A DNA stretch of 64,000 nucleotides from an uncultured Thermoplasmata archaeon (lineage in GTDB: Archaea > Thermoplasmatota > Thermoplasmata > UBA10834), in assembly GCA_964568665.1 (NCBI GenBank), contig CAZMPY010000005.1:64742-128741 (forward strand), read 5' to 3'. Each line of letters opens with the position of its first letter. Positions within the stretch are counted from its first letter, which is position 1. Positions 1-64,000 of this stretch are shown one piece after another. The position numbers and the translations under genes were made by a program. The notes beneath the pieces are model-generated. The model saw only the letters and a list, made by a program, of their open reading frames with translations. It was not told where the DNA came from and did not search any database.

Positions 1-1
1 A

Positions 2-217
2 TATGGGAGAAAGGGGAAAGGAGGTCACGCCGGTGGTCGCTATATCTGGTACTTGTCCAGAGCCGAAGAACTCGTGTTCTGCTGGAAGCCATTTGCGGAC
101 AAAGGGGCGGACCCAAAGGAACTAGAGTGCCACATGTTGAGATCATTCATGAATAGCCACGAGAATAGGCTGCCGTTCGCAAATCACAAATTTGAGTGCA
201 CTGAGAATGATCTCTAG
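2..217 (+). CDS. 3' end of a CDS cut by the window edge; possible GIY-YIG-like nuclease C-terminal part
   Basis: Frame 2 is open from the window edge to TAG at 215-217 (absent from the ORF track because no start lies in the window). The translation ...GGRYIWYLSRAEELVFCWKPF...ELECHMLRSFMNSHENRLPFANHKFE loosely resembles the E-x3-L...P-x-x-N end of GIY-YIG modules. This is a weak pattern match only. Confidence 0.25.
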   Translation, partial: YGRKGKGGHAGGRYIWYLSRAEELVFCWKPFADKGADPKELECHMLRSFMNSHENRLPFANHKFECTENDL

Positions 218-691
218 ACATACATCAGCAGGGAGTACGGGACAGACCATAGGACGGCATCTCCGATTCACAGTCACTGACTTGATTGGGAACAGTGAAA
301 GCCATTCAGAGTCGATATGATCTAGACGCTAGAAGAACGAGATCATCTGGAACTACTATCACATGGTAGTCAGCCCGGAAACCAGACAATGAAGAACCAC
401 AATAGGGTGGCAGAGTCGCACATTCACATCCAATAGGATGTACATTGAGAGAGGTCATAGCGTCATAGAGAGAGATGAGGCCTTTACTACGATCTCCCCT
501 CCAACTCCAGAATGAAGACTAGATCTAGGCTAGTGTTCGGGATTCGAGTCCTGCTGGGTCACTACAGCTATGCTAGCTCTTTCTCAATCAGCGGGGATTG
601 AGATTTCGGAGAATGCTCCTCACTCAAGTCTAATATATGCCAATCAGGTTACGAAAGCGCATCCAATTAGATTCGTGGAGGAGAGATACAA

Positions 692-1576
692 ATGAATGAC
701 TGGCTCGAAGGCAGAGAACTCTTGGCCCTTAATTGGCTGGTAGCCAACAGCGATGACTGCACAACAGAGACCACAAAAGGCTGGAATGAGGTGCAACAGG
801 GGCTGGCAGAGAACGCGGGTATCATAGATGAGGGTGGCTGTCGGAAGGTGTTAGAGACACTAACCGTTATGAATTTCATTGAGGGCAGCCATGGTTCTAC
901 CCTCAAGAGCTACGGTAGAGATTACACCACACCAGAAGTCCCAACTTACATATGGAAGCCCACTAAGAGGGGTATGGAGCAGGTAAGAAGAGAACGCCCT
1001 CGTCTGATTGTCTTGATGACTCGACTTCTTACCGGAAATGGAGCGATGGAGAAATCGATAGAGCAGGAGACAGTGCTAGAACGACTTGGAATTGAAGAGA
1101 CCATCGGGAACTCGATTGTAGAGCAACTTCATGAGGATGGAGAACTAGCTGTCCAGTTTGGAGGAACCATGCTTACGACCGCAAAAGGGGCATCAAAGGC
1201 GCTAGTTCCTCCACCCCCTACTGTAATTGATGAAGGAAGCAGATCCATCGTAGTATCCGGGGATGGGAATATGGTAATGACAGATTCTCCTGGGGCAAGC
1301 CAGAAGATGATTGAACAAGGGATATCTTCAGACCAGCTGATGTCCCTAATTGAGCATCTATCGGGATCTGCTGGAAGACTTCAGCTTATTGAGGAGAAGC
1401 AGAAGGAGCTCGAAAATGCAATCTCAGATCTCAGGGAAGAATCTGCGAAGGAGACACCTAGTCAAGGCAGGATAAAGGGGATTCTGAAGAAGATCTCGGC
1501 AATAGTCAAGACAGGAGGAGACGCCATGGTTGTAGCTAATGTCCTAAAGATCCTGCTTCCCCTGATCGTAATGTAG
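692..1576 (+). CDS. hypothetical protein (helical, coiled-coil region, hydrophobic C-terminal tail)
   Basis: 294-aa ORF. The ATG at 692 is preceded by GGAGGAG. No catalytic motif recognised. The C-terminus AMVVANVLKILLPLIVM is hydrophobic. Confidence 0.6.
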   Translation: MNDWLEGRELLALNWLVANSDDCTTETTKGWNEVQQGLAENAGIIDEGGCRKVLETLTVMNFIEGSHGSTLKSYGRDYTTPEVPTYIWKPTKRGMEQVRRERPRLIVLMTRLLTGNGAMEKSIEQETVLERLGIEETIGNSIVEQLHEDGELAVQFGGTMLTTAKGASKALVPPPPTVIDEGSRSIVVSGDGNMVMTDSPGASQKMIEQGISSDQLMSLIEHLSGSAGRLQLIEEKQKELENAISDLREESAKETPSQGRIKGILKKISAIVKTGGDAMVVANVLKILLPLIVM

Positions 1577-1827
1577 CCCCAACTGAAGCATCAAGTCGAA
1601 TGGCCACTACTTCGAAGGATATTGGACTGCGCCTGCCGTTCTTGACGGCCAGGCTGTCAACGAGCACCTCACCCCCCATTCCAACTTTGTATAGGCAGGT
1701 ATACATGATCCAAGAGGTCCATCGGTACTACCCCCATTGTAACATCGCATAGGGCAGGACACTTGGAGCGCCCGCTTCTCAGAAGGTGCAGCCCGATAGC
1801 CACCGTCACGGAAAGAATTATCATACG

Positions 1828-3030
1828 ATGACCTCAATCCCGCCCGTATCTGGTGACCGAATGGGGGAGAATGGTAGCATACCAACCATTGTGGCAAAGG
1901 CCGTTGTCGCATTAGCCGTCTTCCTCTTGGTATTCAGAGAGGCGTACAGAATAGCCGAACCACAAGTCGGCGGATGGTCATCAGTCATCCTCGCCGTAAT
2001 CACAGTAGCGATCGTAGAGGCCTCAGTATTTGGCGTCCTCAGTATCATTCCCAGCTGGAAACACAAGAAGAAGAGCGAATACGGTCAGGAAGAACACAAC
2101 TTCAGAGTGAAGTCTGCGCGAGCTAGATACTGCGAGCTTGGCATAGACGTTTCCAGCGGGCTCCTCAAAGCTCTGCCACCATTAGCAGTGACAAATCTGG
2201 CAGTCATCCTAGCCCTCAACCAATGGCTAGGCAAGGCGGCTCCGGAGGACATGTCCGACATCGAAAGGCTAGTTGACATCGCAAAGACATCATTCTCGTT
2301 CTTCGCTCTCGCTTTCCTGGCCGCGGCAATCCTCGCATGGAGACTGACGCCTGTCCGAGTAAAGAACGAAAGACACGCAGAATTGTCTAACATCAACGTC
2401 CTGGCAATAAAGACAGATGCGCTTGCCGCTCTAACAGTCTACAAAGGGGGAATGCCACGCCTTCAGCTTTCCACATTGAGACAAGGCGCCTTTGACGACA
2501 CAGGAAGACTAAACGAACAATGGACCAAACCGAACTGGAGAATTCACTCATCCGTGTCTGTAAAGATGCAGCAGAATCTTGCAGACCTCTATCCAGACCT
2601 CGTCAAAGAGATGGACATACTGCCAACGCTGATGGCGCAATATGTCAAGGACTTCAATACATACTCGACCGCATTTCAGACGGCATACGAGTCTCATCAG
2701 GGTCATAAAAACGGCTCCAGGCAACCGATCATGGACAACCACGCAAAGGGAAGAATCATCGGCTCGTACTTCTGGTACTCTGGTGAAATCCTAAGTCTGC
2801 AAGACCTAAACTATGTCAAACCGGACATAGTTCAAGAAGAAACAGCCAAGCAGTTTCTTCAAGAGTTCATCGAGGGCGATTCCTCAGATAGCAATAGTGT
2901 TTCAAACATGCAAAACCTGGACGAACTCAAGCAGCTGGCACAGATTGCACAAAAAACATGGAAAGAAGCACTGGATGAATACAACAAGATAATCAGCATT
3001 ATTGATGAAATTCATCGACGGAAAGCCTGA
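1828..3030 (+). CDS. hypothetical multi-pass membrane protein with long soluble helical C-terminal region
   Basis: ORF 1786..3030. First ATG at 1828 (alternatives: ATG 1861, GTG 1786). Hydrophobic segments AKAVVALAVFLLVF, SVILAVITVAIVEASVFGVLSII, LPPLAVTNLAVILAL and FSFFALAFLAAAILAW. No recognisable family. Confidence 0.55.
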   Translation: MTSIPPVSGDRMGENGSIPTIVAKAVVALAVFLLVFREAYRIAEPQVGGWSSVILAVITVAIVEASVFGVLSIIPSWKHKKKSEYGQEEHNFRVKSARARYCELGIDVSSGLLKALPPLAVTNLAVILALNQWLGKAAPEDMSDIERLVDIAKTSFSFFALAFLAAAILAWRLTPVRVKNERHAELSNINVLAIKTDALAALTVYKGGMPRLQLSTLRQGAFDDTGRLNEQWTKPNWRIHSSVSVKMQQNLADLYPDLVKEMDILPTLMAQYVKDFNTYSTAFQTAYESHQGHKNGSRQPIMDNHAKGRIIGSYFWYSGEILSLQDLNYVKPDIVQEETAKQFLQEFIEGDSSDSNSVSNMQNLDELKQLAQIAQKTWKEALDEYNKIISIIDEIHRRKA

Positions 3031-3302
3031 GTGTCGAACCCAGGCAGCCGCCCAGTCTGCTGCAGACCAAAAGAAGAAATGCAAAGGGTTTGACACTATC
3101 TCTCGAAACGGTTCCTCGGCAAGAAATTCCGGTCCGTGGAATTTCGGACCACTAGCCAGTCGTCTTCGTGGCACCTAATCCCATTGAACCCACAATAGGA
3201 CCGCAGTCTATGGACAATTCACGGGCATACAAGTTGTATCGATGCACACTCTTCCCACAGAACACTCAGTTAGCATGAATTGGAGCGGCCGTACGTAACG
3301 AT

Positions 3303-3403
3303 GAGAGGCATCGAGAGGGAAGAAGACGGATTGGAGAGGCATTCTCAGACCTTTAAATTCCGTTGAATCAGTATGCCTCTTGGGTCCGTCTCGGATGCCT
3401 CTC
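3303..3403. repeat. imperfect ~100-nt nested inverted repeat (three stacked helices), intergenic
   Basis: gagaggcatc (3303-3312) pairs with gatgcctctc (3394-3403). agacgga (3324-3330) pairs with tccgtct (3385-3391). agaggcat (3335-3342) pairs with atgcctct (3373-3380). A 16-nt direct repeat agacggattggagagg occurs at 3324-3339 and 3411-3426. Confidence 0.6.
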
Positions 3404-3689
3404 GATCTAGAGACGGATTGGAGAGGGAAAAGACGCATCGGGTCTCGGGGCGATTAATCGGCCGTTTCTCGAGTGAAATCCTGGTTACAGAATAAAAAAC
3501 GAGTAAGGAGTTTGGCTCGGAGGTAAAACCACTTGATTGACGAAAAGCCAGACGTTTCGATATGCACACGGCTCCGTGCACACCGCGACATCCGACCGCT
3601 GGTTCACATGCGATAGCATGCACGCGATAGAGGACCATTGCAGTGGAGAGAAGCCCTTAAGCCGTCGAGGACAATTCAGATTCAGGAGA

Positions 3690-3974
3690 ATGGCGATGAA
3701 GTGTCCTCACTGCGGCAAGAATAACCTGTTGCCTTTCGCTATGGTATGTAGATTCTGCGACAATGACATGAGTGAGCCGGCCAGCTCTGCAAACCTTGTC
3801 ACTTCGGACTCTGGTGCGGAGGGCGACGTGCATGAATTGGATAGAATCGCAAATGCGTTGGAGAGAATTGCCTCCGCGACTGAGAAGATTTTCCATCTCA
3901 TGCTAATCGTGGTATTGCTTAGTCTGTCTTCACTGGGAGTCATCTTGTTTATTGGGTATTGGACCATTCCATGA
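3690..3974 (+). CDS. small zinc-ribbon protein with C-terminal transmembrane helix
   Basis: Within ORF 3537..3974. The ATG at 3690 is preceded by AGGAG (3684-3688). CPHCG...CRFCD zinc-ribbon motif. C-terminal hydrophobic segment LMLIVVLLSLSSLGVILFIGYW. Confidence 0.6.
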   Translation: MAMKCPHCGKNNLLPFAMVCRFCDNDMSEPASSANLVTSDSGAEGDVHELDRIANALERIASATEKIFHLMLIVVLLSLSSLGVILFIGYWTIP

Positions 3975-4255
3975 ATGTCTGAGAAGGAGAAGCCGCCTTA
4001 CGCCGTCGTGAACGATTCGGAGACGGAGGAACGGCATTCGAGGAGGCGGTGATGGAGTCAGAATGGTGCGAACACCATGGAAAAGGAGTTTGACTGGAAC
4101 ACTGAATCGCCATACTGAGAAATGGCAGTAGTCAATGCATAGATTCGGCTCCCAGCACTGAATCGACAGATCCTCCAACGAACCCGCGCATCATTCTCAG
4201 GATCGTGAACCTTCAATATGGAGGATATGTTTATCGTAACCAGATAAGATGACAG

Positions 4256-4687
4256 ATGGCATATTCACCGAGGCCCAGAATGAAGAACCACCTAATCGCG
4301 CCTTGCGGAATGAACTGTGGCATATGTCTTGGCTATCTCAGAGATCGCAACAGATGCCCTGGCTGCAGGAGAATGGATGAGAGAGACTCCGGTCATTGCA
4401 GAAAATGCATCATAAGAGAGTGCCTGGTCCTTCAAGACCATAGGCTCAAGTTCTGTTCTGAAAGATGCGACAAGTATCCATGCAAGCGTCTCAAGGATCT
4501 TGACAGGAGATACCGCACAAAATATGGCATGAGCATGATAGGGAACCTTGAGAACATCGAGAAGACAGGCATAAGGGATTTCGTCAAGAAGGAAAGAACG
4601 AGATGGAAATGCGAGAAGTGCGGAAACACCATATGTGTGCATAGGGATCTCTGCCTGAAATGTGGAACAAGAAGAACGATTGTATGA
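4256..4687 (+). CDS. Cys-rich DUF3795-like protein
   Basis: 143-aa ORF. N-terminal APCGMNCGICLGYL motif, several further CxxC pairs, and a C-terminal CEKCG...CLKCG ribbon. Family assigned from memory of the DUF3795 CGxxCxxC signature. Confidence 0.65.
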   Translation: MAYSPRPRMKNHLIAPCGMNCGICLGYLRDRNRCPGCRRMDERDSGHCRKCIIRECLVLQDHRLKFCSERCDKYPCKRLKDLDRRYRTKYGMSMIGNLENIEKTGIRDFVKKERTRWKCEKCGNTICVHRDLCLKCGTRRTIV

Positions 4688-4903
4688 ATCAGAATGAATG
4701 AACAAGAAGACTCTCAGCCTCCAAATCACAAGAATCGAGAGATGACATGATATCGACGGACAACGCCATCGAATTCAAGAAGCTGATAGAGCACTGATGA
4801 GGTCGTCGGTCAGGTAATCTCAAAGTCGGCGCCCTGCACATCACGGTCTCCCTCAAGTCCCGGTCCCTGAATGCGGGCTCCGACATGTCGTGACGGAACG
4901 CAT

Positions 4904-5060
4904 TCAATCCTTCTCGAAGATGAACAGCTCATCCATAGAGGTCTTCAGGACCTCCGCGATGTCGTGAGCGAGCTTCAGGGACGGGATGTATTTGCCGTTC
5001 TCGATGAACAGGATCGTTTCACGCCGGACTCCTATCTTCCCCGTTCAGGCGTAAAAGACG
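4904..5060 (-). pseudogene. remnant of a small XRE-family helix-turn-helix regulator (no start codon, N-terminus lost)
   Basis: My own minus-strand translation gives ...[45 protein letters not shown], with the stop at 4904-4906. This matches the typical ~65-aa XRE core (LGVSRQTI..IE.GKY.PSL.LA.KIA..). The upstream in-frame sequence has a stop and no Met. Confidence 0.4.
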
Positions 5061-5407
5061 GGTACCAAGGACAAGGAAGGAATCATAGATATCGATGACG
5101 TCGAGATCACCCTTCTCCCACTATGGAGACTTCTTCTTCAGACATGAGCGCTCATTCGTAATCAGGCGAGACAATGCATTCGCCGTGGCTGCAGCCTGAA
5201 CACTGATTCGCATGAACACACTAGAATGTGCGAGGGCCCGGACATTGACCCAGAATGTGCAGGTGTCTAAATGTTGGAGCTTGAAAAATCAAGGTCGAAT
5301 TCCTTACCGGCAGAGAATCAGCATTCTGAAGGACAATGAGAATGAGAGGCTGGTTGTCTCTCACCAGACTAATTCAGATTCCTCCGGCTCAACGATCGCT
5401 CTGCACT

Positions 5408-5854
5408 CTAGTAGCTGTGCTCCCATTCGACAATTCCGAGCCGGAATATGTTAATCTGCAATACTCCCCCATCGCTCAGTAAGAATGGACACTCAAATTC
5501 CTGCCCTGGAAAGACAGAATACCGGAACGTGATCCCCCTCTCATCGAATCCCTTGAACTCGTGAATCTCTGTCCCATTGGAGATCACCGTCCCACTAGCC
5601 AACTTCACTCCGGTGTCGCTGATGACTATCTCATACTGGACATCCTCTGAATAGCATATGCTATTGACTTGTATCACGGCTTTGTTGGTGAGTCCCTCGA
5701 ATACATCAGTGCATAAGTAAGTCAGTGCAAGTGAAGTAACCACAACAATAGCGACTCCCACGGCAGTCAGCTTGGCCAATCTGAGTCTGCTTTTATCAGC
5801 TGCAGCCTTTCTATCATTTGTTGAATCAACCTGTCCCAACGCCACGCCCACCAA
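5408..5854 (-). CDS. hypothetical membrane-anchored protein
   Basis: 148-aa ORF. Only TTG/GTG starts are available near the 5' end. One N-terminal TM segment (LTAVGVAIVVVTSLALTYL) followed by a beta-rich region. Confidence 0.4.
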   Translation of the reverse strand: MVGVALGQVDSTNDRKAAADKSRLRLAKLTAVGVAIVVVTSLALTYLCTDVFEGLTNKAVIQVNSICYSEDVQYEIVISDTGVKLASGTVISNGTEIHEFKGFDERGITFRYSVFPGQEFECPFLLSDGGVLQINIFRLGIVEWEHSY

Positions 5855-5898
5855 GAGGGAATCGCTCTCGATGGCTTAAATGTTCTTCTCTGGCCTCA

Positions 5899-6965
5899 CT
5901 CTGTAGAAACCCTCTATAAAGCGACATTCTGGGAACGTAGAAACGTCGGCAAGATACGGCCCCTCCTGGAATCAAGTCAGTTCCGGTAAGAGTTGCCTTG
6001 GTTCCAGGATGGACGGCCTTTTGCCGTGGGATGGGAAGATGCCGAACCAGCATAAGCTGGTTCGTATCGTGGCGCGACAGAAGAGGGTCTTGAGGAGGGC
6101 CCGGTACCCTCTTCGGGATCGAAGTACGCGAACCACCTATACTCAGACCACCAACATGTGGTTCTGCTGGCGCTCCGCCAGCACTTCAGGAAGTCGTACA
6201 GGGACTTCTGCGACATTATCGAGGTCTGCACCCCGCTCCTCGCCGAGCTCGGTTTGAAGAGGGTCCCGCACTGGACGACTCTGCATATGCTCTCGAGGAG
6301 GGCGGACACGAGGAGGCTGGAGCGCCTCCTCCTGGGTTTCCTCCAGGAGGCGCGCCTGAGAGTGCTCTATCTGGCCGTCGATTCGACGGGCTTCAGTTCC
6401 ACTTCTGCGAGCACGTACTTCACCAGAGTGCTCGAGTCGAGGAAGAGCAGGCTGGGAGGACACCGTCGAGGTGTCCTGACGCGTCGTCATGTGAAGCAGA
6501 CGGTGGCTGTGGAGGCGAGGAGGCAACAGACCGTCTCGGTGAAGTTCAGGAGGGGCCTATCGAACGACTCGCCGGACTTCTCATGGGTGCTCAAGAAGGT
6601 GCGTCCAGCGGGGCTGCCGGTGAAGTTGGTGGTGACCGACAAGGGTTACGACGCTGAATCGAACCACGAGTACGCCCATAAGGTCCTGGATGCGCAGACA
6701 CTAATCCCGTTGAGGAACCAGGGGGTCGTGGTCTGGATGAGAAGGCGGTATAGGCGGAGGCTTAGGAAGGGGTTCGACGAGCGCGTTTACCATCGGCGGG
6801 TGAAGGTGGAGACGGTGTTCTCGGTGGAGAAGTGGAGGATGGGGCCGGTGGTGCTGGCTCGCGTTTCGAGCCAGCAGCAGAAGGAGCTCATCTTCCGAGC
6901 GATCGCGTACAACTCGTGGAGGTCGAAGACACTCCTTCTTCTCGTCATCGAGGATTTCTACAAAG
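5899..6965 (+). mobile_element. IS5/IS4-superfamily (DDE_Tnp_1-type) insertion sequence, possibly decayed
   Basis: Imperfect terminal inverted repeats: ctctgtagaaaccctc (5899-5914) against the reverse complement of gaggatttctacaaag (6950-6965), 14 of 16 matches. They enclose the DDE transposase ORF. No target-site duplication seen by eye. Confidence 0.55.
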
Positions 6966-7057
6966 CGCGTCAACGGCAAAGTTCATATCTTTGCCTGGTA
7001 TTCTCTGTGTTGCAGGTCTTGGACCTGCGTGGGTTCGAGAGAGGATGGTTAACATGA
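6158..7057 (+). CDS. DDE transposase (IS5/IS4 type)
   Basis: Motifs LAVDSTGF, VVTDKGYDAESNHEY and VETVFSVEKW (D, D, E). GTG start at 6158. The in-frame upstream extension (..KYANHLYSDHQHVV) has no ATG/GTG/TTG and stops at 6053-6055. The ORF reads about 90 nt past the right inverted repeat. Confidence 0.75.
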   Translation: MVLLALRQHFRKSYRDFCDIIEVCTPLLAELGLKRVPHWTTLHMLSRRADTRRLERLLLGFLQEARLRVLYLAVDSTGFSSTSASTYFTRVLESRKSRLGGHRRGVLTRRHVKQTVAVEARRQQTVSVKFRRGLSNDSPDFSWVLKKVRPAGLPVKLVVTDKGYDAESNHEYAHKVLDAQTLIPLRNQGVVVWMRRRYRRRLRKGFDERVYHRRVKVETVFSVEKWRMGPVVLARVSSQQQKELIFRAIAYNSWRSKTLLLLVIEDFYKARQRQSSYLCLVFSVLQVLDLRGFERGWLT

Positions 7058-9180
7058 GTGATAGAGCGGGGCACATTTGGGCAAGAAGAGTATATGGCAT
7101 GGCATTCTGTGCCATTCTGGCCATGTTGGTGTCATCATGCATGCAGAATGCTAGCGCAAGTGCGGAGATAGATGATTCGGGAATGACTGCGGATTACGTA
7201 CTCTGCGGCCTCGGAGCTTTTGAACGACGCATATCCGTGTTAATAGAAGGCGAGAATCTTGGCTCGTACGCAGCCGTTGATGAAGTTTCAGATTCGATGG
7301 GCGGCAGAGTATTGGTGATCTCAGATGAGAACTTCCCCACCGGTATCACGAAGGAATCGTGTGACCAGATACTGAACGACGGTGGCTCAATCGTTGTGCT
7401 TGGAAATGGAGAGGCGCTGCGTGTCATTAATGGACTTCCAGCTGAGGTTCTCTCTCCAACTATCACACTCAACAAGGCTCGTATGTCCATAGATGAAACT
7501 GGGAATGAGACAGTCTTGAGTGAAAGCGTTCCTCAACGTGTTCAGAGTGAAGCAGTTTTCAGCCTTTATTGTATGAGACTCAGTTCTGCGGGGGAAATCG
7601 ACCAGAGGTACATTGAGGTACCATCGACGCGAGTTATCGAGAAGATCGTCGACGTGCTGAGGTGGGCGAAGGAGGTCGCGCCAGACACTACAGCGTTTGT
7701 CGATTCGGCAAAGTCACAGGAACTCACCTCGTCTGCGATTGAAGCAGAGTTACTGGAATCAGATACTATTGGATCGGACTGGACAGCAACTAATACGTAT
7801 GTGTACGAATACTATCATGACGAGACGACCCTGGATATTCACATAGTCATGTACTTCTACAAGCTCAACGACATCTACTCTGGTAATGACTACTACCTCG
7901 CCGAGATTTCGACTTACACATACATTGAGAACTACGAAGCCGAATACACAGGAGGTGTCGGGTGGTATCTCAACTACAGGTACAACAAGGTTGACGTGAA
8001 CTACTATGATGATGTGTTCCACCACAGCGATTGGCTGGAGTTTGGGCCGACCACAACTCTCTCTGGCGATTCAATTACCTACACTGTCGGACTTCAGGTC
8101 AGCAGCGCATCAGTCGGCGGCAGTGTCGGCGTTTCGCGCACCGTACCGAAGCCAGACGTGTACATCTACGCAGAATACAGCAGTACTGATGAGTGGATAG
8201 AATGGACGGAGGACTTCACGAATCCCAGTTATACATGGTATCCAGTGATGACAGAACCTGCTGAAGTCTCCCACTACGCATACTCTACAATGCATTCAAT
8301 AGTAATCCCCATTGACGGTGGCGCCTCAAGCTCTCCGAATGGCCTCAAGATGCCGTTCTGGTACAATTTCGAGATCTGCAAGGATGACAATTTTGACTAC
8401 TACCTCCTAGTCCTCAATTGGGACCATTGGAGCTACACTTTGAATTTCGCGCCATCGTATTCTTCGGGAACTTACACGTCCTATGCATCGCTGATCAGTC
8501 CTCAAGATGGGGCAACCGGTGTGGCCACGTATGTGACATTAGATTGGACTGGGCCGAGCACCGCAGACTACTGGTATGTCCAATGGTACAGCAATCCTAC
8601 CTACCCAAATGGTGCTTACACTACGGCGACTGAGAAGACGGTCAGCCTGGGTACCTCGACTACCTACACTTGGAAGGTCTGGTCGCAGAGGAGCACTGAC
8701 AATGTCTGGGGTTATGCAAACACCAACAGTTTCACGACGTACTTAGTTTCTGGTGGAGGCTGTCTGCTGAAGGGTACGAGTATCACACTGGCCGATGGCA
8801 CAACCCTTCCGATTGAGAAGATACGGGCAGGCATGGAACTGCTGGGATTCGATATCGAGAACAATACGTTTCTGACAGAAACGGTGGTGTACACCGATTC
8901 TTCGAGAGCGGAGACAATGCTGGTAATAAATGACGGCCTGCTGGTGACGACGCCGTACGATCAGCCAATCTTCGTCCGGAACGGTGATTTCACTGGATGG
9001 TTGATTAATCCCGCAGATCTGGAAATCGGTTGGGAAGTCTTCTGTCCTCTGGACAATTTGTGGGTCGAGGTCACCAGTCTAGAGTATGTTGACGGGAGCT
9101 TCAGAGTCTATGATATTGGCACAACTGCACCGGACAACTATATTGCCAATGGAGTTCTCGTCGACCTGAAGAAGAAGTGA
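7045..9180 (+). CDS. secreted/anchored protein: signal anchor, Tyr-rich beta domain, FN3-like domain, C-terminal Hint (hedgehog/intein-like) module
   Basis: ORF 6832..9180. ATG at 7045 (alternative 7054) chosen because it follows GAGAGAGG, lies outside the transposase, and gives the N-terminal hydrophobic segment MAFCAILAMLVSSC. FN3-like segment at 8494-8739. Hint module at 8761-9177. Confidence 0.8.
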   Translation: MVNMSDRAGHIWARRVYGMAFCAILAMLVSSCMQNASASAEIDDSGMTADYVLCGLGAFERRISVLIEGENLGSYAAVDEVSDSMGGRVLVISDENFPTGITKESCDQILNDGGSIVVLGNGEALRVINGLPAEVLSPTITLNKARMSIDETGNETVLSESVPQRVQSEAVFSLYCMRLSSAGEIDQRYIEVPSTRVIEKIVDVLRWAKEVAPDTTAFVDSAKSQELTSSAIEAELLESDTIGSDWTATNTYVYEYYHDETTLDIHIVMYFYKLNDIYSGNDYYLAEISTYTYIENYEAEYTGGVGWYLNYRYNKVDVNYYDDVFHHSDWLEFGPTTTLSGDSITYTVGLQVSSASVGGSVGVSRTVPKPDVYIYAEYSSTDEWIEWTEDFTNPSYTWYPVMTEPAEVSHYAYSTMHSIVIPIDGGASSSPNGLKMPFWYNFEICKDDNFDYYLLVLNWDHWSYTLNFAPSYSSGTYTSYASLISPQDGATGVATYVTLDWTGPSTADYWYVQWYSNPTYPNGAYTTATEKTVSLGTSTTYTWKVWSQRSTDNVWGYANTNSFTTYLVSGGGCLLKGTSITLADGTTLPIEKIRAGMELLGFDIENNTFLTETVVYTDSSRAETMLVINDGLLVTTPYDQPIFVRNGDFTGWLINPADLEIGWEVFCPLDNLWVEVTSLEYVDGSFRVYDIGTTAPDNYIANGVLVDLKKK
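8761..9177 (+). other. Hint domain (139 aa) at the extreme C-terminus
   Basis: Starts GGG|CLLKGTSITLADGTTLPIEKI (block A with Cys1). Ends YDIGTTAPDNYIANGVLVDLKKK*. The usual TxxH His appears replaced (VTTPYDQPIF) and the terminal His-Asn is replaced by Val-Asp. No C-extein follows. Confidence 0.7.
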
Positions 9181-9216
9181 CACCCGAGACATCGTGAAGA
9201 CCAAACACTAAGTCAA

Positions 9217-9234
9217 ACGGGGGGCATCCCCCGT
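9217..9234 (+). terminator. hairpin about 37 nt downstream of the Hint-protein stop
   Basis: acggggg (9217-9223), loop gcat, cccccgt (9228-9234). A second hairpin is ggatgc/gcatcc at 9281-9299. A T4 run lies between them. Function is inferred only. Confidence 0.25.
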
Positions 9235-9360
9235 CATTACATTTCTCATGTCCCGTCTTTTGCACCTCGATTGTGAGAAGGGATGCGGTCCGTGCATCCT
9301 GACCTTGACAGTTGCTCCGCTCTGATTCCATGACTTTCAAGATTTGACAGGTCGTTCAAA

Positions 9361-11101
9361 CCCATCTTTTACAGTTCATTGAGCCAGCACTCCCGCCGAT
9401 AGCTTGAAAACGTCCTGACTCGATGCCTTCCCGGGATGCATTATGGGAACCTCTCCAAAGAAGAAGGATTCAGGAGAGGGGGGAGTGACGGTCGAGTACG
9501 GCACGGTGAAGGCGCTCCACGCCATCGCGGAGCGGATCGGGTTGATAGACACCGTCAACCAGGCAGCCCCGAAACGGAACGGGCTGCCGGTCGGCGAGCT
9601 GGCGTTCATCATGGCCGCGAACCGGCTCCTTGATCCGCGCCCCAAGTACACGATTGCCGAGTGGTATCAGAGGACGTACATGCCCGAGATCATCGGCATC
9701 GACCTTCCTCCGGACAGCGCCTACCAGACGCTGACGCGGTGTCTGGACTATCTCACGGACGATGTCCAGATGGAGATAGAGATGGCCCTCGCCGCCCGCG
9801 TGATGGAATCGTTCCACCTCAAGCCCGAGAGCTTCATCTACGATGTCACCTCGACCTTCGTCGAGGGTGAAGGCGGGGCCGAGATACTCCAGTACGGGTA
9901 CTCGAGAGACCATCGTCCTGACTGCCGCCAGGTGAACTACTCGCTGTGCGTGACGATGGACCCGACGGTGCCGCTCTTCCACGAGGCGTTCCCTGGCAAC
10001 ACCGTCGATTCGAAGACCGTCAAGGAGACGATGGTCCGGTTCAAGGACAAGCTGGGACTGGACGGATGCCTCGTCGTCGACCGAGGCATCGTCACGAGCG
10101 CAAACATCGTCGAGATTGTCGACGAGAGGAAGCTGGACTTGGTCGGCGGCCCTCGCATGGACAGGCGCTTCAGGGCGTTCGCCCTGAAGACATCGCTCAA
10201 GTCGTTCGGGAAGCCGTTCACATTGAAGGACGAGGCCCTCCAGGCGAAGGAGTTCTCCGTCGACATCGGAGGAAACGACCGCCGGTGCATCCTGTACTAC
10301 AGCGAGGAGAAGGCGGAGCGGGACAAGAAGTCCAGAGACATACGCCTGGCCAGGGTCAAGGAAGGGATGGAGGAGGTGGCCGCATCCCTCACGAGAGAGG
10401 GAGCGGGCCGGAAGCCGACGAGGAACGGCCTCGAGAGGCGGATCGTTCTCCTGCTGGAGAAGAGCCACTGCGAGAGGCTCATCGAATGGCGCCTCGTCGG
10501 CGGCAGGGGCGGTAGGCGCCTGAAGTGGGAGCTGAACGAGGCGGCCATCAAGGAGGAGGAGGTACTGGACGGGCGGTACTGGCTCGTGACCATCCTCAAC
10601 GACTCACCGAAGAATGTCATCGAGACATACCGCGCCAGGGACGCGGTGGAGCGGGGGTTCAGAATCACGAAGGAGACGATCAAGATACGGCCCATCTGGA
10701 ATCACACTGAGCAGCACATCAAAGCACACCTGTTCGTGTGTTTCATCGCGTACCTGTTGTACTCGCTTCTGGAGATCGAAGCGAGGAAGGAGATCACTGG
10801 CATCACCGGGACGAAGGCCCTGGACCGGCTGAGGAAGTTCACGGAGTGTTCGACCCGTCCAAGGTACATGACGCCGACAGGGGAGGACATCGCCCTGCTG
10901 TCTCGCGTCTCTCGCGTGAGATAGTTGCCAAGCGGCCGGCACCCAGAAGTCCAGCGAGAGCAGTCTCACGAGGAGCGGTGAGACCGCTACGACGTTTGCC
11001 TCAAGATGAGAAGGGGTTCATCGCACAGGGATCTCCACGGTTCTCCCAGCGCAGATGGCACAGATCGCCCCTCGTCTCGTGACTGAACTGTAAAAGATGG
11101 G
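9361..11101 (+). mobile_element. IS1634-family insertion sequence (1741 bp)
   Basis: Perfect 18-bp terminal inverted repeats: cccatcttttacagttca (9361-9378) and tgaactgtaaaagatggg (11084-11101). They flank the transposase. No obvious target-site duplication. Confidence 0.8.
9443..10924 (+). CDS. IS1634-family transposase
   Basis: 493-aa ORF with the hallmark YGYSRDHRPDCRQV...FPGNTVDSKT, VVDRGIVTS, and YRARDAVERGFRITK. Confidence 0.85.
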   Translation: MGTSPKKKDSGEGGVTVEYGTVKALHAIAERIGLIDTVNQAAPKRNGLPVGELAFIMAANRLLDPRPKYTIAEWYQRTYMPEIIGIDLPPDSAYQTLTRCLDYLTDDVQMEIEMALAARVMESFHLKPESFIYDVTSTFVEGEGGAEILQYGYSRDHRPDCRQVNYSLCVTMDPTVPLFHEAFPGNTVDSKTVKETMVRFKDKLGLDGCLVVDRGIVTSANIVEIVDERKLDLVGGPRMDRRFRAFALKTSLKSFGKPFTLKDEALQAKEFSVDIGGNDRRCILYYSEEKAERDKKSRDIRLARVKEGMEEVAASLTREGAGRKPTRNGLERRIVLLLEKSHCERLIEWRLVGGRGGRRLKWELNEAAIKEEEVLDGRYWLVTILNDSPKNVIETYRARDAVERGFRITKETIKIRPIWNHTEQHIKAHLFVCFIAYLLYSLLEIEARKEITGITGTKALDRLRKFTECSTRPRYMTPTGEDIALLSRVSRVR

Positions 11102-11235
11102 CTGGAGACGGCTGGTGAATCACATGCAGAGCGTGTCTATTTGTGAGTTTGGCTTGACCATATGACATCTTGTGATACGGACCTCTAAGGGCTCCAGTGC
11201 CCATCCCAGTAATCCAGATCTCGAAAACGGTCAGA

Positions 11236-11805
11236 CTATTGGCCTCGGCTTCGGGAGAACCTGTTCAATGATACGGAGATTTCCTTCAGGTACTCTGTCT
11301 GCTTCTTCTGGTAGTAGTCTGGAGATTCTTCCGAAAGCGTGTCAATCTTGCCCAGAGAATCCCGAAACAATCCCAGTTCCAGGCTAGGAGATAGGGAGTG
11401 AATCTTCCCTCGAATGTCGGCGCAAGCGACTGCAAACCGAAGGCGGTCGAATTTCAGCAAGCTCTCGATTTGCTCGAACTCTCGCGGCAGAAGTACGGTC
11501 GCACTCTGTTTCGACAGAAGTGATGGATATGCCCATTCAAAAGAAAGCCCCTCTGGCTCCGATCTGGCCTGAACGCGTATGTCATACGCAACGCCCTCAC
11601 CTATGTTCTCAAATCGAAGAGAAATAATCATCGGTCCAAAGAAGTTGATGGCTGGGGCAATAACTGGCTGGATTGCGAAATCCAGTTCATCTCTCATCGC
11701 CCTTGCCATGCTCTTCGAATACCATACGTAAGCAGCGGTTGCTACTACGAGTGCCGCCGCTAGAACTGTCTGAGCGACTAGTAGCGCTTCTTCCAGATGA
11801 CCCAC
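11236..11805 (-). CDS. hypothetical protein with N-terminal TM helix
   Basis: 189-aa ORF with a GTG start. TM segment LLVAQTVLAAALVVATAAYVW. Divergent from the HEPN gene (67-nt spacer to its ATG). Confidence 0.5.
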   Translation of the reverse strand: MGHLEEALLVAQTVLAAALVVATAAYVWYSKSMARAMRDELDFAIQPVIAPAINFFGPMIISLRFENIGEGVAYDIRVQARSEPEGLSFEWAYPSLLSKQSATVLLPREFEQIESLLKFDRLRFAVACADIRGKIHSLSPSLELGLFRDSLGKIDTLSEESPDYYQKKQTEYLKEISVSLNRFSRSRGQ

Positions 11806-11872
11806 CTCTCTGCACCTGCAGATTCGTACAAGTACTTTCCATTTTCCTTCACTATCAGATTTCCTGAAGTTG

Positions 11873-12742
11873 ATGAAGATTCAATTGGATTGCAGAAAAG
11901 AATATCGGCAGCTTGTGCATTCAGTGGCACAGTGGTTTGACAGCGAGGGAAGGTCATTGGCGAGCGTAGAGGAATTGCATAAGGACATTCAGGATTTCAT
12001 CAAATTGGTGTGCCCCAAGAAGGTGACAGGGCTTCAAGGGAGAACCGATCTTGAGCTCCTGGACAAGATAATTGGCGACTGGAAGAGTCTTTCGAGGATT
12101 GTTAAACTCGAGGAACCCGCCTCGGAGAGGCTAGGAGAACTGATTCAGAAATGTGTCTATGAGCGGGGGAAACCTCATCCACTCAAGAATACAGTCTGCA
12201 AGAGCCTGAAAGAGTTCAATCTCATATTCTACTCCAAAGTGGTCGTTGAGGCGAGAGCGCATCAGTATGGTCTCGTACATCATGATCTCCTCTTGACCTT
12301 GGACAGGTTCGAGACCTCACTGAAGGACCCCACCGAGAGAGACTACTTCGCTGAGGCAAGAAACTGCATTGGCAACAATCTCTACCGGTCATTCATTGTG
12401 ATGTCGTGGAACGTCGTGATGTATCGACTCTACAAGCTGGTGGAATTCACGGGCTACGATGACTTCATCAAGGCCTACTGTCAGGTCTACCCCAGACACA
12501 AGAAGCCGAATCTGAGCAGCTTGGAGGACTTCTTCGACATTTCGGATTCCCAGGTTATTGAGGTTGCCTCGAACAAGTCAATAAAACCTCACATCATTGA
12601 CAAACACCAGAAGGAGATGCTTCTTAGAAACTTGCGCATCCGGAATATGGCCGCACATGTATCCACTAGCTTTGTCCCGAGGAACGCTACTGTGCTAGGG
12701 TATGTAGAGGAGATTGTGGACTCATTCCTCAGCCGAACCTGA
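11873..12742 (+). CDS. HEPN-domain protein (putative RNase/abortive-infection-type effector)
   Basis: ATG at 11873 (the track starts at TTG 11870). The C-terminal helical domain carries R-N-M-A-A-H (Rx4H, nt 12641-12658) in the context LLRNLRIRNMAAHVS, preceded by the AEARNCIGNNLYRSFIVMSWNVVMYRL helix typical of HEPN. Confidence 0.6.
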   Translation: MKIQLDCRKEYRQLVHSVAQWFDSEGRSLASVEELHKDIQDFIKLVCPKKVTGLQGRTDLELLDKIIGDWKSLSRIVKLEEPASERLGELIQKCVYERGKPHPLKNTVCKSLKEFNLIFYSKVVVEARAHQYGLVHHDLLLTLDRFETSLKDPTERDYFAEARNCIGNNLYRSFIVMSWNVVMYRLYKLVEFTGYDDFIKAYCQVYPRHKKPNLSSLEDFFDISDSQVIEVASNKSIKPHIIDKHQKEMLLRNLRIRNMAAHVSTSFVPRNATVLGYVEEIVDSFLSRT

Positions 12743-13228
12743 ATCCACCGGTTTCTCTACCCCCTTGATGTAAGTGAATCGAGAATCCTGCGGCGTTGTG
12801 CCAGTTCGCGTCATGGACTTGCCTAGCCCCCGTCTGAGGGCTGCATAGACAGACCCTTCTTTCACATGCAGACCGTATTTCTCCTTGAGTATGGCATTCA
12901 CTTCGGCAGCAGTGATATTCACTAACTGGCCTTTTGCGCCAAGCTCCTTCAGGTTCTTGGAAATAAAGGGCTGCCTCGTCCCCCCTCTAGCATCCTTCTT
13001 TCTGTCAGATTTGTCGGTGTCTTCGGGCTTTGCGTTACCAGCTGACAGTTCCTCTTCTCGAATTTCCTGACCTGCTATCGGTCCAGATGACGACAAGGTT
13101 TCCTCGAAAGTATCAATGAGCTCGACTATCTTCTCATTGATTGCGCTGTCGATACTGCCGCTCCCTTCAATCTCAATCTCCGACTCACCGATTCTAAGTC
13201 TACACTTCAGTCGTGGAGTTTCATCCAT
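12722..13228 (-). CDS. hypothetical protein (acidic/Lys-rich linker, possible C-terminal winged-helix)
   Basis: ORF 12722..13252. The ATG at 13228 has GGAGG 9 nt upstream. Its 3' end overlaps the HEPN gene by 21 bp, in convergent orientation. Confidence 0.5.
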   Translation of the reverse strand: MDETPRLKCRLRIGESEIEIEGSGSIDSAINEKIVELIDTFEETLSSSGPIAGQEIREEELSAGNAKPEDTDKSDRKKDARGGTRQPFISKNLKELGAKGQLVNITAAEVNAILKEKYGLHVKEGSVYAALRRGLGKSMTRTGTTPQDSRFTYIKGVEKPVDSGSAEE

Positions 13229-13510
13229 GCGACCATTCCTCCGAAGAACCAAGTTCCCACACAGAGAAGGATGTTCTATGAGTTATTCTTTTCAGTCGGC
13301 CCGAAGGACGTGCCCAACGGCACCGACGAGTATCTTGGCAAGGAGAAAGGGTTTGGGGACAGGCTATGGCGAATTGCCAGCCAGACGGTTTTGAGGCCCT
13401 GAATTGGGGCTCCTAAACGTTTTTGTAATCCTCTGCGTAAGACTCGATTCCGCAGGCGTACGGTTGGATTCCCCACCTATTTATAGAAAGAGCGATGAAA
13501 AGGTTTATAT

Positions 13511-13546
13511 CTCGGTACAAAAACCCTCTGATTGAAAAAGAGCCAG
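13511..13546. repeat. 36-nt conserved intergenic motif, copy A
   Basis: ctcggtacaaaaaccctctgattgaaaaagagccag matches 32678-32713 at 32 of 36 positions. Confidence 0.6.
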
Positions 13547-13708
13547 GCATCGCGATTCAGAGTCGGCTCCCTGCACATTCCAGATACTCCCGACCCGATC
13601 CCTCGCGGCACTTCAGAACCGACAGGGCAAGAGATCACGTCCCTGGCGCAAGCACACGAATCCCGCGAACGGCCACACATCTCCGACAGTCGGAGTGGAA
13701 GTACCGCC

Positions 13709-14620
13709 CTATTCGATCAGACCACGATTGCGAAGACGCTCCCGCTCCCAGGTCCTGAAGTCGACCGGAGGAGCGACGACCTCGGCATCGGGCTTCCTCT
13801 CGAGCCTTGCCGCGCCGCTCGGGCATCCCGTCACGCACAGGCCGCACCCGATGCACTTCGCGCGGTCCACGACCGAAATGCCGTCCGCTCCACCTATGGC
13901 ATGGACCTGACACCTGTCCTCGCATATCCCGCACCCGGTGCATTCCTCGGGGTCGATGCGGGCCAGGTAGTTGGCGGAGGCCACGGAGTTCTCGATGCCA
14001 AGGTCAGTGATCCCCCTCAGCAGGCCGCAGCAGCACCCGCAGCAGTTGCACACATAGCCTATCCCTTTCATGACATTGCTCACGGTGTGGACCAGGCCCA
14101 GCCGCTCCGACTCATCGAGGAACGCCAGCGCCTCCTCCTTCGAGATGGATGACCCGTGCGTCGGGCCCTCGTTCTCCGAGAACGAGAGGCACGTCCTCAG
14201 GGGGAAGCTGCACTCGTGGCCCATCAGCTTCTGCTGTTCCCTGCAGATGCAGTCCCTGAGCGTGAAGGACTTGGACCGCAGCAGGACCGCCTTCACATCA
14301 TCGTACGGGAGTATCTGCTCCGACTTGACCGCCTTCTGGGCCGGGACGACCCTGTGTATGGCCGGCTGCGGTCTCATGATGCCCTCCGCCCCACCACCCG
14401 AGAGGTACTCTTCCACCAGGTGAGCCAGCTCGTGGTCGAGTGTGCTCGACTCGTATATCCCCACGATGAACGGGGCCAGGCGGAACACGTGCTTGCCATC
14501 CTGCTCGTGGCTCCAGAGCAGCCCCTTCCCGACCATGTTCAGGAGCTTCGTGCTCGTCTCTTCAGGGGAGAGTCCCGCGCGCAAGGCTATCGCGTCCGCG
14601 GTCTCATCGTCGCGCCCCAT
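13709..14620 (-). CDS. 4Fe-4S dicluster domain protein with CNCCGCCC motif (true N-terminus probably extends to about 14758)
   Basis: CxxCxxCxxxC motifs (CTGCGICEDRC, CIGCGLCVTGC) plus CNCCGCCCG. The frame stays open for 46 codons upstream of the ATG and encodes a conserved-looking SDIVYENLADALNRLPNGFPRTSTKVEIRILKRLF. Confidence 0.85.
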   Translation of the reverse strand: MGRDDETADAIALRAGLSPEETSTKLLNMVGKGLLWSHEQDGKHVFRLAPFIVGIYESSTLDHELAHLVEEYLSGGGAEGIMRPQPAIHRVVPAQKAVKSEQILPYDDVKAVLLRSKSFTLRDCICREQQKLMGHECSFPLRTCLSFSENEGPTHGSSISKEEALAFLDESERLGLVHTVSNVMKGIGYVCNCCGCCCGLLRGITDLGIENSVASANYLARIDPEECTGCGICEDRCQVHAIGGADGISVVDRAKCIGCGLCVTGCPSGAARLERKPDAEVVAPPVDFRTWERERLRNRGLIE

Positions 14621-14902
14621 TTGACTCGCCAGGGAAGCCTCGTCTGCGGAGAACAGCCTCTTGAGGATCCTTATCTCGACTTTCGTTGACGTCCTCGGAA
14701 AGCCGTTCGGAAGCCTGTTCAGGGCATCTGCGAGGTTCTCATAGACGATGTCGCTCAGTTTCCTCCCCTCTCGAACGGGAACGGAATCGATGTGGAGCCT
14801 ATTAATGGAGACCTCACCCTGAGAAGATGCCCCGCGAAAGGAGACAGGGGCGGAGTCTGCCTAGGTGCTGCATAGAACGAGTGCCGCTGGGCACCGAGAC
14901 GC

Positions 14903-17818
14903 CTAAGGACGCGTCCTCAGCAGGACATACACCGCGATGATGGCGACCACTGCCGCGGCAGCTATCGCCGCCGCCACGGGGAAGGTCCACAGGGACTCCG
15001 GCTGCGTGACCGGCTCCTCGGCATCGTCCGAGGCTATGCTGATCTCGAACGTGGTCGTCTGCACGGCCTCGTTGCCCGCCTCGTCCACCACGCTGACCGA
15101 GAGCTGGTGCACCCCATCGCATAGACTCGAGAGGTAGATGTTCTCGGCGCCGTCCGCCACTCCGGTCGATACACCATCCAGGGTGTACTCGACCGTGGCG
15201 ACCCCGCTGCATGCGTCCGAGTACCCGAGCTCGACGAGGATGGAGTCGGTGTCGAACTCCGAGCCGTCCACCAGGCTGACGGTCAGCTCAGGCACAGTAC
15301 GGTCGACCTTCACGGTGGTAGAAGAGATCGACTCCAGGTTCCCCGCCACGTCCGCGGAGCGGTATTCGATGGCGTGCACCCCGTCGCCGGAGACCTCGAA
15401 CGAGCCTGCATATGCCGACCACTCAGACCCGTCGACCGCGTACTCGGTCAGGCCGACGCCGCTCGACCCGTCGGTGGCGTCGAGCGACACTGTCACCTCT
15501 GAGACGTGCCAGCCGCCCTCGCCCTCCTCGCCACCGACCGTCGCATCCGTCACGGGGGCATCCCCGTCAATGAGGATCGCGGCCTCGGCTCCGAGGCAGT
15601 CGACCTCCCACGCGAGCAACGATGCAGTGATCGTGAAGTCCCCGAGCACGACTGTTTCGCCGTCCTCCGGGTCCCAAGTCAGCTCCTCGGAGTAGTTCTC
15701 CCCGGGCTCCAGGGTCACCATGGTCACCGCCATGAGCACGGTCGGGGAGTAATCGTAGACCACGACGCCCTCAGAGTCCTCGACCACGAAGTCGAACAGC
15801 TGGGATGTCCCCGATACGAGCTCGACCGCCGCCGCGCCCTCGTTGAATATCCCGACCTCGAAGCCCACGGTCTGGCCCGCCATGAAGGCGGTCCTCTCCA
15901 TGTTCATGACCATCTTCACCTCGTCCGGCTCGTCGTCGGGGACGACCGACGGCGGGGCGACGAGGGGGAACTCGTCGTACGAGTACCCCACTGGGTCGAG
16001 CGCGTACTGGTAGTCGACTATCCCGTCCGCGTCATCGTCAGGCGAGGTCCAATCGGACCAGAAGTTGCCGTAGCCGTCCGCGCTCCACGCGTTCCCCTCG
16101 CAGTCGTCGTAGCACTGGACATGGTACTCGTTGTAGGTGGCCGAGGCGCCGTTGTTGCCGTAGAACGTGTTGTTGTGGATCACGTTGCCGGTCGACTGGC
16201 GCTCCGCGCGGATCGCATAGCCCGACTGGTTCCAGAACCCGTTCAGGAAGACCTCGTTGTAGTTCGAGTCGTAGTCTATGTCTATGCCGGTCGCGCCCTC
16301 CGTGAACGAGTTGTTCGAGAAGGTGCTGTGGGTGCATCCCTGCGCGTATATCCCCAGCCCGCTGTGGAGGAACACGCAGTCAGTGACGTCGTTGGCCGAG
16401 GACCACTGGATGTAGATGCCTATCGAGTTGTTCTCGAACGCGCACTCCGAGAAGGTCACGTTCTCGCAGACCCCCATGAGGACGGCCGTCTGCAGGCCGG
16501 TGTCGAACGTGTGGCCGACGACCTCGAGGTCGCTGCAGTTTGCCAGGATGAGCTCGCCGGTGTCGTCGGGCACCGTGCCGCCCACCTGGTCCTTCACGTA
16601 CACGACCGGCTTGCCGTTCACGGTGTTGCCCGTATCGATCGAGTGCGAGTTCCACTCGGCGAGTACGGAACCCTGGATCATGATGTCGCCATCGGTGAAG
16701 ACGTTCGATGTGAGGGTGGTGTTCACGGACCCCGTCATGAACAGCCCGTAGTCGTTGCCTTCGCAGAGGTTCTCAGCGAGCAGCGTGTCCGTGCAGTAGT
16801 CCACGATCAGGCCCATGTGGTTCCACGAGACGTTGCAGCCCCTGACCTCCGTGCCCTCGCAGGATCCGAGCCTGAGGCCGTTGTTGTGGTTGTCGCTCAG
16901 GCTGCAGCCTTCGATGAGGACGCCATTGCAGTATTCGGCGTTGATCCCGCACCAGAAGTTGCCCTCCGACACCACGTCCGCGACGGTCACGTTGGATGAG
17001 AAGTAAAGCATGATGCCAACAGCGGCGCACGGGAGGGCGAGGCCCTCGACGGTCATGTTGGAGCAATCCGCCAGTATCACCTGTCCGGCATCGCCGGGGA
17101 TTGACCCGCCGTCCTCGCCGCTGAGGTAGTACACCGGCATGCCGTCAACGGTGTTGTCCGTGCTGATGTTGTGGGACGTGGCGTGCTCGATGAGCCAAAG
17201 TTGCATGATTATGCCGCAGCCGGTCATGGCGTTCGCCCTCAGGGTGGTGTTGACGGCTTCCATCATCTGGATGCCCACGCCGCTGGACGACGATAGCGCA
17301 TTGTCCGCCAGGATGCAATCGTCCGAGTCGACGAGCAGGACGGAGGCGCCAGAGGTATCGCACGTGTTGTTCGACACCACATTCCCGTCGGACGACCAAA
17401 GGACCGCACCGTAGGGCGCTCCAAGCAGCTCGTTCCCGTCGACGAGCCCGTTCCGGACGTTCTGCATGTTGACGGACGCCAAGGACGCCGTGAGGGTGCA
17501 TCCGGACACGACGAAGCTGACGGTCGTGTCGGTGAGGGAGATCGCATAGGATTCGGTGGTGGATATCTGCATGTCGGTGATCGCATACGGGTCCGAGGGC
17601 GTGCCGCTGCCGAGCCAGCCTTCATCCGCCGCGAGCGCCGCGAACTCGGCGTCGCCGGTTATCTCTATCGGGTCGTGGGCCTCCGTGGCCGTGACCATAG
17701 ACTGGAGGGGCGCTGAGCCCTGACTCAGAATGATCGATGCAGACGAAATGAATACGAGGAGTGCGAGTGCGATGGCGATTGACCTGCAGAGACCAAAACG
17801 TCGAACATGCTCGAACAT
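14903..17818 (-). CDS. large surface protein: signal peptide, right-handed parallel beta-helix (NosD/PbH1-like) repeats, Ig-like domains, C-terminal TM anchor
   Basis: 971 aa. N-terminal hydrophobic leader. Repetitive N/G/C-rich beta-helix coils. DDDADGIVDYQY motif. Two GW.V..V.V.L.A.D..SGV...Y..DG-type Ig-like repeats. C-terminal WTFPVAAAIAAAAVVAIIAVYVLLRTRP. GGAGG lies 7 nt before the ATG. Confidence 0.85.
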   Translation of the reverse strand: MFEHVRRFGLCRSIAIALALLVFISSASIILSQGSAPLQSMVTATEAHDPIEITGDAEFAALAADEGWLGSGTPSDPYAITDMQISTTESYAISLTDTTVSFVVSGCTLTASLASVNMQNVRNGLVDGNELLGAPYGAVLWSSDGNVVSNNTCDTSGASVLLVDSDDCILADNALSSSSGVGIQMMEAVNTTLRANAMTGCGIIMQLWLIEHATSHNISTDNTVDGMPVYYLSGEDGGSIPGDAGQVILADCSNMTVEGLALPCAAVGIMLYFSSNVTVADVVSEGNFWCGINAEYCNGVLIEGCSLSDNHNNGLRLGSCEGTEVRGCNVSWNHMGLIVDYCTDTLLAENLCEGNDYGLFMTGSVNTTLTSNVFTDGDIMIQGSVLAEWNSHSIDTGNTVNGKPVVYVKDQVGGTVPDDTGELILANCSDLEVVGHTFDTGLQTAVLMGVCENVTFSECAFENNSIGIYIQWSSANDVTDCVFLHSGLGIYAQGCTHSTFSNNSFTEGATGIDIDYDSNYNEVFLNGFWNQSGYAIRAERQSTGNVIHNNTFYGNNGASATYNEYHVQCYDDCEGNAWSADGYGNFWSDWTSPDDDADGIVDYQYALDPVGYSYDEFPLVAPPSVVPDDEPDEVKMVMNMERTAFMAGQTVGFEVGIFNEGAAAVELVSGTSQLFDFVVEDSEGVVVYDYSPTVLMAVTMVTLEPGENYSEELTWDPEDGETVVLGDFTITASLLAWEVDCLGAEAAILIDGDAPVTDATVGGEEGEGGWHVSEVTVSLDATDGSSGVGLTEYAVDGSEWSAYAGSFEVSGDGVHAIEYRSADVAGNLESISSTTVKVDRTVPELTVSLVDGSEFDTDSILVELGYSDACSGVATVEYTLDGVSTGVADGAENIYLSSLCDGVHQLSVSVVDEAGNEAVQTTTFEISIASDDAEEPVTQPESLWTFPVAAAIAAAAVVAIIAVYVLLRTRP

Positions 17819-17861
17819 AGGATTTCCTCCCGAACCGCAGATTCTAACACCGCCCCGGCGC

Positions 17862-17869
17862 TATAAATA
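17862..17869 (-). promoter_or_regulatory. TATA-like box for the 14903..17818 gene
   Basis: Minus-strand TTTATAG about 45 nt upstream of the ATG at 17818. Inferred archaeal-type promoter. Confidence 0.3.
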
Positions 17870-18213
17870 CACATCTCGCCCCCTCCAACTGAAAGCGCTG
17901 GAAATCTCGATTCCACCCCGGGTCGACAGATTCCTGCATGGGGGTGTCGCAGGAAGGCCGAAGGCGCCTGACCGAGGACGGAAGAATTGGCGGAGAGAGT
18001 AGCCTAGCTCGACCCTGAGATTGCGAAATCGGCTTCTGGCCAATCATCGGAATGTAAACGACTCCCTGCACATCAGGCCTGGACCCGCAAACCCCATGAA
18101 GCGACCAAGACGAGTCCACGTCCGAGGCTCGGAGAGAGATACCCTGCAGTGGGATCCGCCAGGGCTGGTCCCTGGATCGAACAGGATTGCCAGAGGAGGC
18201 CTGCCACCATAAG

Positions 18214-18222
18214 ATAAATATA
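18214..18222 (+). promoter_or_regulatory. TATA-like box for the 18281..21835 gene
   Basis: ataaatata about 60 nt upstream of the ATG at 18281. Confidence 0.3.
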
Positions 18223-18280
18223 GCATCGGCACCTGACCAATACTGTTGTCGGTGGTTCGACAGGACGCGGGGTATAGAAC

Positions 18281-21200
18281 ATGAACAGGTCCAAGGCGTG
18301 GTCTCTAGGACTTCTGAACAGCTCGAAGGCACTTGCATCGATCATAATCATCATCGCCCTAGCAGTCACATCAGCGGCTGCTGCGGTAACGCTCTCGGGA
18401 CAGGGGTCATCGGACCGGACCGCTAGCGCCGGACCGACGATCATCAGCATGCAGGCCGACATGGACGAGGCCTATGTCGACCAGGTCGTGGCCTGGCAGG
18501 TCCTAGCATCCGCCCACATCAGCGGCGACAAGGACAGCAGCCTGCTCATCACCTGGGACTGGGACGATGGCAGCTACACCGTCGTCCACGTGGAATACAC
18601 CGTCGACGACTCGATCGTGACGGACGCCGAAACACACGCATGGTGCGAGGCCGGGACCTACGAAGTGGTCGTCTCTGTCTGGGACGGCTACAAGACTGAA
18701 TCGAACACGGTCCACAACGTCTCCGCCGCGACCACGCTGACCGTCCTGCCCATCGAGTCGAACACACCTCCCGTTGCCAGCTTCCAAGTCGAACCCGCGG
18801 AGGGCACTATCAACACGCTCTTCACCTTCGACGCCTCCTCGTCCTTCGACTTCGAGGACCCACTGGAATCAATCTCGGTGCGGTGGGACTGGGAATCCGA
18901 CGGCATATGGGACACAGACTACTCGACGGACAAGTCTGCTGAGCACCAGTTCGCAGCCCTGGGGAGTTACTCTGTGACACTCGAGGTCATGGACAGCTGC
19001 GGCATGACGGACTGGACGTCCAGGCATGTGGAAGTCATCGGCTCAACGACCCTGACGCCACATGACCCGATAGTCATAGGCCACGACACTGAGTTCGTCT
19101 ATGAGAACGGAGTCGTCGGCGGGGCAGGGACGGCCGAAGACCCATACATAATAGGCGGATGGCTGATCGAAGCCTACGATGGGAACGCCATAGACGTGCA
19201 GAACGCTCAGAGATGCTTCGTCATAAGAGATTGCGAGCTCATAGGGGATGTCAACACATCCGGATCTGGCATCTACCTCGATGAGGACGATTGCGCCTCT
19301 GTCGAACGGGTCAGCATATCTGGGTTCTACTTCGGCATCCGTGCAGTGGATTCAGGCGAACTGAGCATATACTCGTGCCAGGTCGAATGGAACGCGAACG
19401 GCATCTCAGTATTCGTAGCAGGGTCCGTCGACATCGGCCTCAACACCGTCTCGAACAACTGCGTCGGGGCCGGGAACGGAGAGGGTATATCGGTCTCCAG
19501 CGGGGAGTATGTCTCCATGTTCGGAAACACGGCGGAGGGGAACCGCAACTCGCCCCTCCGGGTGTACGACTGCGGCTTTGCCTCCATCATCAACAACACG
19601 GCAGCAGGACAGGTCCTGGTCATAATGACCGAGTCGTTCGTGGCATACAACACCATCGAGTCCGGAGGCATGCACTTCTGGGGATGCTCGAACTCGGACG
19701 TCGTGGGGAACGCCATCGGGAAGGAGGGCGTGCTCTCATACCTGTTCGGCATAGAATACACGAGTTGCACGGACCTCAGGATAAGATACAACACAGTGAA
19801 CTCATTCTACTATGGCATCGGGACCCACTATGCCGCGGAACCGCCGACCTACTCCGAGAACGTGGTCATAGAGGAGAACACGATATCCGGCTGCGTCGGG
19901 TCCGCCCTCAGGATATACTACATCTCGAACCTCCTGATAGCTGGTAACGGCATCATGGGCTGCAGTCTGGGCCTCGACATCACTTCCACGGCATCGTATG
20001 TCACCGTCTACCACAACGATATCATCGACAACGCGGTGCAGGCGTCCGAGAGCCCCCTGTGCATCGGGAACACATGGGATGACGGATACCCCTCCGGTGG
20101 CAACTACTGGAGCGACTATGAGGGCACGGACGAGTACAGCGGCGTCGACCAGACGGAGCCTGGACCGGACGGCATCGGGGACACGCCATACGTGCTCACC
20201 TCGGGAAGCCATGACAACTACCCGCTGATGACGCCTTTCGCATACCGGCCCGAGAACTCCGGACCGGTCGCCAACTTCACTGTCAGCCCCCAGGCCGGCC
20301 CTATGGAGACTGTATTCGTGTTCGACGCATCGTCGTCATGGGACCTCGAGGACGATCTGTCGGAGCTGGCGGTGCGCTGGGACTGGGAGTCAGACGGCGT
20401 CTGGGACGTGGACTACTCCACGGAGAAGACCGCCACGCACCAGTTCGCTGACCCGGGATGCTATGTCGTGGCGCTCGAGGTCATGGACAGCGGGGGACTG
20501 ACGAGCATCGCCCAGATGGGCGTCACCGTCATGGACACCAGCGTCCTGACGCTCCATGATCCGATTTACATATCAGGGGACCTGCACTTCGCAGCCGTCG
20601 CGGCTGAGGAGATGTGGGCAGGGGACGGCACCGAGAGCGACCCGTACATCATCGAACTCCTCGACATGTCCGCCGAGTACGCCACCTTCCAGATATACAT
20701 CGAGGACACGACGGTGCACTTCGCGATACGCGACTGCCTGTTCTCAGGAGCGTCCGCGAGCGCCATATACCTGACCGATGTCGCCCATGTGACAGTCCAG
20801 GAAAGCCTGTTCCTGTCCTGCCCCTCGATCTCCATCTACTGTGAGCAATGCACCGACATGACGTTCCTGAACAACGACGTGATAGGCGGCGCCCGCTGCC
20901 TGAGCCTGATCAGATGCACGGACGCCTACTTGGGGAACAACACCGTGGAGGGCGCCGAGTGGTATCCACTGTGCATAGAGTCATCCTACAACGTGACACT
21001 CCGGGAGAACAGGTTCCAAGGGGCCGGCATCAAGCTCGGAGGCTACCTCGCATCCCACTGGAACAGCCACGACATAGACGACAGCAACTTCGTCAACTAC
21101 GAACCGGTGTACTACATCAAGGACCGAGTCGGCGGGAGCGTCCCCTCCGAGGCGGGACAGATCATACTCGCCAACTGCACGGGGATGACCGTGGAATGCG

Positions 21201-21835
21201 ACGCCAAGGGCGGTATAACCCTAGGGTTCAGCCCCGGCAACCTGATCACGGGGAGCGTGGTCTCCTCCGTCCACTGGGGGGTCTACATCTCAGACTCGCC
21301 GGGGACCACCGTGTGGTCGACAAGTGCCCATGACTGCGACTACGGCATACATGTGCTGAACTCGCCGTCCTGCTTGGTAGTGAACTCGGCCGTCTCCATG
21401 TGCGATTACGGGATGTACTTCCAACAGTCCGACGGGTTCTCCGTGCTGAACAACTCCGTCACTGACTGCTACTCGTACGGCATCCAGGTGTTCGCGACTT
21501 CGTACGGCGACATCAGGCACAACCTGATCACCCGCGGGTTGCAGAGCGGGCTGGACCTGGTGGAATCGAACGGGATCCTTGTGGCATCCAACGACTTCGT
21601 CGACAACTCGATCCAGGCGTCGGAGGGAGCGGATCTGACAGGCAACCTCTGGGACGGCGGATACCCGGTCGGGGGCAACTACTGGAGCGACTACCAGGGC
21701 GTGGATGAGTACAGCGGGGCTGACCAGACAGAACCAGGCCCCGACGGCATCGGGGACACGCCATACGTGCTCACCTCGGGAAGCGTGGACAGATATCCGC
21801 TCATGAGCCCGTACACCCCTACGACCGGTCTATGA
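18281..21835 (+). CDS. giant surface protein with an internally duplicated [PKD - beta-helix - DGIGDTPY] architecture
   Basis: 1184 aa. Signal anchor. PKD-like motifs (ITWDWDDGS, VRWDWESDGIWD twice). Two long beta-helix blocks, each ending GGNYWSDY.G.DEYSG.DQTEPGPDGIGDTPYVLTSGS.D.YPLM. Confidence 0.85.
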   Translation: MNRSKAWSLGLLNSSKALASIIIIIALAVTSAAAAVTLSGQGSSDRTASAGPTIISMQADMDEAYVDQVVAWQVLASAHISGDKDSSLLITWDWDDGSYTVVHVEYTVDDSIVTDAETHAWCEAGTYEVVVSVWDGYKTESNTVHNVSAATTLTVLPIESNTPPVASFQVEPAEGTINTLFTFDASSSFDFEDPLESISVRWDWESDGIWDTDYSTDKSAEHQFAALGSYSVTLEVMDSCGMTDWTSRHVEVIGSTTLTPHDPIVIGHDTEFVYENGVVGGAGTAEDPYIIGGWLIEAYDGNAIDVQNAQRCFVIRDCELIGDVNTSGSGIYLDEDDCASVERVSISGFYFGIRAVDSGELSIYSCQVEWNANGISVFVAGSVDIGLNTVSNNCVGAGNGEGISVSSGEYVSMFGNTAEGNRNSPLRVYDCGFASIINNTAAGQVLVIMTESFVAYNTIESGGMHFWGCSNSDVVGNAIGKEGVLSYLFGIEYTSCTDLRIRYNTVNSFYYGIGTHYAAEPPTYSENVVIEENTISGCVGSALRIYYISNLLIAGNGIMGCSLGLDITSTASYVTVYHNDIIDNAVQASESPLCIGNTWDDGYPSGGNYWSDYEGTDEYSGVDQTEPGPDGIGDTPYVLTSGSHDNYPLMTPFAYRPENSGPVANFTVSPQAGPMETVFVFDASSSWDLEDDLSELAVRWDWESDGVWDVDYSTEKTATHQFADPGCYVVALEVMDSGGLTSIAQMGVTVMDTSVLTLHDPIYISGDLHFAAVAAEEMWAGDGTESDPYIIELLDMSAEYATFQIYIEDTTVHFAIRDCLFSGASASAIYLTDVAHVTVQESLFLSCPSISIYCEQCTDMTFLNNDVIGGARCLSLIRCTDAYLGNNTVEGAEWYPLCIESSYNVTLRENRFQGAGIKLGGYLASHWNSHDIDDSNFVNYEPVYYIKDRVGGSVPSEAGQIILANCTGMTVECDAKGGITLGFSPGNLITGSVVSSVHWGVYISDSPGTTVWSTSAHDCDYGIHVLNSPSCLVVNSAVSMCDYGMYFQQSDGFSVLNNSVTDCYSYGIQVFATSYGDIRHNLITRGLQSGLDLVESNGILVASNDFVDNSIQASEGADLTGNLWDGGYPVGGNYWSDYQGVDEYSGADQTEPGPDGIGDTPYVLTSGSVDRYPLMSPYTPTTGL
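20168..20209 (+). repeat. 42-bp segment identical to 21743-21784 (internal gene duplication)
   Basis: gacggcatcggggacacgccatacgtgctcacctcgggaagc is present twice within the same CDS. Confidence 0.8.
21743..21784 (+). repeat. second copy of the 42-bp identical segment
   Basis: Identical to 20168-20209. The flanks are diverged. Confidence 0.8.
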
Positions 21836-22062
21836 GAGGTCGCGAGCATCGGTGTCGATAGGGCGAGGCTCAGGGACCCGGTCGACTCCGACACGACAAT
21901 CCAGTTTGGACTGCCGAGAAGGATCGACCGCAAGACGAGCAAGAAGCAGCAGCACGAGCGGCTTGCGACCAGAGGTATGATGGCCGGATGGCCCCGCCCC
22001 CTTCCGGCTTCTCAAACAAAAGACTGACGGTAAAGGGTTTGTCGACTAGGAACCGTTCCCGC

Positions 22063-22440
22063 TCAGAGCTTCAGGATGTTCCTAGCCTTGTTCTCGTCAT
22101 TGACGGCGAGCGCCACATGCACATACTTCGAATCCTTGTCCAGCATGTACGCGGCGTCGATGTTGACGCCTTCCTTGGCGAGCGCTCCCGAGATCCTGGC
22201 GAGCTCCCCTGGCCTGTCCTCGAGCTTGGCCACGAGCAGGTTCCTCTCGGAGAACTGCATCTTGGACCCGCTGAGGCTCTTGCGGGCCTTCTCGGGGTCG
22301 GATGTGACGATCCTCACGACCTCAGCCTTGGACTCCGTCGAGATCGCGCGGATGTTCACGCCGTCCTTGTGCAGGACCTCCGTCATCCGTGCTAGTTCTC
22401 CCGACCTGTCCGACAGCTTTACGCTAAACTCCTTTTCCAT
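22063..22440 (-). CDS. tandem ACT-domain protein
   Basis: ATG at 22440, preceded by GGAGGAAGGAAT. Two repeats of the DRxGELARxxxxLxKxGVNI ACT signature. Confidence 0.8.
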   Translation of the reverse strand: MEKEFSVKLSDRSGELARMTEVLHKDGVNIRAISTESKAEVVRIVTSDPEKARKSLSGSKMQFSERNLLVAKLEDRPGELARISGALAKEGVNIDAAYMLDKDSKYVHVALAVNDENKARNILKL

Positions 22441-22683
22441 ATTCCTTCCTCCGTTCACGAGAACAAGTGCGCAAGAGATCTCCACCACATAGTGGAGAGA
22501 GAAGAATCACGTCTTGACCAAGTGCCATACATGTCAAGCACACCGTCGCTCAACCTTCTGTTGCTGCGACACGATATGGGGGTAACCGCTGACGATGGTA
22601 TAAGGCAGGTCCGAGTGCCGGGGGCGGCGGCAGCGGCGCCACACCATCCCAGTGGACTCATTCGGTCAATCGAGCCTGCATAT

Positions 22684-22723
22684 CGTACGATCCGATTCCC
22701 GCCTCCCGCGAGGGACGGTCGAC
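22684..22723. repeat. 40-nt conserved non-coding element, copy 1 (extended similarity from 22634)
   Basis: gcctgcatatcgtacgatccgattcccgcctcccgcgagg matches 24332-24371 at 39 of 40 positions. It contains the palindrome tcgtacga. Confidence 0.75.
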
Positions 22724-22783
22724 CCTTCCATTCCGATACGCGGGCGGAAGCATGAAGTACTGTCGCCCGGATTTCTCCCCTCG

Positions 22784-23923
22784 ATGAGACGCCCATTCAG
22801 AGTCCCGGCAGCAGCGTTCATGATCGCGGGCATCCTGATCGTCATGGGCTTGAATCTGATCCCCTCGTCCAGAGCGCAGGCGTCTGAACCCGAGCTGGTG
22901 CCAGAGCCGACCGTCACCGAAGTCCACGAATACAACAGGTCAGAGGGTGGTGGCGATTCCTTCCGGGAGATTTCCGAGGGTTGGCGGGTCGGGATCGACC
23001 ACGGAGGTGTGGCAATCCTCCTCGGGGCAGCGAACTACACCGACTCCTTCACCGATGAGACCCGGGACAACGAGACGAACGTGGCTTACAGCCAGAATAT
23101 CAATTTCATGATTGACGGCAAGCTGTACATAGCGATGTTCACATTCGACCGCGTGGTCTTCAAGATAGGCGGTCAAGAGGTGATCGCGCTTCTCAAGAAC
23201 TCCGATGGCTTCGATGTGACCCACACGCCAGTCACGTACGACGGCACGATCCCCACATTGGACTGCAACATGACCTTCGAGGCCGTCCGGGTGTATCCCG
23301 ACATCCCTGACTCGACCTTCGACCTGACGTTGGTCCATCACTACAGAGGAGATTGGAACCAGACGAGCATCAAGGTCGAGGCACTGTTCGATTTCAGCGA
23401 CACGGAATTCTACAACGGCACGGAATTCAACGCGGGCGAACCTTTCACCGTGGAGATCCGGTACATCATGGCGCTGACGGACCCCGAACTGATCGGCGAC
23501 AACACGATCGTGCCGTCAGGGGCCACCAACGCGTCCCTGGAGTACAATCTGACGCTTGACAACGGCGCCCCATACACCCTGTCAAAACTGGAGATGAGGG
23601 ACGGTTTCACGATCTACGACGCGAGCGGGGCCCGGTCAGCGATCGGCTATTCCCTGATGGAGATGGCCGATCGGACCTCGGTCGACCTGCAGCAATACAA
23701 CCCCAGTTCCGCCGTGGTCACCCACGGATTCCCGAACCTGACCTACAACGATACCCGGTCGATAAGGAGCGACCCGGAGATCACCATCTACCATGACTCG
23801 ATCGCAGTGACGGATTCCTCGGCCGACAAGATTCTTTGGATCCTGATACCCGTGGCGGCCGGCATCGCCGCAGTGGGCATCGTCGTCTTCCTCAAGAAGA
23901 GAAGGGCCCGCGGATCGGGATAG
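22784..23923 (+). CDS. anchored surface (glyco)protein, paralog family member 1
   Basis: ATG at 22784 inside ORF 22652..23923. Signal anchor RVPAAAFMIAGILIVMGLNLI. Many N-x-S/T sequons. C-terminal LWILIPVAAGIAAVGIVVFLKKRRARGSG. Paralog of 31444..32583. Confidence 0.7.
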   Translation: MRRPFRVPAAAFMIAGILIVMGLNLIPSSRAQASEPELVPEPTVTEVHEYNRSEGGGDSFREISEGWRVGIDHGGVAILLGAANYTDSFTDETRDNETNVAYSQNINFMIDGKLYIAMFTFDRVVFKIGGQEVIALLKNSDGFDVTHTPVTYDGTIPTLDCNMTFEAVRVYPDIPDSTFDLTLVHHYRGDWNQTSIKVEALFDFSDTEFYNGTEFNAGEPFTVEIRYIMALTDPELIGDNTIVPSGATNASLEYNLTLDNGAPYTLSKLEMRDGFTIYDASGARSAIGYSLMEMADRTSVDLQQYNPSSAVVTHGFPNLTYNDTRSIRSDPEITIYHDSIAVTDSSADKILWILIPVAAGIAAVGIVVFLKKRRARGSG

Positions 23924-24331
23924 GATCTCGACCCATACTCAGCCAGTGCCGACACCCCCGCGACTCGGACCATGAGCTCCGCCTGGAGCATCGGCTGAGC
24001 CGACGACAGGGTTTGGCGCCCCGTGCACCGGACCAGCCGCCAGTCACAGGTGATGGTGCTGCTCCTATCCCCCGTACACCTCGTAGAAGGCGACCAGGGA
24101 TTCGTCCCAGCCAGGTCGGGACTCGCCGAATCCGACGCCGTCCTGAACGCATCCTCAGAAGCCTGCTCCTTCTCGCCTGCCTGTGCGGAGACCATCATGG
24201 CATCGCGGGTATGAACGGTCGTCAATGTCTCTGACAACCCTGATGCGGAGGAAGACGGGGCACTGCCTGAAAGGACACCGATGACCGGCTGACATGCGCG
24301 CGGCGCCACCTCCAACCACCCGATCGACCGG

Positions 24332-24371
24332 GCCTGCATGTCGTACGATCCGATTCCCGCCTCCCGCGAGG
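24332..24371. repeat. 40-nt conserved non-coding element, copy 2 (extended similarity from 24301)
   Basis: gcctgcatgtcgtacgatccgattcccgcctcccgcgagg. The upstream cggcgccac block is also shared with copy 1, which carries a 19-nt indel. Confidence 0.75.
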
Positions 24372-24492
24372 AAAGGCGACGAAAGGGTTTGTGTCCCGGC
24401 GCAAGAACCCTCCGGCCGTCGATGGTTCATCAAATCCCCCGGGTCCCGGAAGCGTGGGTGGCCTATCTCTGGAAACCAGGACACGCGGCCAT

Positions 24493-24738
24493 CTACATGC
24501 CTTGCGTTGACCTGTACCACATGACCATCAGGAAGAGGAGACAGCCAACGCCGAATAGGAGCAGGCCGAGGCCCCTATCGCCTGAAAGGTATTGAAATGA
24601 AGCCGCGGCCACGGCGACCACGAACGCGAGGAAGCCGATGTTGATGACCTGGTTCGGTCGAGGCTTCTCGCCGACCTTTATCCAAGAAGGTCTTACGAGC
24701 ACTCTCTGGGGAGCTGGTATCGTAGGCACTCCTGACAT
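24493..24738 (-). CDS. small two-TM membrane protein
   Basis: 81-aa ORF with an ATG at 24738. Hydrophobic segments INIGFLAFVVAVAAASF and GLGLLLFGVGCLLFLMVMW. Confidence 0.4.
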   Translation of the reverse strand: MSGVPTIPAPQRVLVRPSWIKVGEKPRPNQVINIGFLAFVVAVAAASFQYLSGDRGLGLLLFGVGCLLFLMVMWYRSTQGM

Positions 24739-25058
24739 CGGTCCACCCGCGTTCTGACATATCCAATCCCCCAGACCGACATAAATGCTGCGCAGGTATC
24801 CCGGCGGACGATGTGCAGGAATGAACGAGAGGGAAATGGGTTGGCGCCAATCTCCTGCTTCTTTCCAAAGACGCGATGGATTGGCCTCGTGTACCTGAAT
24901 CGTCCGAGCCAGTCATTTTGACGGGCGGTCGGATCCCACAGGGTCCACGTCGTGAGAAGAGGCCATGGGCGAGAAGGCCCTAGGGCATGAAATACAGCAG
25001 AAACAGAATTACGTCCCTAGGGAGTGGCCCCTCTCCTAGTTCCATCCATTCTCAACAG

Positions 25059-25076
25059 AGGATGAGGGTTCATCCT
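25059..25076 (-). terminator. hairpin just downstream of the helicase stop
   Basis: aggatga (25059-25065), loop gggt, tcatcct (25070-25076), about 20 nt after the stop at 25098. Function inferred. Confidence 0.25.
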
Positions 25077-25097
25077 GAACAGAGAATTCCAGACATT

Positions 25098-26369
25098 CTA
25101 TCTCGACCGATGATATCTCCGATCCTGTCGATTCATATTTGACGGTCTCTGACCTCTTTGCTGTTTTGACGGTCTCTGACCTCTTTGCTGCTTCGGCGGT
25201 GGTCTTGCAGCAGCGCCGACAGCATTCTTTGCTGTGTTGGAATGAAACGAATGTGACATCACTTCGATGTTCATCTTTATGAGACTTTCAATCTCGCTCA
25301 AGGCATTCCGTTCATGGCTTGCGCACAGGGAATAGGCAGTGCCCTTGGCCCCTGCCCTTGCGGTACGGCCGATCCTATGGACATAGTTGTCAACCTGGTC
25401 AACAGGCAGATCATAGTTTATCACATGGGATATGTCATCGATGTCGATGCCTCTCGCAGCGATGTCGGTTGCAACCAGCACCCTTGCACGTCCTGATTTG
25501 AAATCGTCCAATGCCCTTGTCCTCTGACCCTGCGATTTGTTACCATGTATGGCTTCAGCCCGGATGCCCCGACCAGTCAGCATCTCGGCGACGCTGTTGG
25601 CTCTTCTTTTTGTTCTTGTGAATACCAGTACGCATTTCAGATCTTCATGTCTCAGCAATTCCAACAGGATCGCGATCTTGTCTCTTTCGTCTACAAAGAG
25701 GACTTTCTGTTCGACTAGTTTTACCGTGGTTGCTTGAGGAGCAACTTCAACGCGCACAGGATGACGGAGCAATGTCTTTGCGAGCTCGCTTATCTTTTGC
25801 GGCATTGTTGCTGAAAAGAATACCGATTGTCTGTGTGCCGGCAATTTTGAGATGATTCTCTTGACATCGGCCAGGAATCCCATGTCGAGCATTCTGTCGA
25901 CCTCATCGAGAACAAGGAATTCTAGATTGTTTAGATTCACGTGGCGCTGATTCATCAAGTCCAATAACCTGCCAGGTGTGGCGACCAGGACATCGACACC
26001 TTTGGAGATTGTCCTGACCTGATGGCCTTGGCTGACACCGCCGAATATCACAGTGTGCCTGAAACTCATGAATGAGCCGTAGGTTGCAAAGCTTCCATCT
26101 ATCTGCGCGGCCAATTCCCTGGTCGGCGCAAGGACCAGAGTCCTAGGGGACTTCGGGAAGACACGCACGGGTGTTTGTGACATCAACTGCAACAGGGGCA
26201 GGACAAATGCAGCGGTCTTCCCTGTGCCAGTTTGTGCGATTCCGATCAAGTCCTTGCCTTGAAGGATATGAGGGATCGCCTGTTCCTGTATCGGTGTTGG
26301 CACGGTATAACCCTGTTTAGCGACTGCCCCCAGAAGAGGCTCTATGAGCTTGAGGTCTTTGAACGTCAT
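25098..26369 (-). CDS. DEAD-box-family ATP-dependent RNA helicase (DEVD variant)
   Basis: ATG at 26369 within ORF 25098..26519. Motifs Q (TPIQEQAIP), I (AQTGTGKTAAF), Ia (PTRELA), II (VLDEVD), III (SAT) and VI (HRIGRTARAG). Basic tail with a duplicated KQQRGQRPS. Confidence 0.9.
   Translation of the reverse strand: MTFKDLKLIEPLLGAVAKQGYTVPTPIQEQAIPHILQGKDLIGIAQTGTGKTAAFVLPLLQLMSQTPVRVFPKSPRTLVLAPTRELAAQIDGSFATYGSFMSFRHTVIFGGVSQGHQVRTISKGVDVLVATPGRLLDLMNQRHVNLNNLEFLVLDEVDRMLDMGFLADVKRIISKLPAHRQSVFFSATMPQKISELAKTLLRHPVRVEVAPQATTVKLVEQKVLFVDERDKIAILLELLRHEDLKCVLVFTRTKRRANSVAEMLTGRGIRAEAIHGNKSQGQRTRALDDFKSGRARVLVATDIAARGIDIDDISHVINYDLPVDQVDNYVHRIGRTARAGAKGTAYSLCASHERNALSEIESLIKMNIEVMSHSFHSNTAKNAVGAAARPPPKQQRGQRPSKQQRGQRPSNMNRQDRRYHRSR
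25141..25194. repeat. 27-bp tandem duplication inside the helicase tail
   Basis: gacggtctctgacctctttgctgtttt followed by gacggtctctgacctctttgctgcttc (25 of 27 identical). Confidence 0.8.
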
Positions 26370-26553
26370 CCGTCTCTCTCTCCAATCGTCATCCCCGCAG
26401 CAGGAGATAAAAGGTTCTTTCCGACCACGTGGACTCTGGGGACTTCCTTTCAGATCCTGATGATTCTGGAGGCTCCCATGCTTGTCGCGATCTGGACAAC
26501 AGAACCTCATGCAGTTCATTTAAAGGGACCGGGACACGTACGGACCATCTCAT

Positions 26554-27228
26554 ATGGTATCCAGACTTCGGCGGAGACTTGACAAACTTCGGCTGACACT
26601 TGCGATCCTCTTGTTGGGATTTGCCATCAACGGAACATTCGAGACGTACACCTACATCAACCACAGCTACCCACTACCTTACGCGCCCTCCGTTTTCATC
26701 ATCGGCCCTTTCGTTACACTGGCCGGGCTTCTCACCCTCTGGATCGGCCGTTCAGATTGGGATCAACCTCTCAGTCGGCGATTCCGACTCGCTCAGGAGG
26801 CGTTTGGCCTCAACGTCCTTGCCCTTGTGCTGGCCATCACTCCTGTGGTCTGGTACGGTTTATGGTCAGACGCATCGATCCCATCGTGGGTGTACGGGGG
26901 TTTCGGGGCTGCAATCGTGGTCTCGCTGCTCTTCAACTTTGCTATCTACGTCCTGGTTGCTTATGGGCTAACGGCGAATTTCGGCAAAGCCCTTCTCCTC
27001 ATCGCCTTCGGCTGGGCCAGTATTGTTTCCATCTGGACCGGACGTGCTCTTGCTCAGGAACTCGGGACGATAGTCCAAATCGTCCAGGACCGCTCTCTGG
27101 ACTTCAGACCAGTCAGCGCATCGATTTCCGGCATCGAGTCCTATTTCGCGTTGACCTACTTCATGCTGATGATCGCATACCTCGACGCGTACCATAGGTC
27201 ACATTTGAGAACTCGGAAGTCTTCCTAG
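26554..27228 (+). CDS. multi-pass integral membrane protein, unknown function
   Basis: 224-aa ORF with an ATG start and about 6 hydrophobic segments. Confidence 0.6.
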   Translation: MVSRLRRRLDKLRLTLAILLLGFAINGTFETYTYINHSYPLPYAPSVFIIGPFVTLAGLLTLWIGRSDWDQPLSRRFRLAQEAFGLNVLALVLAITPVVWYGLWSDASIPSWVYGGFGAAIVVSLLFNFAIYVLVAYGLTANFGKALLLIAFGWASIVSIWTGRALAQELGTIVQIVQDRSLDFRPVSASISGIESYFALTYFMLMIAYLDAYHRSHLRTRKSS

Positions 27229-27355
27229 ACTCCCGTTGCGCATCAGGGACCGATTCACAGTCTGCCTTCGCTCGCTCGGATTCGGACCACACCGTGAGCG
27301 GGTCCATCGAGCCATGCTGGCAGAAGCGAAGAGGCGCATTTTGATTGTGGCAAGG

Positions 27356-27365
27356 TTATTATTAA
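27356..27365 (+). promoter_or_regulatory. TATA-like box upstream of cls
   Basis: ttattattaa ends 25 nt before the ATG at 27390, a spacing compatible with a leaderless or short-leader archaeal transcript. Confidence 0.3.
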
Positions 27366-27389
27366 CGCTGCAACCATATCAATCGACAT

Positions 27390-28856
27390 ATGAGCCCATT
27401 CGACCTGACGAGATTGCTCTTCGGCGACCTCATCAGCCTGTTCCTCTACATCAACGCGGCTATCATCATCATCGTCATCGTGTTCGTTAAGCCCCGCAAG
27501 GTCACATCGATCTATCTCTGGATCGCCGCCTTCCTGCTCCTGCCTATGATCTTCGTGCTCATCTTCTACATCTTCTTCGGGCGAGACTACCACAGGCAGA
27601 AACTGTTCAAGAACAAGTGGGTGAAAGATGCCAATGTTGTCAAGCTCCTGCGCGAGCAGAGGAAGAACCTAGTCCTCGCCTCGGAGAGCTACGTGAAATC
27701 CCTGCACGAGAACGTCGAGCTCGCGCGCATGCTGATCAAGACCAACAACAGCTTCGTCACCATGGACAACGAGGTGCGCTACATCAACGAAGGCGACGAG
27801 TTCTTCAAGGTCTTGTTCGAGGAGATCTCCAAGGCGAAGCGCTTCGTCCATATGGAGATGTACATCATCCGCAATGACGAGCTCGGCAAGAAGCTGGTGC
27901 ACGAGCTGGCGGTCAAGGCCAAGGAGGGGGTGGAGGTCAGGCTCCTTTGCGACGCGGTGGGATGCCACAAGCTACCCCGGAGGTTTTTCAAAGAGCTGAG
28001 GGACGCAGGGGGCAAGACGGCCGAGTACTTGCCCTCCTGGATCAGGGCGATCAACCCCCGAATCAACAACCGCAATCACCGTAAGTTGCTCATCATGGAC
28101 GGCGAAACGGGCATCTGCAGCGGCTTCAACGTCGGCATCGAGTACACCGGCCATGGACGGTTTGGTCCCTGGCGGGACGACGCCGTGGTCATGCGGGGCG
28201 GGGCGGCAATCACGCTCGAGGCGCGCTTCATACAGGACTGGAACTTCGCGTCCAAGGACGACATCATGATCACCCCTTATTTGCCGGTGACGGAGGGCCG
28301 AGGCAAGAGCCCGGTGCAGATCGTCTCCGGGGGGCCGGACACGGAGAACAGCCCGATCAAGCTGCACTATGTGAAGATGATCTCCTCGGCCACGAAGAAG
28401 ATCTATATCCAGACACCCTACTTCGTGCCGGAAGAATCCATCCTCGCCGCCCTCGAGATGGCGGCGCAGTCGGGAGTGGAGGTCCGCCTCATGATCCCCT
28501 GCAAGCCGGACCACCCGTTCGTGTTCTGGGCCTCCACCTTCAACGCGGCATACCTGCTGAAATCGGGGGTGCTCGTGTACAAGTTCAATCCCGGCTTCAT
28601 CCACGCCAAGATATGCGTCATTGACGACCAAGTGGCCAGCGTGGGCAGCGCCAACTTCGATATGCGCAGCTTCGAGCTGAACTTCGAGACCAACGCGGTC
28701 ATCTACGACGCCGAGATGGCCAGGACCATCGGGGAGAAGTTCCTCAAGGACGCCGCCGAGCACAGCGAACAGATGACCCTGAAGGAGTATTCCGCCCGGG
28801 GCCCCTTGGTCAAGCTCAAGGAGGCGATCTCGCGCCTCTACACCCCGATCGCCTGA
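27390..28856 (+). CDS. cls: cardiolipin synthase (phospholipase D family)
   Basis: Two N-terminal TM helices. Two HKD motifs (NHRKLLIMDG and HAKICVIDD..SVGSANFD). Confidence 0.9.
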   Translation: MSPFDLTRLLFGDLISLFLYINAAIIIIVIVFVKPRKVTSIYLWIAAFLLLPMIFVLIFYIFFGRDYHRQKLFKNKWVKDANVVKLLREQRKNLVLASESYVKSLHENVELARMLIKTNNSFVTMDNEVRYINEGDEFFKVLFEEISKAKRFVHMEMYIIRNDELGKKLVHELAVKAKEGVEVRLLCDAVGCHKLPRRFFKELRDAGGKTAEYLPSWIRAINPRINNRNHRKLLIMDGETGICSGFNVGIEYTGHGRFGPWRDDAVVMRGGAAITLEARFIQDWNFASKDDIMITPYLPVTEGRGKSPVQIVSGGPDTENSPIKLHYVKMISSATKKIYIQTPYFVPEESILAALEMAAQSGVEVRLMIPCKPDHPFVFWASTFNAAYLLKSGVLVYKFNPGFIHAKICVIDDQVASVGSANFDMRSFELNFETNAVIYDAEMARTIGEKFLKDAAEHSEQMTLKEYSARGPLVKLKEAISRLYTPIA

Positions 28857-29756
28857 TCACTTCCGCTCGTCATACTCCCGCTTATCTCGCAACCGGCGGA
28901 TGTAGTGCTTCAGACGATGGGCGTTCTGCTGGTAGTTGATGGCCATACCAGGCAGGAGGTAACGGCTGTGCTTGGTCACGACCACGATGCCGGTGGCGAT
29001 CTTATTCAGCCTGCGCTTCTCGTAGCCAATCACCACGTTCCTGCGCGACGCCACTGCATCGAGGAAGCCCTCCAAAGTGCCCTCGGGCGCGCAGGTCACC
29101 ACCCCGCCTATATCGGAAAGCAGATGGCCGTCCGTTCCCCCGGTGAAGGACAGGCTCCGCTCCTCCGCCAGCTTCGTGGCTTTGACGTTCAGCGAGCGGG
29201 TCATGCTCCCGCAGATCACCTCGAGGCCGTCGAAACGCTTCATAGTCTCTGGCGGGAGGTACTTGCCCTCGATGCACTTTTGCAGCCCCTTGTTGAAGAG
29301 CAGGTAGCCATAGGGGTGGGCGGCGATGGTGACGCAGCTGTAGCTCTCGGCCCGGTCGATAATCTCCTGCGTGCCGAGCTTGATGGCCAGCCAGGGGCTT
29401 CCCTGCCGGTTCGGCTCGATATGCCGGCGGAAGAAGTCCTCCAGGTCCCCAGGCGAATAGAAATAGGTGAGAATGTGAGGCCCGTCGAAGGCGCTCACCT
29501 CCATGCCCGGCACGATCAGCAGGTCGCCCCTCTCCTGGAAGGCGCGCAGCGAGCCGGAGATGACGTTGTGGTCTATTATGGCCAGGTTGAACCCAGCGTG
29601 CCTGGCTTTTGCGAGCACCTGATGCACCGTGGCACGGCCGTCCGAGTGGTTCGTGTGGGAGTGCATGTCGACGGCCGTGAGTCCTTCTTTCCTCAACTGC
29701 GCCAGGTCCGGGACCTCGAAACGCACCTTCTCATTGCGGTCATCGGAGCGCGGCAT
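28857..29756 (-). CDS. PHP-domain metal-dependent phosphoesterase
   Basis: VDMHSHTNHSDG, followed by further His/Asp motifs (IIDHN, AAHPYG, GGTDGH). ATG at 29756 preferred over 29828 because it removes the overlap with the upstream gene. Confidence 0.8.
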   Translation of the reverse strand: MPRSDDRNEKVRFEVPDLAQLRKEGLTAVDMHSHTNHSDGRATVHQVLAKARHAGFNLAIIDHNVISGSLRAFQERGDLLIVPGMEVSAFDGPHILTYFYSPGDLEDFFRRHIEPNRQGSPWLAIKLGTQEIIDRAESYSCVTIAAHPYGYLLFNKGLQKCIEGKYLPPETMKRFDGLEVICGSMTRSLNVKATKLAEERSLSFTGGTDGHLLSDIGGVVTCAPEGTLEGFLDAVASRRNVVIGYEKRRLNKIATGIVVVTKHSRYLLPGMAINYQQNAHRLKHYIRRLRDKREYDERK

Positions 29757-29799
29757 TTCAACTCGTCTGAGATAGCGTCGCACAGGGCTTAAGAATGTG

Positions 29800-30189
29800 T
29801 TACAGCCCCCTTCGTTCGGCGATGACATACCTGACCGATGCCTCTGTCACGTTCCCAGACCATGCGTCTGAGAGATTTCCCAGGAATCGCCTTTTCGCCC
29901 CATGGGCTTTTCTCGGAAAATGCTGGCGAGACGCTAGTCTGAGCACGAGACACGCGTTGCTGTGAAAATGGCTGCCAGACCCACTAGCGGCCGAGAATAG
30001 CCGTGCATTGCTTGCAGTAGAGAACTGTTTCACGTTCTCGGAATGGACTTTCCCCGGTGCAACAGCCATCTGATCAAAGAATCGCCAGTATCTCCGGCCC
30101 GACCACGGCTCCCTGCACACGTGACCGAGAGTAACAAAGGGTTTATCCGCAATCTCTGATTCGTACCGAACAGGTTCAATGGTTATCAT
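29800..30189 (-). CDS. hypothetical protein
   Basis: Inner ATG at 30189 (MITIEPVRYES...) of ORF 29800..30336. No motif recognised. Coding status is uncertain. Confidence 0.35.
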   Translation of the reverse strand: MITIEPVRYESEIADKPFVTLGHVCREPWSGRRYWRFFDQMAVAPGKVHSENVKQFSTASNARLFSAASGSGSHFHSNACLVLRLASRQHFPRKAHGAKRRFLGNLSDAWSGNVTEASVRYVIAERRGL

Positions 30190-30634
30190 GTCGAGCATTC
30201 CGCCTAGGCATTCCGACGCCGCTCCCCCGAAAGCACCCACTACTTCGAGCGGGGTCGCCAAGCTCCTGTGGAACGCGGCAGGGACAGTCTTCCTCTCGCT
30301 CGGCATCGTCGGCATCGCGATACCCCTCCTCCCCACGACCCCGTTCCTCCTGCTCGCGGCTGCGTGCTACCACAGGGGCTCGCCCAGGATGCACAGATGG
30401 ATGCTGACCAACAGGTACTTCGGGGAATATCTGAGGGACTACCAGGAGGGGAGAGGGATGCCGTGGAGGGTCAAGGCCGCCACGGTCTCGTTGCTATGGG
30501 CCGTGATCGCGTTCTCCGCCGTCTTCGCGACCTCAAACACGATCATAAGGGTCGTACTGCTCGTGGTGGCCGTCGCAGTGACGATACACATACTGACGTT
30601 TAAGACCAAGAAGAAAGAACCGGGCCACGCATGA
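30179..30634 (+). CDS. YbaN/DUF454-family inner membrane protein
   Basis: LGIVGIAIPLLPTTPFLLLAAACYHRGSPRMHRWMLTNRYFGEYL is the family signature. Start is ATG 30179 or 30188. Confidence 0.75.
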   Translation: MVIMSSIPPRHSDAAPPKAPTTSSGVAKLLWNAAGTVFLSLGIVGIAIPLLPTTPFLLLAAACYHRGSPRMHRWMLTNRYFGEYLRDYQEGRGMPWRVKAATVSLLWAVIAFSAVFATSNTIIRVVLLVVAVAVTIHILTFKTKKKEPGHA

Positions 30635-30987
30635 GAATCAGCGCCAGGGAACTGAGAAGGACCCTGACCGCATCGCAAGCCCCCATAGCTGCGACCGGAC
30701 AGCGCGGGCGAGAAGGAGCTCCGCTCGGCGCCAGAACCCTCGGATGGAGAGAGGACCCACTGGGCAAGTCTTTATACACTCGATACGGATGCGAGACGAG
30801 AGAACGAATGGCGAAGGGATTCTGCAGGAAGCGCGGGAAGGAAGTCGGCAGCCTCATGAAGTCACCAGGGTGGAAGGGCCCACGGTACGGATATGTGCAC
30901 GGTGGACCTTGCCCACCGGAGATGGGGACTATCATCAAGAGACCGGCCTGTCCGGACCGCGGAGTCTAGCAGACGAACTAGGCGAAG

Positions 30988-31338
30988 GTGATTCTCGCAA
31001 TGGAACCAGACGAGAGAGAAGTGCTATGCGCTCCGGCGAAGCTCCGAGACACACATGGCCTCCTGACACTGACGAACAGACGATTGTTGTTCACACGCAC
31101 GTCTGGCCTGATCTCGAAGAAGGGATTCACCATCCTGGATCTCCCCCTCTCAACCATAAAGGATGTCTGGGTCGACCACAGTTTTACCAGATCGAGAGTG
31201 GTGTTCGTCGCACAGGGGGAAGGGGATTCCGGAGAGCCCAGGACCGAGATCGAAGTCCATCTGCCTGACAAGTGGTGTTCGATGATCTCGTCCCAGATAT
31301 CCAAGAGGAACGCCGAGATCGAGAAAGGCGGCATCTGA
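30988..31338 (+). CDS. bacterial-type PH (bPH/GRAM-like) domain protein
   Basis: 116-aa ORF (GTG 30988, alternative ATG 31000). HGLLTLTNRRLLFTR motif. Confidence 0.55.
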   Translation: MILAMEPDEREVLCAPAKLRDTHGLLTLTNRRLLFTRTSGLISKKGFTILDLPLSTIKDVWVDHSFTRSRVVFVAQGEGDSGEPRTEIEVHLPDKWCSMISSQISKRNAEIEKGGI

Positions 31339-31443
31339 GCGACGTTCCAACAGAGGGGGAGTATCTTCGGCTCGCTTTCCCCGATCAAGATCCGCTGACT
31401 ATGCTTCGATCAGCAGCAGAGGGATTATGTACCGCCGGCGGAC

Positions 31444-32583
31444 ATGATTGCTCCAATGAGAAGCGCGGTCCGGATATCGATTGGGGTCTTCATAGCTCTG
31501 AATCTGTCGATCATCGGGAGCTCCGTCCTGACCATCAACGGTCAGGCGGACGACACGGTGCCCGAGCTGGTCCCAGAGCCCTGGGTCCACGAGACCCACG
31601 AATACAACGTGTCCGGAGACGTGAACGGCACCCCGACCGATGCGTTCTTCGTCAACGAGAGATGGATGATCGATGTCACCCACGGGGATGTCATGACACT
31701 CATCATGGCCAGGAACATCACCCAGGACGGCATCTCAGCCGTGGATTACACTAACAACATCCACTACAGCATCGGGGGCAAGCTGTACATAGCCCAGTTC
31801 ATGATCTGGGAGCTGGCCTTCGAGATAGGGGGTTATACGATACATTCGCCCCTTACCACCTGCAGTGATTTCGAGGTGGAATACTCCCCGACAGTGTACG
31901 ACGGCACGGTGCCGACCTTCGACTGCAACATCACCTACGAGGGCATCCGGGTCTATTACGGCGCGTCCGTCCCCGTTGGCTCCGACATCTCCACGGTCGA
32001 TCTCACCCTGATGCATCACATCAGAGGGGACTGGGACAACACGCACATGAAGATCGAGGCGCTGCTCGATTTCAACGACACCATATTCTTCAACCCGGAC
32101 GACGACAACAACGAGTTCGATGCGGGCGAACCCTTCACCGCGGAGATCCGTTACATGATGATGGTTGCGAACCCCGAGGACTTCACAACCACGGGACCCC
32201 TCATCCCCTCGGGCTGCACCAACACGACCCTGGAATACAACATGACGCTCGATGACGGGACTCCCCTGACCGCGTCGAAACTGGACATGAGGGACGATTT
32301 CACGATCTACAACGGAAGCGGCGCCAATGACTCTACGGGCTACTCGTTCATGGAGCTGCACGGGGGACAGGCCTACGTCACCCACGGGTTCCCGAACCTG
32401 ACCTACGGGGACACCCAGTCCATGAAGAGCGATCCGGAGATCACCATCTACCATGACCGTGTCACAGAAAACGATCCTATGTCCGACAAGCCTCTTTGGA
32501 TCCTGATACCAGTGGTGGCCGGTATCGCCGCAGTGATCGTGGCCGTCGTCCTCATCAAGAGAAAGACCCACGGAACTAGATAG
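31444..32583 (+). CDS. anchored surface (glyco)protein, paralog family member 2
   Basis: Shares PELVPEP..HE.HEYN.S, LMHHIRGDWDNT..KIEALLDFND, AGEPFTAEIRYMM, VTHGFPNLTY.DT.S..SDPEITIYHD and the C-terminal PLWILIPVVAGIAAV...KRK with 22784..23923. Confidence 0.7.
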   Translation: MIAPMRSAVRISIGVFIALNLSIIGSSVLTINGQADDTVPELVPEPWVHETHEYNVSGDVNGTPTDAFFVNERWMIDVTHGDVMTLIMARNITQDGISAVDYTNNIHYSIGGKLYIAQFMIWELAFEIGGYTIHSPLTTCSDFEVEYSPTVYDGTVPTFDCNITYEGIRVYYGASVPVGSDISTVDLTLMHHIRGDWDNTHMKIEALLDFNDTIFFNPDDDNNEFDAGEPFTAEIRYMMMVANPEDFTTTGPLIPSGCTNTTLEYNMTLDDGTPLTASKLDMRDDFTIYNGSGANDSTGYSFMELHGGQAYVTHGFPNLTYGDTQSMKSDPEITIYHDRVTENDPMSDKPLWILIPVVAGIAAVIVAVVLIKRKTHGTR

Positions 32584-32677
32584 GGCCTCGCGTCGTATCC
32601 ATTCGGCGAGAAGGACGTATTTCCTTCGCCTGAGGCCTCGGAAGAATCACCGAGAGGGAAAGGAAGAAGGGGGTTAG

Positions 32678-32713
32678 CTCGGTGCTGAAACCCTCTGATT
32701 GAGAAAGAGCCAG
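32678..32713. repeat. 36-nt conserved intergenic motif, copy B
   Basis: ctcggtgctgaaaccctctgattgagaaagagccag. See copy A at 13511-13546. Confidence 0.6.
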
Positions 32714-32865
32714 CCTACCCGGTCCAACCACGGCACGTCGCACACCTCTGCGCGCGCGATGCGGGGAGGTTCACCACGGGTCCAGCCCTCACCGATCCCG
32801 CCACCGTCACGCCGCCGCGAGGACCTGGCGCAGGAGCCCGGTCACGGGAAGTGCGATGCCTCCGC

Positions 32866-34140
32866 TCACTTGTTCGGCCTCGACTGCTCCCCGGGCTCCG
32901 AGAAGTAGTACTCCATCAGGCACTGGTACCAGCGCGAGTCGTCGACCAGGTCCAGGCCTATGTCGTTGTACACGAACTGCTTCGCCCACCACCAGGAGAC
33001 CGAGTCGTACAGCGCAAGGCAGGGCGGGAAGTGTATCACGGCGCCCTGCGGCAGGTCCCCGAGGACCTCGCTGTGCCCCTCGCCCAGGAGCGATGCGTCG
33101 AACGCGGCCAGGAACGCGTCGATGGATGTGTCGAGCGCGGGGTCGAATCCTTTCATCCCCTCGAAGAACGTGCACACGTCCGCCAGGTACTCCCAGCCGC
33201 CTATGTTGGCCCATATGCCCGTGTTGGCCGCGTCCCTCGCGGCCTTGATCTCGGCCGCGTAGTCGACGACCAGCGGCTCGAGCACGGCTGTGAGCTCGAT
33301 GAAGCGCTCGCCCGCGGCCCCGACCTTGGACTCGTTGAACGCAGAGAACGCCACGAAGTCCTGGTCGTACGGGTAGATGTGCTCGTACAGGGTCTTCGAG
33401 CTGTAGTACTCCATGTACATGTCGACCATGGACGTCGCCAGCGCCTCCGGGGAGACCGTCGGGTCGTCCATGAGCGATGTGATGATCATATCGTAGGGGA
33501 GGCCGTCGTACGGGACGACCACCTGGGATGCGGTGAAGTACGAGACGACGTCCCTGAGCTCGTACGCCACCTCGAGCGTGGACATGCTGCACGCGTCCAA
33601 TGCGATGATGTCAATCGGCACTCCGCGCGCAACCTTCACATCGTCGAGGGCGGCACGCAGGTCCTCTATGAGCATGATGCCTCCGCCGTTCGTGTCGTCA
33701 ACGCAGAGGCCGCGCCACGAGTAGCCGTGGTCCTGCATGACGAGGAGGGTCTTCTCGGCCGGGTACATGTCCAGGCCGAACATGATGAAGGTCTTCAGCA
33801 CGGAGGCGTCAGAGGTGTTCATCTCCGGCCATTCGGCGACCATCTCATACGAGCCGTCCGCAAAGCTGTAGATCCACGTGCCGTTGACGGAGAGCAGGTC
33901 GACGAGGGCGATCAGGTTGACATGCTCGTCGGAGACCATGGCCGACTGCCAGGTGGTCATCGCGAACTCGGTGCAGAACTCCAGGCTGTTGTCCGCGTCC
34001 CAGTACATCAGGATGGTCCAGTCCTTCTCCTCGGCCGCCGGGGTGACCGGCTCCGACGCCGTCCGGCTCGATAACGATGGCACGGCGACGAACGCGACTA
34101 CCAAGACCATGACCGCTAGCTTCGCAAGACTGCTTCTCAT
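32866..34140 (-). CDS. secreted clostripain-family (C11) cysteine peptidase
   Basis: Signal peptide. ILMYWDADNSLE, MQDHGYSWRG (catalytic His-Gly) and IIALDACSMS (catalytic Cys). Confidence 0.85.
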   Translation of the reverse strand: MRSSLAKLAVMVLVVAFVAVPSLSSRTASEPVTPAAEEKDWTILMYWDADNSLEFCTEFAMTTWQSAMVSDEHVNLIALVDLLSVNGTWIYSFADGSYEMVAEWPEMNTSDASVLKTFIMFGLDMYPAEKTLLVMQDHGYSWRGLCVDDTNGGGIMLIEDLRAALDDVKVARGVPIDIIALDACSMSTLEVAYELRDVVSYFTASQVVVPYDGLPYDMIITSLMDDPTVSPEALATSMVDMYMEYYSSKTLYEHIYPYDQDFVAFSAFNESKVGAAGERFIELTAVLEPLVVDYAAEIKAARDAANTGIWANIGGWEYLADVCTFFEGMKGFDPALDTSIDAFLAAFDASLLGEGHSEVLGDLPQGAVIHFPPCLALYDSVSWWWAKQFVYNDIGLDLVDDSRWYQCLMEYYFSEPGEQSRPNK

Positions 34141-34363
34141 ATCCCCCTCGCCCCTGGCCTAAGCCGCTCCGGCATGACCGTGATAGGCTTTAACACTTAC
34201 CGCTTGTTTTTCGCATACTGACTCCCCTCACGAAAGGGGATTACTCCCTCTCAACGATCAGAGTTCCTCGTCCGGAGAGAGCGAAGCCGCGACTTAATGT
34301 ACATTTGGGTGCGATGCGAGTATGTTATAATTGCACCTTACATGTTAAAACATATTTACTTAT

Positions 34364-35290
34364 ATGCAACATATGTTATCACATCCAATTGTGAACGAAA
34401 ACATACTCAAAGCCCTCAGATCCGAACTCCTGAGCAGGACCTCGCTGGAGAACCTGCCTGATACGGTATGGAAGAAAGTGGGTGCCGTGAACACCTGGGG
34501 GACGAACGCTCTCGAGGGCAACACCCTGACCCTGTCAGAGGTCGAGGGCGTCCTCTTCGACAACCGGTCACCGAAGAACAGGCCGGCGACGGACGTGACG
34601 GAGACCATTCAGCACTATGCCGCATTCAAGGGCCTCATGAAGCTCACGGCAGTGCCCATCACGCTGGAGACCGTCCTCGGTCTCCACCAGGCGGTGTTCC
34701 ACGGGATCTACGAGCATGCCGGCCGGTGGCGATGGTGGAATGTGACCATACAGGGGTCCAAGCACACCCCTCCGAGGTGCGAGAAGGTCGTGCCCATGAT
34801 GGAGGAATGGTTGAATGAATACAACAGGAGGAGCGCCCAGGGCGAAGGGGTCTTTCCGCTCGGAGCGTGGATGCATCACAGGTTCGAGACGATCCATCCG
34901 TTCGGCGATGGCAACGGCCGCATCGGCAGACTCCTGCTCAACCTGCACTTCCTGAAGCATGGCTGGCCCCCGGCCCATATCCTCGAGTCTGAGAGGTCCA
35001 GATACGGACTCATGCTCGAGGAAGCGAGCGACAAGGGAGGCGACGCACGCAACCTCGCGGGCCTCCTGGAGGTCCAGATGGCGAAGTCGCTGCTGGACAT
35101 CCTGGACCAGGTGGGTACGGGCGAAGATGAACTCCAACCCCTCAAGGGCATCGCGGACGACACGCCCTATTCCGCGAACTACCTGACGCTCAGAGCGGGC
35201 CAGGGAGAGCTTCCCGCAGTGAGAGTCAAACATCGCCTGCTCACGAGCAGAAGGGCCATCGGACTGTACAGGGAGTTCGTCGGGAGGTAG
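34364..35290 (+). CDS. Fic-family protein (AMPylase-type) with N-terminal inhibitory-helix motif
   Basis: HPFGDGNGRIGR active-site motif. Upstream TNALEG fits the (S/T)xxxE(G/N) auto-inhibition motif. Confidence 0.9.
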   Translation: MQHMLSHPIVNENILKALRSELLSRTSLENLPDTVWKKVGAVNTWGTNALEGNTLTLSEVEGVLFDNRSPKNRPATDVTETIQHYAAFKGLMKLTAVPITLETVLGLHQAVFHGIYEHAGRWRWWNVTIQGSKHTPPRCEKVVPMMEEWLNEYNRRSAQGEGVFPLGAWMHHRFETIHPFGDGNGRIGRLLLNLHFLKHGWPPAHILESERSRYGLMLEEASDKGGDARNLAGLLEVQMAKSLLDILDQVGTGEDELQPLKGIADDTPYSANYLTLRAGQGELPAVRVKHRLLTSRRAIGLYREFVGR

Positions 35291-35489
35291 CGGAAAGGAC
35301 AGGAGGCGGCCCGCCTCTGCGAGAGGAAAGGGGGACCGTGAGGAGCGGGCCGGACCTGACAGATTCCGAACCGAAGAGGCCCCGAGGGCCTCATGGCGAG
35401 TCTGACCCTCCTCGTCCGATCGACTGCCGCGAGGTCACGTCGGACCTGCCTCACAGATTTATCCCGTATGCCGGGTCCGACGGGGCGGC

Positions 35490-38400
35490 TCACGCCGCCC
35501 CGGACCATGTCACGGTCCTGACCTCGACCATCGAGGCCAGGAGGACGCACTCATCGTAGAGCCGGGCATCCACGTTCCTGACAGGCTCGATGTCCGGTCC
35601 GACGATAGTGCCCCTGATGCTCGAGGCATGCCCCCGGACCGTGAACGCGTCGGAGACCGACGACTGCACGCCGTAGACGTTGGTCACGGTGAGCGTCACC
35701 GTGTACCTGCCCGTCGCGGTGTACTGGTGCGATACCTCCCAGCCGTTCGCGTAGGTGCCGTCCCCGAAGGACCAGGTGTAGTCCACTATCCCGGCCTCGT
35801 CGTAGGAGCCGTAGGCGTAGAACGTCACGACATCGCCGGCGGCGGGCTTCTCGGGGGTCATCTCGAAGGCGGCAACGGGCACGGACGCGACCGTGATGTA
35901 CACGACATTGTCGTCGGACAGCATCGAGTCGTCAACGACCGTCAGCCGGACCTCGTACACGCCACAGTGCGCGTACGCGTGCGCGGCGTACATGCCCTCG
36001 GCGACCGCACCGTCCCCGAACTGCCAGATGTAGCGGACGATCGTCCCGTCTGGATCGAAGGAGTAGCTGCCGTCGAATGTCACCGTCTCGCTCACGAGCG
36101 GCTGCGGGTTGTCGTAGGCGGCTATCGCGACCGGCGGCGCAGCGTCGACGACCTCGTACAGCATCTGCGCGTAGTCGTAGCTCCACGATTCGTCGTAGAC
36201 ATAGAGCGTGACGAAGTACGTCCCTGCCTGCGAGTAGGTGTGCACAGCTATCGGCTCGTTCGAGCCCCAGCCGTCCCCGAAGTCCCACCAGTAGTAGATG
36301 ATGGCCGCGCCTTCCGGGTCGTAGGAGCCTGTGCCGTCGAACGTCACGGGCGACCCGACGGTGCCGACCTCGGGCGTGACGGAGATCACCGCCACGGGTG
36401 GGTTGCTGACGAACATAACGGTCGATGCGCTGGCCGTCAGGCCGCTGTTGTCGACCACGGTCAGAGTGACCGTGTATTCCCCTGGGGTGGAGTACGCGTA
36501 GTACACGTAGTAGTCGTAGCTCACCCACGAATTGCCGTCCCCGAAGTCCCAGATGGAGTAGACGATCCACCCGTCAGGGTCGTAGGAGTTCCACGAGTAC
36601 AGGCCGAACGTCTCGTTGGCGGAGACATAGTTCGAGTCGCAGTATATGCTCGCGACCGGCGGCTGCGGGACCCAGAGGTCGAGGGTGAGGTAGTAGGTCG
36701 ATATCTCCGACATCCCCAAGGACTGGACCATGATGTAGTAGGTCCCCGGCCCCAGGGTCATGCCTATCGTCGACCAGAGGCTGTAGCCGTTGTCGTCGTT
36801 GTACGCGATCTCGCTGTACGGGACGCCGTACTCGTCGAAGAGCCAGAGCACGGTGTCACCGTAGATTTCCAGCGACCCGGAGGTCGTGACCATCACGTCC
36901 GTCTGCTCATCGAGGGTGAACATCGCCCAGTCGACATCGGCCCCGCCGTCGGAGATGCTGTGCACCTGCGTCTCGCCGATGACTATCGTCGAAGCGTCCG
37001 TGTACACGTCGTCGTCCTCGTAGGCGTCGGGCGTTGTCATCTCGCCGCCTAGCACGCGGTAGTAGATCACGGAGGTGTCGTTCTGGTTGAGGTCGTCGTA
37101 GACCGTCAGCGACACGAGGTAGTCTCCTGCGGTCGAGTAGTAGTGTTCCACCACGGAGCCATCCGCGTACGAACCGTCACCGAGGTCCCACCCGTAGTAG
37201 ACGATCGTCCCATCGACCGAGTACGAGCCCGTGCCGTCGAACGTCACGTTCGACCACACGTCCCCGACATCCGGGGTCGCATCTATCACGGCCATGATCG
37301 GGATGTTCTGCTCGGTCTTTGAGAGGGCAGCGTAGTAGAGTCCGCCGTACATCGGGTTGAAGTAGTAGCCCTCGACCCAGGACCGCTCGACATGGAAGTT
37401 GTTGGCCTGCGTCAGCCACACGTACGGGCAGTCTTCGTAGACCAGCTGCGAGATCTGAGAGTACATGTCGGCACGGGCGGTCTCGTCGAGCTCGCCGGCC
37501 GCCTGCCTCACGAGCGCGTCTATCGATTCGTTCCGGTAACCCGTGAAGTACGGGTATGTGCCGTACGCGCTGTCCAGCATGGGCGTGGTGTAGTCATCGG
37601 GGTCGGCATAGTCCACCGTCCAGCCGACGACATAGAACGGCATGTAGCCGTTCGTGTCGTACACCTCGTCGAGGAACACCGGCCAGTCGAGCGCGGTAAT
37701 CGTCGCCGTGAACCTCGGGTCTATGGTCTCAAGCCCGGCCTTGACCAGTTCGCATACGGTCTGCCGGCCGACGTTGCCCACGTTGTAGAACAGCGGTACC
37801 GTGAACCCGGAGGTCCACCACGAGGTCTGCTCGAGCTCGGCCTGCGCGGCCGCGAAGTCGTAGGCGTACTTCGGGACCGACGCGTCGTACCCGAACATGC
37901 CCTCCGGGATCGCGCCGTTGGGCTGGATGGCGTTACCCCAGACAATGTTCTCTATGTACATCGAATAGTTGATCAGGTGAGTGAACGCCCTCCTCATGTG
38001 TATGTCGCTGAAGAAGTCCGCCGTGATGTCCCCGCCGTAGTTCGTGTTCGCCGTGGTTGAGTCGATGTTGAAGTTGAACGCGGCGAAGGTCATCCCGAAG
38101 GCCGGGAGACCCTTGAATATGGTGAAGTCGGAGGAATCGGCGAATCGGGACTCGTCCTTGAGGAGCACATAGGCGCTGTCCACGGTCCCGTTCTCGAGCA
38201 GGCTCAGCCTGGACTCGGAATCGTCGACCTGCAGTAGGTACACATCCTGCAGCACGGGAGCCGCGCCCCAGTAGCCCGCGAACCTGGTCAGGTGGATCTT
38301 AGATCCGAACTCCCAGTCAACGAGCTCGAACGGACCGCTGCCGCAGGTGTTCACGTTCATGTAATCGTTGGCCGTGCCGCCGACGATGCCGCCGTGCGCC

Positions 38401-39233
38401 TCGACGAAGTCCTTGCTGACCACGCTGCCCACGGTGCTGGCCATGATCTTCAGGAATCCGGGGTACGCGTGCGTCAGGTGGAACACGACCGTGTCGTCAT
38501 CGATAGCCTCGACGACCACTTCGGACACCGCCTTGATATCGTCCTCGGTCAGGACATGGTCGTAGCCGAGAGGCTCGAGCACATCCCTGATCCAGGTCAC
38601 GTTGTTGGACCCATCAAGATATGCGCTGACGGTCTCGCCGACATAGTACCCTATGTAGTCCGTGAGGACCTGCTCCAGCATCCAGCCGGGGCCGCTCGGG
38701 TCGTGTATCTGCAGCACCCTCTGGATCGAGTAGGTGACATCCTCGGAGGTCATGTTGGTCCAGTCGTGGAACACGACATCTGTCCTGAGTTCGAACGTGT
38801 AGTCCATGCCGTCCGCGGATATCAGTCCGTTCTCGATGCTCGGGACCTCGGTCGCCAGGACCGGCACAAGGTAGACGGCGCTCTCCCGGTCATACCAGAC
38901 GAGCGTCTGGTAGACGTTCTGGATGACCTCGGCGCCAGCGTCCTCGAAGTCGATTGCCGGGTCGAGGAAGTCCGGTTCTCCGATGGTAGCCATGGTGAAT
39001 GTCTGCGATTCAGTGGCCACAGCATCCACGGTCAGTGGATCAGCGGCCGTTGCCACGGTCGACGTCCCGTCGGCCGCCTCGACCAGCCAGTCGCCGGGCT
39101 GGGTGGGGCCGGCGGCCGACATCTCCACCGATGAACCTCCGCCTGCCAGTGCAGGCAGCGAGACCATCGATGTCACCATCACGAGCGCCATAACAGCTGA
39201 AGCTAGAAGCAATCCTTCCGTCCTCATCGTCAT
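35490..39233 (-). CDS. family-5 (peptide/nickel type) solute-binding protein fused to a PPC-like domain and five PKD domains
   Basis: ATG at 39233. Signal anchor. SBP_bac_5-like N-terminal ~600 aa (TMATIGEPDFLDPA...VVFHDWTNMTSEDV). PKD cores WDLGDGS, WDFGDGN, WDFGDGW, WQFGDGA and WSFGDGT. PPC-like segment AYEDDDVYTDAS...DVDWAMF. Confidence 0.85.
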   Translation of the reverse strand: MTMRTEGLLLASAVMALVMVTSMVSLPALAGGGSSVEMSAAGPTQPGDWLVEAADGTSTVATAADPLTVDAVATESQTFTMATIGEPDFLDPAIDFEDAGAEVIQNVYQTLVWYDRESAVYLVPVLATEVPSIENGLISADGMDYTFELRTDVVFHDWTNMTSEDVTYSIQRVLQIHDPSGPGWMLEQVLTDYIGYYVGETVSAYLDGSNNVTWIRDVLEPLGYDHVLTEDDIKAVSEVVVEAIDDDTVVFHLTHAYPGFLKIMASTVGSVVSKDFVEAHGGIVGGTANDYMNVNTCGSGPFELVDWEFGSKIHLTRFAGYWGAAPVLQDVYLLQVDDSESRLSLLENGTVDSAYVLLKDESRFADSSDFTIFKGLPAFGMTFAAFNFNIDSTTANTNYGGDITADFFSDIHMRRAFTHLINYSMYIENIVWGNAIQPNGAIPEGMFGYDASVPKYAYDFAAAQAELEQTSWWTSGFTVPLFYNVGNVGRQTVCELVKAGLETIDPRFTATITALDWPVFLDEVYDTNGYMPFYVVGWTVDYADPDDYTTPMLDSAYGTYPYFTGYRNESIDALVRQAAGELDETARADMYSQISQLVYEDCPYVWLTQANNFHVERSWVEGYYFNPMYGGLYYAALSKTEQNIPIMAVIDATPDVGDVWSNVTFDGTGSYSVDGTIVYYGWDLGDGSYADGSVVEHYYSTAGDYLVSLTVYDDLNQNDTSVIYYRVLGGEMTTPDAYEDDDVYTDASTIVIGETQVHSISDGGADVDWAMFTLDEQTDVMVTTSGSLEIYGDTVLWLFDEYGVPYSEIAYNDDNGYSLWSTIGMTLGPGTYYIMVQSLGMSEISTYYLTLDLWVPQPPVASIYCDSNYVSANETFGLYSWNSYDPDGWIVYSIWDFGDGNSWVSYDYYVYYAYSTPGEYTVTLTVVDNSGLTASASTVMFVSNPPVAVISVTPEVGTVGSPVTFDGTGSYDPEGAAIIYYWWDFGDGWGSNEPIAVHTYSQAGTYFVTLYVYDESWSYDYAQMLYEVVDAAPPVAIAAYDNPQPLVSETVTFDGSYSFDPDGTIVRYIWQFGDGAVAEGMYAAHAYAHCGVYEVRLTVVDDSMLSDDNVVYITVASVPVAAFEMTPEKPAAGDVVTFYAYGSYDEAGIVDYTWSFGDGTYANGWEVSHQYTATGRYTVTLTVTNVYGVQSSVSDAFTVRGHASSIRGTIVGPDIEPVRNVDARLYDECVLLASMVEVRTVTWSGAA

Positions 39234-39476
39234 TCCCCTCTCTTCCGGATCTTTCGAACCGACTGACACTCTGAGTTATCAGACGCTATATGTACGTTTC
39301 TCGGGTGCTCCGGGGTCAGGCCGTAGGAAACGGCTCCCGACCGGGGAACCGAACGGAGACGGAACCGTCATCTCACAGGGTACGCCGCCACAGGTTCACA
39401 CCCACGGACAGTGACGAGTTCGCCCCGCTCAAAACAGATATGAGACACGACCACGATTGTCCAGGCGGCGGAGAAC

Positions 39477-39974
39477 ATGAAACCGGCACTCCTAGTCATT
39501 GATATCCAGAACGTCTGGCTTGACGACAACGCGGATCTGAAGAGATCCGTCGAGAAGCGCATCGATGTCATCAACGGGGCGATCGCATGGTTCAGGCACA
39601 ACAAACGCCCGGTCATCGTGGTCTACCACGAGGACAAGGAGAGGGGCCTGCTGCCAGGCACCAAGCCCTTCGAAGTCCCCGAGTACGTCAAGATCAAGGA
39701 GTCCGATGTCAAGGTCAGCAAGAGTCACCCCAGCGCCTTCGGCAATACCGAGCTCGAAGCCGTTCTCCGGAGGGAAGGCTGCGACACCGTCGTGATCGCG
39801 GGGCTGAGTGCAAGCGGCTGCGTCCTCGCGAGCTACTTCGGCGCGTGTGACCACGACCTCCACCCGTACCTGGTCCAGGGCGGCGTCGCGTCACACAACG
39901 AGGAGCATGTGCGGGCCGCGGAGGACATCTGCGAGACCGTGAGCCTGGAAGCGTTCGACAAGACCCTGCGCTGA
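39477..39974 (+). CDS. isochorismatase-family cysteine hydrolase
   Basis: KPALLVIDIQN, VVIAGLSASGCV. Confidence 0.85.
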   Translation: MKPALLVIDIQNVWLDDNADLKRSVEKRIDVINGAIAWFRHNKRPVIVVYHEDKERGLLPGTKPFEVPEYVKIKESDVKVSKSHPSAFGNTELEAVLRREGCDTVVIAGLSASGCVLASYFGACDHDLHPYLVQGGVASHNEEHVRAAEDICETVSLEAFDKTLR

Positions 39975-40172
39975 ACGGTCAACCGCGAAACGCATGGGAC
40001 GCCCGGCCACGGATCCACGGCAACAGGCACCTCCAGTCTCTTGTCAGAATGCGAACTTCCCGGCCCTGAAGGCTGAAGTTCCTCGGCTAGCGCCGAACGG
40101 GACCGAGTCCAAGAACCCGTTGAAAAGGAAATCGTAGGAAAGGGTTTTCGTCGGAGTCCGATGGATCCTGCC

Positions 40173-40508
40173 TCACAGAGGGCCCACTACCGTAGGCAGT
40201 ATGAAGCCCACGAGGAAGGCGACGATCCATACGACGATCGCTATGCCGAGTGCCTTCCACCAGCCCATGCTGTAGAGTCCACCCAGGGCCAGCAGCCAAA
40301 CGAACCCGGCGATCAATGCCGCCAGGAGACCTTCACCCAGGAAGTAGTATGCCAGGGCGTATATGGCAGCCCCGATCAGGGCGGCTAATATGGCTGTCCC
40401 TAGCCCTTCCTTCTCCCCGAACAGCTTCGTGATCACGTAGATGATGATGGTCGAGACGATCAGCCCGACGAGGAAGAATATCAGTGTCTCCTCTAACGAT
40501 ACGGCCAT
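40173..40508 (-). CDS. small multi-pass membrane protein
   Basis: 111 aa, 3-4 hydrophobic helices. GAGGTGA lies 6 nt before the ATG at 40508. Confidence 0.6.
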   Translation of the reverse strand: MAVSLEETLIFFLVGLIVSTIIIYVITKLFGEKEGLGTAILAALIGAAIYALAYYFLGEGLLAALIAGFVWLLALGGLYSMGWWKALGIAIVVWIVAFLVGFILPTVVGPL

Positions 40509-40521
40509 GTCTCATCACCTC

Positions 40522-40641
40522 TCAGGTCTTCATGATCTTCTTGCCGGTCTCGCGCCCCTTTACGGGCCCGCGTCCACCGGGGGTCTTCGCCGCACGGCCC
40601 TTGGCCGCGGTCATCCTTCCGCCTCTGCTCTTCTTTGCCAT
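40522..40641 (-). CDS. 39-aa highly basic micro-protein (not in the ORF track)
   Basis: My translation: MAKKSRGGRMTAAKGRAAKTPGGRGPVKGRETGKKIMKT*. GGAGGTGA lies 6 nt upstream of the ATG at 40641. Tightly packed in the operon. Confidence 0.35.
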   Translation of the reverse strand: MAKKSRGGRMTAAKGRAAKTPGGRGPVKGRETGKKIMKT

Positions 40642-40670
40642 TTCGTGTCACCTCCTAGTTTTCAACGAAT

Positions 40671-40814
40671 CTACTTGATCTTTATTACGCCCATCAGCAC
40701 CAAGACTATGATGGCGATTATCACCGCACCGAGAAGGCCGAAAACGAGCCAGCCCAGCAAGAATGCGATCACTGCACCCACCCCGATATGAGACCATTCC
40801 ACGGTTATTCCCAT
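40671..40814 (-). CDS. 47-aa single-pass membrane micro-protein (not in the ORF track)
   Basis: My translation: MGITVEWSHIGVGAVIAFLLGWLVFGLLGAVIIAIIVLVLMGVIKIK*. GGAGTGATG lies upstream of the ATG at 40814. Confidence 0.35.
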   Translation of the reverse strand: MGITVEWSHIGVGAVIAFLLGWLVFGLLGAVIIAIIVLVLMGVIKIK

Positions 40815-40826
40815 TTCACATCACTC

Positions 40827-41585
40827 CTACTTCCTAATCGTACTGGTGTCGATCGTGACTGCGCCGATCCGTGTCAATGCCCTGCCGTCCAGCGTCGCTC
40901 CGGTGATGAGCGTGATCGATTGATCGGCCATTATGGTCCCCTTGAACGTCGAGTTCGTTCCGAGAGTCGCTGAAGTGCCTACCTGCCAGAACACGTTGGA
41001 GGCCTGGGCGCCACCGGTCAGTATGACCTGGCGACCTTCTGCCACCGTGAGCGTGGACGCTATCTGGAAGATCCAGGTATCGTCCGCGGAACCAGAGAGA
41101 GTGAGATCTCCCTCCGATATCTCGAGCCCGGACGTCGACTTGTAGAGGCCAGGGGCGAGGGTCTGCCCGCCTATGTTCCCGGCCACGGAGATAGGAGCGA
41201 GCGTCCGTCCAGCGGCGTCGTTATACGCGGTGGTCAGGTCGAGCTGGGCCTGAGCGGCTACGGAATCGTTAGTGTGAATTGTCCCGGTGACCATCGATGG
41301 CAGAAGTCCCGTCACCTCGGAACCCGGGTACAGCCCGACATCCCCGCTGACCGTGGTCGTGGAGCCGGTGTTGGTCACCGTGGAACCAGCCAGGACCGCG
41401 AAGTCGGCCGCCGATCGAAGGTTCACTGTTGCCGGCCCAGACCCTGACCCGCCATCTCCAGTCCCGTCCGAGTCAGTCAGTAAGACGTACCCTGCCCCGA
41501 TCCCCACCACCACGAGAGCGACCACAATGGCTATGGCAGCCAACAGTGTCCGTTTCATTGCCGGTTTCGGCTTGCTAGTTTCCAC
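40827..41585 (-). CDS. DUF3494 (ice-binding-like) secreted protein
   Basis: LRSAADFAVLAGSTVTNTGSTTTVSGDVGLYPGSEVTG and the TLTL.G..DDTWIFQI beta-solenoid signature. Start is GTG 41585 or ATG 41558. Confidence 0.8.
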   Translation of the reverse strand: METSKPKPAMKRTLLAAIAIVVALVVVGIGAGYVLLTDSDGTGDGGSGSGPATVNLRSAADFAVLAGSTVTNTGSTTTVSGDVGLYPGSEVTGLLPSMVTGTIHTNDSVAAQAQLDLTTAYNDAAGRTLAPISVAGNIGGQTLAPGLYKSTSGLEISEGDLTLSGSADDTWIFQIASTLTVAEGRQVILTGGAQASNVFWQVGTSATLGTNSTFKGTIMADQSITLITGATLDGRALTRIGAVTIDTSTIRK

Positions 41586-41789
41586 AATCCCAGGATATGC
41601 CAGGAATCATTATACCGTTATTTCAACATCAATGACAGTTTGTAGCAGTATTTGATGCAAATCCAACTGGCCGTCGGTCGCGGAGACTAGCCGAGATGTT
41701 CGCACCGTCACTCAGGGAAAGAGTCGACCGAGCGATTTTAGAAGTAGAAAATGGAAAACCAAAAGGGAAGAGGTTTAGGACCAGAGGAC

Positions 41790-42815
41790 TTACTTCCTCT
41801 GATTCCTGACCTTGCTTACGATCGCAACGACGAACATCATTCCGACCAGGGGGATCAGGACCTGCGAGAATTCCGGTATCACAGTGCCCGGCGTATAGAC
41901 AGTGTTGGCGTCCATCGTGACCGCGCTCTGTGCCAACGCCCTGCCCTCGAGCGATGCACCAGTGTTCAGCACAATCGCCGTGTGACACAATATGACCCCC
42001 TTCATGGCAGCAGTCGTTCCAATGGTGACTTGGCCGGCGACCTGCCAGAAGATGTTGGAAGCGAGTGCGCCGCCGCTCAGAGTAACCATGGCACTGTCGG
42101 CCAATTCCAGGTTCCCCGCTATCTGGAAGATCCAGACATCGTCCGCGGCGCCCGAAATAGTGACACCAGCAGCAGATACTAGGACCCCGGTAGTATATTT
42201 ATAGAGGCCAGGATCGAGGGTCTGCCCGGTAAGATCTCCGGCGTACAGGTCGGTATGGTCAGGTGTTGTCCGTCCAGCTGCGTCGGTGTACGCAGCCTCC
42301 ATGTCACTTACAGCCGTAATCAACATGGTTGGAGTCGGCTCTGTGTAGTCAGCGGCATATACATTTCCAGTGACCAAAGATGATATCGAGAATGTACCTG
42401 TGGAATCCAGTATCAATCCAAATCCAGTTATGGATGACGCAGCTTCGGGACTGACTCCGATATCGCCGATGACCTGGGTGGCTCCCGTGGTCGAAATCCC
42501 CGTTTCTGCCAGGACCACGAAGTTGCCGGCCATCCCGAGGGACACTGCCGATGGACCAGCCGCCCGAGCGGGAATTGCCGCATAGAAGCCCAGAACGACA
42601 ACCATCGGAACGACAATCATCGAAATGAGGAGCACTGGCCAATACCGAGCATGAGCTGCTCTCTTCCCAGGCCGTGATCCGCCGACGGATGCCGACCGTC
42701 CATGACTGGCAGCCGAGCGGTCTCCGACCATACCACTAACATCCATATGTGTCAACTTTGCACTCTCCGTAATAGACATACCCTTCCACTTCGAGGCATG
42801 ACCCCGGGCATTCAT
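41790..42815 (-). CDS. DUF3494 (ice-binding-like) protein with PEF-CTERM-type sorting tail
   Basis: LGMAGNFVVLAETGISTTGATQVIGDIGVSPEAASSITG, VTISGAADDVWIFQI. C-terminal VIPEFSQVLIPLVGMMFVVAIVSKVRNQRK. Start position is uncertain. Confidence 0.8.
   Translation of the reverse strand: MNARGHASKWKGMSITESAKLTHMDVSGMVGDRSAASHGRSASVGGSRPGKRAAHARYWPVLLISMIVVPMVVVLGFYAAIPARAAGPSAVSLGMAGNFVVLAETGISTTGATQVIGDIGVSPEAASSITGFGLILDSTGTFSISSLVTGNVYAADYTEPTPTMLITAVSDMEAAYTDAAGRTTPDHTDLYAGDLTGQTLDPGLYKYTTGVLVSAAGVTISGAADDVWIFQIAGNLELADSAMVTLSGGALASNIFWQVAGQVTIGTTAAMKGVILCHTAIVLNTGASLEGRALAQSAVTMDANTVYTPGTVIPEFSQVLIPLVGMMFVVAIVSKVRNQRK
41793..41879 (-). other. PEF-CTERM-like archaeosortase recognition tail
   Basis: Pro-Glu-Phe (nt 41868-41876), then a hydrophobic helix and a basic cluster RNQRK at the very C-terminus. 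Confidence 0.6.
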
Positions 42816-42868
42816 GCCGTTATTTCAAAATCATTGACAATTCAATGCATGATTAGATACAAATCGGG

Positions 42869-44488
42869 TCAGCAGTTTCCGGCTCCGATTTGATGCGTTT
42901 GCGCCTTGTCAAGAGCCTTGCGCAGCTCGCTCTCCAGCGCTTTCCTCTTTGAAATGTCGCTTACGATAGCCAGCACGCGTGCGGGTTCTCCGCCCTGGTC
43001 CAGCACGATGTCTCCGGCTTCGCGTATCCAATGGACCGAACCATCTGGCCATGCCGTGCGGTATTCGACGTCATATTCATTCTTGCCCTTCAGACATGCA
43101 TCTATCGCATCGGTGACTCTGTGCCGGTCTTCGAGGTGAACTCTGTCGAGAAGTACATCGTGGGTGAATCGGATCCCGCCCTGGTCAAAACCGAAGATCC
43201 GCTCCAAACCGTCAGACCCCGACAGCACACCTGTCTTGAGGTTCCAGTCCCAGGCGCCGCTCCTTGCTGCGAAAAGAGCCGACGAGAATCGGTCTTCGCC
43301 ATCAGCCAGCAGATCCTTTGCCAACATCTTGACCCTGGCCAGCGTAAGATCCCTCACGACTTCCTCGAGAAGACTCAGCTCCTCCTTGTAGATCACATGG
43401 CCAGGAGAGACACAAACGCTGAAGATCCCGATGAGGCTGCCCCGATATTCCATCGGGATTATCACGCTCGAGTGCCCCTCATGGCCGCAATTGCGATGAC
43501 ATCCAACGCATTCTTCTTCGGTTCCATTGACGACAGCGGTCTTGATTGATTTTGCCACCGATTTCACACAATTGGGGCCTTCCCCGCTCCCCTCAGGTGT
43601 TATCCTCCAAGACTCGGTTCCGTGCACTCCACAATGCCCGACAAGGACGATGCTCTTGCTGTCCGGATCACGCTGCAGGCCAATGGAGATGTCGATGAAC
43701 AGCTGCGTATCATCGAGCCGGGCAACCACCTTCTGCATGAGGGTGTCGATGTCCGACTCCCTGTTTATCAACTGATTCACGTCGTTTATGGCGGTGAGGA
43801 CCACATTCAGGTATCTCAACCGTTCCTCGTTCCGCTTCCTGACTCCGATATCTCTCGCCAGAATGGAATATGCGATTATCTTCCCCTCTTCGTCGGCTAT
43901 ACCGCCGATGTTGACCTCGAGGTCTATCGGTTTCCCTGAATTGTCTTTTCCGATTATCTCTTGCACCCTTGCCTCAGTCTTGTCAGTTACTTCTTTGATA
44001 GCCAGTTTGAGGAATTCAGGATCATTGAAGATCGGTATTGTCTTTCCAAGGAGCTCCTTGTCAGAGTATCCGAGCATCCTTTCGGCACTCCTATTCCAGA
44101 ACAAGACCAGTCCTTGCCCGTCGATGATCATTACTGCGTCGTGCGTCTGTTCGACGACGTTCTGATAGAATGCATAGCGGGACGCTTGGCTCTTGAGTTT
44201 GCTGGCGATGTCTCTGAAGATCTCATAATTCTGTTCCAATTCCGGTGATAAGAAATAGACTTCCCCGTAACCCGAAGTAGAAGACGAAGACGATGACGTG
44301 GTCAGCAAGCCGTGCTCGCAGAGGACATCTATGTGGTGCTTGACCGTCCGATAATTAAGTTGCAGGTTCTCCGCTAACTGATTGACGTTGTACGGACGTT
44401 GCCTCAGCAACTCGATTATCAGTATTCGGTTCTCTCCGCCTTTCTGGCCCAGTACCAGATGCGAGAGCGTTTGTACCAGGCTCGGCAT
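42869..44488 (-). CDS. ArsR-type wHTH - PAS - GAF-like - PAS transcription regulator
   Basis: N-terminal ENRILIIELLRQRPYNVNQLAENLQLNYRTVKHHIDVLCEHGLL. PAS cores (VMIIDGQGLVLFWNRSAERMLGY and the C-terminal WDWNLKTG...EYDVEYR...DGSVHWI). Confidence 0.8.
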   Translation of the reverse strand: MPSLVQTLSHLVLGQKGGENRILIIELLRQRPYNVNQLAENLQLNYRTVKHHIDVLCEHGLLTTSSSSSSTSGYGEVYFLSPELEQNYEIFRDIASKLKSQASRYAFYQNVVEQTHDAVMIIDGQGLVLFWNRSAERMLGYSDKELLGKTIPIFNDPEFLKLAIKEVTDKTEARVQEIIGKDNSGKPIDLEVNIGGIADEEGKIIAYSILARDIGVRKRNEERLRYLNVVLTAINDVNQLINRESDIDTLMQKVVARLDDTQLFIDISIGLQRDPDSKSIVLVGHCGVHGTESWRITPEGSGEGPNCVKSVAKSIKTAVVNGTEEECVGCHRNCGHEGHSSVIIPMEYRGSLIGIFSVCVSPGHVIYKEELSLLEEVVRDLTLARVKMLAKDLLADGEDRFSSALFAARSGAWDWNLKTGVLSGSDGLERIFGFDQGGIRFTHDVLLDRVHLEDRHRVTDAIDACLKGKNEYDVEYRTAWPDGSVHWIREAGDIVLDQGGEPARVLAIVSDISKRKALESELRKALDKAQTHQIGAGNC

Positions 44489-44753
44489 CTATGGCAAATT
44501 TGCATCTACATATATGAATGTTCCATTTCGGCGGCTCATCTGGATTATTATCGCATTGTTCGGATGTAACATCCACTTCAGAAGACACATCGCAACAACG
44601 ATGCTGGCGATAGGCGTCAAGTCGGAACCGAAAAAACTGCTGACTAGATTTGCATCTAATCCTGCACTGAATTGTCAACGATATTGAAATAACCGCATAA
44701 TGGCAGGTGTGATGACACCACTGAATAGAACAAAGTGAAGGGGCATTGAAAAA

Positions 44754-46166
44754 ATGAATAGAATCATGATTAAGACGTTCGTATCCTTGGCTGCGGTGCT
44801 CGCGCTGATGCTGAGCGCGCTGGCCATACCGACGTCCGCATCCGCGCAGACCGTGGACATGAGCGACGAGATAACGACAGAGACGGGCACGACCGACATG
44901 CTCGGGGGTGGCGATCACTTCTTCGTGCGCTTCGGCACTGATGCCGCATTCGGCATAGTCTGGGGCAATGACGACACCGAGAACAACGTGTACTTCGTCG
45001 CGATAAAGGCGAGGCACCTGGGATTCGCAGAGGTGCAAGACGGGGAAGGCAAGATGCTCTCCGAGAACCAGGCGATCGAGATCTACACGATCTACACCGT
45101 GAAGCTTGACAACCTGCTCGAGTTCGACGATGTCAACGACGACGGCACCCTTCCGTACTACAGGCTCTTCGACACGGGGACTGACGAGTACACGACCTAT
45201 GTGTCCACCGAGCCCCTGCTCAAGAAGGTCGATCTCGCGACATCGTGGAACGCCACGGACGTCGTTGAGACCAGCGACAGCGAGAAGAGGACATGGACCT
45301 TCGGACTCACGGCCAACGACGAGCCCTACAGTCAGCTGGATGCCGGCGCCGAATCCGCTGTCGGGGACAACCGGTTGAACAACCTGACGCTGACTTTCAA
45401 CCTCGAGGCCTCCCTGGTGGAGGTCGACGACGCGAGCATGCCCCAGTGGCGCATAGCCGTCCAGACGGGCGCTTCCGCGGGCTGGACCTACATGAACGCC
45501 GAGAGGCTGGAGAACATGGTGGCCTCGGGCAAGCTCATGAGCTACGATGTCAAGTGGGACCAGCGGATCGAAGGCTGGGACTACGACTCGGCGAACACGA
45601 ACCCCGTGCTGATGATGGAGTTCCAGGCGGTCATGATGAACGGCTTCCCGAACACGTGGATGAACGCCATGATGCTCCGCCACATGAACGCGGTCGGCGT
45701 CATGAACTGCGAGTCCACTGAGGGAGACAACCTCGCGGTCAACGACTCGACCGAGAGGCTGACGACCACCGAGCGCATCAAGACCAGCCTGACATTCGGG
45801 ACAGACTGGACCGGCATCGGAAGCCTGACATGGGTTGACGATGTGACAGTCGACGGCGAGCCTGAGCTCGTGAGGGCCCAGATAATGGAGGCATACAGGG
45901 TCGCCTCGACGAACACCGTGGCGGGGCACTCCATGAACTTCGCGGGCTTCGTCGCCCTGGGCGGCCTGATGTTCCCGGGCGGCGACCTGATCGTCCACGA
46001 CCCGACATTCACATCTGAGGCGTTTGTCGATGTGAGCGAGGGTGGCACGACGGGGCTGCCCCTGGTACTGATCGGCCTTGCGGTTGCGATCATCGCGATC
46101 ATAGTCGTCGCGGCTTTGTTCGCCGTGTTCTACGGCAAGAAGCCCCGCAAGGAAGACAAGAAGTGA
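44754..46166 (+). CDS. secreted protein with C-terminal TM anchor and basic tail, unknown family
   Basis: Signal peptide ...AIPTSASAQ. C-terminal LPLVLIGLAVAIIAIIVVAALFAVFYGKKPRKEDKK. The 605-aa antisense ORF was rejected. Confidence 0.7.
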   Translation: MNRIMIKTFVSLAAVLALMLSALAIPTSASAQTVDMSDEITTETGTTDMLGGGDHFFVRFGTDAAFGIVWGNDDTENNVYFVAIKARHLGFAEVQDGEGKMLSENQAIEIYTIYTVKLDNLLEFDDVNDDGTLPYYRLFDTGTDEYTTYVSTEPLLKKVDLATSWNATDVVETSDSEKRTWTFGLTANDEPYSQLDAGAESAVGDNRLNNLTLTFNLEASLVEVDDASMPQWRIAVQTGASAGWTYMNAERLENMVASGKLMSYDVKWDQRIEGWDYDSANTNPVLMMEFQAVMMNGFPNTWMNAMMLRHMNAVGVMNCESTEGDNLAVNDSTERLTTTERIKTSLTFGTDWTGIGSLTWVDDVTVDGEPELVRAQIMEAYRVASTNTVAGHSMNFAGFVALGGLMFPGGDLIVHDPTFTSEAFVDVSEGGTTGLPLVLIGLAVAIIAIIVVAALFAVFYGKKPRKEDKK

Positions 46167-46289
46167 TAGCAAACAAGATCACAAACCCCAATCAAACCCC
46201 TTACCCCAATTTTCCATGCCTCGATGGTCCTCTCTGACGGGAGTCCTCTACGAGAGTCTGCGTTACCCGCAGTACAGGCGCTACAGCTG

Positions 46290-46973
46290 TCACGCGCGCT
46301 GCATACAGACGCCCTTCTTGAACCCGCACCAGGGGCACAGGGGCGACCCCTTCGGCCAAGCGGCCTTGCAGCGCGGACACCCTCTGATGAAGCCGCAGTT
46401 CGGGCAGAAGGACATCTCGGGGTCCATGGCCGTCCCGCACTCGGGGCACTTGCTCATCTCCGGGGCCTTCTGAGGCGCGCCTTCGAGGTGCCCCTTGCCG
46501 CCGCAGCCCGGACATTCCTGGGACCCGGCGGGTCCCGGGATGACCCCGACGCCGCGGCACGCGGCGCACTTCGCGTTCCCCAGGCACCTGGGGCACTTGC
46601 CCGTCCCGCCGCAGAACGGGCATGCGCTCAGAGCAGAGCCCGTGCCGGACCCCTTGCATGCGGAGCAGTAGCCGTCCACGCAGCGGGACTCGGTGCCGTA
46701 GGCGATCATCGATGTGAAGTCGTTGTGCCCGTGGGCGGACGACGAGACGGTCCAGGTGCATCTCCCCGTGCCCCCGCACGCCTTGCAGAAATCGATCAGG
46801 CCGGAGCCGCCGCAGACCCGGCACTCGACCCGGCCCGATGTGGCATGGCTGACGATGATCTGTGTGCCGCAGTACATGCAGTGCGCCCGGTCGATGTCGG
46901 CTGGAAGGTTCAGGTTGGCCCCGCAGCTGGGGCAGATCGCAGGTATCAGCTTGACATCGACCATTTCCCTCAT
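46290..46973 (-). CDS. multi-zinc-finger protein (zinc ribbons plus DnaJ-type CxxCxGxG repeats)
   Basis: CPSCG..CMYCG, CRVCGGSG, CKACGGTG, CSACKGSG, CPFCGGTG, CPRC..CAAC, CPGCGGKG, CPECG..CPNCG, CPRC..CPWCG. The regular Cys spacing picks this frame over the overlapping ORFs. Confidence 0.7.
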   Translation of the reverse strand: MREMVDVKLIPAICPSCGANLNLPADIDRAHCMYCGTQIIVSHATSGRVECRVCGGSGLIDFCKACGGTGRCTWTVSSSAHGHNDFTSMIAYGTESRCVDGYCSACKGSGTGSALSACPFCGGTGKCPRCLGNAKCAACRGVGVIPGPAGSQECPGCGGKGHLEGAPQKAPEMSKCPECGTAMDPEMSFCPNCGFIRGCPRCKAAWPKGSPLCPWCGFKKGVCMQRA

Positions 46974-47076
46974 CCCGATGATGACGGGATTGGCGGAGCC
47001 GCGTTATATCTTCTTGCGGGGGAACCCGACAGGGCCACGGATGGGCCTCGCCCCCTGCGCGCATCGGTCCGGCTGG

Positions 47077-47772
47077 CTAGAGCCTGGACAGCTCCTTGCC
47101 GCAGCTCTCGCAGAAGCGCGCACCCGGGAGGCTCCTCGTGGAGCACCAGGGACAGAACAGCACCTGCTGCTGCGGGAAGTCTGGCGGTGGCGGCGGGGGC
47201 TCGTCGACCCGCTGCGGAGGACCCATCGGCGCCTGGGGCATCTGATAGGCGGCTGTCGGCGCCAGATCGGCGGGGCCGACCACGAGTGCCCCCCTCATCA
47301 GCCTGACCCCGTTCACCCTCATCGCGGCCTTCATGGCGGGGATGTACTCGACCGTGGCCGGGCCCTCCCGCATGAACGGCGCGAGCTCCTGCGTGTCGCG
47401 GACAGTTATCGGCCCGATGACCCAACCGGCGGGCGACTGCGACCTCCTGGCATATCCCTGGACGATCGTTACCTCTCCGGACTGAAGGACCTTCGCGACG
47501 TCCCTGCGCACGCGGAACGATGTCCCGGCCAGGGCGATGGATATGAGCCCGAACACAAGGGCCATCAGCGAGAACATGTCTATGTTGGCCTCCACGGGGC
47601 CGAACATCATTATCACGGATATGAAGACCGCGAACAGCGAGAAGAACGCGAGCGGCTTCTTGAGCTGCGTGTACGGCTTGGCCGCATCAGCGATCTCCTG
47701 CTCGGTCAGCGGGCGCTTGCTCACGGAGAAAGGCTGCCCGTATGCCGGGGGTGCGTTGTATGAGGGTATCAT
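47077..47772 (-). CDS. two-TM membrane protein with Pro-rich linker and C-terminal zinc ribbon
   Basis: The ATG at 47772 is preceded by GAGGTGATCAG. TM segments LAFFSLFAVFISVIMMFGPV and FSLMALVFGLISIALAG. C-terminal CPWCS...CESCG. Confidence 0.6.
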   Translation of the reverse strand: MIPSYNAPPAYGQPFSVSKRPLTEQEIADAAKPYTQLKKPLAFFSLFAVFISVIMMFGPVEANIDMFSLMALVFGLISIALAGTSFRVRRDVAKVLQSGEVTIVQGYARRSQSPAGWVIGPITVRDTQELAPFMREGPATVEYIPAMKAAMRVNGVRLMRGALVVGPADLAPTAAYQMPQAPMGPPQRVDEPPPPPPDFPQQQVLFCPWCSTRSLPGARFCESCGKELSRL

Positions 47773-47776
47773 CTGA

Positions 47777-48676
47777 TCACCTCGTCCCGCCCCATGGGTA
47801 TCCCTTGCAGTGAGGGCAGTACCAGGAGCCCGGGTCGTCCATGTCCTTGAAGTGGGATGTCGTGTGCGTCCCCTGGTGCTGCGGGCACTGCGGGGACTGC
47901 TGAGAGACGCTGTGGAACCATTCCCTCGGCGGCGGCGGCGCGCCCGGGCCCCGCCATATGGTCGGGTCGGGGGCGCCGTAGGTGATGCCGATGCCGCCCT
48001 GCGGCTGGCCCGGCTCCGGCGGACCGGTGGGCGCATACGGGTTCGTCTCGCTCACGACGCTCGGGGTGAGCTGGACATGGTTGGGTACGAACTGTCCCTG
48101 GATCGGCCGGAAACCGGGCTTCGGGGACGGGATGAGGAGCGCGATGACACCGACGGCGCCGGCAGCCCCGGACCCGACGGCGATGACTTCGCTGTATTCT
48201 CCCAGACCGAGCGCGACTCCGCCGCTCCTGACCAGGTCGAAGGTGCCGTGGATGGTCACACCTGCGTTCAAGTACGTGCCGGACCCGGTCATCTGGTCGC
48301 CGTTCACGGTCAGCGTGAACACGCCATCAGACGTGTCCGCATAGTACGGGCTGAAATAGGCGGTCATTGTGAACACGGTTCCATCGAAGGTGCCACCCAC
48401 GTCGATGGTGGTCGTCCCGCTGTCCGGATAGGCGATCCAGGTGCCTGTGACGCTGGAACCCGAGGTGGAGAGGACCAGTTTCGTATTCATGGACTCGGTT
48501 ATGGTGCTCCCGCCGAAATAGAGGTAGCTGGTCGTGTAACCCTTACCGTCGACCCTGGAGACCCATGTCCCCGACAGGCTAGCCGCGCTCGCATCCGTGC
48601 TCAGCAGAGCGGTCGCGAGGGCGACCGCGCTCAAAATCAGGATGCCACCGACGAACAGATTCACGACCCTTCGCAT
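47777..48676 (-). CDS. single-pass membrane protein: exported beta-rich domain, TM, Pro-rich region, C-terminal Cys/His zinc-binding motif
   Basis: Signal peptide ...STDASAAS. TM segment AVGSGAAGAVGVIALLI. C-terminal CPQHQGTHTTSH...WYCPHCKG. Its stop lies 4 nt before the next gene's start. Confidence 0.65.
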   Translation of the reverse strand: MRRVVNLFVGGILILSAVALATALLSTDASAASLSGTWVSRVDGKGYTTSYLYFGGSTITESMNTKLVLSTSGSSVTGTWIAYPDSGTTTIDVGGTFDGTVFTMTAYFSPYYADTSDGVFTLTVNGDQMTGSGTYLNAGVTIHGTFDLVRSGGVALGLGEYSEVIAVGSGAAGAVGVIALLIPSPKPGFRPIQGQFVPNHVQLTPSVVSETNPYAPTGPPEPGQPQGGIGITYGAPDPTIWRGPGAPPPPREWFHSVSQQSPQCPQHQGTHTTSHFKDMDDPGSWYCPHCKGYPWGGTR

Positions 48677-48966
48677 GACAACACCTTCAGGAGTTACTGA
48701 GCTCGACGGAATCGTACCGGGACCGGCCCGCGCCTCAGGCGCGGTCAGTGCAATCCCACGTCAGGGATTCCAAATGTCCGTGGAACCTATTAAACCATGG
48801 CGCGTAACGCCGTCCCGTCGGCTATGTGTGACCTTCACGCGACCCGATGATGACTCACTCGACCTGACGCGTCGGCAGTTTCAGGCGTGTACCATAAACG
48901 CCTTATGTGCTCCTGCGGTTCAACCGACCAGACCGTACGTATGCGGGACCGAGGAGGAATCAGAGG

Positions 48967-49359
48967 ATGAGACGCGGGGCATTGGGACTTGTAGTGATGG
49001 CAGTCATCGCCGTCGTGGCAATCGGAGCGCAGAGCGCCTTGGCAGGGCCCGTCCAGTCGCTGACGGCGTGCCTGAAGACGGAACCTGGACAGCCTCTTGG
49101 CACGGCCGTCTACTCGTGGTGGGACAACGACACGAGCAGGCTGGAGATCACCGTCGCCGGTGCTGTCCCTGGGACCTACTGCGTGTTCATCGACAAGGTG
49201 CGCCTTGATGCGAAGCTCACGGTGGACGACGCCGGGGCGGGCGCCCTGAAGCTTGACACCAGGTGGGGAGACATCATCCCGGTCGTAGTATCCGGGTCGA
49301 CCATCTCCATGAAGAACTGCGCCGACACGACCGTCGTGATCTGCGGCATGTTCAAGTAG
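48967..49359 (+). CDS. small secreted protein
   Basis: ATG at 48967 after GGAGGAATCAGAGG. Signal peptide LGLVVMAVIAVVAIGAQSALA. Confidence 0.5.
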   Translation: MRRGALGLVVMAVIAVVAIGAQSALAGPVQSLTACLKTEPGQPLGTAVYSWWDNDTSRLEITVAGAVPGTYCVFIDKVRLDAKLTVDDAGAGALKLDTRWGDIIPVVVSGSTISMKNCADTTVVICGMFK

Positions 49360-49469
49360 GACCGGCGTCCGGAGCCGGGCCGTTCAAACTCATTCCCATC
49401 ATACTTCTGCGGAACATATGACCGGGCATGCGCTTCTCCGATCGTGCTGAGACCCGCCGCGGTTGACGC

Positions 49470-49946
49470 TCAGGCCGCTATCGAGATCGTCGTTCTCGCA
49501 GAGAACTCAAATTCCCGACAACTATCCTCCGCGAGGAGGGTATAGGAACCTGGGGACAGCACCTGCTCGTCCATATCATCGACCTGTTCCCAGTAGCATC
49601 CGCCGGTCAGGGTCTCCCCCGGTCCGAGCGTCTCGTATACTAACCACATCAAGGCAATCTGCGGGATGGAACAGACGAACGAGCCGTTCGAATCATGCAC
49701 GCTGAAGGATGCCACGAGGCTGCTGCAGAAAGTCAAATCGACCGTGTCAAAACCGTGGTTCGTGTACTCGACGTGAATGTAGATCATATCGCCCAGAGAA
49801 TACTGCTCCTTATCCGTGTGGACCGTGAAGACGACACCGCGCTCCAGTCGGTCCACGACATACGCTGCGACGACCACCGATGCGAGCACGACTACGGCGA
49901 CGATGACCAGTGCATACATCTTCCTCCGCGCTGGCAAAGGACTCAT
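49470..49946 (-). CDS. membrane-anchored protein with BsuPI-like (intracellular proteinase inhibitor fold) domain
   Basis: Start is ATG 49946 or 49919. TM segment YALVIVAVVVLASVVVAAYVV. The pattern FTVHTDKEQYSLGD.I.I.V..TN.G...V.L.F.S...F.V.D.NG...L.PGE resembles BsuPI. Recalled from memory. Confidence 0.5.
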   Translation of the reverse strand: MSPLPARRKMYALVIVAVVVLASVVVAAYVVDRLERGVVFTVHTDKEQYSLGDMIYIHVEYTNHGFDTVDLTFCSSLVASFSVHDSNGSFVCSIPQIALMWLVYETLGPGETLTGGCYWEQVDDMDEQVLSPGSYTLLAEDSCREFEFSARTTISIAA

Positions 49947-50276
49947 CAGATCATTTGTCGGCACACCAGCCTCAGGCCCCACAGGCGAACCTCCGTCGAA
50001 TTGCAGACAGTCGCAGCTATAATATCTTTTCAATCGAGCCTCTGGCGCTGCGACAACGTGCATTGAGGCTCGACCGCTCCGCCTCTGCGAGAAGAGACGG
50101 GCAACACGCGTTCCGGCATGGGCGGTGAACGCGCCGTCATCCCCCGGTCTCAATCACCGTGACCGCGACAGTGTCCGTGCCGGGCATATGCCTGACAAGA
50201 TCCTGCAGGATGACCGCGAGGTCAACACCGACCCACACATGATATAGCGGAAACAGATTCATCCTCACGAGGGGAT

Positions 50277-51068
50277 TTGGTGGAGCTCGGGGCATGGCAC
50301 ATCGTCTGTGCGGTGACCGCAGTGGTAGTCGTGTGGTCCTTCATGACTTACCTGCTTTGCCTCCCCATTCTCATCATCGCACTGACAATCGTCATCGTCG
50401 CTACTTACGGCATCCTCAGGAAGCCCCGGGCCGAAGACCTCATGACAGGCATGAGATGGCCCGACGACAAGGGGGCGCTCAGGCGGAACAACATCCGCAT
50501 GGCGGTCGTCCTTGTCGCCGCCGTCCTGGTCACGGCCGGGACGCTCGCCCTCGTGAAGGACTACATCTACGACTCGGAAAGTTGGATCGAGCACTCGTAC
50601 AGCGTATCCATCGACGCGCTCACGACCGACAATTACACGGTCATGTGCCCGGTCCCGTGCGACAGCGACGGGGCGATCTACGAGGGATTCCTGGACGAAC
50701 TCGAGGTCGTGGATGGGACCGCGGTCCTCACGCTGCTCTACACCGAGCACGGACGAGCCCTCTTCATACAGGGACAAGGGGACCTCGAACTCGAATGGAA
50801 CGCCTCATACACCTCCAGGTCCATCGACGGGGAGAAACTACAGACAATGACCATGACGGAGAACCTCGATTGGGACGCAGCGACGTCCTGGGTCTACTCG
50901 GACAGCGGCGGCATAAGCATCGAGATTCACCGCACGTCCAGCTGGCGCGAGATGGTCAGCGGGGGAATACCGTCGGGAGGCTTAGCCGGTTATATGCTCA
51001 CGACCGAACCCGAAGGGGCGGGCTGGGAGACGGTCGTGGCGGAGCTCCGCCTGTATGCCATATCATGA
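50277..51068 (+). CDS. hypothetical membrane protein
   Basis: 263-aa ORF with a TTG start (uncertain). 3 N-terminal TM segments, then a soluble domain. Confidence 0.5.
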   Translation: MVELGAWHIVCAVTAVVVVWSFMTYLLCLPILIIALTIVIVATYGILRKPRAEDLMTGMRWPDDKGALRRNNIRMAVVLVAAVLVTAGTLALVKDYIYDSESWIEHSYSVSIDALTTDNYTVMCPVPCDSDGAIYEGFLDELEVVDGTAVLTLLYTEHGRALFIQGQGDLELEWNASYTSRSIDGEKLQTMTMTENLDWDAATSWVYSDSGGISIEIHRTSSWREMVSGGIPSGGLAGYMLTTEPEGAGWETVVAELRLYAIS

Positions 51069-51238
51069 TCGTCTTGGCACGGAACGCGACCAGGAATGGA
51101 CCCACGGACCCATCTACGTCGACGGGTGGAGACTGGCGCATGCATCAAAGAGGGAGGCAACAATGTACCTTGACTCCCGGGGCCGAGACGGCCGTGCAAA
51201 CACCACGAGCGCCCTATGTCCGTTTTAATGCAACAGGC

Positions 51239-51246
51239 AATATATA
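51239..51246 (+). promoter_or_regulatory. TATA box of the trp operon
   Basis: aatatata lies 26 nt upstream of the trpE ATG at 51272 and is immediately followed by gtacattg. Confidence 0.4.
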
Positions 51247-51271
51247 GTACATTGATGGTCATATTAACCCA

Positions 51272-52699
51272 ATGATGAACGGAAGTGATTCGCCGGAGCA
51301 TGACGACATGCTCACGGACCAGACAGGCGCACGCCTCACGACGAGCGTCATGCTGGAGAAGGGCATCTCCCTCGACCCGCTCTCCGTCTTCCACTCGCTG
51401 CGAGAGAGATATCCCGGCGAATGCTTTCTGCTAGAATCCGTCGAAGGCACTCAGAAGACCGCGAGGTACTCCTTCGTGGGCGTCGACCCCGTCCTCGTCG
51501 TCAAAGCGGAAGGTGACAAGCTGTCGGTCAACGGGACCACACGAACAGTCAACGACCCGTACGGCTCCGTCCGCAACCTGTTCAGGTCCATCAACTGCGG
51601 GGCATCGGAACTCGCCCCGTTCTCCGGAGGGATGGTCGGCTACGTCGGGTACGGCATGGTCTCCCATTTCGAGGGGATCGAGCAGGGCCCGCCCTCCGAC
51701 GACCCGCTGCCCGACATGCACTTCACCGTCCCGAGACACCTCGTCTGCATCGACCACCTCAACGCGCGCACGCTCCTGATCTCGCACGGCAAGGTCTCGG
51801 AACTGAGGGACGCACTCGCCGAGGCAAGACCCGCCCCCGAGCTCGACCTGTCCGTCGGCGAGGGCAGGCCGAACCTCACGCAGGACGAGTTCGAGGAGAT
51901 GGTCGTCCGGTCCAAGGAGAAGATCCTGGACGGGGACATCTTCCAGGTCGTACTATCCCGCAAGACGGACTTCACCGTCCGCGGGGACCCGCTCGAGATG
52001 TACAGGACCCTCAGGCGCCTGAACCCGTCCCCGTACCTGTTCTACCTGGACTTCGGCAAGGTGCAGCTCCTCGGGTCCTCGCCCGAGATGCTCGTCCGCC
52101 TCGAAGGGACCAAGCTCACGACGCGCCCGCTCGCGGGCACGCGTCCCAGAGCGGCGGATGTCGAGGAGGATGAGAAGCTCAAGCTCGACCTCCTGCTCGA
52201 CGAGAAGGAGCGCGCGGAACACCTGATGCTCGTGGACCTGCACAGGAACGACATGGGCAGGGTCTCGAGGTTCGGGTCGGTCAAGGTCACGGACCTGATG
52301 TCCATCGAGAAGTACTCCCACGTGCAGCACATCGTGAGCAACATCGAGAGCGAGATCGCACCCGACAGGGACGCGTTCGATGCGCTCAAGGCGTGCTTCC
52401 CCGCGGGCACCGTCACCGGAGCCCCCAAGGTCCGCGCGATGGAGATCATATCCGAACTGGAGCCGACCAGGAGGGGGCCGTATGCGGGCACCGTCGGGTA
52501 CTTCGACTTCACCGGGGACATGGACTTCGCGATCACAATAAGATCAATCGTCGTGTCCGGCGACCGGGCCAGCATCCAAGCAGGCGCGGGCATAGTCGCC
52601 GATTCGGTCCCGGAGAGGGAGTTCGCAGAGACTGAACACAAGATGGGCGCGATGCTCCAGGCGATGGCCGACAGGCGCGGAAGGGGACGGTCCACATGA
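51272..52699 (+). CDS. trpE: anthranilate synthase component I
   Basis: LNPSPYLFYLDFG, GTRPR, LLDEKERAEHLMLVDL.RND, GAPK.RAMEII.ELE...RG.YAG.VGY. Confidence 0.9.
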   Translation: MMNGSDSPEHDDMLTDQTGARLTTSVMLEKGISLDPLSVFHSLRERYPGECFLLESVEGTQKTARYSFVGVDPVLVVKAEGDKLSVNGTTRTVNDPYGSVRNLFRSINCGASELAPFSGGMVGYVGYGMVSHFEGIEQGPPSDDPLPDMHFTVPRHLVCIDHLNARTLLISHGKVSELRDALAEARPAPELDLSVGEGRPNLTQDEFEEMVVRSKEKILDGDIFQVVLSRKTDFTVRGDPLEMYRTLRRLNPSPYLFYLDFGKVQLLGSSPEMLVRLEGTKLTTRPLAGTRPRAADVEEDEKLKLDLLLDEKERAEHLMLVDLHRNDMGRVSRFGSVKVTDLMSIEKYSHVQHIVSNIESEIAPDRDAFDALKACFPAGTVTGAPKVRAMEIISELEPTRRGPYAGTVGYFDFTGDMDFAITIRSIVVSGDRASIQAGAGIVADSVPEREFAETEHKMGAMLQAMADRRGRGRST

Positions 52700-53271
52700 C
52701 CACGGTCCTGCTCATAGACAACTACGATTCTTTCGTCTACAACATCGCGCAGTACCTGGGGGAGCTCGGGGCGGATGTAGAGGTCAGGAGGAACGATTCA
52801 CCGGACCTCGACCGCCTGATCCCCACAGCGGACGGGTTCATCCTGTCCCCTGGACCGGGACACCCAAAGGACTCCGGACGGACGCTGGAGGTCGCCTCGA
52901 ACGACGGCTTCGGCAGGCCGGTCCTCGGGGTCTGCCTCGGCCACCAGGCAATAGCCTACGCCAACGGCGCGGCGGTCGGCAGGGCCGGACGCGTCGTGCA
53001 CGGGAAGGTCTCCAAGGTGCGCCACGTGCCCGACGATCTCTTCGAGAACGTGCCCGAGACGTTCAACGCGACCCGGTACCACTCGCTCGTCGTGCAACGC
53101 GAGGGTCTGCCGGCATCGATCCAAGTCACAGCCGAGACCGAGGCCGGGGAGATCATGGCCCTGCGCTTAGCGGGGAAGAAGGTCTTCGGCGTGCAGTTCC
53201 ACCCGGAATCGATCATGACCTCGTGCGGGAAGACAATCCTGTCCAACTTCCTCGGGATGTGCCGGAGATGA
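52696..53271 (+). CDS. trpG: anthranilate synthase component II (glutamine amidotransferase)
   Basis: LLIDNYDSFVYN, GVCLGHQAI, FGVQFHPES. ATGA overlap with trpE. Confidence 0.9.
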   Translation: MTTVLLIDNYDSFVYNIAQYLGELGADVEVRRNDSPDLDRLIPTADGFILSPGPGHPKDSGRTLEVASNDGFGRPVLGVCLGHQAIAYANGAAVGRAGRVVHGKVSKVRHVPDDLFENVPETFNATRYHSLVVQREGLPASIQVTAETEAGEIMALRLAGKKVFGVQFHPESIMTSCGKTILSNFLGMCRR

Positions 53272-55229
53272 TCCAGGACGCGATCCGCCAGATCGTCGGC
53301 GGGACGGACCTGTCAGAACAGGTGGCCACGGCAGCCATGTCCGAGATGATGGACGGCACCGCCACGCCCGCCCAGGTCGGCTCCTTCCTGACCGCCATGC
53401 GCATGAAGGGTGAGACCGAGCACGAGCTGCGCGGGTTCGCATCCGCGATGAGGCGGGGCGCGAGCAGGATATCGGCCCCCGAAGGCGCGGTCGACCTGTG
53501 CGGTACCGGAGGCGACGGCAGGAACACGATCAACATCAGCACGATCGCATCCTTCGTCGTCGCCGCGGCCGGGGTCCCGGTCGCGAAGCACGCCAACAGG
53601 GCCGTGTCGGGCAGGTCCGGCTCGGCCGATCTCATGGTCGCCCTGGGCATACCGCACGACCTGCCGCCGGCAGCTGTGCAGAGGTCGCTCGACGAGACCG
53701 GCTTCGGGTTCATGTTCGCACCGGTCTTCCACAGCTCGATGAGGAACGTCGCGGTCCACAGACGGGAGGTCGGGATACGGACCTTCTTCAACATTCTGGG
53801 GCCGATGACGAACCCCGCGGGCGTCAAGCGCCAGCTCATCGGGGTCTACGACCCGGCGATCGCACCCACCATGGCGAGGGCCATGATGGGCCTCGGCGCC
53901 ACGGATGTCATGATCGTCCACAGCCAAGGCCTTGACGAGCTGTCGAACCTGGGGGACACGCAGGTGACCGAACTCTCCGGCGGGAGCATCAGAGAGTACC
54001 GCGTCTCGCCCGGGATGTTCGGGCTCGACATGGCGGAGCCCAGGGACCTCATGGGCGGCGATCCCTCCGACAGCGCGAGAGCAACGCTCTCGATCATGAA
54101 GGGCGAGAGGTCCGCGAGGGCGGACGCCGTCGCACTCAACGCCGCCGCGGCGATATACGTCTCGGGGAAGTGCGGAGACCTACAGAAGGGGCTCGACATC
54201 GCGACCGGAGCGCTACGCAAAGGCCTGGCCCTCGAGAAGCTGAAGGAGTACGCGGCCGTCGCGAGGATGCTGGAATCTGAGAGACAGTCCGCAGAGCCCG
54301 TAGGGGTTCTCAACGGGAGGAAGACCCTCCCGGATGTGATCATGACGAGATGCGCGGAGATCGTCCACAGTCTCGCTGCGGAGGTCGCCTCACGCGACGG
54401 AGGAACCGAACTCCTCATGTCCCTCGATGCGGAGCTGACCGCAAACCCCGGCGTCATCAGCGTCCTCACGCTCAGACGGATCAGACACATCCTCACGGAC
54501 GACGGGCCGATGCCCGCCGACGGACGCAGGGCGAAGACCGGCTTCTCGGACGCGATCGGGTCCGCGGACGGCATCGCGGTCATAGCGGAGTACAAGCCGA
54601 CTTCACCGGGCGCGCGCCCGCTCCAGGTGCCACCCGACGTCAGGTCCGCAGCCGATGCATACTCACGCGCAGGCGTGGCGGCAGTGTCGGTCCTCGCGGA
54701 GCCCGAGTTCTTCGGAGGCGGCCCCGGCATATTCTCCGCGATGCGTTCCAGGATCACCCTTCCGATGCTCTACAAGGACTTCGTCGTGAGCGAGAAGCAG
54801 ATACGGCTCGCTGAGGCACTCGGGGCGGATGCGGTCCTGCTGATCGCGGATGTGCTCTCGACGGAGGCATTGGACACTCTGATAGGGGCCGTAGCCGCAA
54901 AGGGGATGGAACCGTTCGTGGAGCTCCACGACGGGAAGGACCTCAGGAAGCTCGCCGCATGCGCGAACGCGCGCTCGGTCGCGACGGTCGGGGTGAACAG
55001 CAGGGACCTGCGGACCCTGGAGATCGACCTCGCCCGCCAGCGGACTCTCGCGGAGCAGGTCCCGTCCGACTACCTCAAGGTCGCGGAGAGCGGGATGAGG
55101 TCTCCGGACGACCTCGAGCGGCTCGCTGGGTTCGACGCCGTCCTCATCGGATCGATGTTCATGCAGGCGAAGGACCTGGAAAACACCGTCACGGACACGG
55201 TGTCCGTCGCGAGGAGCGTGAGAGGATGA
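53268..55229 (+). CDS. trpD: fused anthranilate phosphoribosyltransferase / indole-3-glycerol-phosphate synthase (TrpD-TrpC)
   Basis: ATG at 53268 overlaps the trpG TGA. N-terminal half has [46 protein letters not shown]-terminal half has [48 protein letters not shown]. Confidence 0.85.
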
Positions 55230-55813
55230 AGGTCAAGATATGCGGGGTGACGAACCAGGAGGACGCCGTCCTGTGCGAGGAGTCGGGGGCGGACGCGATA
55301 GGTTTCGTGAACGTCCCTGGGAGGAAGCGGAGCATCGCCCTGGAGGATATCGCCGCGATATGCGCGACGCTCGGGCCTCTGACCGCGAAGGTCCTGGTGT
55401 GCGAGCCCGAGGACGAGGAGCAGGCGATAGGTATGTGCGACATGGCAGGCACGGACATCCTGCAGACCTACACGCTCTCACCCGAGCAGGTCTCAGCCGT
55501 GAGGAGCAGCGGATTCGGCGTCATAAGGGCCATCAAGCCCGACAGGGCGGAGGCGCTCCGCTACCGCGACTCCGCAGATGCGATACTGTTCGAAGGGGGC
55601 GTCCCCGGCAAGGGCGAGGAGTACGACTACTCCTCGATACCGATAGACGCGTGCCCGAGGGCGATCATCGCCGGAGGCCTTACCCCATCCAACCTGGACC
55701 GGGCGAAGAGCCTCGGGCCGTACGCGCTCGACGTCTCATCAGGCGTCGAGAGGACGCACGGGAGGAAGGACCCGGAACTGGTCCGCGATTTCATCAGGAG
55801 GTGCAAGGCTTGA
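55226..55813 (+). CDS. trpF: phosphoribosylanthranilate isomerase
   Basis: [14 protein letters not shown]...[12 protein letters not shown] overlap with the preceding gene. Confidence 0.85.
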
Positions 55814-56988
55814 GCAGAGTAGGTTACTTCGGAGCCTTCGGAGGGTCCTACGTCCCCGAGGTGCTGGTCAGCGCGTTGACGGAACTCGACAAGGAATACG
55901 CCCGCATATCGACGGACAAAGGCTTCGCAGACGAGCTCTCTCATCTCCTGTCCACGTACGCGGGGAGGCCCACGCCCCTGTACCACGCGAGACGCCTGAC
56001 CGAGAAGGCCGGTGGCGCTGCGATATACCTCAAGAGGGAGGACCTGGCCCACACCGGGTCGCACAAGATCAACAACGCGCTCGGCCAGGCGCTGCTCGCC
56101 AAGCGGATGGGCAAGACCCGAGTCATTGCCGAGACAGGGGCTGGGCAGCACGGCGTGGCCACCGCGACTGCCTGCGCACTCATGGGCATCGAGTGCGAGG
56201 TCTACATGGGCGAGGTCGATGTCGCGAGGCAGAGGCTGAACTGCTACCGGATGGAGCTCCTGGGGGCGAAGGTCAACCCCGTGAGGACCGGCTCGCGCAC
56301 GCTCAAGGACGCCATAAACGAGGCGCTCAGGGACTACGCCGCCTCGAGCGGACACACTCACTATCTCATCGGGAGCGTCGTCGGACCGCACCCGTATCCG
56401 TCGATGGTCCGAGACTTCCAGTCGGTCATCGGGCGGGAGGCCAAGGAGCAGTTCGCGAAGGCGACGGGGAGGCTACCCGACGCTCTCGTGGCGTGCGTCG
56501 GCGGAGGGAGCAACTCCATCGGGCTGTTCCATCCGTTCGCCTCCGATACCGGCGTCAGGATGTACGGCGTCGAGGCAGGGGGAGAGGGGGTACACACGGG
56601 GAAGCACTCGGCCAGCGTCGTCGGGGGAAGCGAGGGGGTCCTCCACGGCTCGAGGACGCTCCTGCTGCAGAACGACGATGGCCAGATCCTGGAGACGCAT
56701 TCGGTCGCAGCCGGTCTCGACTACGCCGCCGTCGGGCCCGAGCACTCGTTCCTAGCTTCGACGGGCAGGGCGAAGTACTCTGCAGTCGACGATACTGAAG
56801 CGCTCGCAGCGTTCAGGCTCCTGTCAGAGACCGAGGGCATCATCCCCGCCCTCGAGAGCGCCCATGCGATAGCCTTCGCGGTGAGGCTCGCGAAGGAGAT
56901 GCGCAAGGACGAGGCGATCATAGTGAATCTGTCCGGGAGAGGCGACAAGGACGTCGCCCAGATCGCCGAGATGGAGGGAGCGAGATGA
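55810..56988 (+). CDS. trpB: tryptophan synthase beta chain
   Basis: [33 protein letters not shown]. Start proposed at TTG 55810, overlapping the trpF TGA (TTGA). Alternative is GTG 55801. Confidence 0.9.
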
Positions 56989-57842
56989 GCAGGATAGCAG
57001 GGGCCTTCGAGGCGCTCGCGAGGAATCAGGAGGCAGCATACATACCGTACGTGTGCGCGGGTGACCCGGACAAGGATTTCACGGTCGACCTGGTGTCACG
57101 ACTCTGCTCGTCAGGGGCGGACCTAGTCGAGCTCGGCCTGCCGTTCTCGGATCCCGTCGGGGACGGCCCGACGATCCAGGAGGCGATGGGGCGCGCGCTG
57201 TCGAACGGCTTCGAGGTCAAGCATATCTTCGATGTCATCAGACGTATCCGAGCGAAACAGCTCGCCCAGCCGATCGTCATCATGAGCTACTTCAACCCGA
57301 TACTGCGCTACGGCATCGGGCGGTTCTGCGAGGACATGGCACATGCAGGAGCGGATGGCATTCTTGTCGTCGACCTGCCCCTCGAAGAGTCCGGAGAGCT
57401 GGACGGGCACGCGAGGGCGAACGGGCTGGACGTGATCAGGCTCGTCGCTCCGACGACGAGCGCTCAGAGGATGGAACGGATCCTCGCCTCCGCGTCGGGG
57501 TTCGTGTACGCCGTCTCCGCATCGGGTGTGACGGGGGCGAAGAGGGCGATGCCGGAGTCCGCGGCCGCGCTCCTCCGCGACCTCAAGACGAGGACGAAGG
57601 TGCCGATCATACTCGGTTTCGGGATTTCTTCCCCTGCCCATATCGAGGAGGCTGTCCGCAAGGGCGCGTCAGGCGTCGTGGAAGGGTCGGCGCTGGTCGA
57701 CATCTATGTTGAGAACCTGCACGATAGACAGCAGGCCATCGATCACGCGGCGAGGCACGCCCGGACCATGAAGAATGCGACGAGGACTGGCGCCGACCAG
57801 CGCCTATCCGGCGATGACGCAAGCCCCACGAAACAAGCGTAG
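56985..57842 (+). CDS. trpA: tryptophan synthase alpha chain
   Basis: [41 protein letters not shown] overlap with trpB. Confidence 0.9.
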
Positions 57843-57867
57843 ATCGAAGACCCCTGCCGAAGAACGC

Positions 57868-58359
57868 CTACAACGACACGACGACCTTGTCGGATCTCTT
57901 CCCTGTCATGAGATCGATGTCGATGCGCCCGATATTGACACGCATGAGGGACTCGTCGGTGACCTGCTCCTCCGTGACCTTGCCCGGGTCCCTCTCGTTC
58001 TTCCGGATCATGGTCTCGAAGGCATGGCGCTTCTCCCCGATGTCCTGGACGAACGTGACCTTGCCGCGGAACTGCGTCGTCTCGTAGAGGTGGTCGCAGC
58101 GGCCGTCGGCGTAGCCGAGGTCGACGAGCGCCTGGCCCCAGACCCGCCCATCGCGCTTGAGCGCATCGACCTTCCGTCCGTCCTGGGCGCAGTGGAAGTA
58201 GATGGCGTTCCTCTCTGCGTCGAAGCCGTGGGTCAAGGTCGCGAGGTAAGGTCCGTCTTCGTCGCACATCGCGATCGTGACGTACCTCGCGGCCTCGAGC
58301 ACCCAGACCATCTCCGCTCGGTCCGTGACCTCCTTCTCCTTCCGCCTCATTCCATTCAT
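57868..58359 (-). CDS. pyridoxamine 5'-phosphate oxidase-family (NimA-like) flavoprotein
   Basis: RRKEKEVTDRAEM..VLEAA.Y..IAM.DEDGPY..TL.HGF....IYFHCA..GRK is a typical PNPOx-like fold signature. Confidence 0.8.
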   Translation of the reverse strand: MNGMRRKEKEVTDRAEMVWVLEAARYVTIAMCDEDGPYLATLTHGFDAERNAIYFHCAQDGRKVDALKRDGRVWGQALVDLGYADGRCDHLYETTQFRGKVTFVQDIGEKRHAFETMIRKNERDPGKVTEEQVTDESLMRVNIGRIDIDLMTGKRSDKVVVSL

Positions 58360-58509
58360 CGGAACCGACCCTGTCGCGGATGGCTAATGGCATCACGTGA
58401 TAGTCATCCTTTCTGCGCAGTGGACCACGCCAGAGCACGATCTGCGTTCGCCAATGAACCGAAATACTTATCACCGAGTTGCCGCCATTCCCCTTGGGTA
58501 TCTGGTGGG

Positions 58510-59964
58510 ATGATGGGCGGGGCTCGAAAGCTGAAGAGACGAGTGCTTGCACTCATTGTCGTCGTCCCGGTGATTGTCTTCGCGGCACTATCCGCAGTCA
58601 ACGTCTCGGCGATAGGTGATTGGGCTCTCAGGGACGTCTTCTCGACATCTGGAATCCATGAATCGTTCGATTCCGCCCTCGACCCGAGCGGGAACATCCA
58701 CATCGCATACATAGGAGGATCTACCGGTTTCTACGGCCTTCACCACGCAGTCCAGTCCGGGGATGACTGGGATATTACCAGGGTAGCCGTCGCCAACATC
58801 TATGACAGCGGGCCATCCATCGCCATCGACCCCATGGGCCATGTCTATATCACATGGACGAAGGCGACAGACCGGTTCAGCGACCAGCCCAGCGCGTTGG
58901 GCTTCGCGACAGACAGAAACGGGGCGTGGGAAGTCGAGATGATGACCTGGGAGCACGATCTGGGCAGATCGGTGATAGAACTCGACCAGGACTCGGTCCC
59001 ACACATCATGGTCTCCGACTACTGGTTTGAAACAATCTCCAATTCCACAGATAGTTACCAGCGCTCCAGCGTCACGCACATGACACTGGGAGAGGATGGA
59101 TGGGAAGATGAGGTCGTCAGGCAGCTCGACGCTAATGTCCGGACCTACCATACCGTGTACGCGATGGACATCGCTGCCGACGGGACCATCCATGCGGTCA
59201 TCGGGGAGAAGGTGTGCGACCTATCTGGGGCGAACCGTGTGACATACCTTAACGACACATGGTCTTCCGGCGATGTGTGGATGACAGCAAACATTGACTC
59301 TGACTCATCGATCGGTTACATCTTGTGGGGGGCATCTGTCGCAGTGGATGGAGATGGGAGCGTCAAGATACCGTACTACGATTATGACGACACGACTTCG
59401 ACATATCTGATGAACCTCGCCACCGTCCGAGGGGACACGATCGGCACCACGCACCTCGGGACTGCGGGGAACGCTGAAGGGCCCCACGCCAGCAGCATAT
59501 GTCTGGGTACTGACGGCACACTGGATGTCGCATACTACGCCACCAACTTCTCCCAGGCAGATTCGACCTACAATCAAACGCTTGTCTACTTCACGGACGA
59601 GGGGGGCGAGTGGTCGTCGACCGAGATCGAGTGCAGCGACGGTCTGTCGGTCACGATGACGGCGGGAGTCTCGATTCACAACCTGGGCGGACCTCTAATA
59701 GTCTATGCGAGGGCGGAGAGTACGGAGCCACATTCGGACGGATACTACATCACGCTCGCCACAGTGACCGACAAGGGGGATGCGACGATCTCCGCTGTCG
59801 TGACCGCGGGAATGTCCACACTCCCCGTCGCGGCGGTCGCCGCGACAATCATCGCTCTGCTCATGCTGGGTCCCGCCACTATCCATGCGCAGGAAGAATG
59901 GCGCAAGAAGAAGGACGTCGAGTACCTGCAGAAAAGCCTGTCGGACGAGCTGAAAAGGCCCTGA
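58510..59964 (+). CDS. repeat-containing (probable beta-propeller) surface protein with C-terminal TM anchor
   Basis: ATG at 58510 inside ORF 57775..59964. Signal anchor LALIVVVPVIVFAAL. Recurrent G.(I/V)H(I/V).Y-type blades (GNIHIAY, GHVYITW, VPHIMVS, GTIHAVI, GSVKIPY, GTLDVAY). C-terminal TM segment LPVAAVAATIIALLML. Confidence 0.65.
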   Translation: MMGGARKLKRRVLALIVVVPVIVFAALSAVNVSAIGDWALRDVFSTSGIHESFDSALDPSGNIHIAYIGGSTGFYGLHHAVQSGDDWDITRVAVANIYDSGPSIAIDPMGHVYITWTKATDRFSDQPSALGFATDRNGAWEVEMMTWEHDLGRSVIELDQDSVPHIMVSDYWFETISNSTDSYQRSSVTHMTLGEDGWEDEVVRQLDANVRTYHTVYAMDIAADGTIHAVIGEKVCDLSGANRVTYLNDTWSSGDVWMTANIDSDSSIGYILWGASVAVDGDGSVKIPYYDYDDTTSTYLMNLATVRGDTIGTTHLGTAGNAEGPHASSICLGTDGTLDVAYYATNFSQADSTYNQTLVYFTDEGGEWSSTEIECSDGLSVTMTAGVSIHNLGGPLIVYARAESTEPHSDGYYITLATVTDKGDATISAVVTAGMSTLPVAAVAATIIALLMLGPATIHAQEEWRKKKDVEYLQKSLSDELKRP

Positions 59965-59974
59965 CCGAATCCTC

Positions 59975-61093
59975 TCAGACGACCTCCAGGACACACGACG
60001 CCATCCCACCAATCAGGTCATGGTAATCGTAAGCCGGATAGTCCTTCCACACATCGAGCGAGCCTGACACCAGACCGCTTGCGGTCATGTCGAACGAGTA
60101 CGTGCCCGGGTTCTTGCACGCGCAGACCTCCCAGGATAGCGTGACCGACTGGCCCGCGACGAACGTGCCGATGGCAGACAGGTCGGGCGTCTTGCACACG
60201 TTCAACCCGGTCGTCGTCGTCAGCACCGCACCGAACGCCTCGATCGGGGAGGCCGGGAACGCATCCGTTCCGAACGGGGCGATGCACGGGTACCCGACCG
60301 TCGCCGTCACCTGGAACTTCTCCCCGGCGACCACCGTGCTCGGAGCCGCTATCTCGACATCCCACGGGGCGCAGAACACACCGCCGTACATCATGCCGGG
60401 AACGCCCCACTTGGTCGTGTCGCAGGTCCATGTGTCCAGGAAGTCCTCGTACGTCCACTTGATCGGGACGAAGTCCGTGTCCCACGCGTTCACGCTCGCG
60501 GACTGCGATGTGGAGCCCTGGTAGTCCTGGTCCATCTTGAACTCCCTCGACCATCCGTCGTTGATGAGCAGGACCCCCTCGGCATCGTCGTACCCGACGA
60601 CCACGCGGTAGTGGTCGCCGCTGTACCAGCCCGGCAGCCAGTAGACCAGCACGATGACCGGGTACCCCTGGTCGAGGATCTGCTTCATCTCGTCCAGCCA
60701 AGGCGTGGTCGAAGCGTAGAAGAACCCGGCGTAGCCCAGGTCCCTCCCGGTGTATCCCGTGACGACCGAGTTCGGCCATCTGCTGCCCACGGTTGTGCTG
60801 AGTGAGCTGAACTGGGCCGCCCTGGCCATGTCGGGAAGGGCGGTCCCGCCGCTCCTCGCAGCGTTGTATATCTCCTTCTGGTCGATGAACTCCCCCCAGT
60901 AGTCGAACACCATCTGCAGGGACACCGCCCCGCAGCCTTTGGCATCGATCTGCTGATAGAGCGGCACCCCGTCGATGAACGCGCTCGCCGGCAGGACCTC
61001 CGCACCGGCCGACGGGACGACCATCATCGCGACTGCGCCTAGACACAAGACGAAAGCGAATCCCCTAGCTCTCCCCGAAGCGAGCAAACGCAT
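59975..61093 (-). CDS. secreted peptidase C39-like (C39_2) domain protein with C-terminal Ig-like domain
   Basis: ATG at 61093. Signal peptide. PLYQQIDAKGCGAVSLQMVFDYWG (Cys) and GDHYRVVVGYDD (His). Confidence 0.75.
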   Translation of the reverse strand: MRLLASGRARGFAFVLCLGAVAMMVVPSAGAEVLPASAFIDGVPLYQQIDAKGCGAVSLQMVFDYWGEFIDQKEIYNAARSGGTALPDMARAAQFSSLSTTVGSRWPNSVVTGYTGRDLGYAGFFYASTTPWLDEMKQILDQGYPVIVLVYWLPGWYSGDHYRVVVGYDDAEGVLLINDGWSREFKMDQDYQGSTSQSASVNAWDTDFVPIKWTYEDFLDTWTCDTTKWGVPGMMYGGVFCAPWDVEIAAPSTVVAGEKFQVTATVGYPCIAPFGTDAFPASPIEAFGAVLTTTTGLNVCKTPDLSAIGTFVAGQSVTLSWEVCACKNPGTYSFDMTASGLVSGSLDVWKDYPAYDYHDLIGGMASCVLEVV

Positions 61094-61271
61094 GCTCTCC
61101 CCCCACTGCCAGAACCGTTCGGCCCCGCCGAATGGTGAATCGAGGTGCGCGTACATAAAGGGCCTCCCGACGACCGGCCCTCAGCGTTCGACACCCGCCA
61201 AGAACGAGCGGCCATCTGGTCCTAGGCAAACCTCATATCCGGCCTCCTGCTTCCGAGCCACAGGGACATGT

Positions 61272-61811
61272 ATGCTCAAGGGACACAAGGTCAACCTGGC
61301 GATCGTCGAGAAGATCGACCTGCCCGTGCTCAAGGATTGGGGGAACGACGTCGACTTCGTCGGCGAGTTCGAACCGTTCTCCCAAGCGTCCCTGAGCGAC
61401 CTCGAGAAACAGTACGACGCCAGGGGGGACACGCAGTGGTTCCTCGTCCAGAAGAAGAACGGCACCCGCATAGGCTACATGGGCCACTTCAAGTCCAAGG
61501 ACTGCATGGCGATAGGGTACATGCTGGTCGGAAAGGAGAGGGGGAAGGGCTACGGCAGCGAGGCCGTGCAGATCATGGTCGACTACCTGTTCCTCCACAA
61601 GGACATCGTCCGCATACAGGCGGAGACGCACCCTGACAACAAGGCGTCCCAGAGGGTCCTGGAGAAGGCAGGCTTCTCGAAGGAGGGCATCATCCGCAGG
61701 TCCTTCTTCAGCAGGGGCGCGTACAGGGACACCGCGATGTACAGCATCCTCAGGGACGAATGGAAGCAGCCGAGGATACTCCCGCTCGGGCACGCGTCGC
61801 GCAAGAACTAG
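61272..61811 (+). CDS. GNAT-family N-acetyltransferase (RimJ/RimL-like)
   Basis: ATG at 61272 within ORF 60975..61811. ERGKGYGSEAVQIMVDYLF, AETHPDNKASQRVLEKAGFSKEG. Confidence 0.85.
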   Translation: MLKGHKVNLAIVEKIDLPVLKDWGNDVDFVGEFEPFSQASLSDLEKQYDARGDTQWFLVQKKNGTRIGYMGHFKSKDCMAIGYMLVGKERGKGYGSEAVQIMVDYLFLHKDIVRIQAETHPDNKASQRVLEKAGFSKEGIIRRSFFSRGAYRDTAMYSILRDEWKQPRILPLGHASRKN

Positions 61812-61940
61812 CAGCCCACATGACGAATGACCGGCCCGCGTGCCACAAGAGATATGACCGGTGATGACGATTCCAGTCCCTCGGGGGGGAGCTCGCTGGC
61901 TGCTTTCGGGAGATACAGTGTGAGCATCGGACCGCGGGGT

Positions 61941-62945
61941 ATGATCGCGAGACTGGTCCCGCTGGCCGTCGTGATGATGATCGTGGGGATGTCAGTGCCC
62001 GCCGAGCTGGGCGCAGGCGCTGGCGAGACTTATGTCGTGGTCGCCGTGAGCGATACCTGCGGGGAGCATTTCCCCAAGGAGCTCTCGGACAGGGACCAGT
62101 ACGACAAGGTGGCCGACCTGATCGACGCCATGGACACGGAGTACCTCCTGGCCGCAGGCGACCTCCAGCACGACTTCGGGGTCCTCGAAGATTATCTGAC
62201 GTACTACGATAGCGAGTTCGGCAGGCTCAGGGACATCACATACCCCATACCCGGGAACCACGACTACTACTGGGACGCCGAGCAGTACCAGGAGCACAAC
62301 AACCCGTGGTCCTCGTCGAACGGCTCCGGGTTCCTTGACTACTTCAGCGACAGGCTGGAACAGATCAGCACGGACCCGGCCACACTCGAGTACTCCTACT
62401 ACTCGTTCGACATAGGGACGAACTGGCACGTGATCGCCCTCAACTCCATCATCGCAATCGACTACAACTACACCGAGATCGGCTCGCCGGCATACCTCCA
62501 GTACGAGTGGCTCAAACAGGATCTGGCGGAACACCCGAACGACCGGTTCCGCGGGACGATAGCCTACTTCCACCACCCACTGTTCGACTGGGAGCTCCCG
62601 CCCTCCGACATGTGGCCCAGCCTCGAGCTCATACCCATCTGGGAACTGCTCGACGAGAGCGGGGTCGACATCGTGATCAACGGCCACGCCCACAACTACC
62701 AGCGCTGGGCACCCCAGGACGCCTACGGGAACTACAAGGAGGACGGCATCCGGCAGTACATCGTCGGCGCAGGCGGCTACTACACGAACAACCTCGGCAA
62801 GCCGCCGCAGCCCGCGAACTTCGACTGGGGGCAGGACAGCGAGTTCGGGGTGCTGAAGCTCACGCTCCTGGATGACAGCTACGCGTTCGAATACATCTCC
62901 ATATCTGGGGAGGTGCTGGACAGCGGCGAGGTCCCGCTCTACTGA
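61941..62945 (+). CDS. exported calcineurin-like metallophosphoesterase
   Basis: VAVSDTCGEH, AAGDLQHD, PGNHDY, FHHP, NGHAHNYQR. ATG at 61941 gives a signal-like N-terminus. Alternatives are 61827 and 61854. Confidence 0.8.
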   Translation: MIARLVPLAVVMMIVGMSVPAELGAGAGETYVVVAVSDTCGEHFPKELSDRDQYDKVADLIDAMDTEYLLAAGDLQHDFGVLEDYLTYYDSEFGRLRDITYPIPGNHDYYWDAEQYQEHNNPWSSSNGSGFLDYFSDRLEQISTDPATLEYSYYSFDIGTNWHVIALNSIIAIDYNYTEIGSPAYLQYEWLKQDLAEHPNDRFRGTIAYFHHPLFDWELPPSDMWPSLELIPIWELLDESGVDIVINGHAHNYQRWAPQDAYGNYKEDGIRQYIVGAGGYYTNNLGKPPQPANFDWGQDSEFGVLKLTLLDDSYAFEYISISGEVLDSGEVPLY

Positions 62946-63022
62946 TCTGATACGGCACGACCCCAGGGAACCTCCCGAAGGCCTTTATACGCGGCCCGGG
63001 GATTCCTGGGGAGGCTGGGAAC

Positions 63023-63709
63023 ATGTCGAACTGTCCATCGTGCGGGACTCTGGCGGTAGAAGGCGCTGCATTCTGCAGCAAGTGCGGGGCGAGGGTGGAT
63101 GCCCGGATGACGCCGCCCCCGGGGGCCGCGCATAACGTGCTATGGTATCAGAACTTCTACCGGATCCGGAAGAAGGTCCTGGCCATCGCGAACCAGTACT
63201 CGATCGAGGACGTCCAGGGGTCCGTCATCGGATACTCGAAGCAGAAAATCCTCGCGATCAGGGAGAACATCAAGGTGTTCACCGACGACAGCATGACGAC
63301 CGAGCTCTTCCGGATACAGCAGGAGCAGGTCATGGACATGTGGGGGACCTTCGCGGTCGTCGACTCCGCGACGGGCACGTGCGTCGGCAAGCTGCGCAGG
63401 CAGGCGCTGAAATCCGGACTCTACAAGGATGAGTACCTTCTCCTGGACGCCTACGGGCAGGCCGTGGGCAAGGTCGCGGAGCGCGCCGGCAGGGGCCTGG
63501 CGAGGAAGTACATCCCGCTCGGCAATCTCGTGCCCGAGCAGCTCGTGATCGAGTTCCAGGGACAGCAGGTGGCCGAGATCAAGCAGCAGTTCAAGATCAT
63601 CGGGGACATCTGGGAGGTAGACTGCTCCCGGATACCGCAATCGTTCGACAGGCGCACCCTGATCTCCTGCATGCTGCTGATGGGCATGATCGAGCGCGAC
63701 CGGAAGTGA
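63023..63709 (+). CDS. N-terminal zinc ribbon fused to a LURP-one-related/scramblase-like (tubby-fold) domain
   Basis: CPSCG..CSKCG, then YRIRKKVLAIANQYSIEDVQGSVIGYSKQKILAIRENIKVF..., a pattern recalled for the LOR/DUF567 family. Confidence 0.6.
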   Translation: MSNCPSCGTLAVEGAAFCSKCGARVDARMTPPPGAAHNVLWYQNFYRIRKKVLAIANQYSIEDVQGSVIGYSKQKILAIRENIKVFTDDSMTTELFRIQQEQVMDMWGTFAVVDSATGTCVGKLRRQALKSGLYKDEYLLLDAYGQAVGKVAERAGRGLARKYIPLGNLVPEQLVIEFQGQQVAEIKQQFKIIGDIWEVDCSRIPQSFDRRTLISCMLLMGMIERDRK

Positions 63710-63735
63710 ACCTCAAGCCAAGGTCCAAATAGCGC

Positions 63736-63942
63736 GTGAGGCGATGCATTCACTGCAGGGAGGAAATGTCCGGAACATCGATACCCTATCCTCAGCCTTA
63801 CACGCAGCAGGACGAGCAGAGGGCGACGCGGCGCATCGAAAGGCCGGTCCCGCGGGACCGGCAGATGGGCGTCATCAAGATCATCGTCGGCGTGGCGCTC
63901 CTCATCGTGCTAGCAGTCGTCGGAATGCTCGTGCTCGGCTGA
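63736..63942 (+). CDS. small membrane protein with N-terminal CxxC
   Basis: 68-aa ORF with a GTG start. RCIHCREE, then C-terminal TM segment VIKIIVGVALLIVLAVVGMLVLG. Confidence 0.35.
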   Translation: MRRCIHCREEMSGTSIPYPQPYTQQDEQRATRRIERPVPRDRQMGVIKIIVGVALLIVLAVVGMLVLG

Positions 63943-64000
63943 CGATGACGGATGCAGGCGGGACCGACTGTTACGAAGTCCGCCCCTGGACCGCATGGAT

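Follow-up and report, generated by a model that had tools for sequence, protein, structure and literature searches.

A divergent Hint module at the C-terminus of exported archaeal proteins and its predicted Gly|Cys autoprocessing

The C-terminal 139 residues (C573-K711) of a 711-residue protein encoded in an archaeal stretch of DNA (the window, 64,000 nucleotides) are a true but divergent Hint domain. Modules of the same kind occupy the extreme C-terminus of exported proteins in at least 136 cluster representatives (50% identity), which apparently constitute a large family that has so far gone undescribed; it is a variant of known Hint modules, and is neither an intein, a Hog domain, an A-type BIL domain nor a PT-HINT domain. 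The best explanation, to which a probability of roughly 0.55 is assigned as a whole, is that the gene product is a Sec-exported, Thermoplasmata-like surface or secreted protein with a Hint module that probably undergoes an N-S acyl shift at G572|C573, leading to cleavage at the N-terminal junction only.

A terminal Hint domain in an exported protein

The gene (7045..9180, plus strand) begins with ATG at 7045 and ends with a stop codon at 9178-9180, directly after a C-terminus that reads DNYIANGVLVDLKKK. The identical 711-residue protein is called in the NCBI, JGI and Logan assemblies, and the open reading frame and all of the motifs quoted in the initial annotation were recovered from the sequence at their positions. 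A Sec-type signal peptide is predicted at residues 1-40 (7045..7164, plus strand), with a basic n-region (RAGHIWARRVYG), a hydrophobic core (MAFCAILAMLVSS) and a c-region in which QNASASA|E is the putative cleavage site. Hydrophobic N-terminal segments are present in 71 of the 107 family members that start with Met, several of which share an N-[AT]-S-A-like c-region; because c-regions of this type recur among the relatives, signal peptidase I appears the more likely, and a reading of V29-S-S-C32 as a lipobox the less likely. The cargo between signal peptide and module is Tyr/Trp-rich (residues 41-569; 7165..8751, plus strand) and has zero matches to NCBIfam and, even at E<=10, to Pfam; its AF2 model (residues 36-571, from five sequences) reached a pLDDT of 37 and was unusable. 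The Tyr-rich beta domain and the FN3-like domain that the initial annotation named in the cargo are putative only.

The Hint module proper (C573-L708; 8761..9168, plus strand) was modelled by AF2 with a pLDDT of 92 and a pTM of 0.84. Comparison of this model with the PDB by Foldseek gave 64 matches at E<=1e-3, and every one of the 50 listed among them is a BIL domain, an intein or HhC (TM scores 0.62-0.79). The top match is the BIL2 domain of the Tetrahymena BUBL protein (6y75; TM 0.79, E=1.6e-10), and the model also superposes on the BIL domain of Clostridium thermocellum (2lwy, which we take to be A-type; TM 0.75/0.82) and on Hedgehog HhC (1at0; TM 0.69). A profile of the family matches BIL2 with E=1.4e-13 and 2lwy with E=2.6e-13, but HhC chains with E=0.07-0.75. 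With the single window sequence, the top PDB match is 2lwy (E=6.5e-4), and the match to the NCBIfam model TIGR01443 (intein_Cterm) lies above its cut-off (20.2 versus 15.6 bits), whereas none of the Pfam Hint models reaches its cut-off. The window protein leaves PF01079 (Hog Hint) and PF07591 (PT-HINT) unmatched, and these models weakly match 5 and 11, respectively, of 84 family members (best E 1.3e-5, for PF07591). The Hint signature is far above chance level. Thus the Hint fold (an all-beta horseshoe) proposed in the initial annotation is borne out, as is its observation that an exported cargo, a Gly|Cys junction and a terminal Hint domain make up the layout of Hog and BIL autoprocessing domains; its description of the module as Hedgehog/BIL-like is apt for both layouts, but by profile and by fold the BIL domains are far closer than Hedgehog. 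Its residue range for the module (572-711) is off by one residue.

Family, junction and catalytic positions

The family was found by exhaustive HMMER search; a word-indexed search returned only the protein itself when the full protein was the query and one relative when the module alone was used, and a four-sequence alignment as genome and metagenome query recovered two genome loci and one short metagenome locus. The family signature consists of Gly-run|Cys, T-x-x-D-Q-P, V-Y-D, A-N-G-x-L-x-(D-x or x-D)-K, a stop codon no more than about 5 residues further on and an N-terminal export signal; the window protein carries each element and matches the family HMM with E=2.1e-59. The 136 modules have a mean column identity of about 45% and lie 0-11 residues (mostly 0-5) from the stop codon, and no transmembrane segment follows the module in the family proteins. 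Wherever taxonomy is readable the contigs are archaeal (Thermoplasmata and Micrarchaeota MAGs, archaeal marker genes). All of the clusters, at least 136, are annotated "hypothetical", literature searches found no description of an archaeal C-terminal Hint family, and, since every Pfam Hint threshold lies above these clusters, the family merits a model of its own.

The number of divergent clusters and the interchangeability of their cargos rule out a singular oddity. The cargos of the family are diverse (InlB B-repeats, PKD, CarboxypepD_reg, dockerin/cohesin, peptidases), and that of the window protein is common only to the whole-length relatives P0006 (36% identity) and P0007 (33% identity), which are comparable in length (685 and 729 residues), and in part to P0118 and P0131. 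The modules closest to that of the window (55% and 53% identity) are carried by unrelated cargos, and modules on cargos homologous to that of the window rank only 24th and 51st in module similarity. Module kinship thus does not track cargo kinship, as expected of a general-purpose cassette for sorting or processing, and the best explanation is that archaea append this C-terminal cassette to numerous extracellular cargos that are unrelated to one another.

The predicted scissile bond and nucleophile lie at the junction G570-G571-G572/C573 (8752..8763, plus strand), where the three glycines are encoded by nucleotides 8752-8760 and Cys573 by 8761-8763. The nucleophile Cys and its Gly-rich junction are the best-conserved features of the 136 terminal modules: Cys at +1 is kept in 135 and Gly at -1 in 126, and Gly is found at positions -5 to -2 in 50, 73, 87 and 99 modules, respectively. 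The same junction of a Gly run and Cys is present in loci L001, L002, L003, L005, L006 and L007. Canonical active-site positions also account for most of the remaining near-invariant polar residues, namely the block-B Gln, the Asp of V-Y-D and the +1 Lys.

Block B (T635-T-P-Y-D-Q640-P641; 8947..8967, plus strand) is placed by profile alignment to 2lwy, in which the family sequence V-T-[P/L]-T-D-Q-P stands opposite K-T-T-F-D-H-P; Gln640 falls where the catalytic His would be, and Pro637 where TxxH has its Thr. The family motif is [P/L]-x-D-Q, with Gln in 133 and His in 3 of 136 modules, so that the substitution is uniform and does not resemble random decay. Asp690 of the V-Y-D motif (9112..9114, plus strand), conserved in 129 of 136 modules, is probably the block-F Asp, judging from motif order and the established intein nomenclature. 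Block G and the tail (A701-N-G-V-L-V-D707-L708-K709-K-K711; 9145..9177, plus strand) were aligned to canonical relatives, in which block G reads ...NG-x-L-V-H-N-K-GGG|C; D707 falls at the position of the penultimate His, L708 at that of Asn and K709 at "+1", and in the profile alignment ANGVLAH of BIL2 stands opposite angiLld of the family. Family members end block G in D-x-K (about 90), x-D-K (about 39) or H-N-K (3), and Lys is at "+1" in 132 of 136. The whole-length relative P0007 keeps the full canonical set (C1, His and His-Asn-Lys), and thus the catalytic state of the window protein is derived; together with the three members that have the block-B His, this indicates that the family descends from a module of the active type.

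The initial annotation had called the catalytic set non-canonical, which it is (P637-Y-D-Q640 for TxxH and D707-L708 for His-Asn), but several of its details need revision. The block-B His is replaced as described, but so is the Thr of TxxH; the terminal His-Asn is indeed replaced, but its equivalents are D707-L708, not V706-D707; and the module is followed not by nothing but by the tail K709-K710-K711, with no C-extein beyond these three Lys residues. The exclusion of a classical intein stands: Asn is missing, and so is any C-extein other than this tail. Inteins end in Asn (or Gln/Asp) with Cys, Ser or Thr at +1, and are insertions in conserved host sites that splicing restores; the window protein ends D707-L708-K709-K-K-stop, and its module is terminal on cargos that are unrelated from one family member to another.

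Among Hint domains more generally, a Cys or Ser as first residue of block A is present (C573), and the TxxH of block B is absent. A-type BIL domains are defined by a conserved C-terminal His-Asn, which 3 of 136 family members keep, and B-type BIL domains by all splicing motifs except the C-terminal one (PMC7765530); the family lacks TxxH, and its modules are terminal and, wherever taxonomy is readable, on archaeal contigs, whereas B-type domains sit inside hypervariable regions of proteins from bacteria. The BIL domains are nevertheless the closest known modules by profile and fold, and their host proteins are likewise exported, variable and without housekeeping function, with an N-terminal junction of the Gly|Cys type. 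They cleave themselves at their N- or C-termini and splicing is not obligatory (PMC7765530), and self-cleavage is predicted for the window module as well; but they have been described from bacteria and have sequence on both sides, whereas the family is archaeal and terminal, with [P/L]xDQ in place of TxxH and D-x or x-D, then Lys, in place of His-Asn. BIL2 of BUBL1 (6y75/6tmm, Tetrahymena thermophila), the top match by both structure and profile, similarly follows its cargo with Gly-Gly|Cys, and the lysine epsilon-amine that resolves its thioester forms an isopeptide bond without ATP (PMC8616854); it differs in being eukaryotic and cytosolic, with ubiquitin-like domains on both sides, a block-B His (H69) and a C-terminal Asn (N143). 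Hedgehog HhC, a distant relative, shares the exported cargo, Gly|Cys and the C-terminal Hint domain, and it cleaves only at its N-terminal junction, with an external nucleophile and no Asn cyclisation (PMC7765530), as is proposed for the window module. Hog, however, keeps TxxH and is followed by a sterol- or adduct-recognition region that recruits cholesterol, whereas the window protein stops four residues past the strand residue D707. A PT-HINT module would reach the cut-off of its model and precede a C-terminal toxin domain, and no domain follows the window module. The nearest canonical sequence relatives that were recovered are the tandem Hint arrays of P0116, P0043 and P0144, which share the Lys after the module and GGG|C (...V-H-N-K-G-G-G|C-F...); they score 92-187 bits with PF07591, keep the block-B His and His-Asn, and have internal or tandem modules followed by further domains (e.g., Tim44-like). 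The C-terminal sorting modules of sortase (LPXTG), archaeosortase (PGF-CTERM) and T9SS (CTD) substrates are removed on attachment by a dedicated transpeptidase. They resemble the family, by functional analogy and not by homology, as generic C-terminal cassettes on many unrelated exported cargos, but the cassette of the window protein would be autocatalytic and has no conserved partner gene in the 11 contexts compared.

Predicted chemistry and alternative explanations

After export and folding of the module, Cys573 would attack the carbonyl of G572, and the N-S acyl shift would produce a thioester. In place of the block-B His, Gln640 and its neighbour Asp639 would stabilise the tetrahedral intermediate through hydrogen bonds (in the case of Gln, a putative role), and Asp690 is retained. 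As the module lacks a terminal Asn and a real C-extein, the acyl shift could be followed neither by cleavage at the C-terminal end nor by splicing, and the thioester would have to be resolved by an external nucleophile, by which the cargo, ending in ...SGGG, would be separated from the 139-residue module. Resolution would occur either by hydrolysis, so that the cargo is released or matured, or by transfer of the cargo to an acceptor with an amine or hydroxyl group. The block-B His is missing from a few natural inteins, in which another residue compensates for it (PMC6333167). In the Ssp DnaB intein, the H73A substitution with the native Gly at -1 gives a stable precursor, and the acyl shift is rescued only by bulky residues at -1 (PMC6333167); thus the activity of the window module cannot be assumed. 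Its family has Gly at -1, like this inert combination, and both block-B residues (Thr, His) and both block-G residues (His, Asn) are replaced.

These four substitutions, the unreactive model intein and the failure of the window protein to reach any Pfam Hint cut-off speak for a Hint domain that is catalytically dead, in a mature protein of full length for which it would be a structural, adhesive or non-covalently anchoring end-domain. Such a domain, at about 40% identity, would not be expected to preserve Cys at +1 and the Gly run, nor to fix a specific Gln (133/136) and the +1 Lys, and no second Cys that could form a disulfide with Cys573 is conserved across the 136 modules; a dead domain is considered rather unlikely, though it is the strongest competitor of autoprocessing. 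Metal binding, a covalent adduct or some other role could also explain why Cys is conserved.

A sub-case of autoprocessing, which is doubtful, is that an acceptor at the surface of the cell or of a partner cell (the head group of a lipid, a Lys of the S-layer or another protein, or a glycan) supplies the amine or hydroxyl group that resolves the thioester, so that the C-terminal Gly of the cargo becomes covalently attached by a Gln-based active site, with neither ATP nor a sortase-like enzyme. The module is located on diverse cargos where C-terminal sorting or anchor signals are located, and the family proteins have no transmembrane segment or other anchor after it, whereas other exported proteins of the window end in a C-terminal transmembrane helix plus a basic tail. 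Ligation also has precedents, in that BIL2 joins the C-terminal Gly of its N-extein to lysines (PMC8616854) and Hedgehog passes its N-terminal domain to cholesterol (PMC7765530). However, searches for an acceptor, a sterol-recognition-like extension or, in 11 contexts, a conserved partner gene found none; peptidase or dockerin cargos need no covalent anchor; and every argument against activity applies to ligation as well.

It is improbable that the thioester is attacked intramolecularly by the epsilon-amine of K709, which would leave the module unreleased in a rearranged, isopeptide-linked protein. This branch would account for Lys at the position of the C-extein nucleophile in 132 of 136 modules and in the H-N-K relatives, and it accords with the meeting of both Hint junctions in the active site (PMC7765530) and with the Lys isopeptide in which BIL2 chemistry ends (PMC8616854). 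But Lys is equally conserved in the tandem H-N-K-GGG|C relatives, in which Asn cyclisation is possible; Lys may have a catalytic, electrostatic or structural role instead, and a benefit of the rearrangement is not apparent. The transposase genes on both sides of the open reading frame might suggest a classical or degenerate intein, or else truncation of the gene by neighbouring insertion sequences, but this reading is effectively refuted by the family, in which over 130 divergent proteins from unrelated contigs have the same terminal architecture, with the stop 0-5 residues past the Lys. Further points against it are the similar sizes of the whole-length relatives, the 176 nt between the stop codon and the downstream insertion sequence, the lack of Asn and of a homing endonuclease, and a host that is not a conserved housekeeping protein.

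If the predicted acyl shift and cleavage do occur, they would join Hedgehog lipidation and BIL processing as a third way in which nature uses Hint chemistry at the cell surface, here in archaea, with Gln systematically in place of the "essential" block-B His and beside Gly at -1, the combination that is inert in a model intein. Such activity would inform the mechanism of inteins and the engineering of His-free, Gly-tolerant tags that generate thioesters, and would bear on the maturation or attachment of Thermoplasmata and DPANN surface proteins that have neither transmembrane nor PGF-type anchors. Ligation, if true, would give prokaryotes an equivalent of Hedgehog cholesteroylation and of BUBL-type lysine conjugation. 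Even if inactive, the modules would still constitute a sizeable unannotated domain family.

Genomic neighbourhood

The 11 independent contexts that were compared have no conserved neighbour gene, which fits autocatalysis. A small open reading frame that recurs in loci L003, L005 and L006 was rejected as a partner: it has no signal peptide, transmembrane segment or Pfam match, is multi-copy and varies in orientation. The two transposase genes that flank the open reading frame at 7045-9180 were rejected as the ends of a composite transposon, since their sizes differ, as do their DDE_Tnp_1 matches, and clear terminal inverted repeats belong to the downstream transposase element only, which has its ends at 9356-11106.

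The Hint module and its nearest relatives

The predicted ORF at 7045-9180 (+) is present and translates to 711 residues, and the same protein, 100% identical, is called in the NCBI, JGI and Logan assemblies. A putative Sec signal peptide can be read from the sequence at residues 1-40 (basic n-region, hydrophobic core MAFCAILAMLVSS and c-region QNASASA|E). The junction glycines G570-G572 (nt 8752-8760) immediately precede Cys573 (nt 8761-8763), so that the GGG|C junction of the initial annotation is found in the translation, and the protein ends in ...ANGVLVDLKKK*. By tblastn, there is no second copy of the module within the window.

The terminal module is a Hint domain, as had been proposed from sequence alone. 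With the single sequence, the Hint models of Pfam stayed below threshold (Vint, 18.7 bits, cut-off 27; Intein_splicing, 19.2 bits, cut-off 35.8) but NCBIfam TIGR01443 (intein C-terminal region) was passed at 20.2 bits versus a cut-off of 15.6, and the top PDB sequence match was the bacterial intein-like (BIL) domain 2lwy (E=6.5e-4). When 33 family members were combined into a profile, E was 1.4e-13 for BIL2 (6tmm/6y75) from the BUBL locus of Tetrahymena, 2.6e-13 for 2lwy, about 1e-5 for inteins and only 0.07 for Hedgehog. An AF2 model of residues 560-711 (the module plus the 13 residues before Cys573) was confident (pLDDT 92, pTM 0.84), and 50 of 50 among the Foldseek matches listed were BIL domains, inteins or the Hedgehog domain; the model superposes on BIL domains (TM 0.79 for BIL2, 0.75/0.82 for 2lwy) and, less closely, on Hedgehog 1at0 (0.69), with mini-inteins at about 0.7. 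Within the Hint superfamily, to which it belongs, the module lies nearest to BIL domains; assignment as an intein, Hog domain, A-type BIL, B-type BIL or PT-HINT was in each case rejected for lack of defining features. A literature search returned no paper describing a Hint family at the C-termini of archaeal proteins, though subscription journals (e.g. later BIL-type surveys) could hold one.

A family of terminal modules with varied cargos

The module is a family member and no isolated curiosity: word-indexed searches recovered almost no relatives, and an exhaustive HMMER search recovered representatives of 1,105 clusters with E<=1e-3 (386 with E<=1e-10). In 136 of the top 150 hits, a single module ends 0-11 (mostly 0-5) residues before the stop of a protein of about 130 to 1,467 residues. 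Across these 136 modules the GGG|C junction is conserved, with Cys+1 in 135 and Gly at positions -5/-4/-3/-2/-1 in 50/73/87/99/126. Block B reads ...L-x-[VL]-T-[PL]-T-D-Q-P-[IL]-Y (Q in 133, H in 3), W is invariant at two positions, the D of a V-Y-D motif is kept in 129, and the terminus, F-[IV]-A-N-G-x-L-x-(D-x or x-D)-K, keeps its K in 132. In 71 of the 107 members that start with Met, the N-terminus includes a strongly hydrophobic segment; a transmembrane segment downstream of the module occurs in none. Six different Hint Pfams match family members, all weakly (best E 3e-7), and hence no dedicated Pfam model exists; every member looked up is annotated as hypothetical or without a name.

The cargo domains include InlB B-repeats, CarboxypepD_reg, PKD, Ig, dockerin, cohesin and A4, kumamolisin and M12 peptidases. 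The modules nearest to that of the window (55% and 53%) are carried by unrelated cargos, and the modules of the two homologous cargos rank 24th and 51st; because module similarity is uncoupled from cargo similarity, shuffling of the cassette between cargos is suggested. One archaeal contig (L015, 10001-12808 and 15021-17627) encodes two paralogous dockerin and InlB-B-repeat proteins, both Hint-terminal, with about 2 kb between them, and the family can therefore be multi-copy per genome.

Genome loci of the family belong to one Ca. Micrarchaeota MAG (L002 1021-6417; 1,798 residues, junction ...GGDGGGC|ILG) and one Thermoplasmata MAG (682 residues, junction ...CGGGGGC|VAF). In the Micrarchaeota member, a pilin-like QSAMEY N-terminus is followed by numerous InlB-type repeats and, at the end, by the Hint module; the N-terminal sequence …QSAMEYMITYSWAILIIAVAVAL… is reminiscent of an archaeal class III (type IV pilin-like) signal. 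Micrarchaeota and Thermoplasmata are known symbiont-host partners, and gene transfer between them is possible from these two data points. Cluster mates of window proteins bear the name Thermoplasmata archaeon, and further family contigs carry the archaeal marker families HFX_2341_N, HTH_HVO_0163_N and deoxyhypusine synthase. A small multi-copy ORF family (...FSLLEITSGLPDDSREADE...AERRLRDLRGRVK...) recurs close to Hint-terminal genes of one closely related subclade (L003, four copies, e.g. 7815-8258; L005 ~759-1463 (-); L006 3-641); it has no signal peptide, transmembrane segment or Pfam match, and was rejected as a partner gene, as it looks more like a repeated or mobile gene specific to that lineage.

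Residue replacements and proposed chemistry

Profile alignments to 2lwy and BIL2, which agree with the equivalences from canonical tandem relatives, place Q640 at the block-B His and P637 at the Thr of TxxH, D707 at the penultimate His, L708 at the terminal Asn and K709 at the "+1" position. The replacement of the block-B His noted initially thus stands; the terminal His-Asn is also replaced, by D707-L708 and not by Val-Asp. In the tandem relatives (P0116, P0043, P0032, P0031 and P0144), block B is T-x-[ED]-H-P, each module ends ...V-H-N-K before the G-G-G|C-F of the next, and PT-HINT scores are 92-187 bits. These proteins and P0105 have 2-7 canonical modules head to tail; P0116 and P0043 pass from signal peptide straight into GGG|C and continue with 3-5 modules, then a Tim44-like domain. 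Activity at all of the tandem junctions would release or splice out whole strings of Hint domains. The window protein has just two whole-length relatives, and one of them, P0007, retains the complete canonical set (C1, block-B His, V-H-N-K-PIRG*), which argues that the window module derives from a canonical, A-type-BIL-like module; H-N is kept in two more members and the block-B His in three.

With no Asn, and only KKK after the module, Asn cyclisation and splicing are impossible, and the module is no classical intein, as first stated. Instead, an N-S acyl shift at G572|C573 probably occurs, and resolution of the thioester would remove the module from its cargo. Autoprocessing activity is given a probability of 0.55-0.6. 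It is favoured by the conservation of the nucleophile, the Gly junction and a single uniform replacement residue, indicative of strong purifying selection, by the mapping of most near-invariant polar residues to canonical active-site positions, and by the absence of a conserved neighbour gene in 11 independent contexts. The amide of a Gln side chain can stabilise an oxyanion, as does Gln19 of papain. The closest solved relatives work by exactly this Gly|Cys acyl-shift/thioester chemistry (PMC7765530), which in BIL2 ends in a lysine isopeptide (PMC8616854); this also favours activity. A few natural inteins lack the block-B His and compensate by stabilising the tetrahedral intermediate (PMC6333167). 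Against activity, four canonical residues are replaced in the window module, and Ssp DnaB precursors with H73A and Gly(-1) are stable (PMC6333167); that the module is a dead structural domain is a less probable but serious alternative. If the module is active, the cargo might be transferred to a surface acceptor, a somewhat doubtful outcome; other exported proteins of the window have a C-terminal transmembrane helix and basic tail, an anchor that the Hint protein lacks. An intramolecular branch at Lys709 is improbable.

Genomic surroundings

The Hint gene sits in a low-GC island that makes up the first ~14 kb (window 1-14000): GC is ~49% there once two insertion sequences are set aside, compared with 58-65% in the remainder. 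The island may have been acquired horizontally or may be a variable region. Most ORFs of this island have no Pfam match, and weak PADLOC matches occur at 692-1573 (PDC-M14B, E=6e-7) and 11870-12739 (PD-T7-3, E=2e-5). The last 13 nt of a 299-residue DDE_Tnp_1 transposase ORF (6158-7057) lie within the 5' end of the Hint gene, across the ATG at 7045. A search for terminal repeats gave no clear pair for this element, which may have displaced the native promoter. A complete insertion sequence (9356-11106; 23-nt terminal inverted repeats, 91% complementary; 493-residue DDE transposase at 9443-10924) starts 176 nt past the Hint gene stop. Truncation as the origin of the Hint terminus was rejected because the terminal architecture recurs across the family.

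Two genes in divergent orientation, 14903-17818 (-) and 18281-21835 (+), encode giant exported NosD/beta-helix proteins, one of which has PKD domains as well; the first protein terminates in a transmembrane helix and basic tail, whereas no anchor is recognisable in the second. A tRNA-His (GTG) predicted by ARAGORN at 56456-56546, within the mechanical ORF 55240-56988, exceeds standard tRNA length at 91 nt and is possibly an intron-containing archaeal tRNA.

Follow-up and report, generated by a model that had tools for sequence, protein, structure and literature searches.

A predicted HEPN RNase gene and its convergent winged-helix partner form a conserved gene pair, probably an undescribed toxin/defence module, in an uncultured Thermoplasmata archaeon

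The window analyzed here, a 64-kb stretch of DNA from an uncultured Thermoplasmata archaeon, contains three adjacent genes at positions 11236 to 13228. Gene A (11236..11805, - strand) encodes 189 amino acids, gene B (11873..12742, + strand) encodes 289 amino acids when read from the ATG of its maximal open reading frame (ORF), and gene C (12722..13228, - strand) encodes 168 amino acids, starting at an ATG at 13228 with a GGAGG sequence 9 nt upstream. Genes A and B diverge from a 67-nt spacer, measured between the A start (11805) and the B ATG (11873). Genes B and C converge and overlap by 21 nt at their 3' ends (12722..12742), with the stop codon of B at 12740-12742 and that of C at 12722-12724. 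Recomputation of the ORFs reproduced the gene coordinates, the spacer, and the overlap that had been given in a preliminary description of this DNA. The same description placed the genes in a low-G+C island beside an insertion sequence (IS), and this also holds. The G+C content is 0.51 for A, 0.49 for B, and 0.50 for C, against 0.59 for the window and 0.60 to 0.66 just downstream. The IS beside gene A (9356..11106, + strand) carries a DDE_Tnp_1 transposase (9443-10924) and inverted repeats at 9356-9378 and 11084-11106. It ends ~130 nt from the 3' end of gene A and, at a G+C content of 0.61, is richer in G+C than the island genes. The host genome encodes TBP, an archaeal trait, and neither McrA nor small-subunit (SSU) rRNA was found in the host metagenome-assembled genome (MAG), which is ~90% complete.

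Gene A encodes a membrane-anchored orphan. The membrane anchor proposed earlier is supported by a single, strongly hydrophobic N-terminal segment, with a Kyte-Doolittle 19-residue maximum of 2.18 centred on residue 16. The preliminary description had gone further and read A, B, and C as one three-gene system, in which the membrane-anchored A would work together with B and C. The divergent arrangement of A and B around a short common upstream region and the equally low G+C content of the three genes fit that idea, but their distribution does not. Only one homologue of A was found among 5.8 billion proteins, and its divergent neighbour encodes a zinc-ribbon protein, with no B gene adjacent. No A-like gene is present in the other B-C loci compared, and A, B, and C never occur together elsewhere, whereas, of the 12 distinct B-family loci with downstream sequence, 10 contain both B and C. 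A three-gene system is effectively refuted by these observations: gene A is a neighbour outside the conserved module, and the conserved unit is two genes, B and C.

Three codons were considered as the start of gene B: ATG 11873 (289 amino acids), GTG 11924 (272 amino acids, used by gene callers), and TTG 11957 (261 amino acids), the last of which aligns with Met1 of the B homologues and is preceded by a GAGGG sequence 9 to 13 nt upstream. The first 17 to 28 residues of the longest form are probably not translated, since TTG 11957 marks where the homologues begin, gene callers choose GTG 11924, and the pLDDT of the structure model is below 50 for residues 1-27. In addition, a TATA-like 10-mer, GAAAAGAATA, lies at 11895..11904 (+ strand), inside the ORF that opens at ATG 11873, which argues against this codon as the start. 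The true start of B is more likely GTG 11924 or TTG 11957 than ATG 11873.

The AlphaFold2 model of protein B is all-helical, with pLDDT values of 81 to 96 over most of residues 141-260, and the protein can be divided into two domains. The N-terminal domain (residues ~30-134; 11960..12274, + strand) consists of four long helices and is conserved only within the full-length AF_1680 subfamily; its ~105 residues matched no known family, and it may act in regulation, oligomerisation, or partner binding. The HEPN domain (residues ~136-289; 12278..12739, + strand) is common to 616 representative proteins. The unassigned N-terminal region, previously put at ~220 amino acids, is therefore reduced to ~105 residues (30-135). 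The Rx4H motif RNMAAH was located as first described, at 12641..12658 (+ strand; residues 257-262; codons CGG AAT ATG GCC GCA CAT). It is the sole Rx4H in B, and the protein ends 27 residues past it. About one protein in three of this length would contain a single Rx4H by chance alone, and the motif in B is meaningful only because it is invariant across homologues: R257, N258, and H262 do not vary in 149 relatives (profile A4) or in a 36-sequence domain alignment (profile A5).

None of the three proteins matched a meaningful family in direct scans of Pfam, NCBIfam, and PHROGs, and B had no HEPN match in Pfam or NCBIfam; the useful direct matches were limited to the PADLOC model PD-T7-3 and a weak PDB match. 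B matches PD-T7-3 with an E value of 2e-5 over model positions 6-55 of 432, as do 73 of its 149 relatives (best, 4.8e-12), and a few relatives match the Csx1/Csm6 CARF-HEPN models. PD-T7-3, also named DARNA, has been shown experimentally to be a single-stranded DNA (ssDNA)-activated tRNA anticodon nuclease with an abortive-infection mode of action (bioRxiv 10.64898/2026.02.22.705581). At the profile level, A4 matches PDB entry 9wxf, "Dandelion" (E = 8.5e-9). The match of the domain profile A5 to 9wx2, "Dandelion-hepn," spans 117 positions (E = 1.5e-7) and brings the Rx4H motifs into alignment, the RNMAAH of B falling on R-H-L-S-A-H of the solved Dandelion HEPN domain. The PADLOC model, the protein length, and the 12-chain assembly suggest that the two Dandelion entries represent DARNA/PD-T7-3. 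Other HEPN matches among the 149 relatives are to DUF4145 (nine), HEPN_RiboL-PSP (four), Swt1 HEPN (one), and Cthe_2314 HEPN (one). Protein P0001, which is 100% identical to B over the region beginning at V18, and all six other homologues carry the PF27235 (AF_1680) annotation, a precomputed assignment to a recent Pfam family. A Foldseek search with the whole two-domain model of B against PDB and BFVD returned no significant HEPN structure. Judged by sequence comparison, the C-terminal ~150 residues of B are a genuine HEPN domain. The initial HEPN assignment stands on the PADLOC and Dandelion matches and has no counterpart in a direct Pfam HEPN match, while the proposed Abi/Swt1-like kind gives way to the closer DARNA/PD-T7-3 and DUF4145-like groups. 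No relevant literature was found on AF_1680/PF27235 or on a defence system named "Dandelion."

Protein C opens with a small N-terminal domain, continues through a disordered, acidic linker and a KKDxRGGxR motif, and closes with a winged helix. The N-terminal domain (residues 1-46; 13091..13228, - strand) is modelled with low confidence as a beta-hairpin and a helix and is the candidate B-binding part. The linker (residues 48-76) is disordered and acidic, with a pI of 4.3, and leads into the basic, RGG-like motif KKDARGGTR (12974..13000, - strand), in which K77, K78, R81, G82, G83, and R85 are invariant. The winged-helix domain (residues 87-153; 12770..12970, - strand) is predicted by AlphaFold2 at a pLDDT of ~85 with a helix-helix-helix-strand-strand layout. 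Foldseek matches of this C-terminal part are winged-helix domains only and include the Fur, PerR, and PadR repressors, in agreement with the earlier suspicion that C might end in such a fold. C is acidic overall, as noted before (pI 5.3; 30 D+E and 15 K), and neither A nor C matches a nucleotidyltransferase model in Pfam, NCBIfam, or PADLOC, consistent with the remark that the partners of B lack the MNT pattern.

Homologues of C were found at 10 distinct loci, in each case convergent to a B homologue and usually overlapping it, and all seven C-family proteins found among the 5.8 billion proteins are encoded convergent to an AF_1680 gene. The genes overlap tail to tail by 4 to 21 nt at nine of these loci; at the tenth (L003), they are separated by 13 nt. 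C homologues also adjoin distant B homologues, at L021 (hhalign, 99.2%) and L025 (E = 2.3e-20). In an all-against-all BLAST comparison of nine loci, B and C were the sole common genes, apart from one weak integrase match, and each related locus has a different gene upstream of B. The divergence of B correlates with that of C (r = 0.85; 36 pairs). The pairing as a whole rests on only about 10 independent loci, and the pair is patchy among the genomes sampled, being present in 1 of 49 from its order and 1 of 401 from its phylum. The sole named locus from a scan of genome contigs belongs to a Methanomassiliicoccaceae MAG. No C homologue lies beside the sister-clade B homologues at L020 and L023/L024 or beside the distant HEPN-only relatives at L016 to L019. 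The sister-clade cases indicate that B can exist without C.

Such C-less homologues would be expected if B were a self-contained, DARNA-like abortive-infection RNase with its own N-terminal sensor. C would then act only at the level of transcription, much like the C-proteins of restriction-modification (R-M) systems, setting the timing and level of B expression once the element has entered a new cell and making no contact with B. DARNA indeed functions as a single gene, and the winged helix of C is of the DNA-binding type, with known repressors among its fold matches. The separate promoters and convergent orientation of B and C also recall R-M systems, many of which have gene pairs arranged in this way. 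Moreover, GAAAAGAATA precedes both genes at this locus: the 5' end of the copy at 11895..11904 lies 62 nt upstream of TTG 11957, and that of a second copy in sense orientation (13284..13293, - strand) precedes the C ATG by 65 nt. The 10-mer occurs three times in the 64 kb, against 0.03 expected. However, it is shared in this way in this window only and is absent from the eight other loci, and a conserved operator common to the B and C promoters was rejected on these grounds. A simple repressor would also need no conserved N-terminal domain, acidic linker, or RGG motif, and the strict co-inheritance and correlated divergence of the two genes suggest a tighter functional tie. Overall, we consider a self-contained B unlikely. 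As a separate observation, the partner-free state of DARNA, and the chance that B might regulate itself via its N-terminal domain, count against C as a needed partner.

In this window, the B-C pair ends a low-G+C island of ~30 kb, which also contains AbiEii (L022:3817-4752), HATPase_c_3 (a GHKL-type ATPase domain), an SNF2/radical-SAM cassette, and a Schlafen-type helicase. This acquired, low-G+C defence setting beside an IS supports the earlier reading of the region as a candidate defence or toxin locus. Against the models of PADLOC-DB v2, B gave the partial PD-T7-3 match, A and C gave none, and no catalogued defence system was complete. At other loci, the pair adjoins a type I R-M system (L003), follows directly downstream of a McrB-N-domain protein (L001), or lies near E2/JAB genes (L025). 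Integrases adjoin it at L001, L013, L014, and L025, the gene upstream of B at L013 resembles a rolling-circle Rep (FLTLTLK and HIHAVM motifs, identified by eye), and 22 of the 149 HEPN relatives carry a fused tyrosine integrase. These associations would suit an addiction module that stabilises small integrative elements and plasmids by post-segregational killing and has no antiviral role. We regard this as unlikely: the pair also occurs beside R-M systems and in defence-rich islands with no integrase in view, no integrase was found near it in this window, and addiction and defence can in any case coexist.

The same context bears on whether B is a toxin at all. Some HEPN proteins function in RNA maturation, including Las1 and Swt1 (Anantharaman et al. 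2013, PMC3710099), and B could likewise use its HEPN domain for housekeeping or element-specific RNA processing or binding, with C adjacent through passive hitch-hiking. An extremely patchy distribution, a foreign composition, and the defence-island context make this very improbable, as do the intact catalytic triad and the retention of the tail-to-tail pair in ten independent loci while other neighbours change.

Compared with known systems, B is closest to DARNA/PD-T7-3. Their HEPN domains are homologous and align in both the first helices (E..C/Y.R.A.VM.W) and the Rx4H motif, and by analogy a similar catalytic chemistry and abortive-infection logic would be expected. The architectures differ: DARNA has an N-terminal HEPN domain followed by a ~300-amino-acid, Pds5-like, ssDNA-sensing domain, whereas the HEPN domain of B is C-terminal and its extra domain is an unrelated, N-terminal helical domain. 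Furthermore, DARNA is a single bacterial gene (Escherichia coli) with no partner, in contrast to the archaeal B with its separate, conserved partner C. DUF4145 (PF13643) proteins resemble the B family through the weak but recurrent profile matches mentioned above (nine of 149 relatives; best, 3.9e-4) and share the motif style L..RN..aHP, although B itself has no DUF4145 score. They tend to occur as fusions with restriction endonuclease or helicase modules, and no counterpart of the winged-helix protein C has been described for them. Like the B-C pair, DUF4145 HEPN proteins are found in the vicinity of R-M and defence genes (Anantharaman et al. 2013, PMC3710099).

As proposed for B-C, HEPN-MNT (HepT-MntA) systems are two-gene modules in which a small HEPN RNase is checked by the product of a neighbouring gene; archaea and mobile DNA often carry them. 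However, the partner of B is no nucleotidyltransferase, the HEPN domain of B is not of the DUF86 type, and the genes are convergent and form no operon. The AbiE pair (the antitoxin AbiEi and the toxin AbiEii, a type IV toxin-antitoxin and abortive-infection system) likewise combines a winged-helix protein with a toxin and has both abortive-infection and mobile-element-stabilising roles. Its toxin is a nucleotidyltransferase, as opposed to the predicted HEPN RNase of B-C. AbiEi carries its winged helix at the N terminus and is co-transcribed with its toxin, whereas C carries it at the C terminus and is convergent to B, and comparison of C with the Pfam and PADLOC libraries gave no similarity to AbiEi. 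Type II toxin-antitoxin pairs share with B-C the adjacency and small size of the genes and a DNA-binding-type domain in one partner; they differ in that B and C are convergent and not in one operon. Convergent, separately transcribed genes are unusual for type II pairs, which counts against a two-gene toxin-antitoxin reading.

Taken together, B-C is probably an undescribed toxin/defence module. More specifically, we put the probability at roughly 55% that it is a two-gene HEPN toxin or abortive-infection module, carried by archaeal integrative elements and defence islands, in which the effector has a partner of a new type. For this module, we infer that B is a toxic RNase, which RNA it cuts, that B and C bind each other, and what the trigger is, as follows. 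B would be the effector, built from a four-helix N-terminal domain and an HEPN RNase domain of the DARNA/PD-T7-3 type. Like other HEPN enzymes, it is expected to form a dimer whose single active site combines two Rx4H motifs, and, by analogy with DARNA, it would cut cellular RNA, most likely tRNA anticodon loops, leading to a growth stop. C, transcribed towards B from its own promoter, would be an obligate regulator that keeps B inactive in an antitoxin-like manner, and its winged helix may also read a nucleic-acid signal or repress the promoters of the pair. Loss, titration, or degradation of C, upon virus infection or loss of the element, would free B and result in abortive infection or post-segregational arrest.

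A more speculative version, which we put forward only tentatively, makes B-C an uncatalogued archaeal two-gene immune system. B would then be a DARNA-type HEPN tRNase that has lost its fused ssDNA sensor and receives its input from C, a separate protein with a winged helix, an RGG motif, and an acidic tail, which would both silence the nuclease and read a viral nucleic-acid or protein cue. The conserved tail-to-tail layout would add control by antisense transcription or transcriptional interference where the 3' ends overlap.

B-C is a compact, clonable candidate whose effector has a tRNA-cutting abortive-infection enzyme as its closest characterised relative and whose partner C has no described counterpart. 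As a rare variation on the well-known theme of HEPN toxins, its expected pay-off is moderate. If confirmed, the module would give a function to Pfam family PF27235 and would represent a further route of HEPN control, through a separate winged-helix/RGG protein as opposed to a fused sensor, an MNT protein, or an RNA.

The three ORFs singled out in the preliminary description lie, as described there, at 11236..11805 on the minus strand (A, 189 aa), 11873..12742 on the plus strand (B, 289 aa counted from its ATG) and 12722..13228 on the minus strand (C, 168 aa). A spacer of 67 nt separates the A start from the B start, and the 3' ends of the convergent genes B and C share 21 nt. A contains a single strongly hydrophobic segment, located N-terminally; C, which has 15 lysines, is acidic overall. 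The low G+C content also held (0.49-0.51 for A, B and C versus 0.59 for the window and >0.60 downstream), as did the IS directly upstream. This element encodes a DDE transposase, is bounded by terminal inverted repeats (9356-9378 and 11084-11106), and stops ~130 nt short of the A 3' end. The sole Rx4H in B, RNMAAH, is encoded at 12641-12658. A lone motif of this kind is within chance expectation, and its meaning comes from comparative data.

No family name was obtained for B from local Pfam, NCBIfam and PHROGs libraries. A large protein collection contained seven close homologues (39-100% identity), all carrying the pre-computed annotation PF27235 'AF_1680', a recent Pfam family, and it is through this annotation of homologues that the B family is assigned. 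Since PF27235 is already in Pfam, the B protein family is not new. An exhaustive profile search with B retrieved 616 representative proteins (E<=1e-3), only ~20 of which match over the full length; the remainder share just the C-terminal ~140 residues. Among 149 relatives, W179, R257 and H262 are invariant, E161, C165, R172, D219 and N258 are nearly so, and the catalytic motif reads L..RN..aHP almost throughout. PD-T7-3, the PADLOC model of DARNA, matches B (E=2e-5) and 73 of these relatives (best, 4.8e-12). A few match the PADLOC models of Csx1/Csm6 CARF-HEPN proteins, and others match DUF4145 (nine), HEPN_RiboL-PSP (four), Swt1 HEPN (one) and Cthe_2314 HEPN (one). A domain-only HEPN profile aligned with the solved HEPN domain of Dandelion (PDB 9wx2; E=1.5e-7, 117 positions), placing RN..aHP of the B family on R-H-L-S-A-H-P of the 9wx2 chain, and the broader profile of the 149 relatives matched full-length Dandelion (9wxf, 12 chains; E=8.5e-9). 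Dandelion is presumably DARNA, given the profile matches, length and 12-chain assembly. Motif invariance and these links to established HEPN families therefore identify B, as first proposed, as a real HEPN protein with an intact catalytic motif, kin of DARNA and the DUF4145-like groups.

The same HEPN domain occurs in fusions. Of the 149 relatives, 22 (P0019, P0025, P0033, P0042 and others) are ~430-aa proteins in which the B-type HEPN domain is attached C-terminally to a tyrosine recombinase, itself composed of Phage_integrase and a SAM-like N-terminal domain; in one further relative, P0131, it is fused to HATPase_c_3. It is unusual for an integrase to carry its own predicted RNase toxin domain, and these fusions may deserve separate study.

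The AlphaFold2 model of B is all-helical (mean pLDDT, 80; 81-96 across most of the HEPN part); Foldseek searches with the whole two-domain model were uninformative. The HEPN domain covers residues ~136-289, and the unassigned N-terminal domain, four helices, is therefore only about 105 residues long, not the ~220 aa initially reported. Residues 1-27 have pLDDT <50 and lack a counterpart in the homologues, two of which begin exactly at the position of TTG 11957; gene callers start B at GTG 11924. ATG 11873 is thus probably not the true start.

C belongs to a family of seven proteins among 5.8 billion, a rarity equal to that of the B subfamily, and an AF_1680 gene is convergent to every one of the seven. 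In loci L021 and L025, a C homologue is likewise convergent to a distant B homologue (about 30% identical), as detected by hhalign (99.2%) and hmmsearch (E=2.3e-20), respectively. The tail-to-tail layout recurs in 10 distinct loci, with overlaps of 4-21 nt in nine and a 13-nt gap in L003. In an all-against-all comparison of nine loci, B and C were the sole common proteins bar one weak integrase match, and their divergences correlate (r=0.85); the pairing rests on only about 10 loci. C is absent from two sister-clade loci (L020; L023/L024), where small co-directional upstream genes stand in its place, some ending, by eye, in winged-helix-looking sequence. In L023 (2546-3504) and L024, which represent another sister clade than L020, a co-directional operon with 4-nt overlaps ends with the B homologue, preceded by genes for 152-aa and 165-aa proteins with winged-helix-like C-termini; this arrangement may represent an analogous yet nonhomologous partner.

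The original three-gene module did not survive this comparison. A has a single homologue (P0009, 75% identical), whose divergent neighbor is a zinc-ribbon protein gene and not B, and the gene upstream of B changes from locus to locus: L001 has a McrB-N-domain protein in this position, L006, L008 and L009 have a DUF8156 protein, and further loci have others. By this measure, A is a neighbor of B and not a module component. Gene callers start A at Met33, dropping the hydrophobic segment; P0009 conserves this segment, so a longer, membrane-anchored form is more likely.

C matched no sequence family in Pfam, NCBIfam, PADLOC or PHROGs. Its conserved N-terminal ~46 residues are modeled, at low confidence, as a beta-hairpin plus helix. 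Next come an acidic linker, which is disordered, and KKDxRGGxR, a basic motif that is invariant. For the C-terminal ~70 residues the model shows a helix-helix-helix-strand-strand layout (pLDDT, ~85), and Foldseek matched this part only to winged-helix domains (I73R, PagR, Fur/PerR/Zur and PadR; probability ~1, TM-score up to 0.72, E-values only ~0.04-0.5). The suspected C-terminal winged helix is consistent with these predictions.

We consider a toxin/antitoxin-like scheme the most likely reading (probability of roughly 0.55), inferring activity, toxicity, B-C contact and trigger. B would be a HEPN RNase effector and C its dedicated regulator, restraining B and perhaps, through the winged helix, sensing nucleic acid or repressing the promoters. 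If C were lost or titrated, B would be free to cut RNA, probably tRNA, and arrest the cell, serving abortive infection, element stabilization or both. In the main rival, which we regard as unlikely, B would regulate itself, as DARNA does, and C would merely control transcription. This reading draws on the 10-mer GAAAAGAATA, present three times in 64 kb (11895-11904 and 25813-25822 on the plus strand, 13284-13293 on the minus strand) versus 0.03 expected. Two sense-oriented copies precede the likely B start, TTG 11957, by 62 nt and the C ATG by 65 nt; they may represent a TATA-like promoter element or an operator common to both genes. However, no such common upstream element was seen in the other eight homologous loci.

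DARNA, the renamed PD-T7-3, acts in abortive infection as a dodecamer of a protein of about 456 aa. When ssDNA is bound by its C-terminal domain, the HEPN domain at the N-terminus (R117x4H122) cleaves tRNA anticodon loops (bioRxiv 10.64898/2026.02.22.705581). B shares the HEPN domain but has the reverse domain order, lacks the ssDNA-sensing domain, keeps a separate partner and matches the PD-T7-3 model only partially; on sequence grounds it is outside the DARNA/PD-T7-3 system. As first noted, the partners show no MNT antitoxin pattern: a nucleotidyltransferase is absent, and because of that the B-C pair is not HEPN-MNT. Nor is it AbiE.

The host genome encodes TBP and is thus archaeal; a search of the MAG, which is ~90% complete, detected no McrA. 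A full-length B gene is present in one of 49 genomes from the host order and in one of 401 sampled from the host phylum. The pair closes a low-G+C island of ~30 kb with two IS elements, running from about 48 kb on the contig (L022:3000-19742, contig ~48.0-64.7 kb) through window positions 1-13400. The island also encodes AbiEii (L022:3817-4752), upstream of which lies a likely AbiEi gene, a protein with the GHKL-type ATPase domain HATPase_c_3 (L022:6116-7717), a cassette of a SNF2 helicase (L022:12727-14226) and a B12-binding radical-SAM enzyme (L022:15247-16512), and a Schlafen-group-3-type helicase (L022:16993-19164) with G+C at the higher host level.

Elsewhere, integrases adjoin the pair in L001, L013, L014 and L025, and a type I R-M system does so in L003. 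In L013, a Methanomassiliicoccaceae MAG, the tyrosine-integrase gene (5645-6795) is apparently split into two frames, and a 206-aa protein (3050-3670) that also flanks the pair has, by eye only, rolling-circle-Rep-like motifs (FLTLTLK, HIHAVM); this neighborhood points to a small plasmid or virus that has integrated. Next to its B-C pair, L025 (1-3025) carries an integrase-like gene together with ubiquitin-like/E2 (UQ_con) and JAB-peptidase genes reminiscent of bacterial ubiquitin-like (Bil-type) defense operons. In the sister-clade locus L020, genes at 3337-4175 on the minus strand are convergent to the B homologue and lie beside one for a type IIG R-M enzyme. Their products are a ParB-like protein of 114 aa (DGNHR motif, ParB/Srx-like) and one of 163 aa that is probably another HEPN protein, as it has an Rx4H of its own (RNSLMH).

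In the libraries and papers searched, neither the B-C pairing nor the C architecture appears to have been described, and B-C would represent a HEPN-based conflict module.
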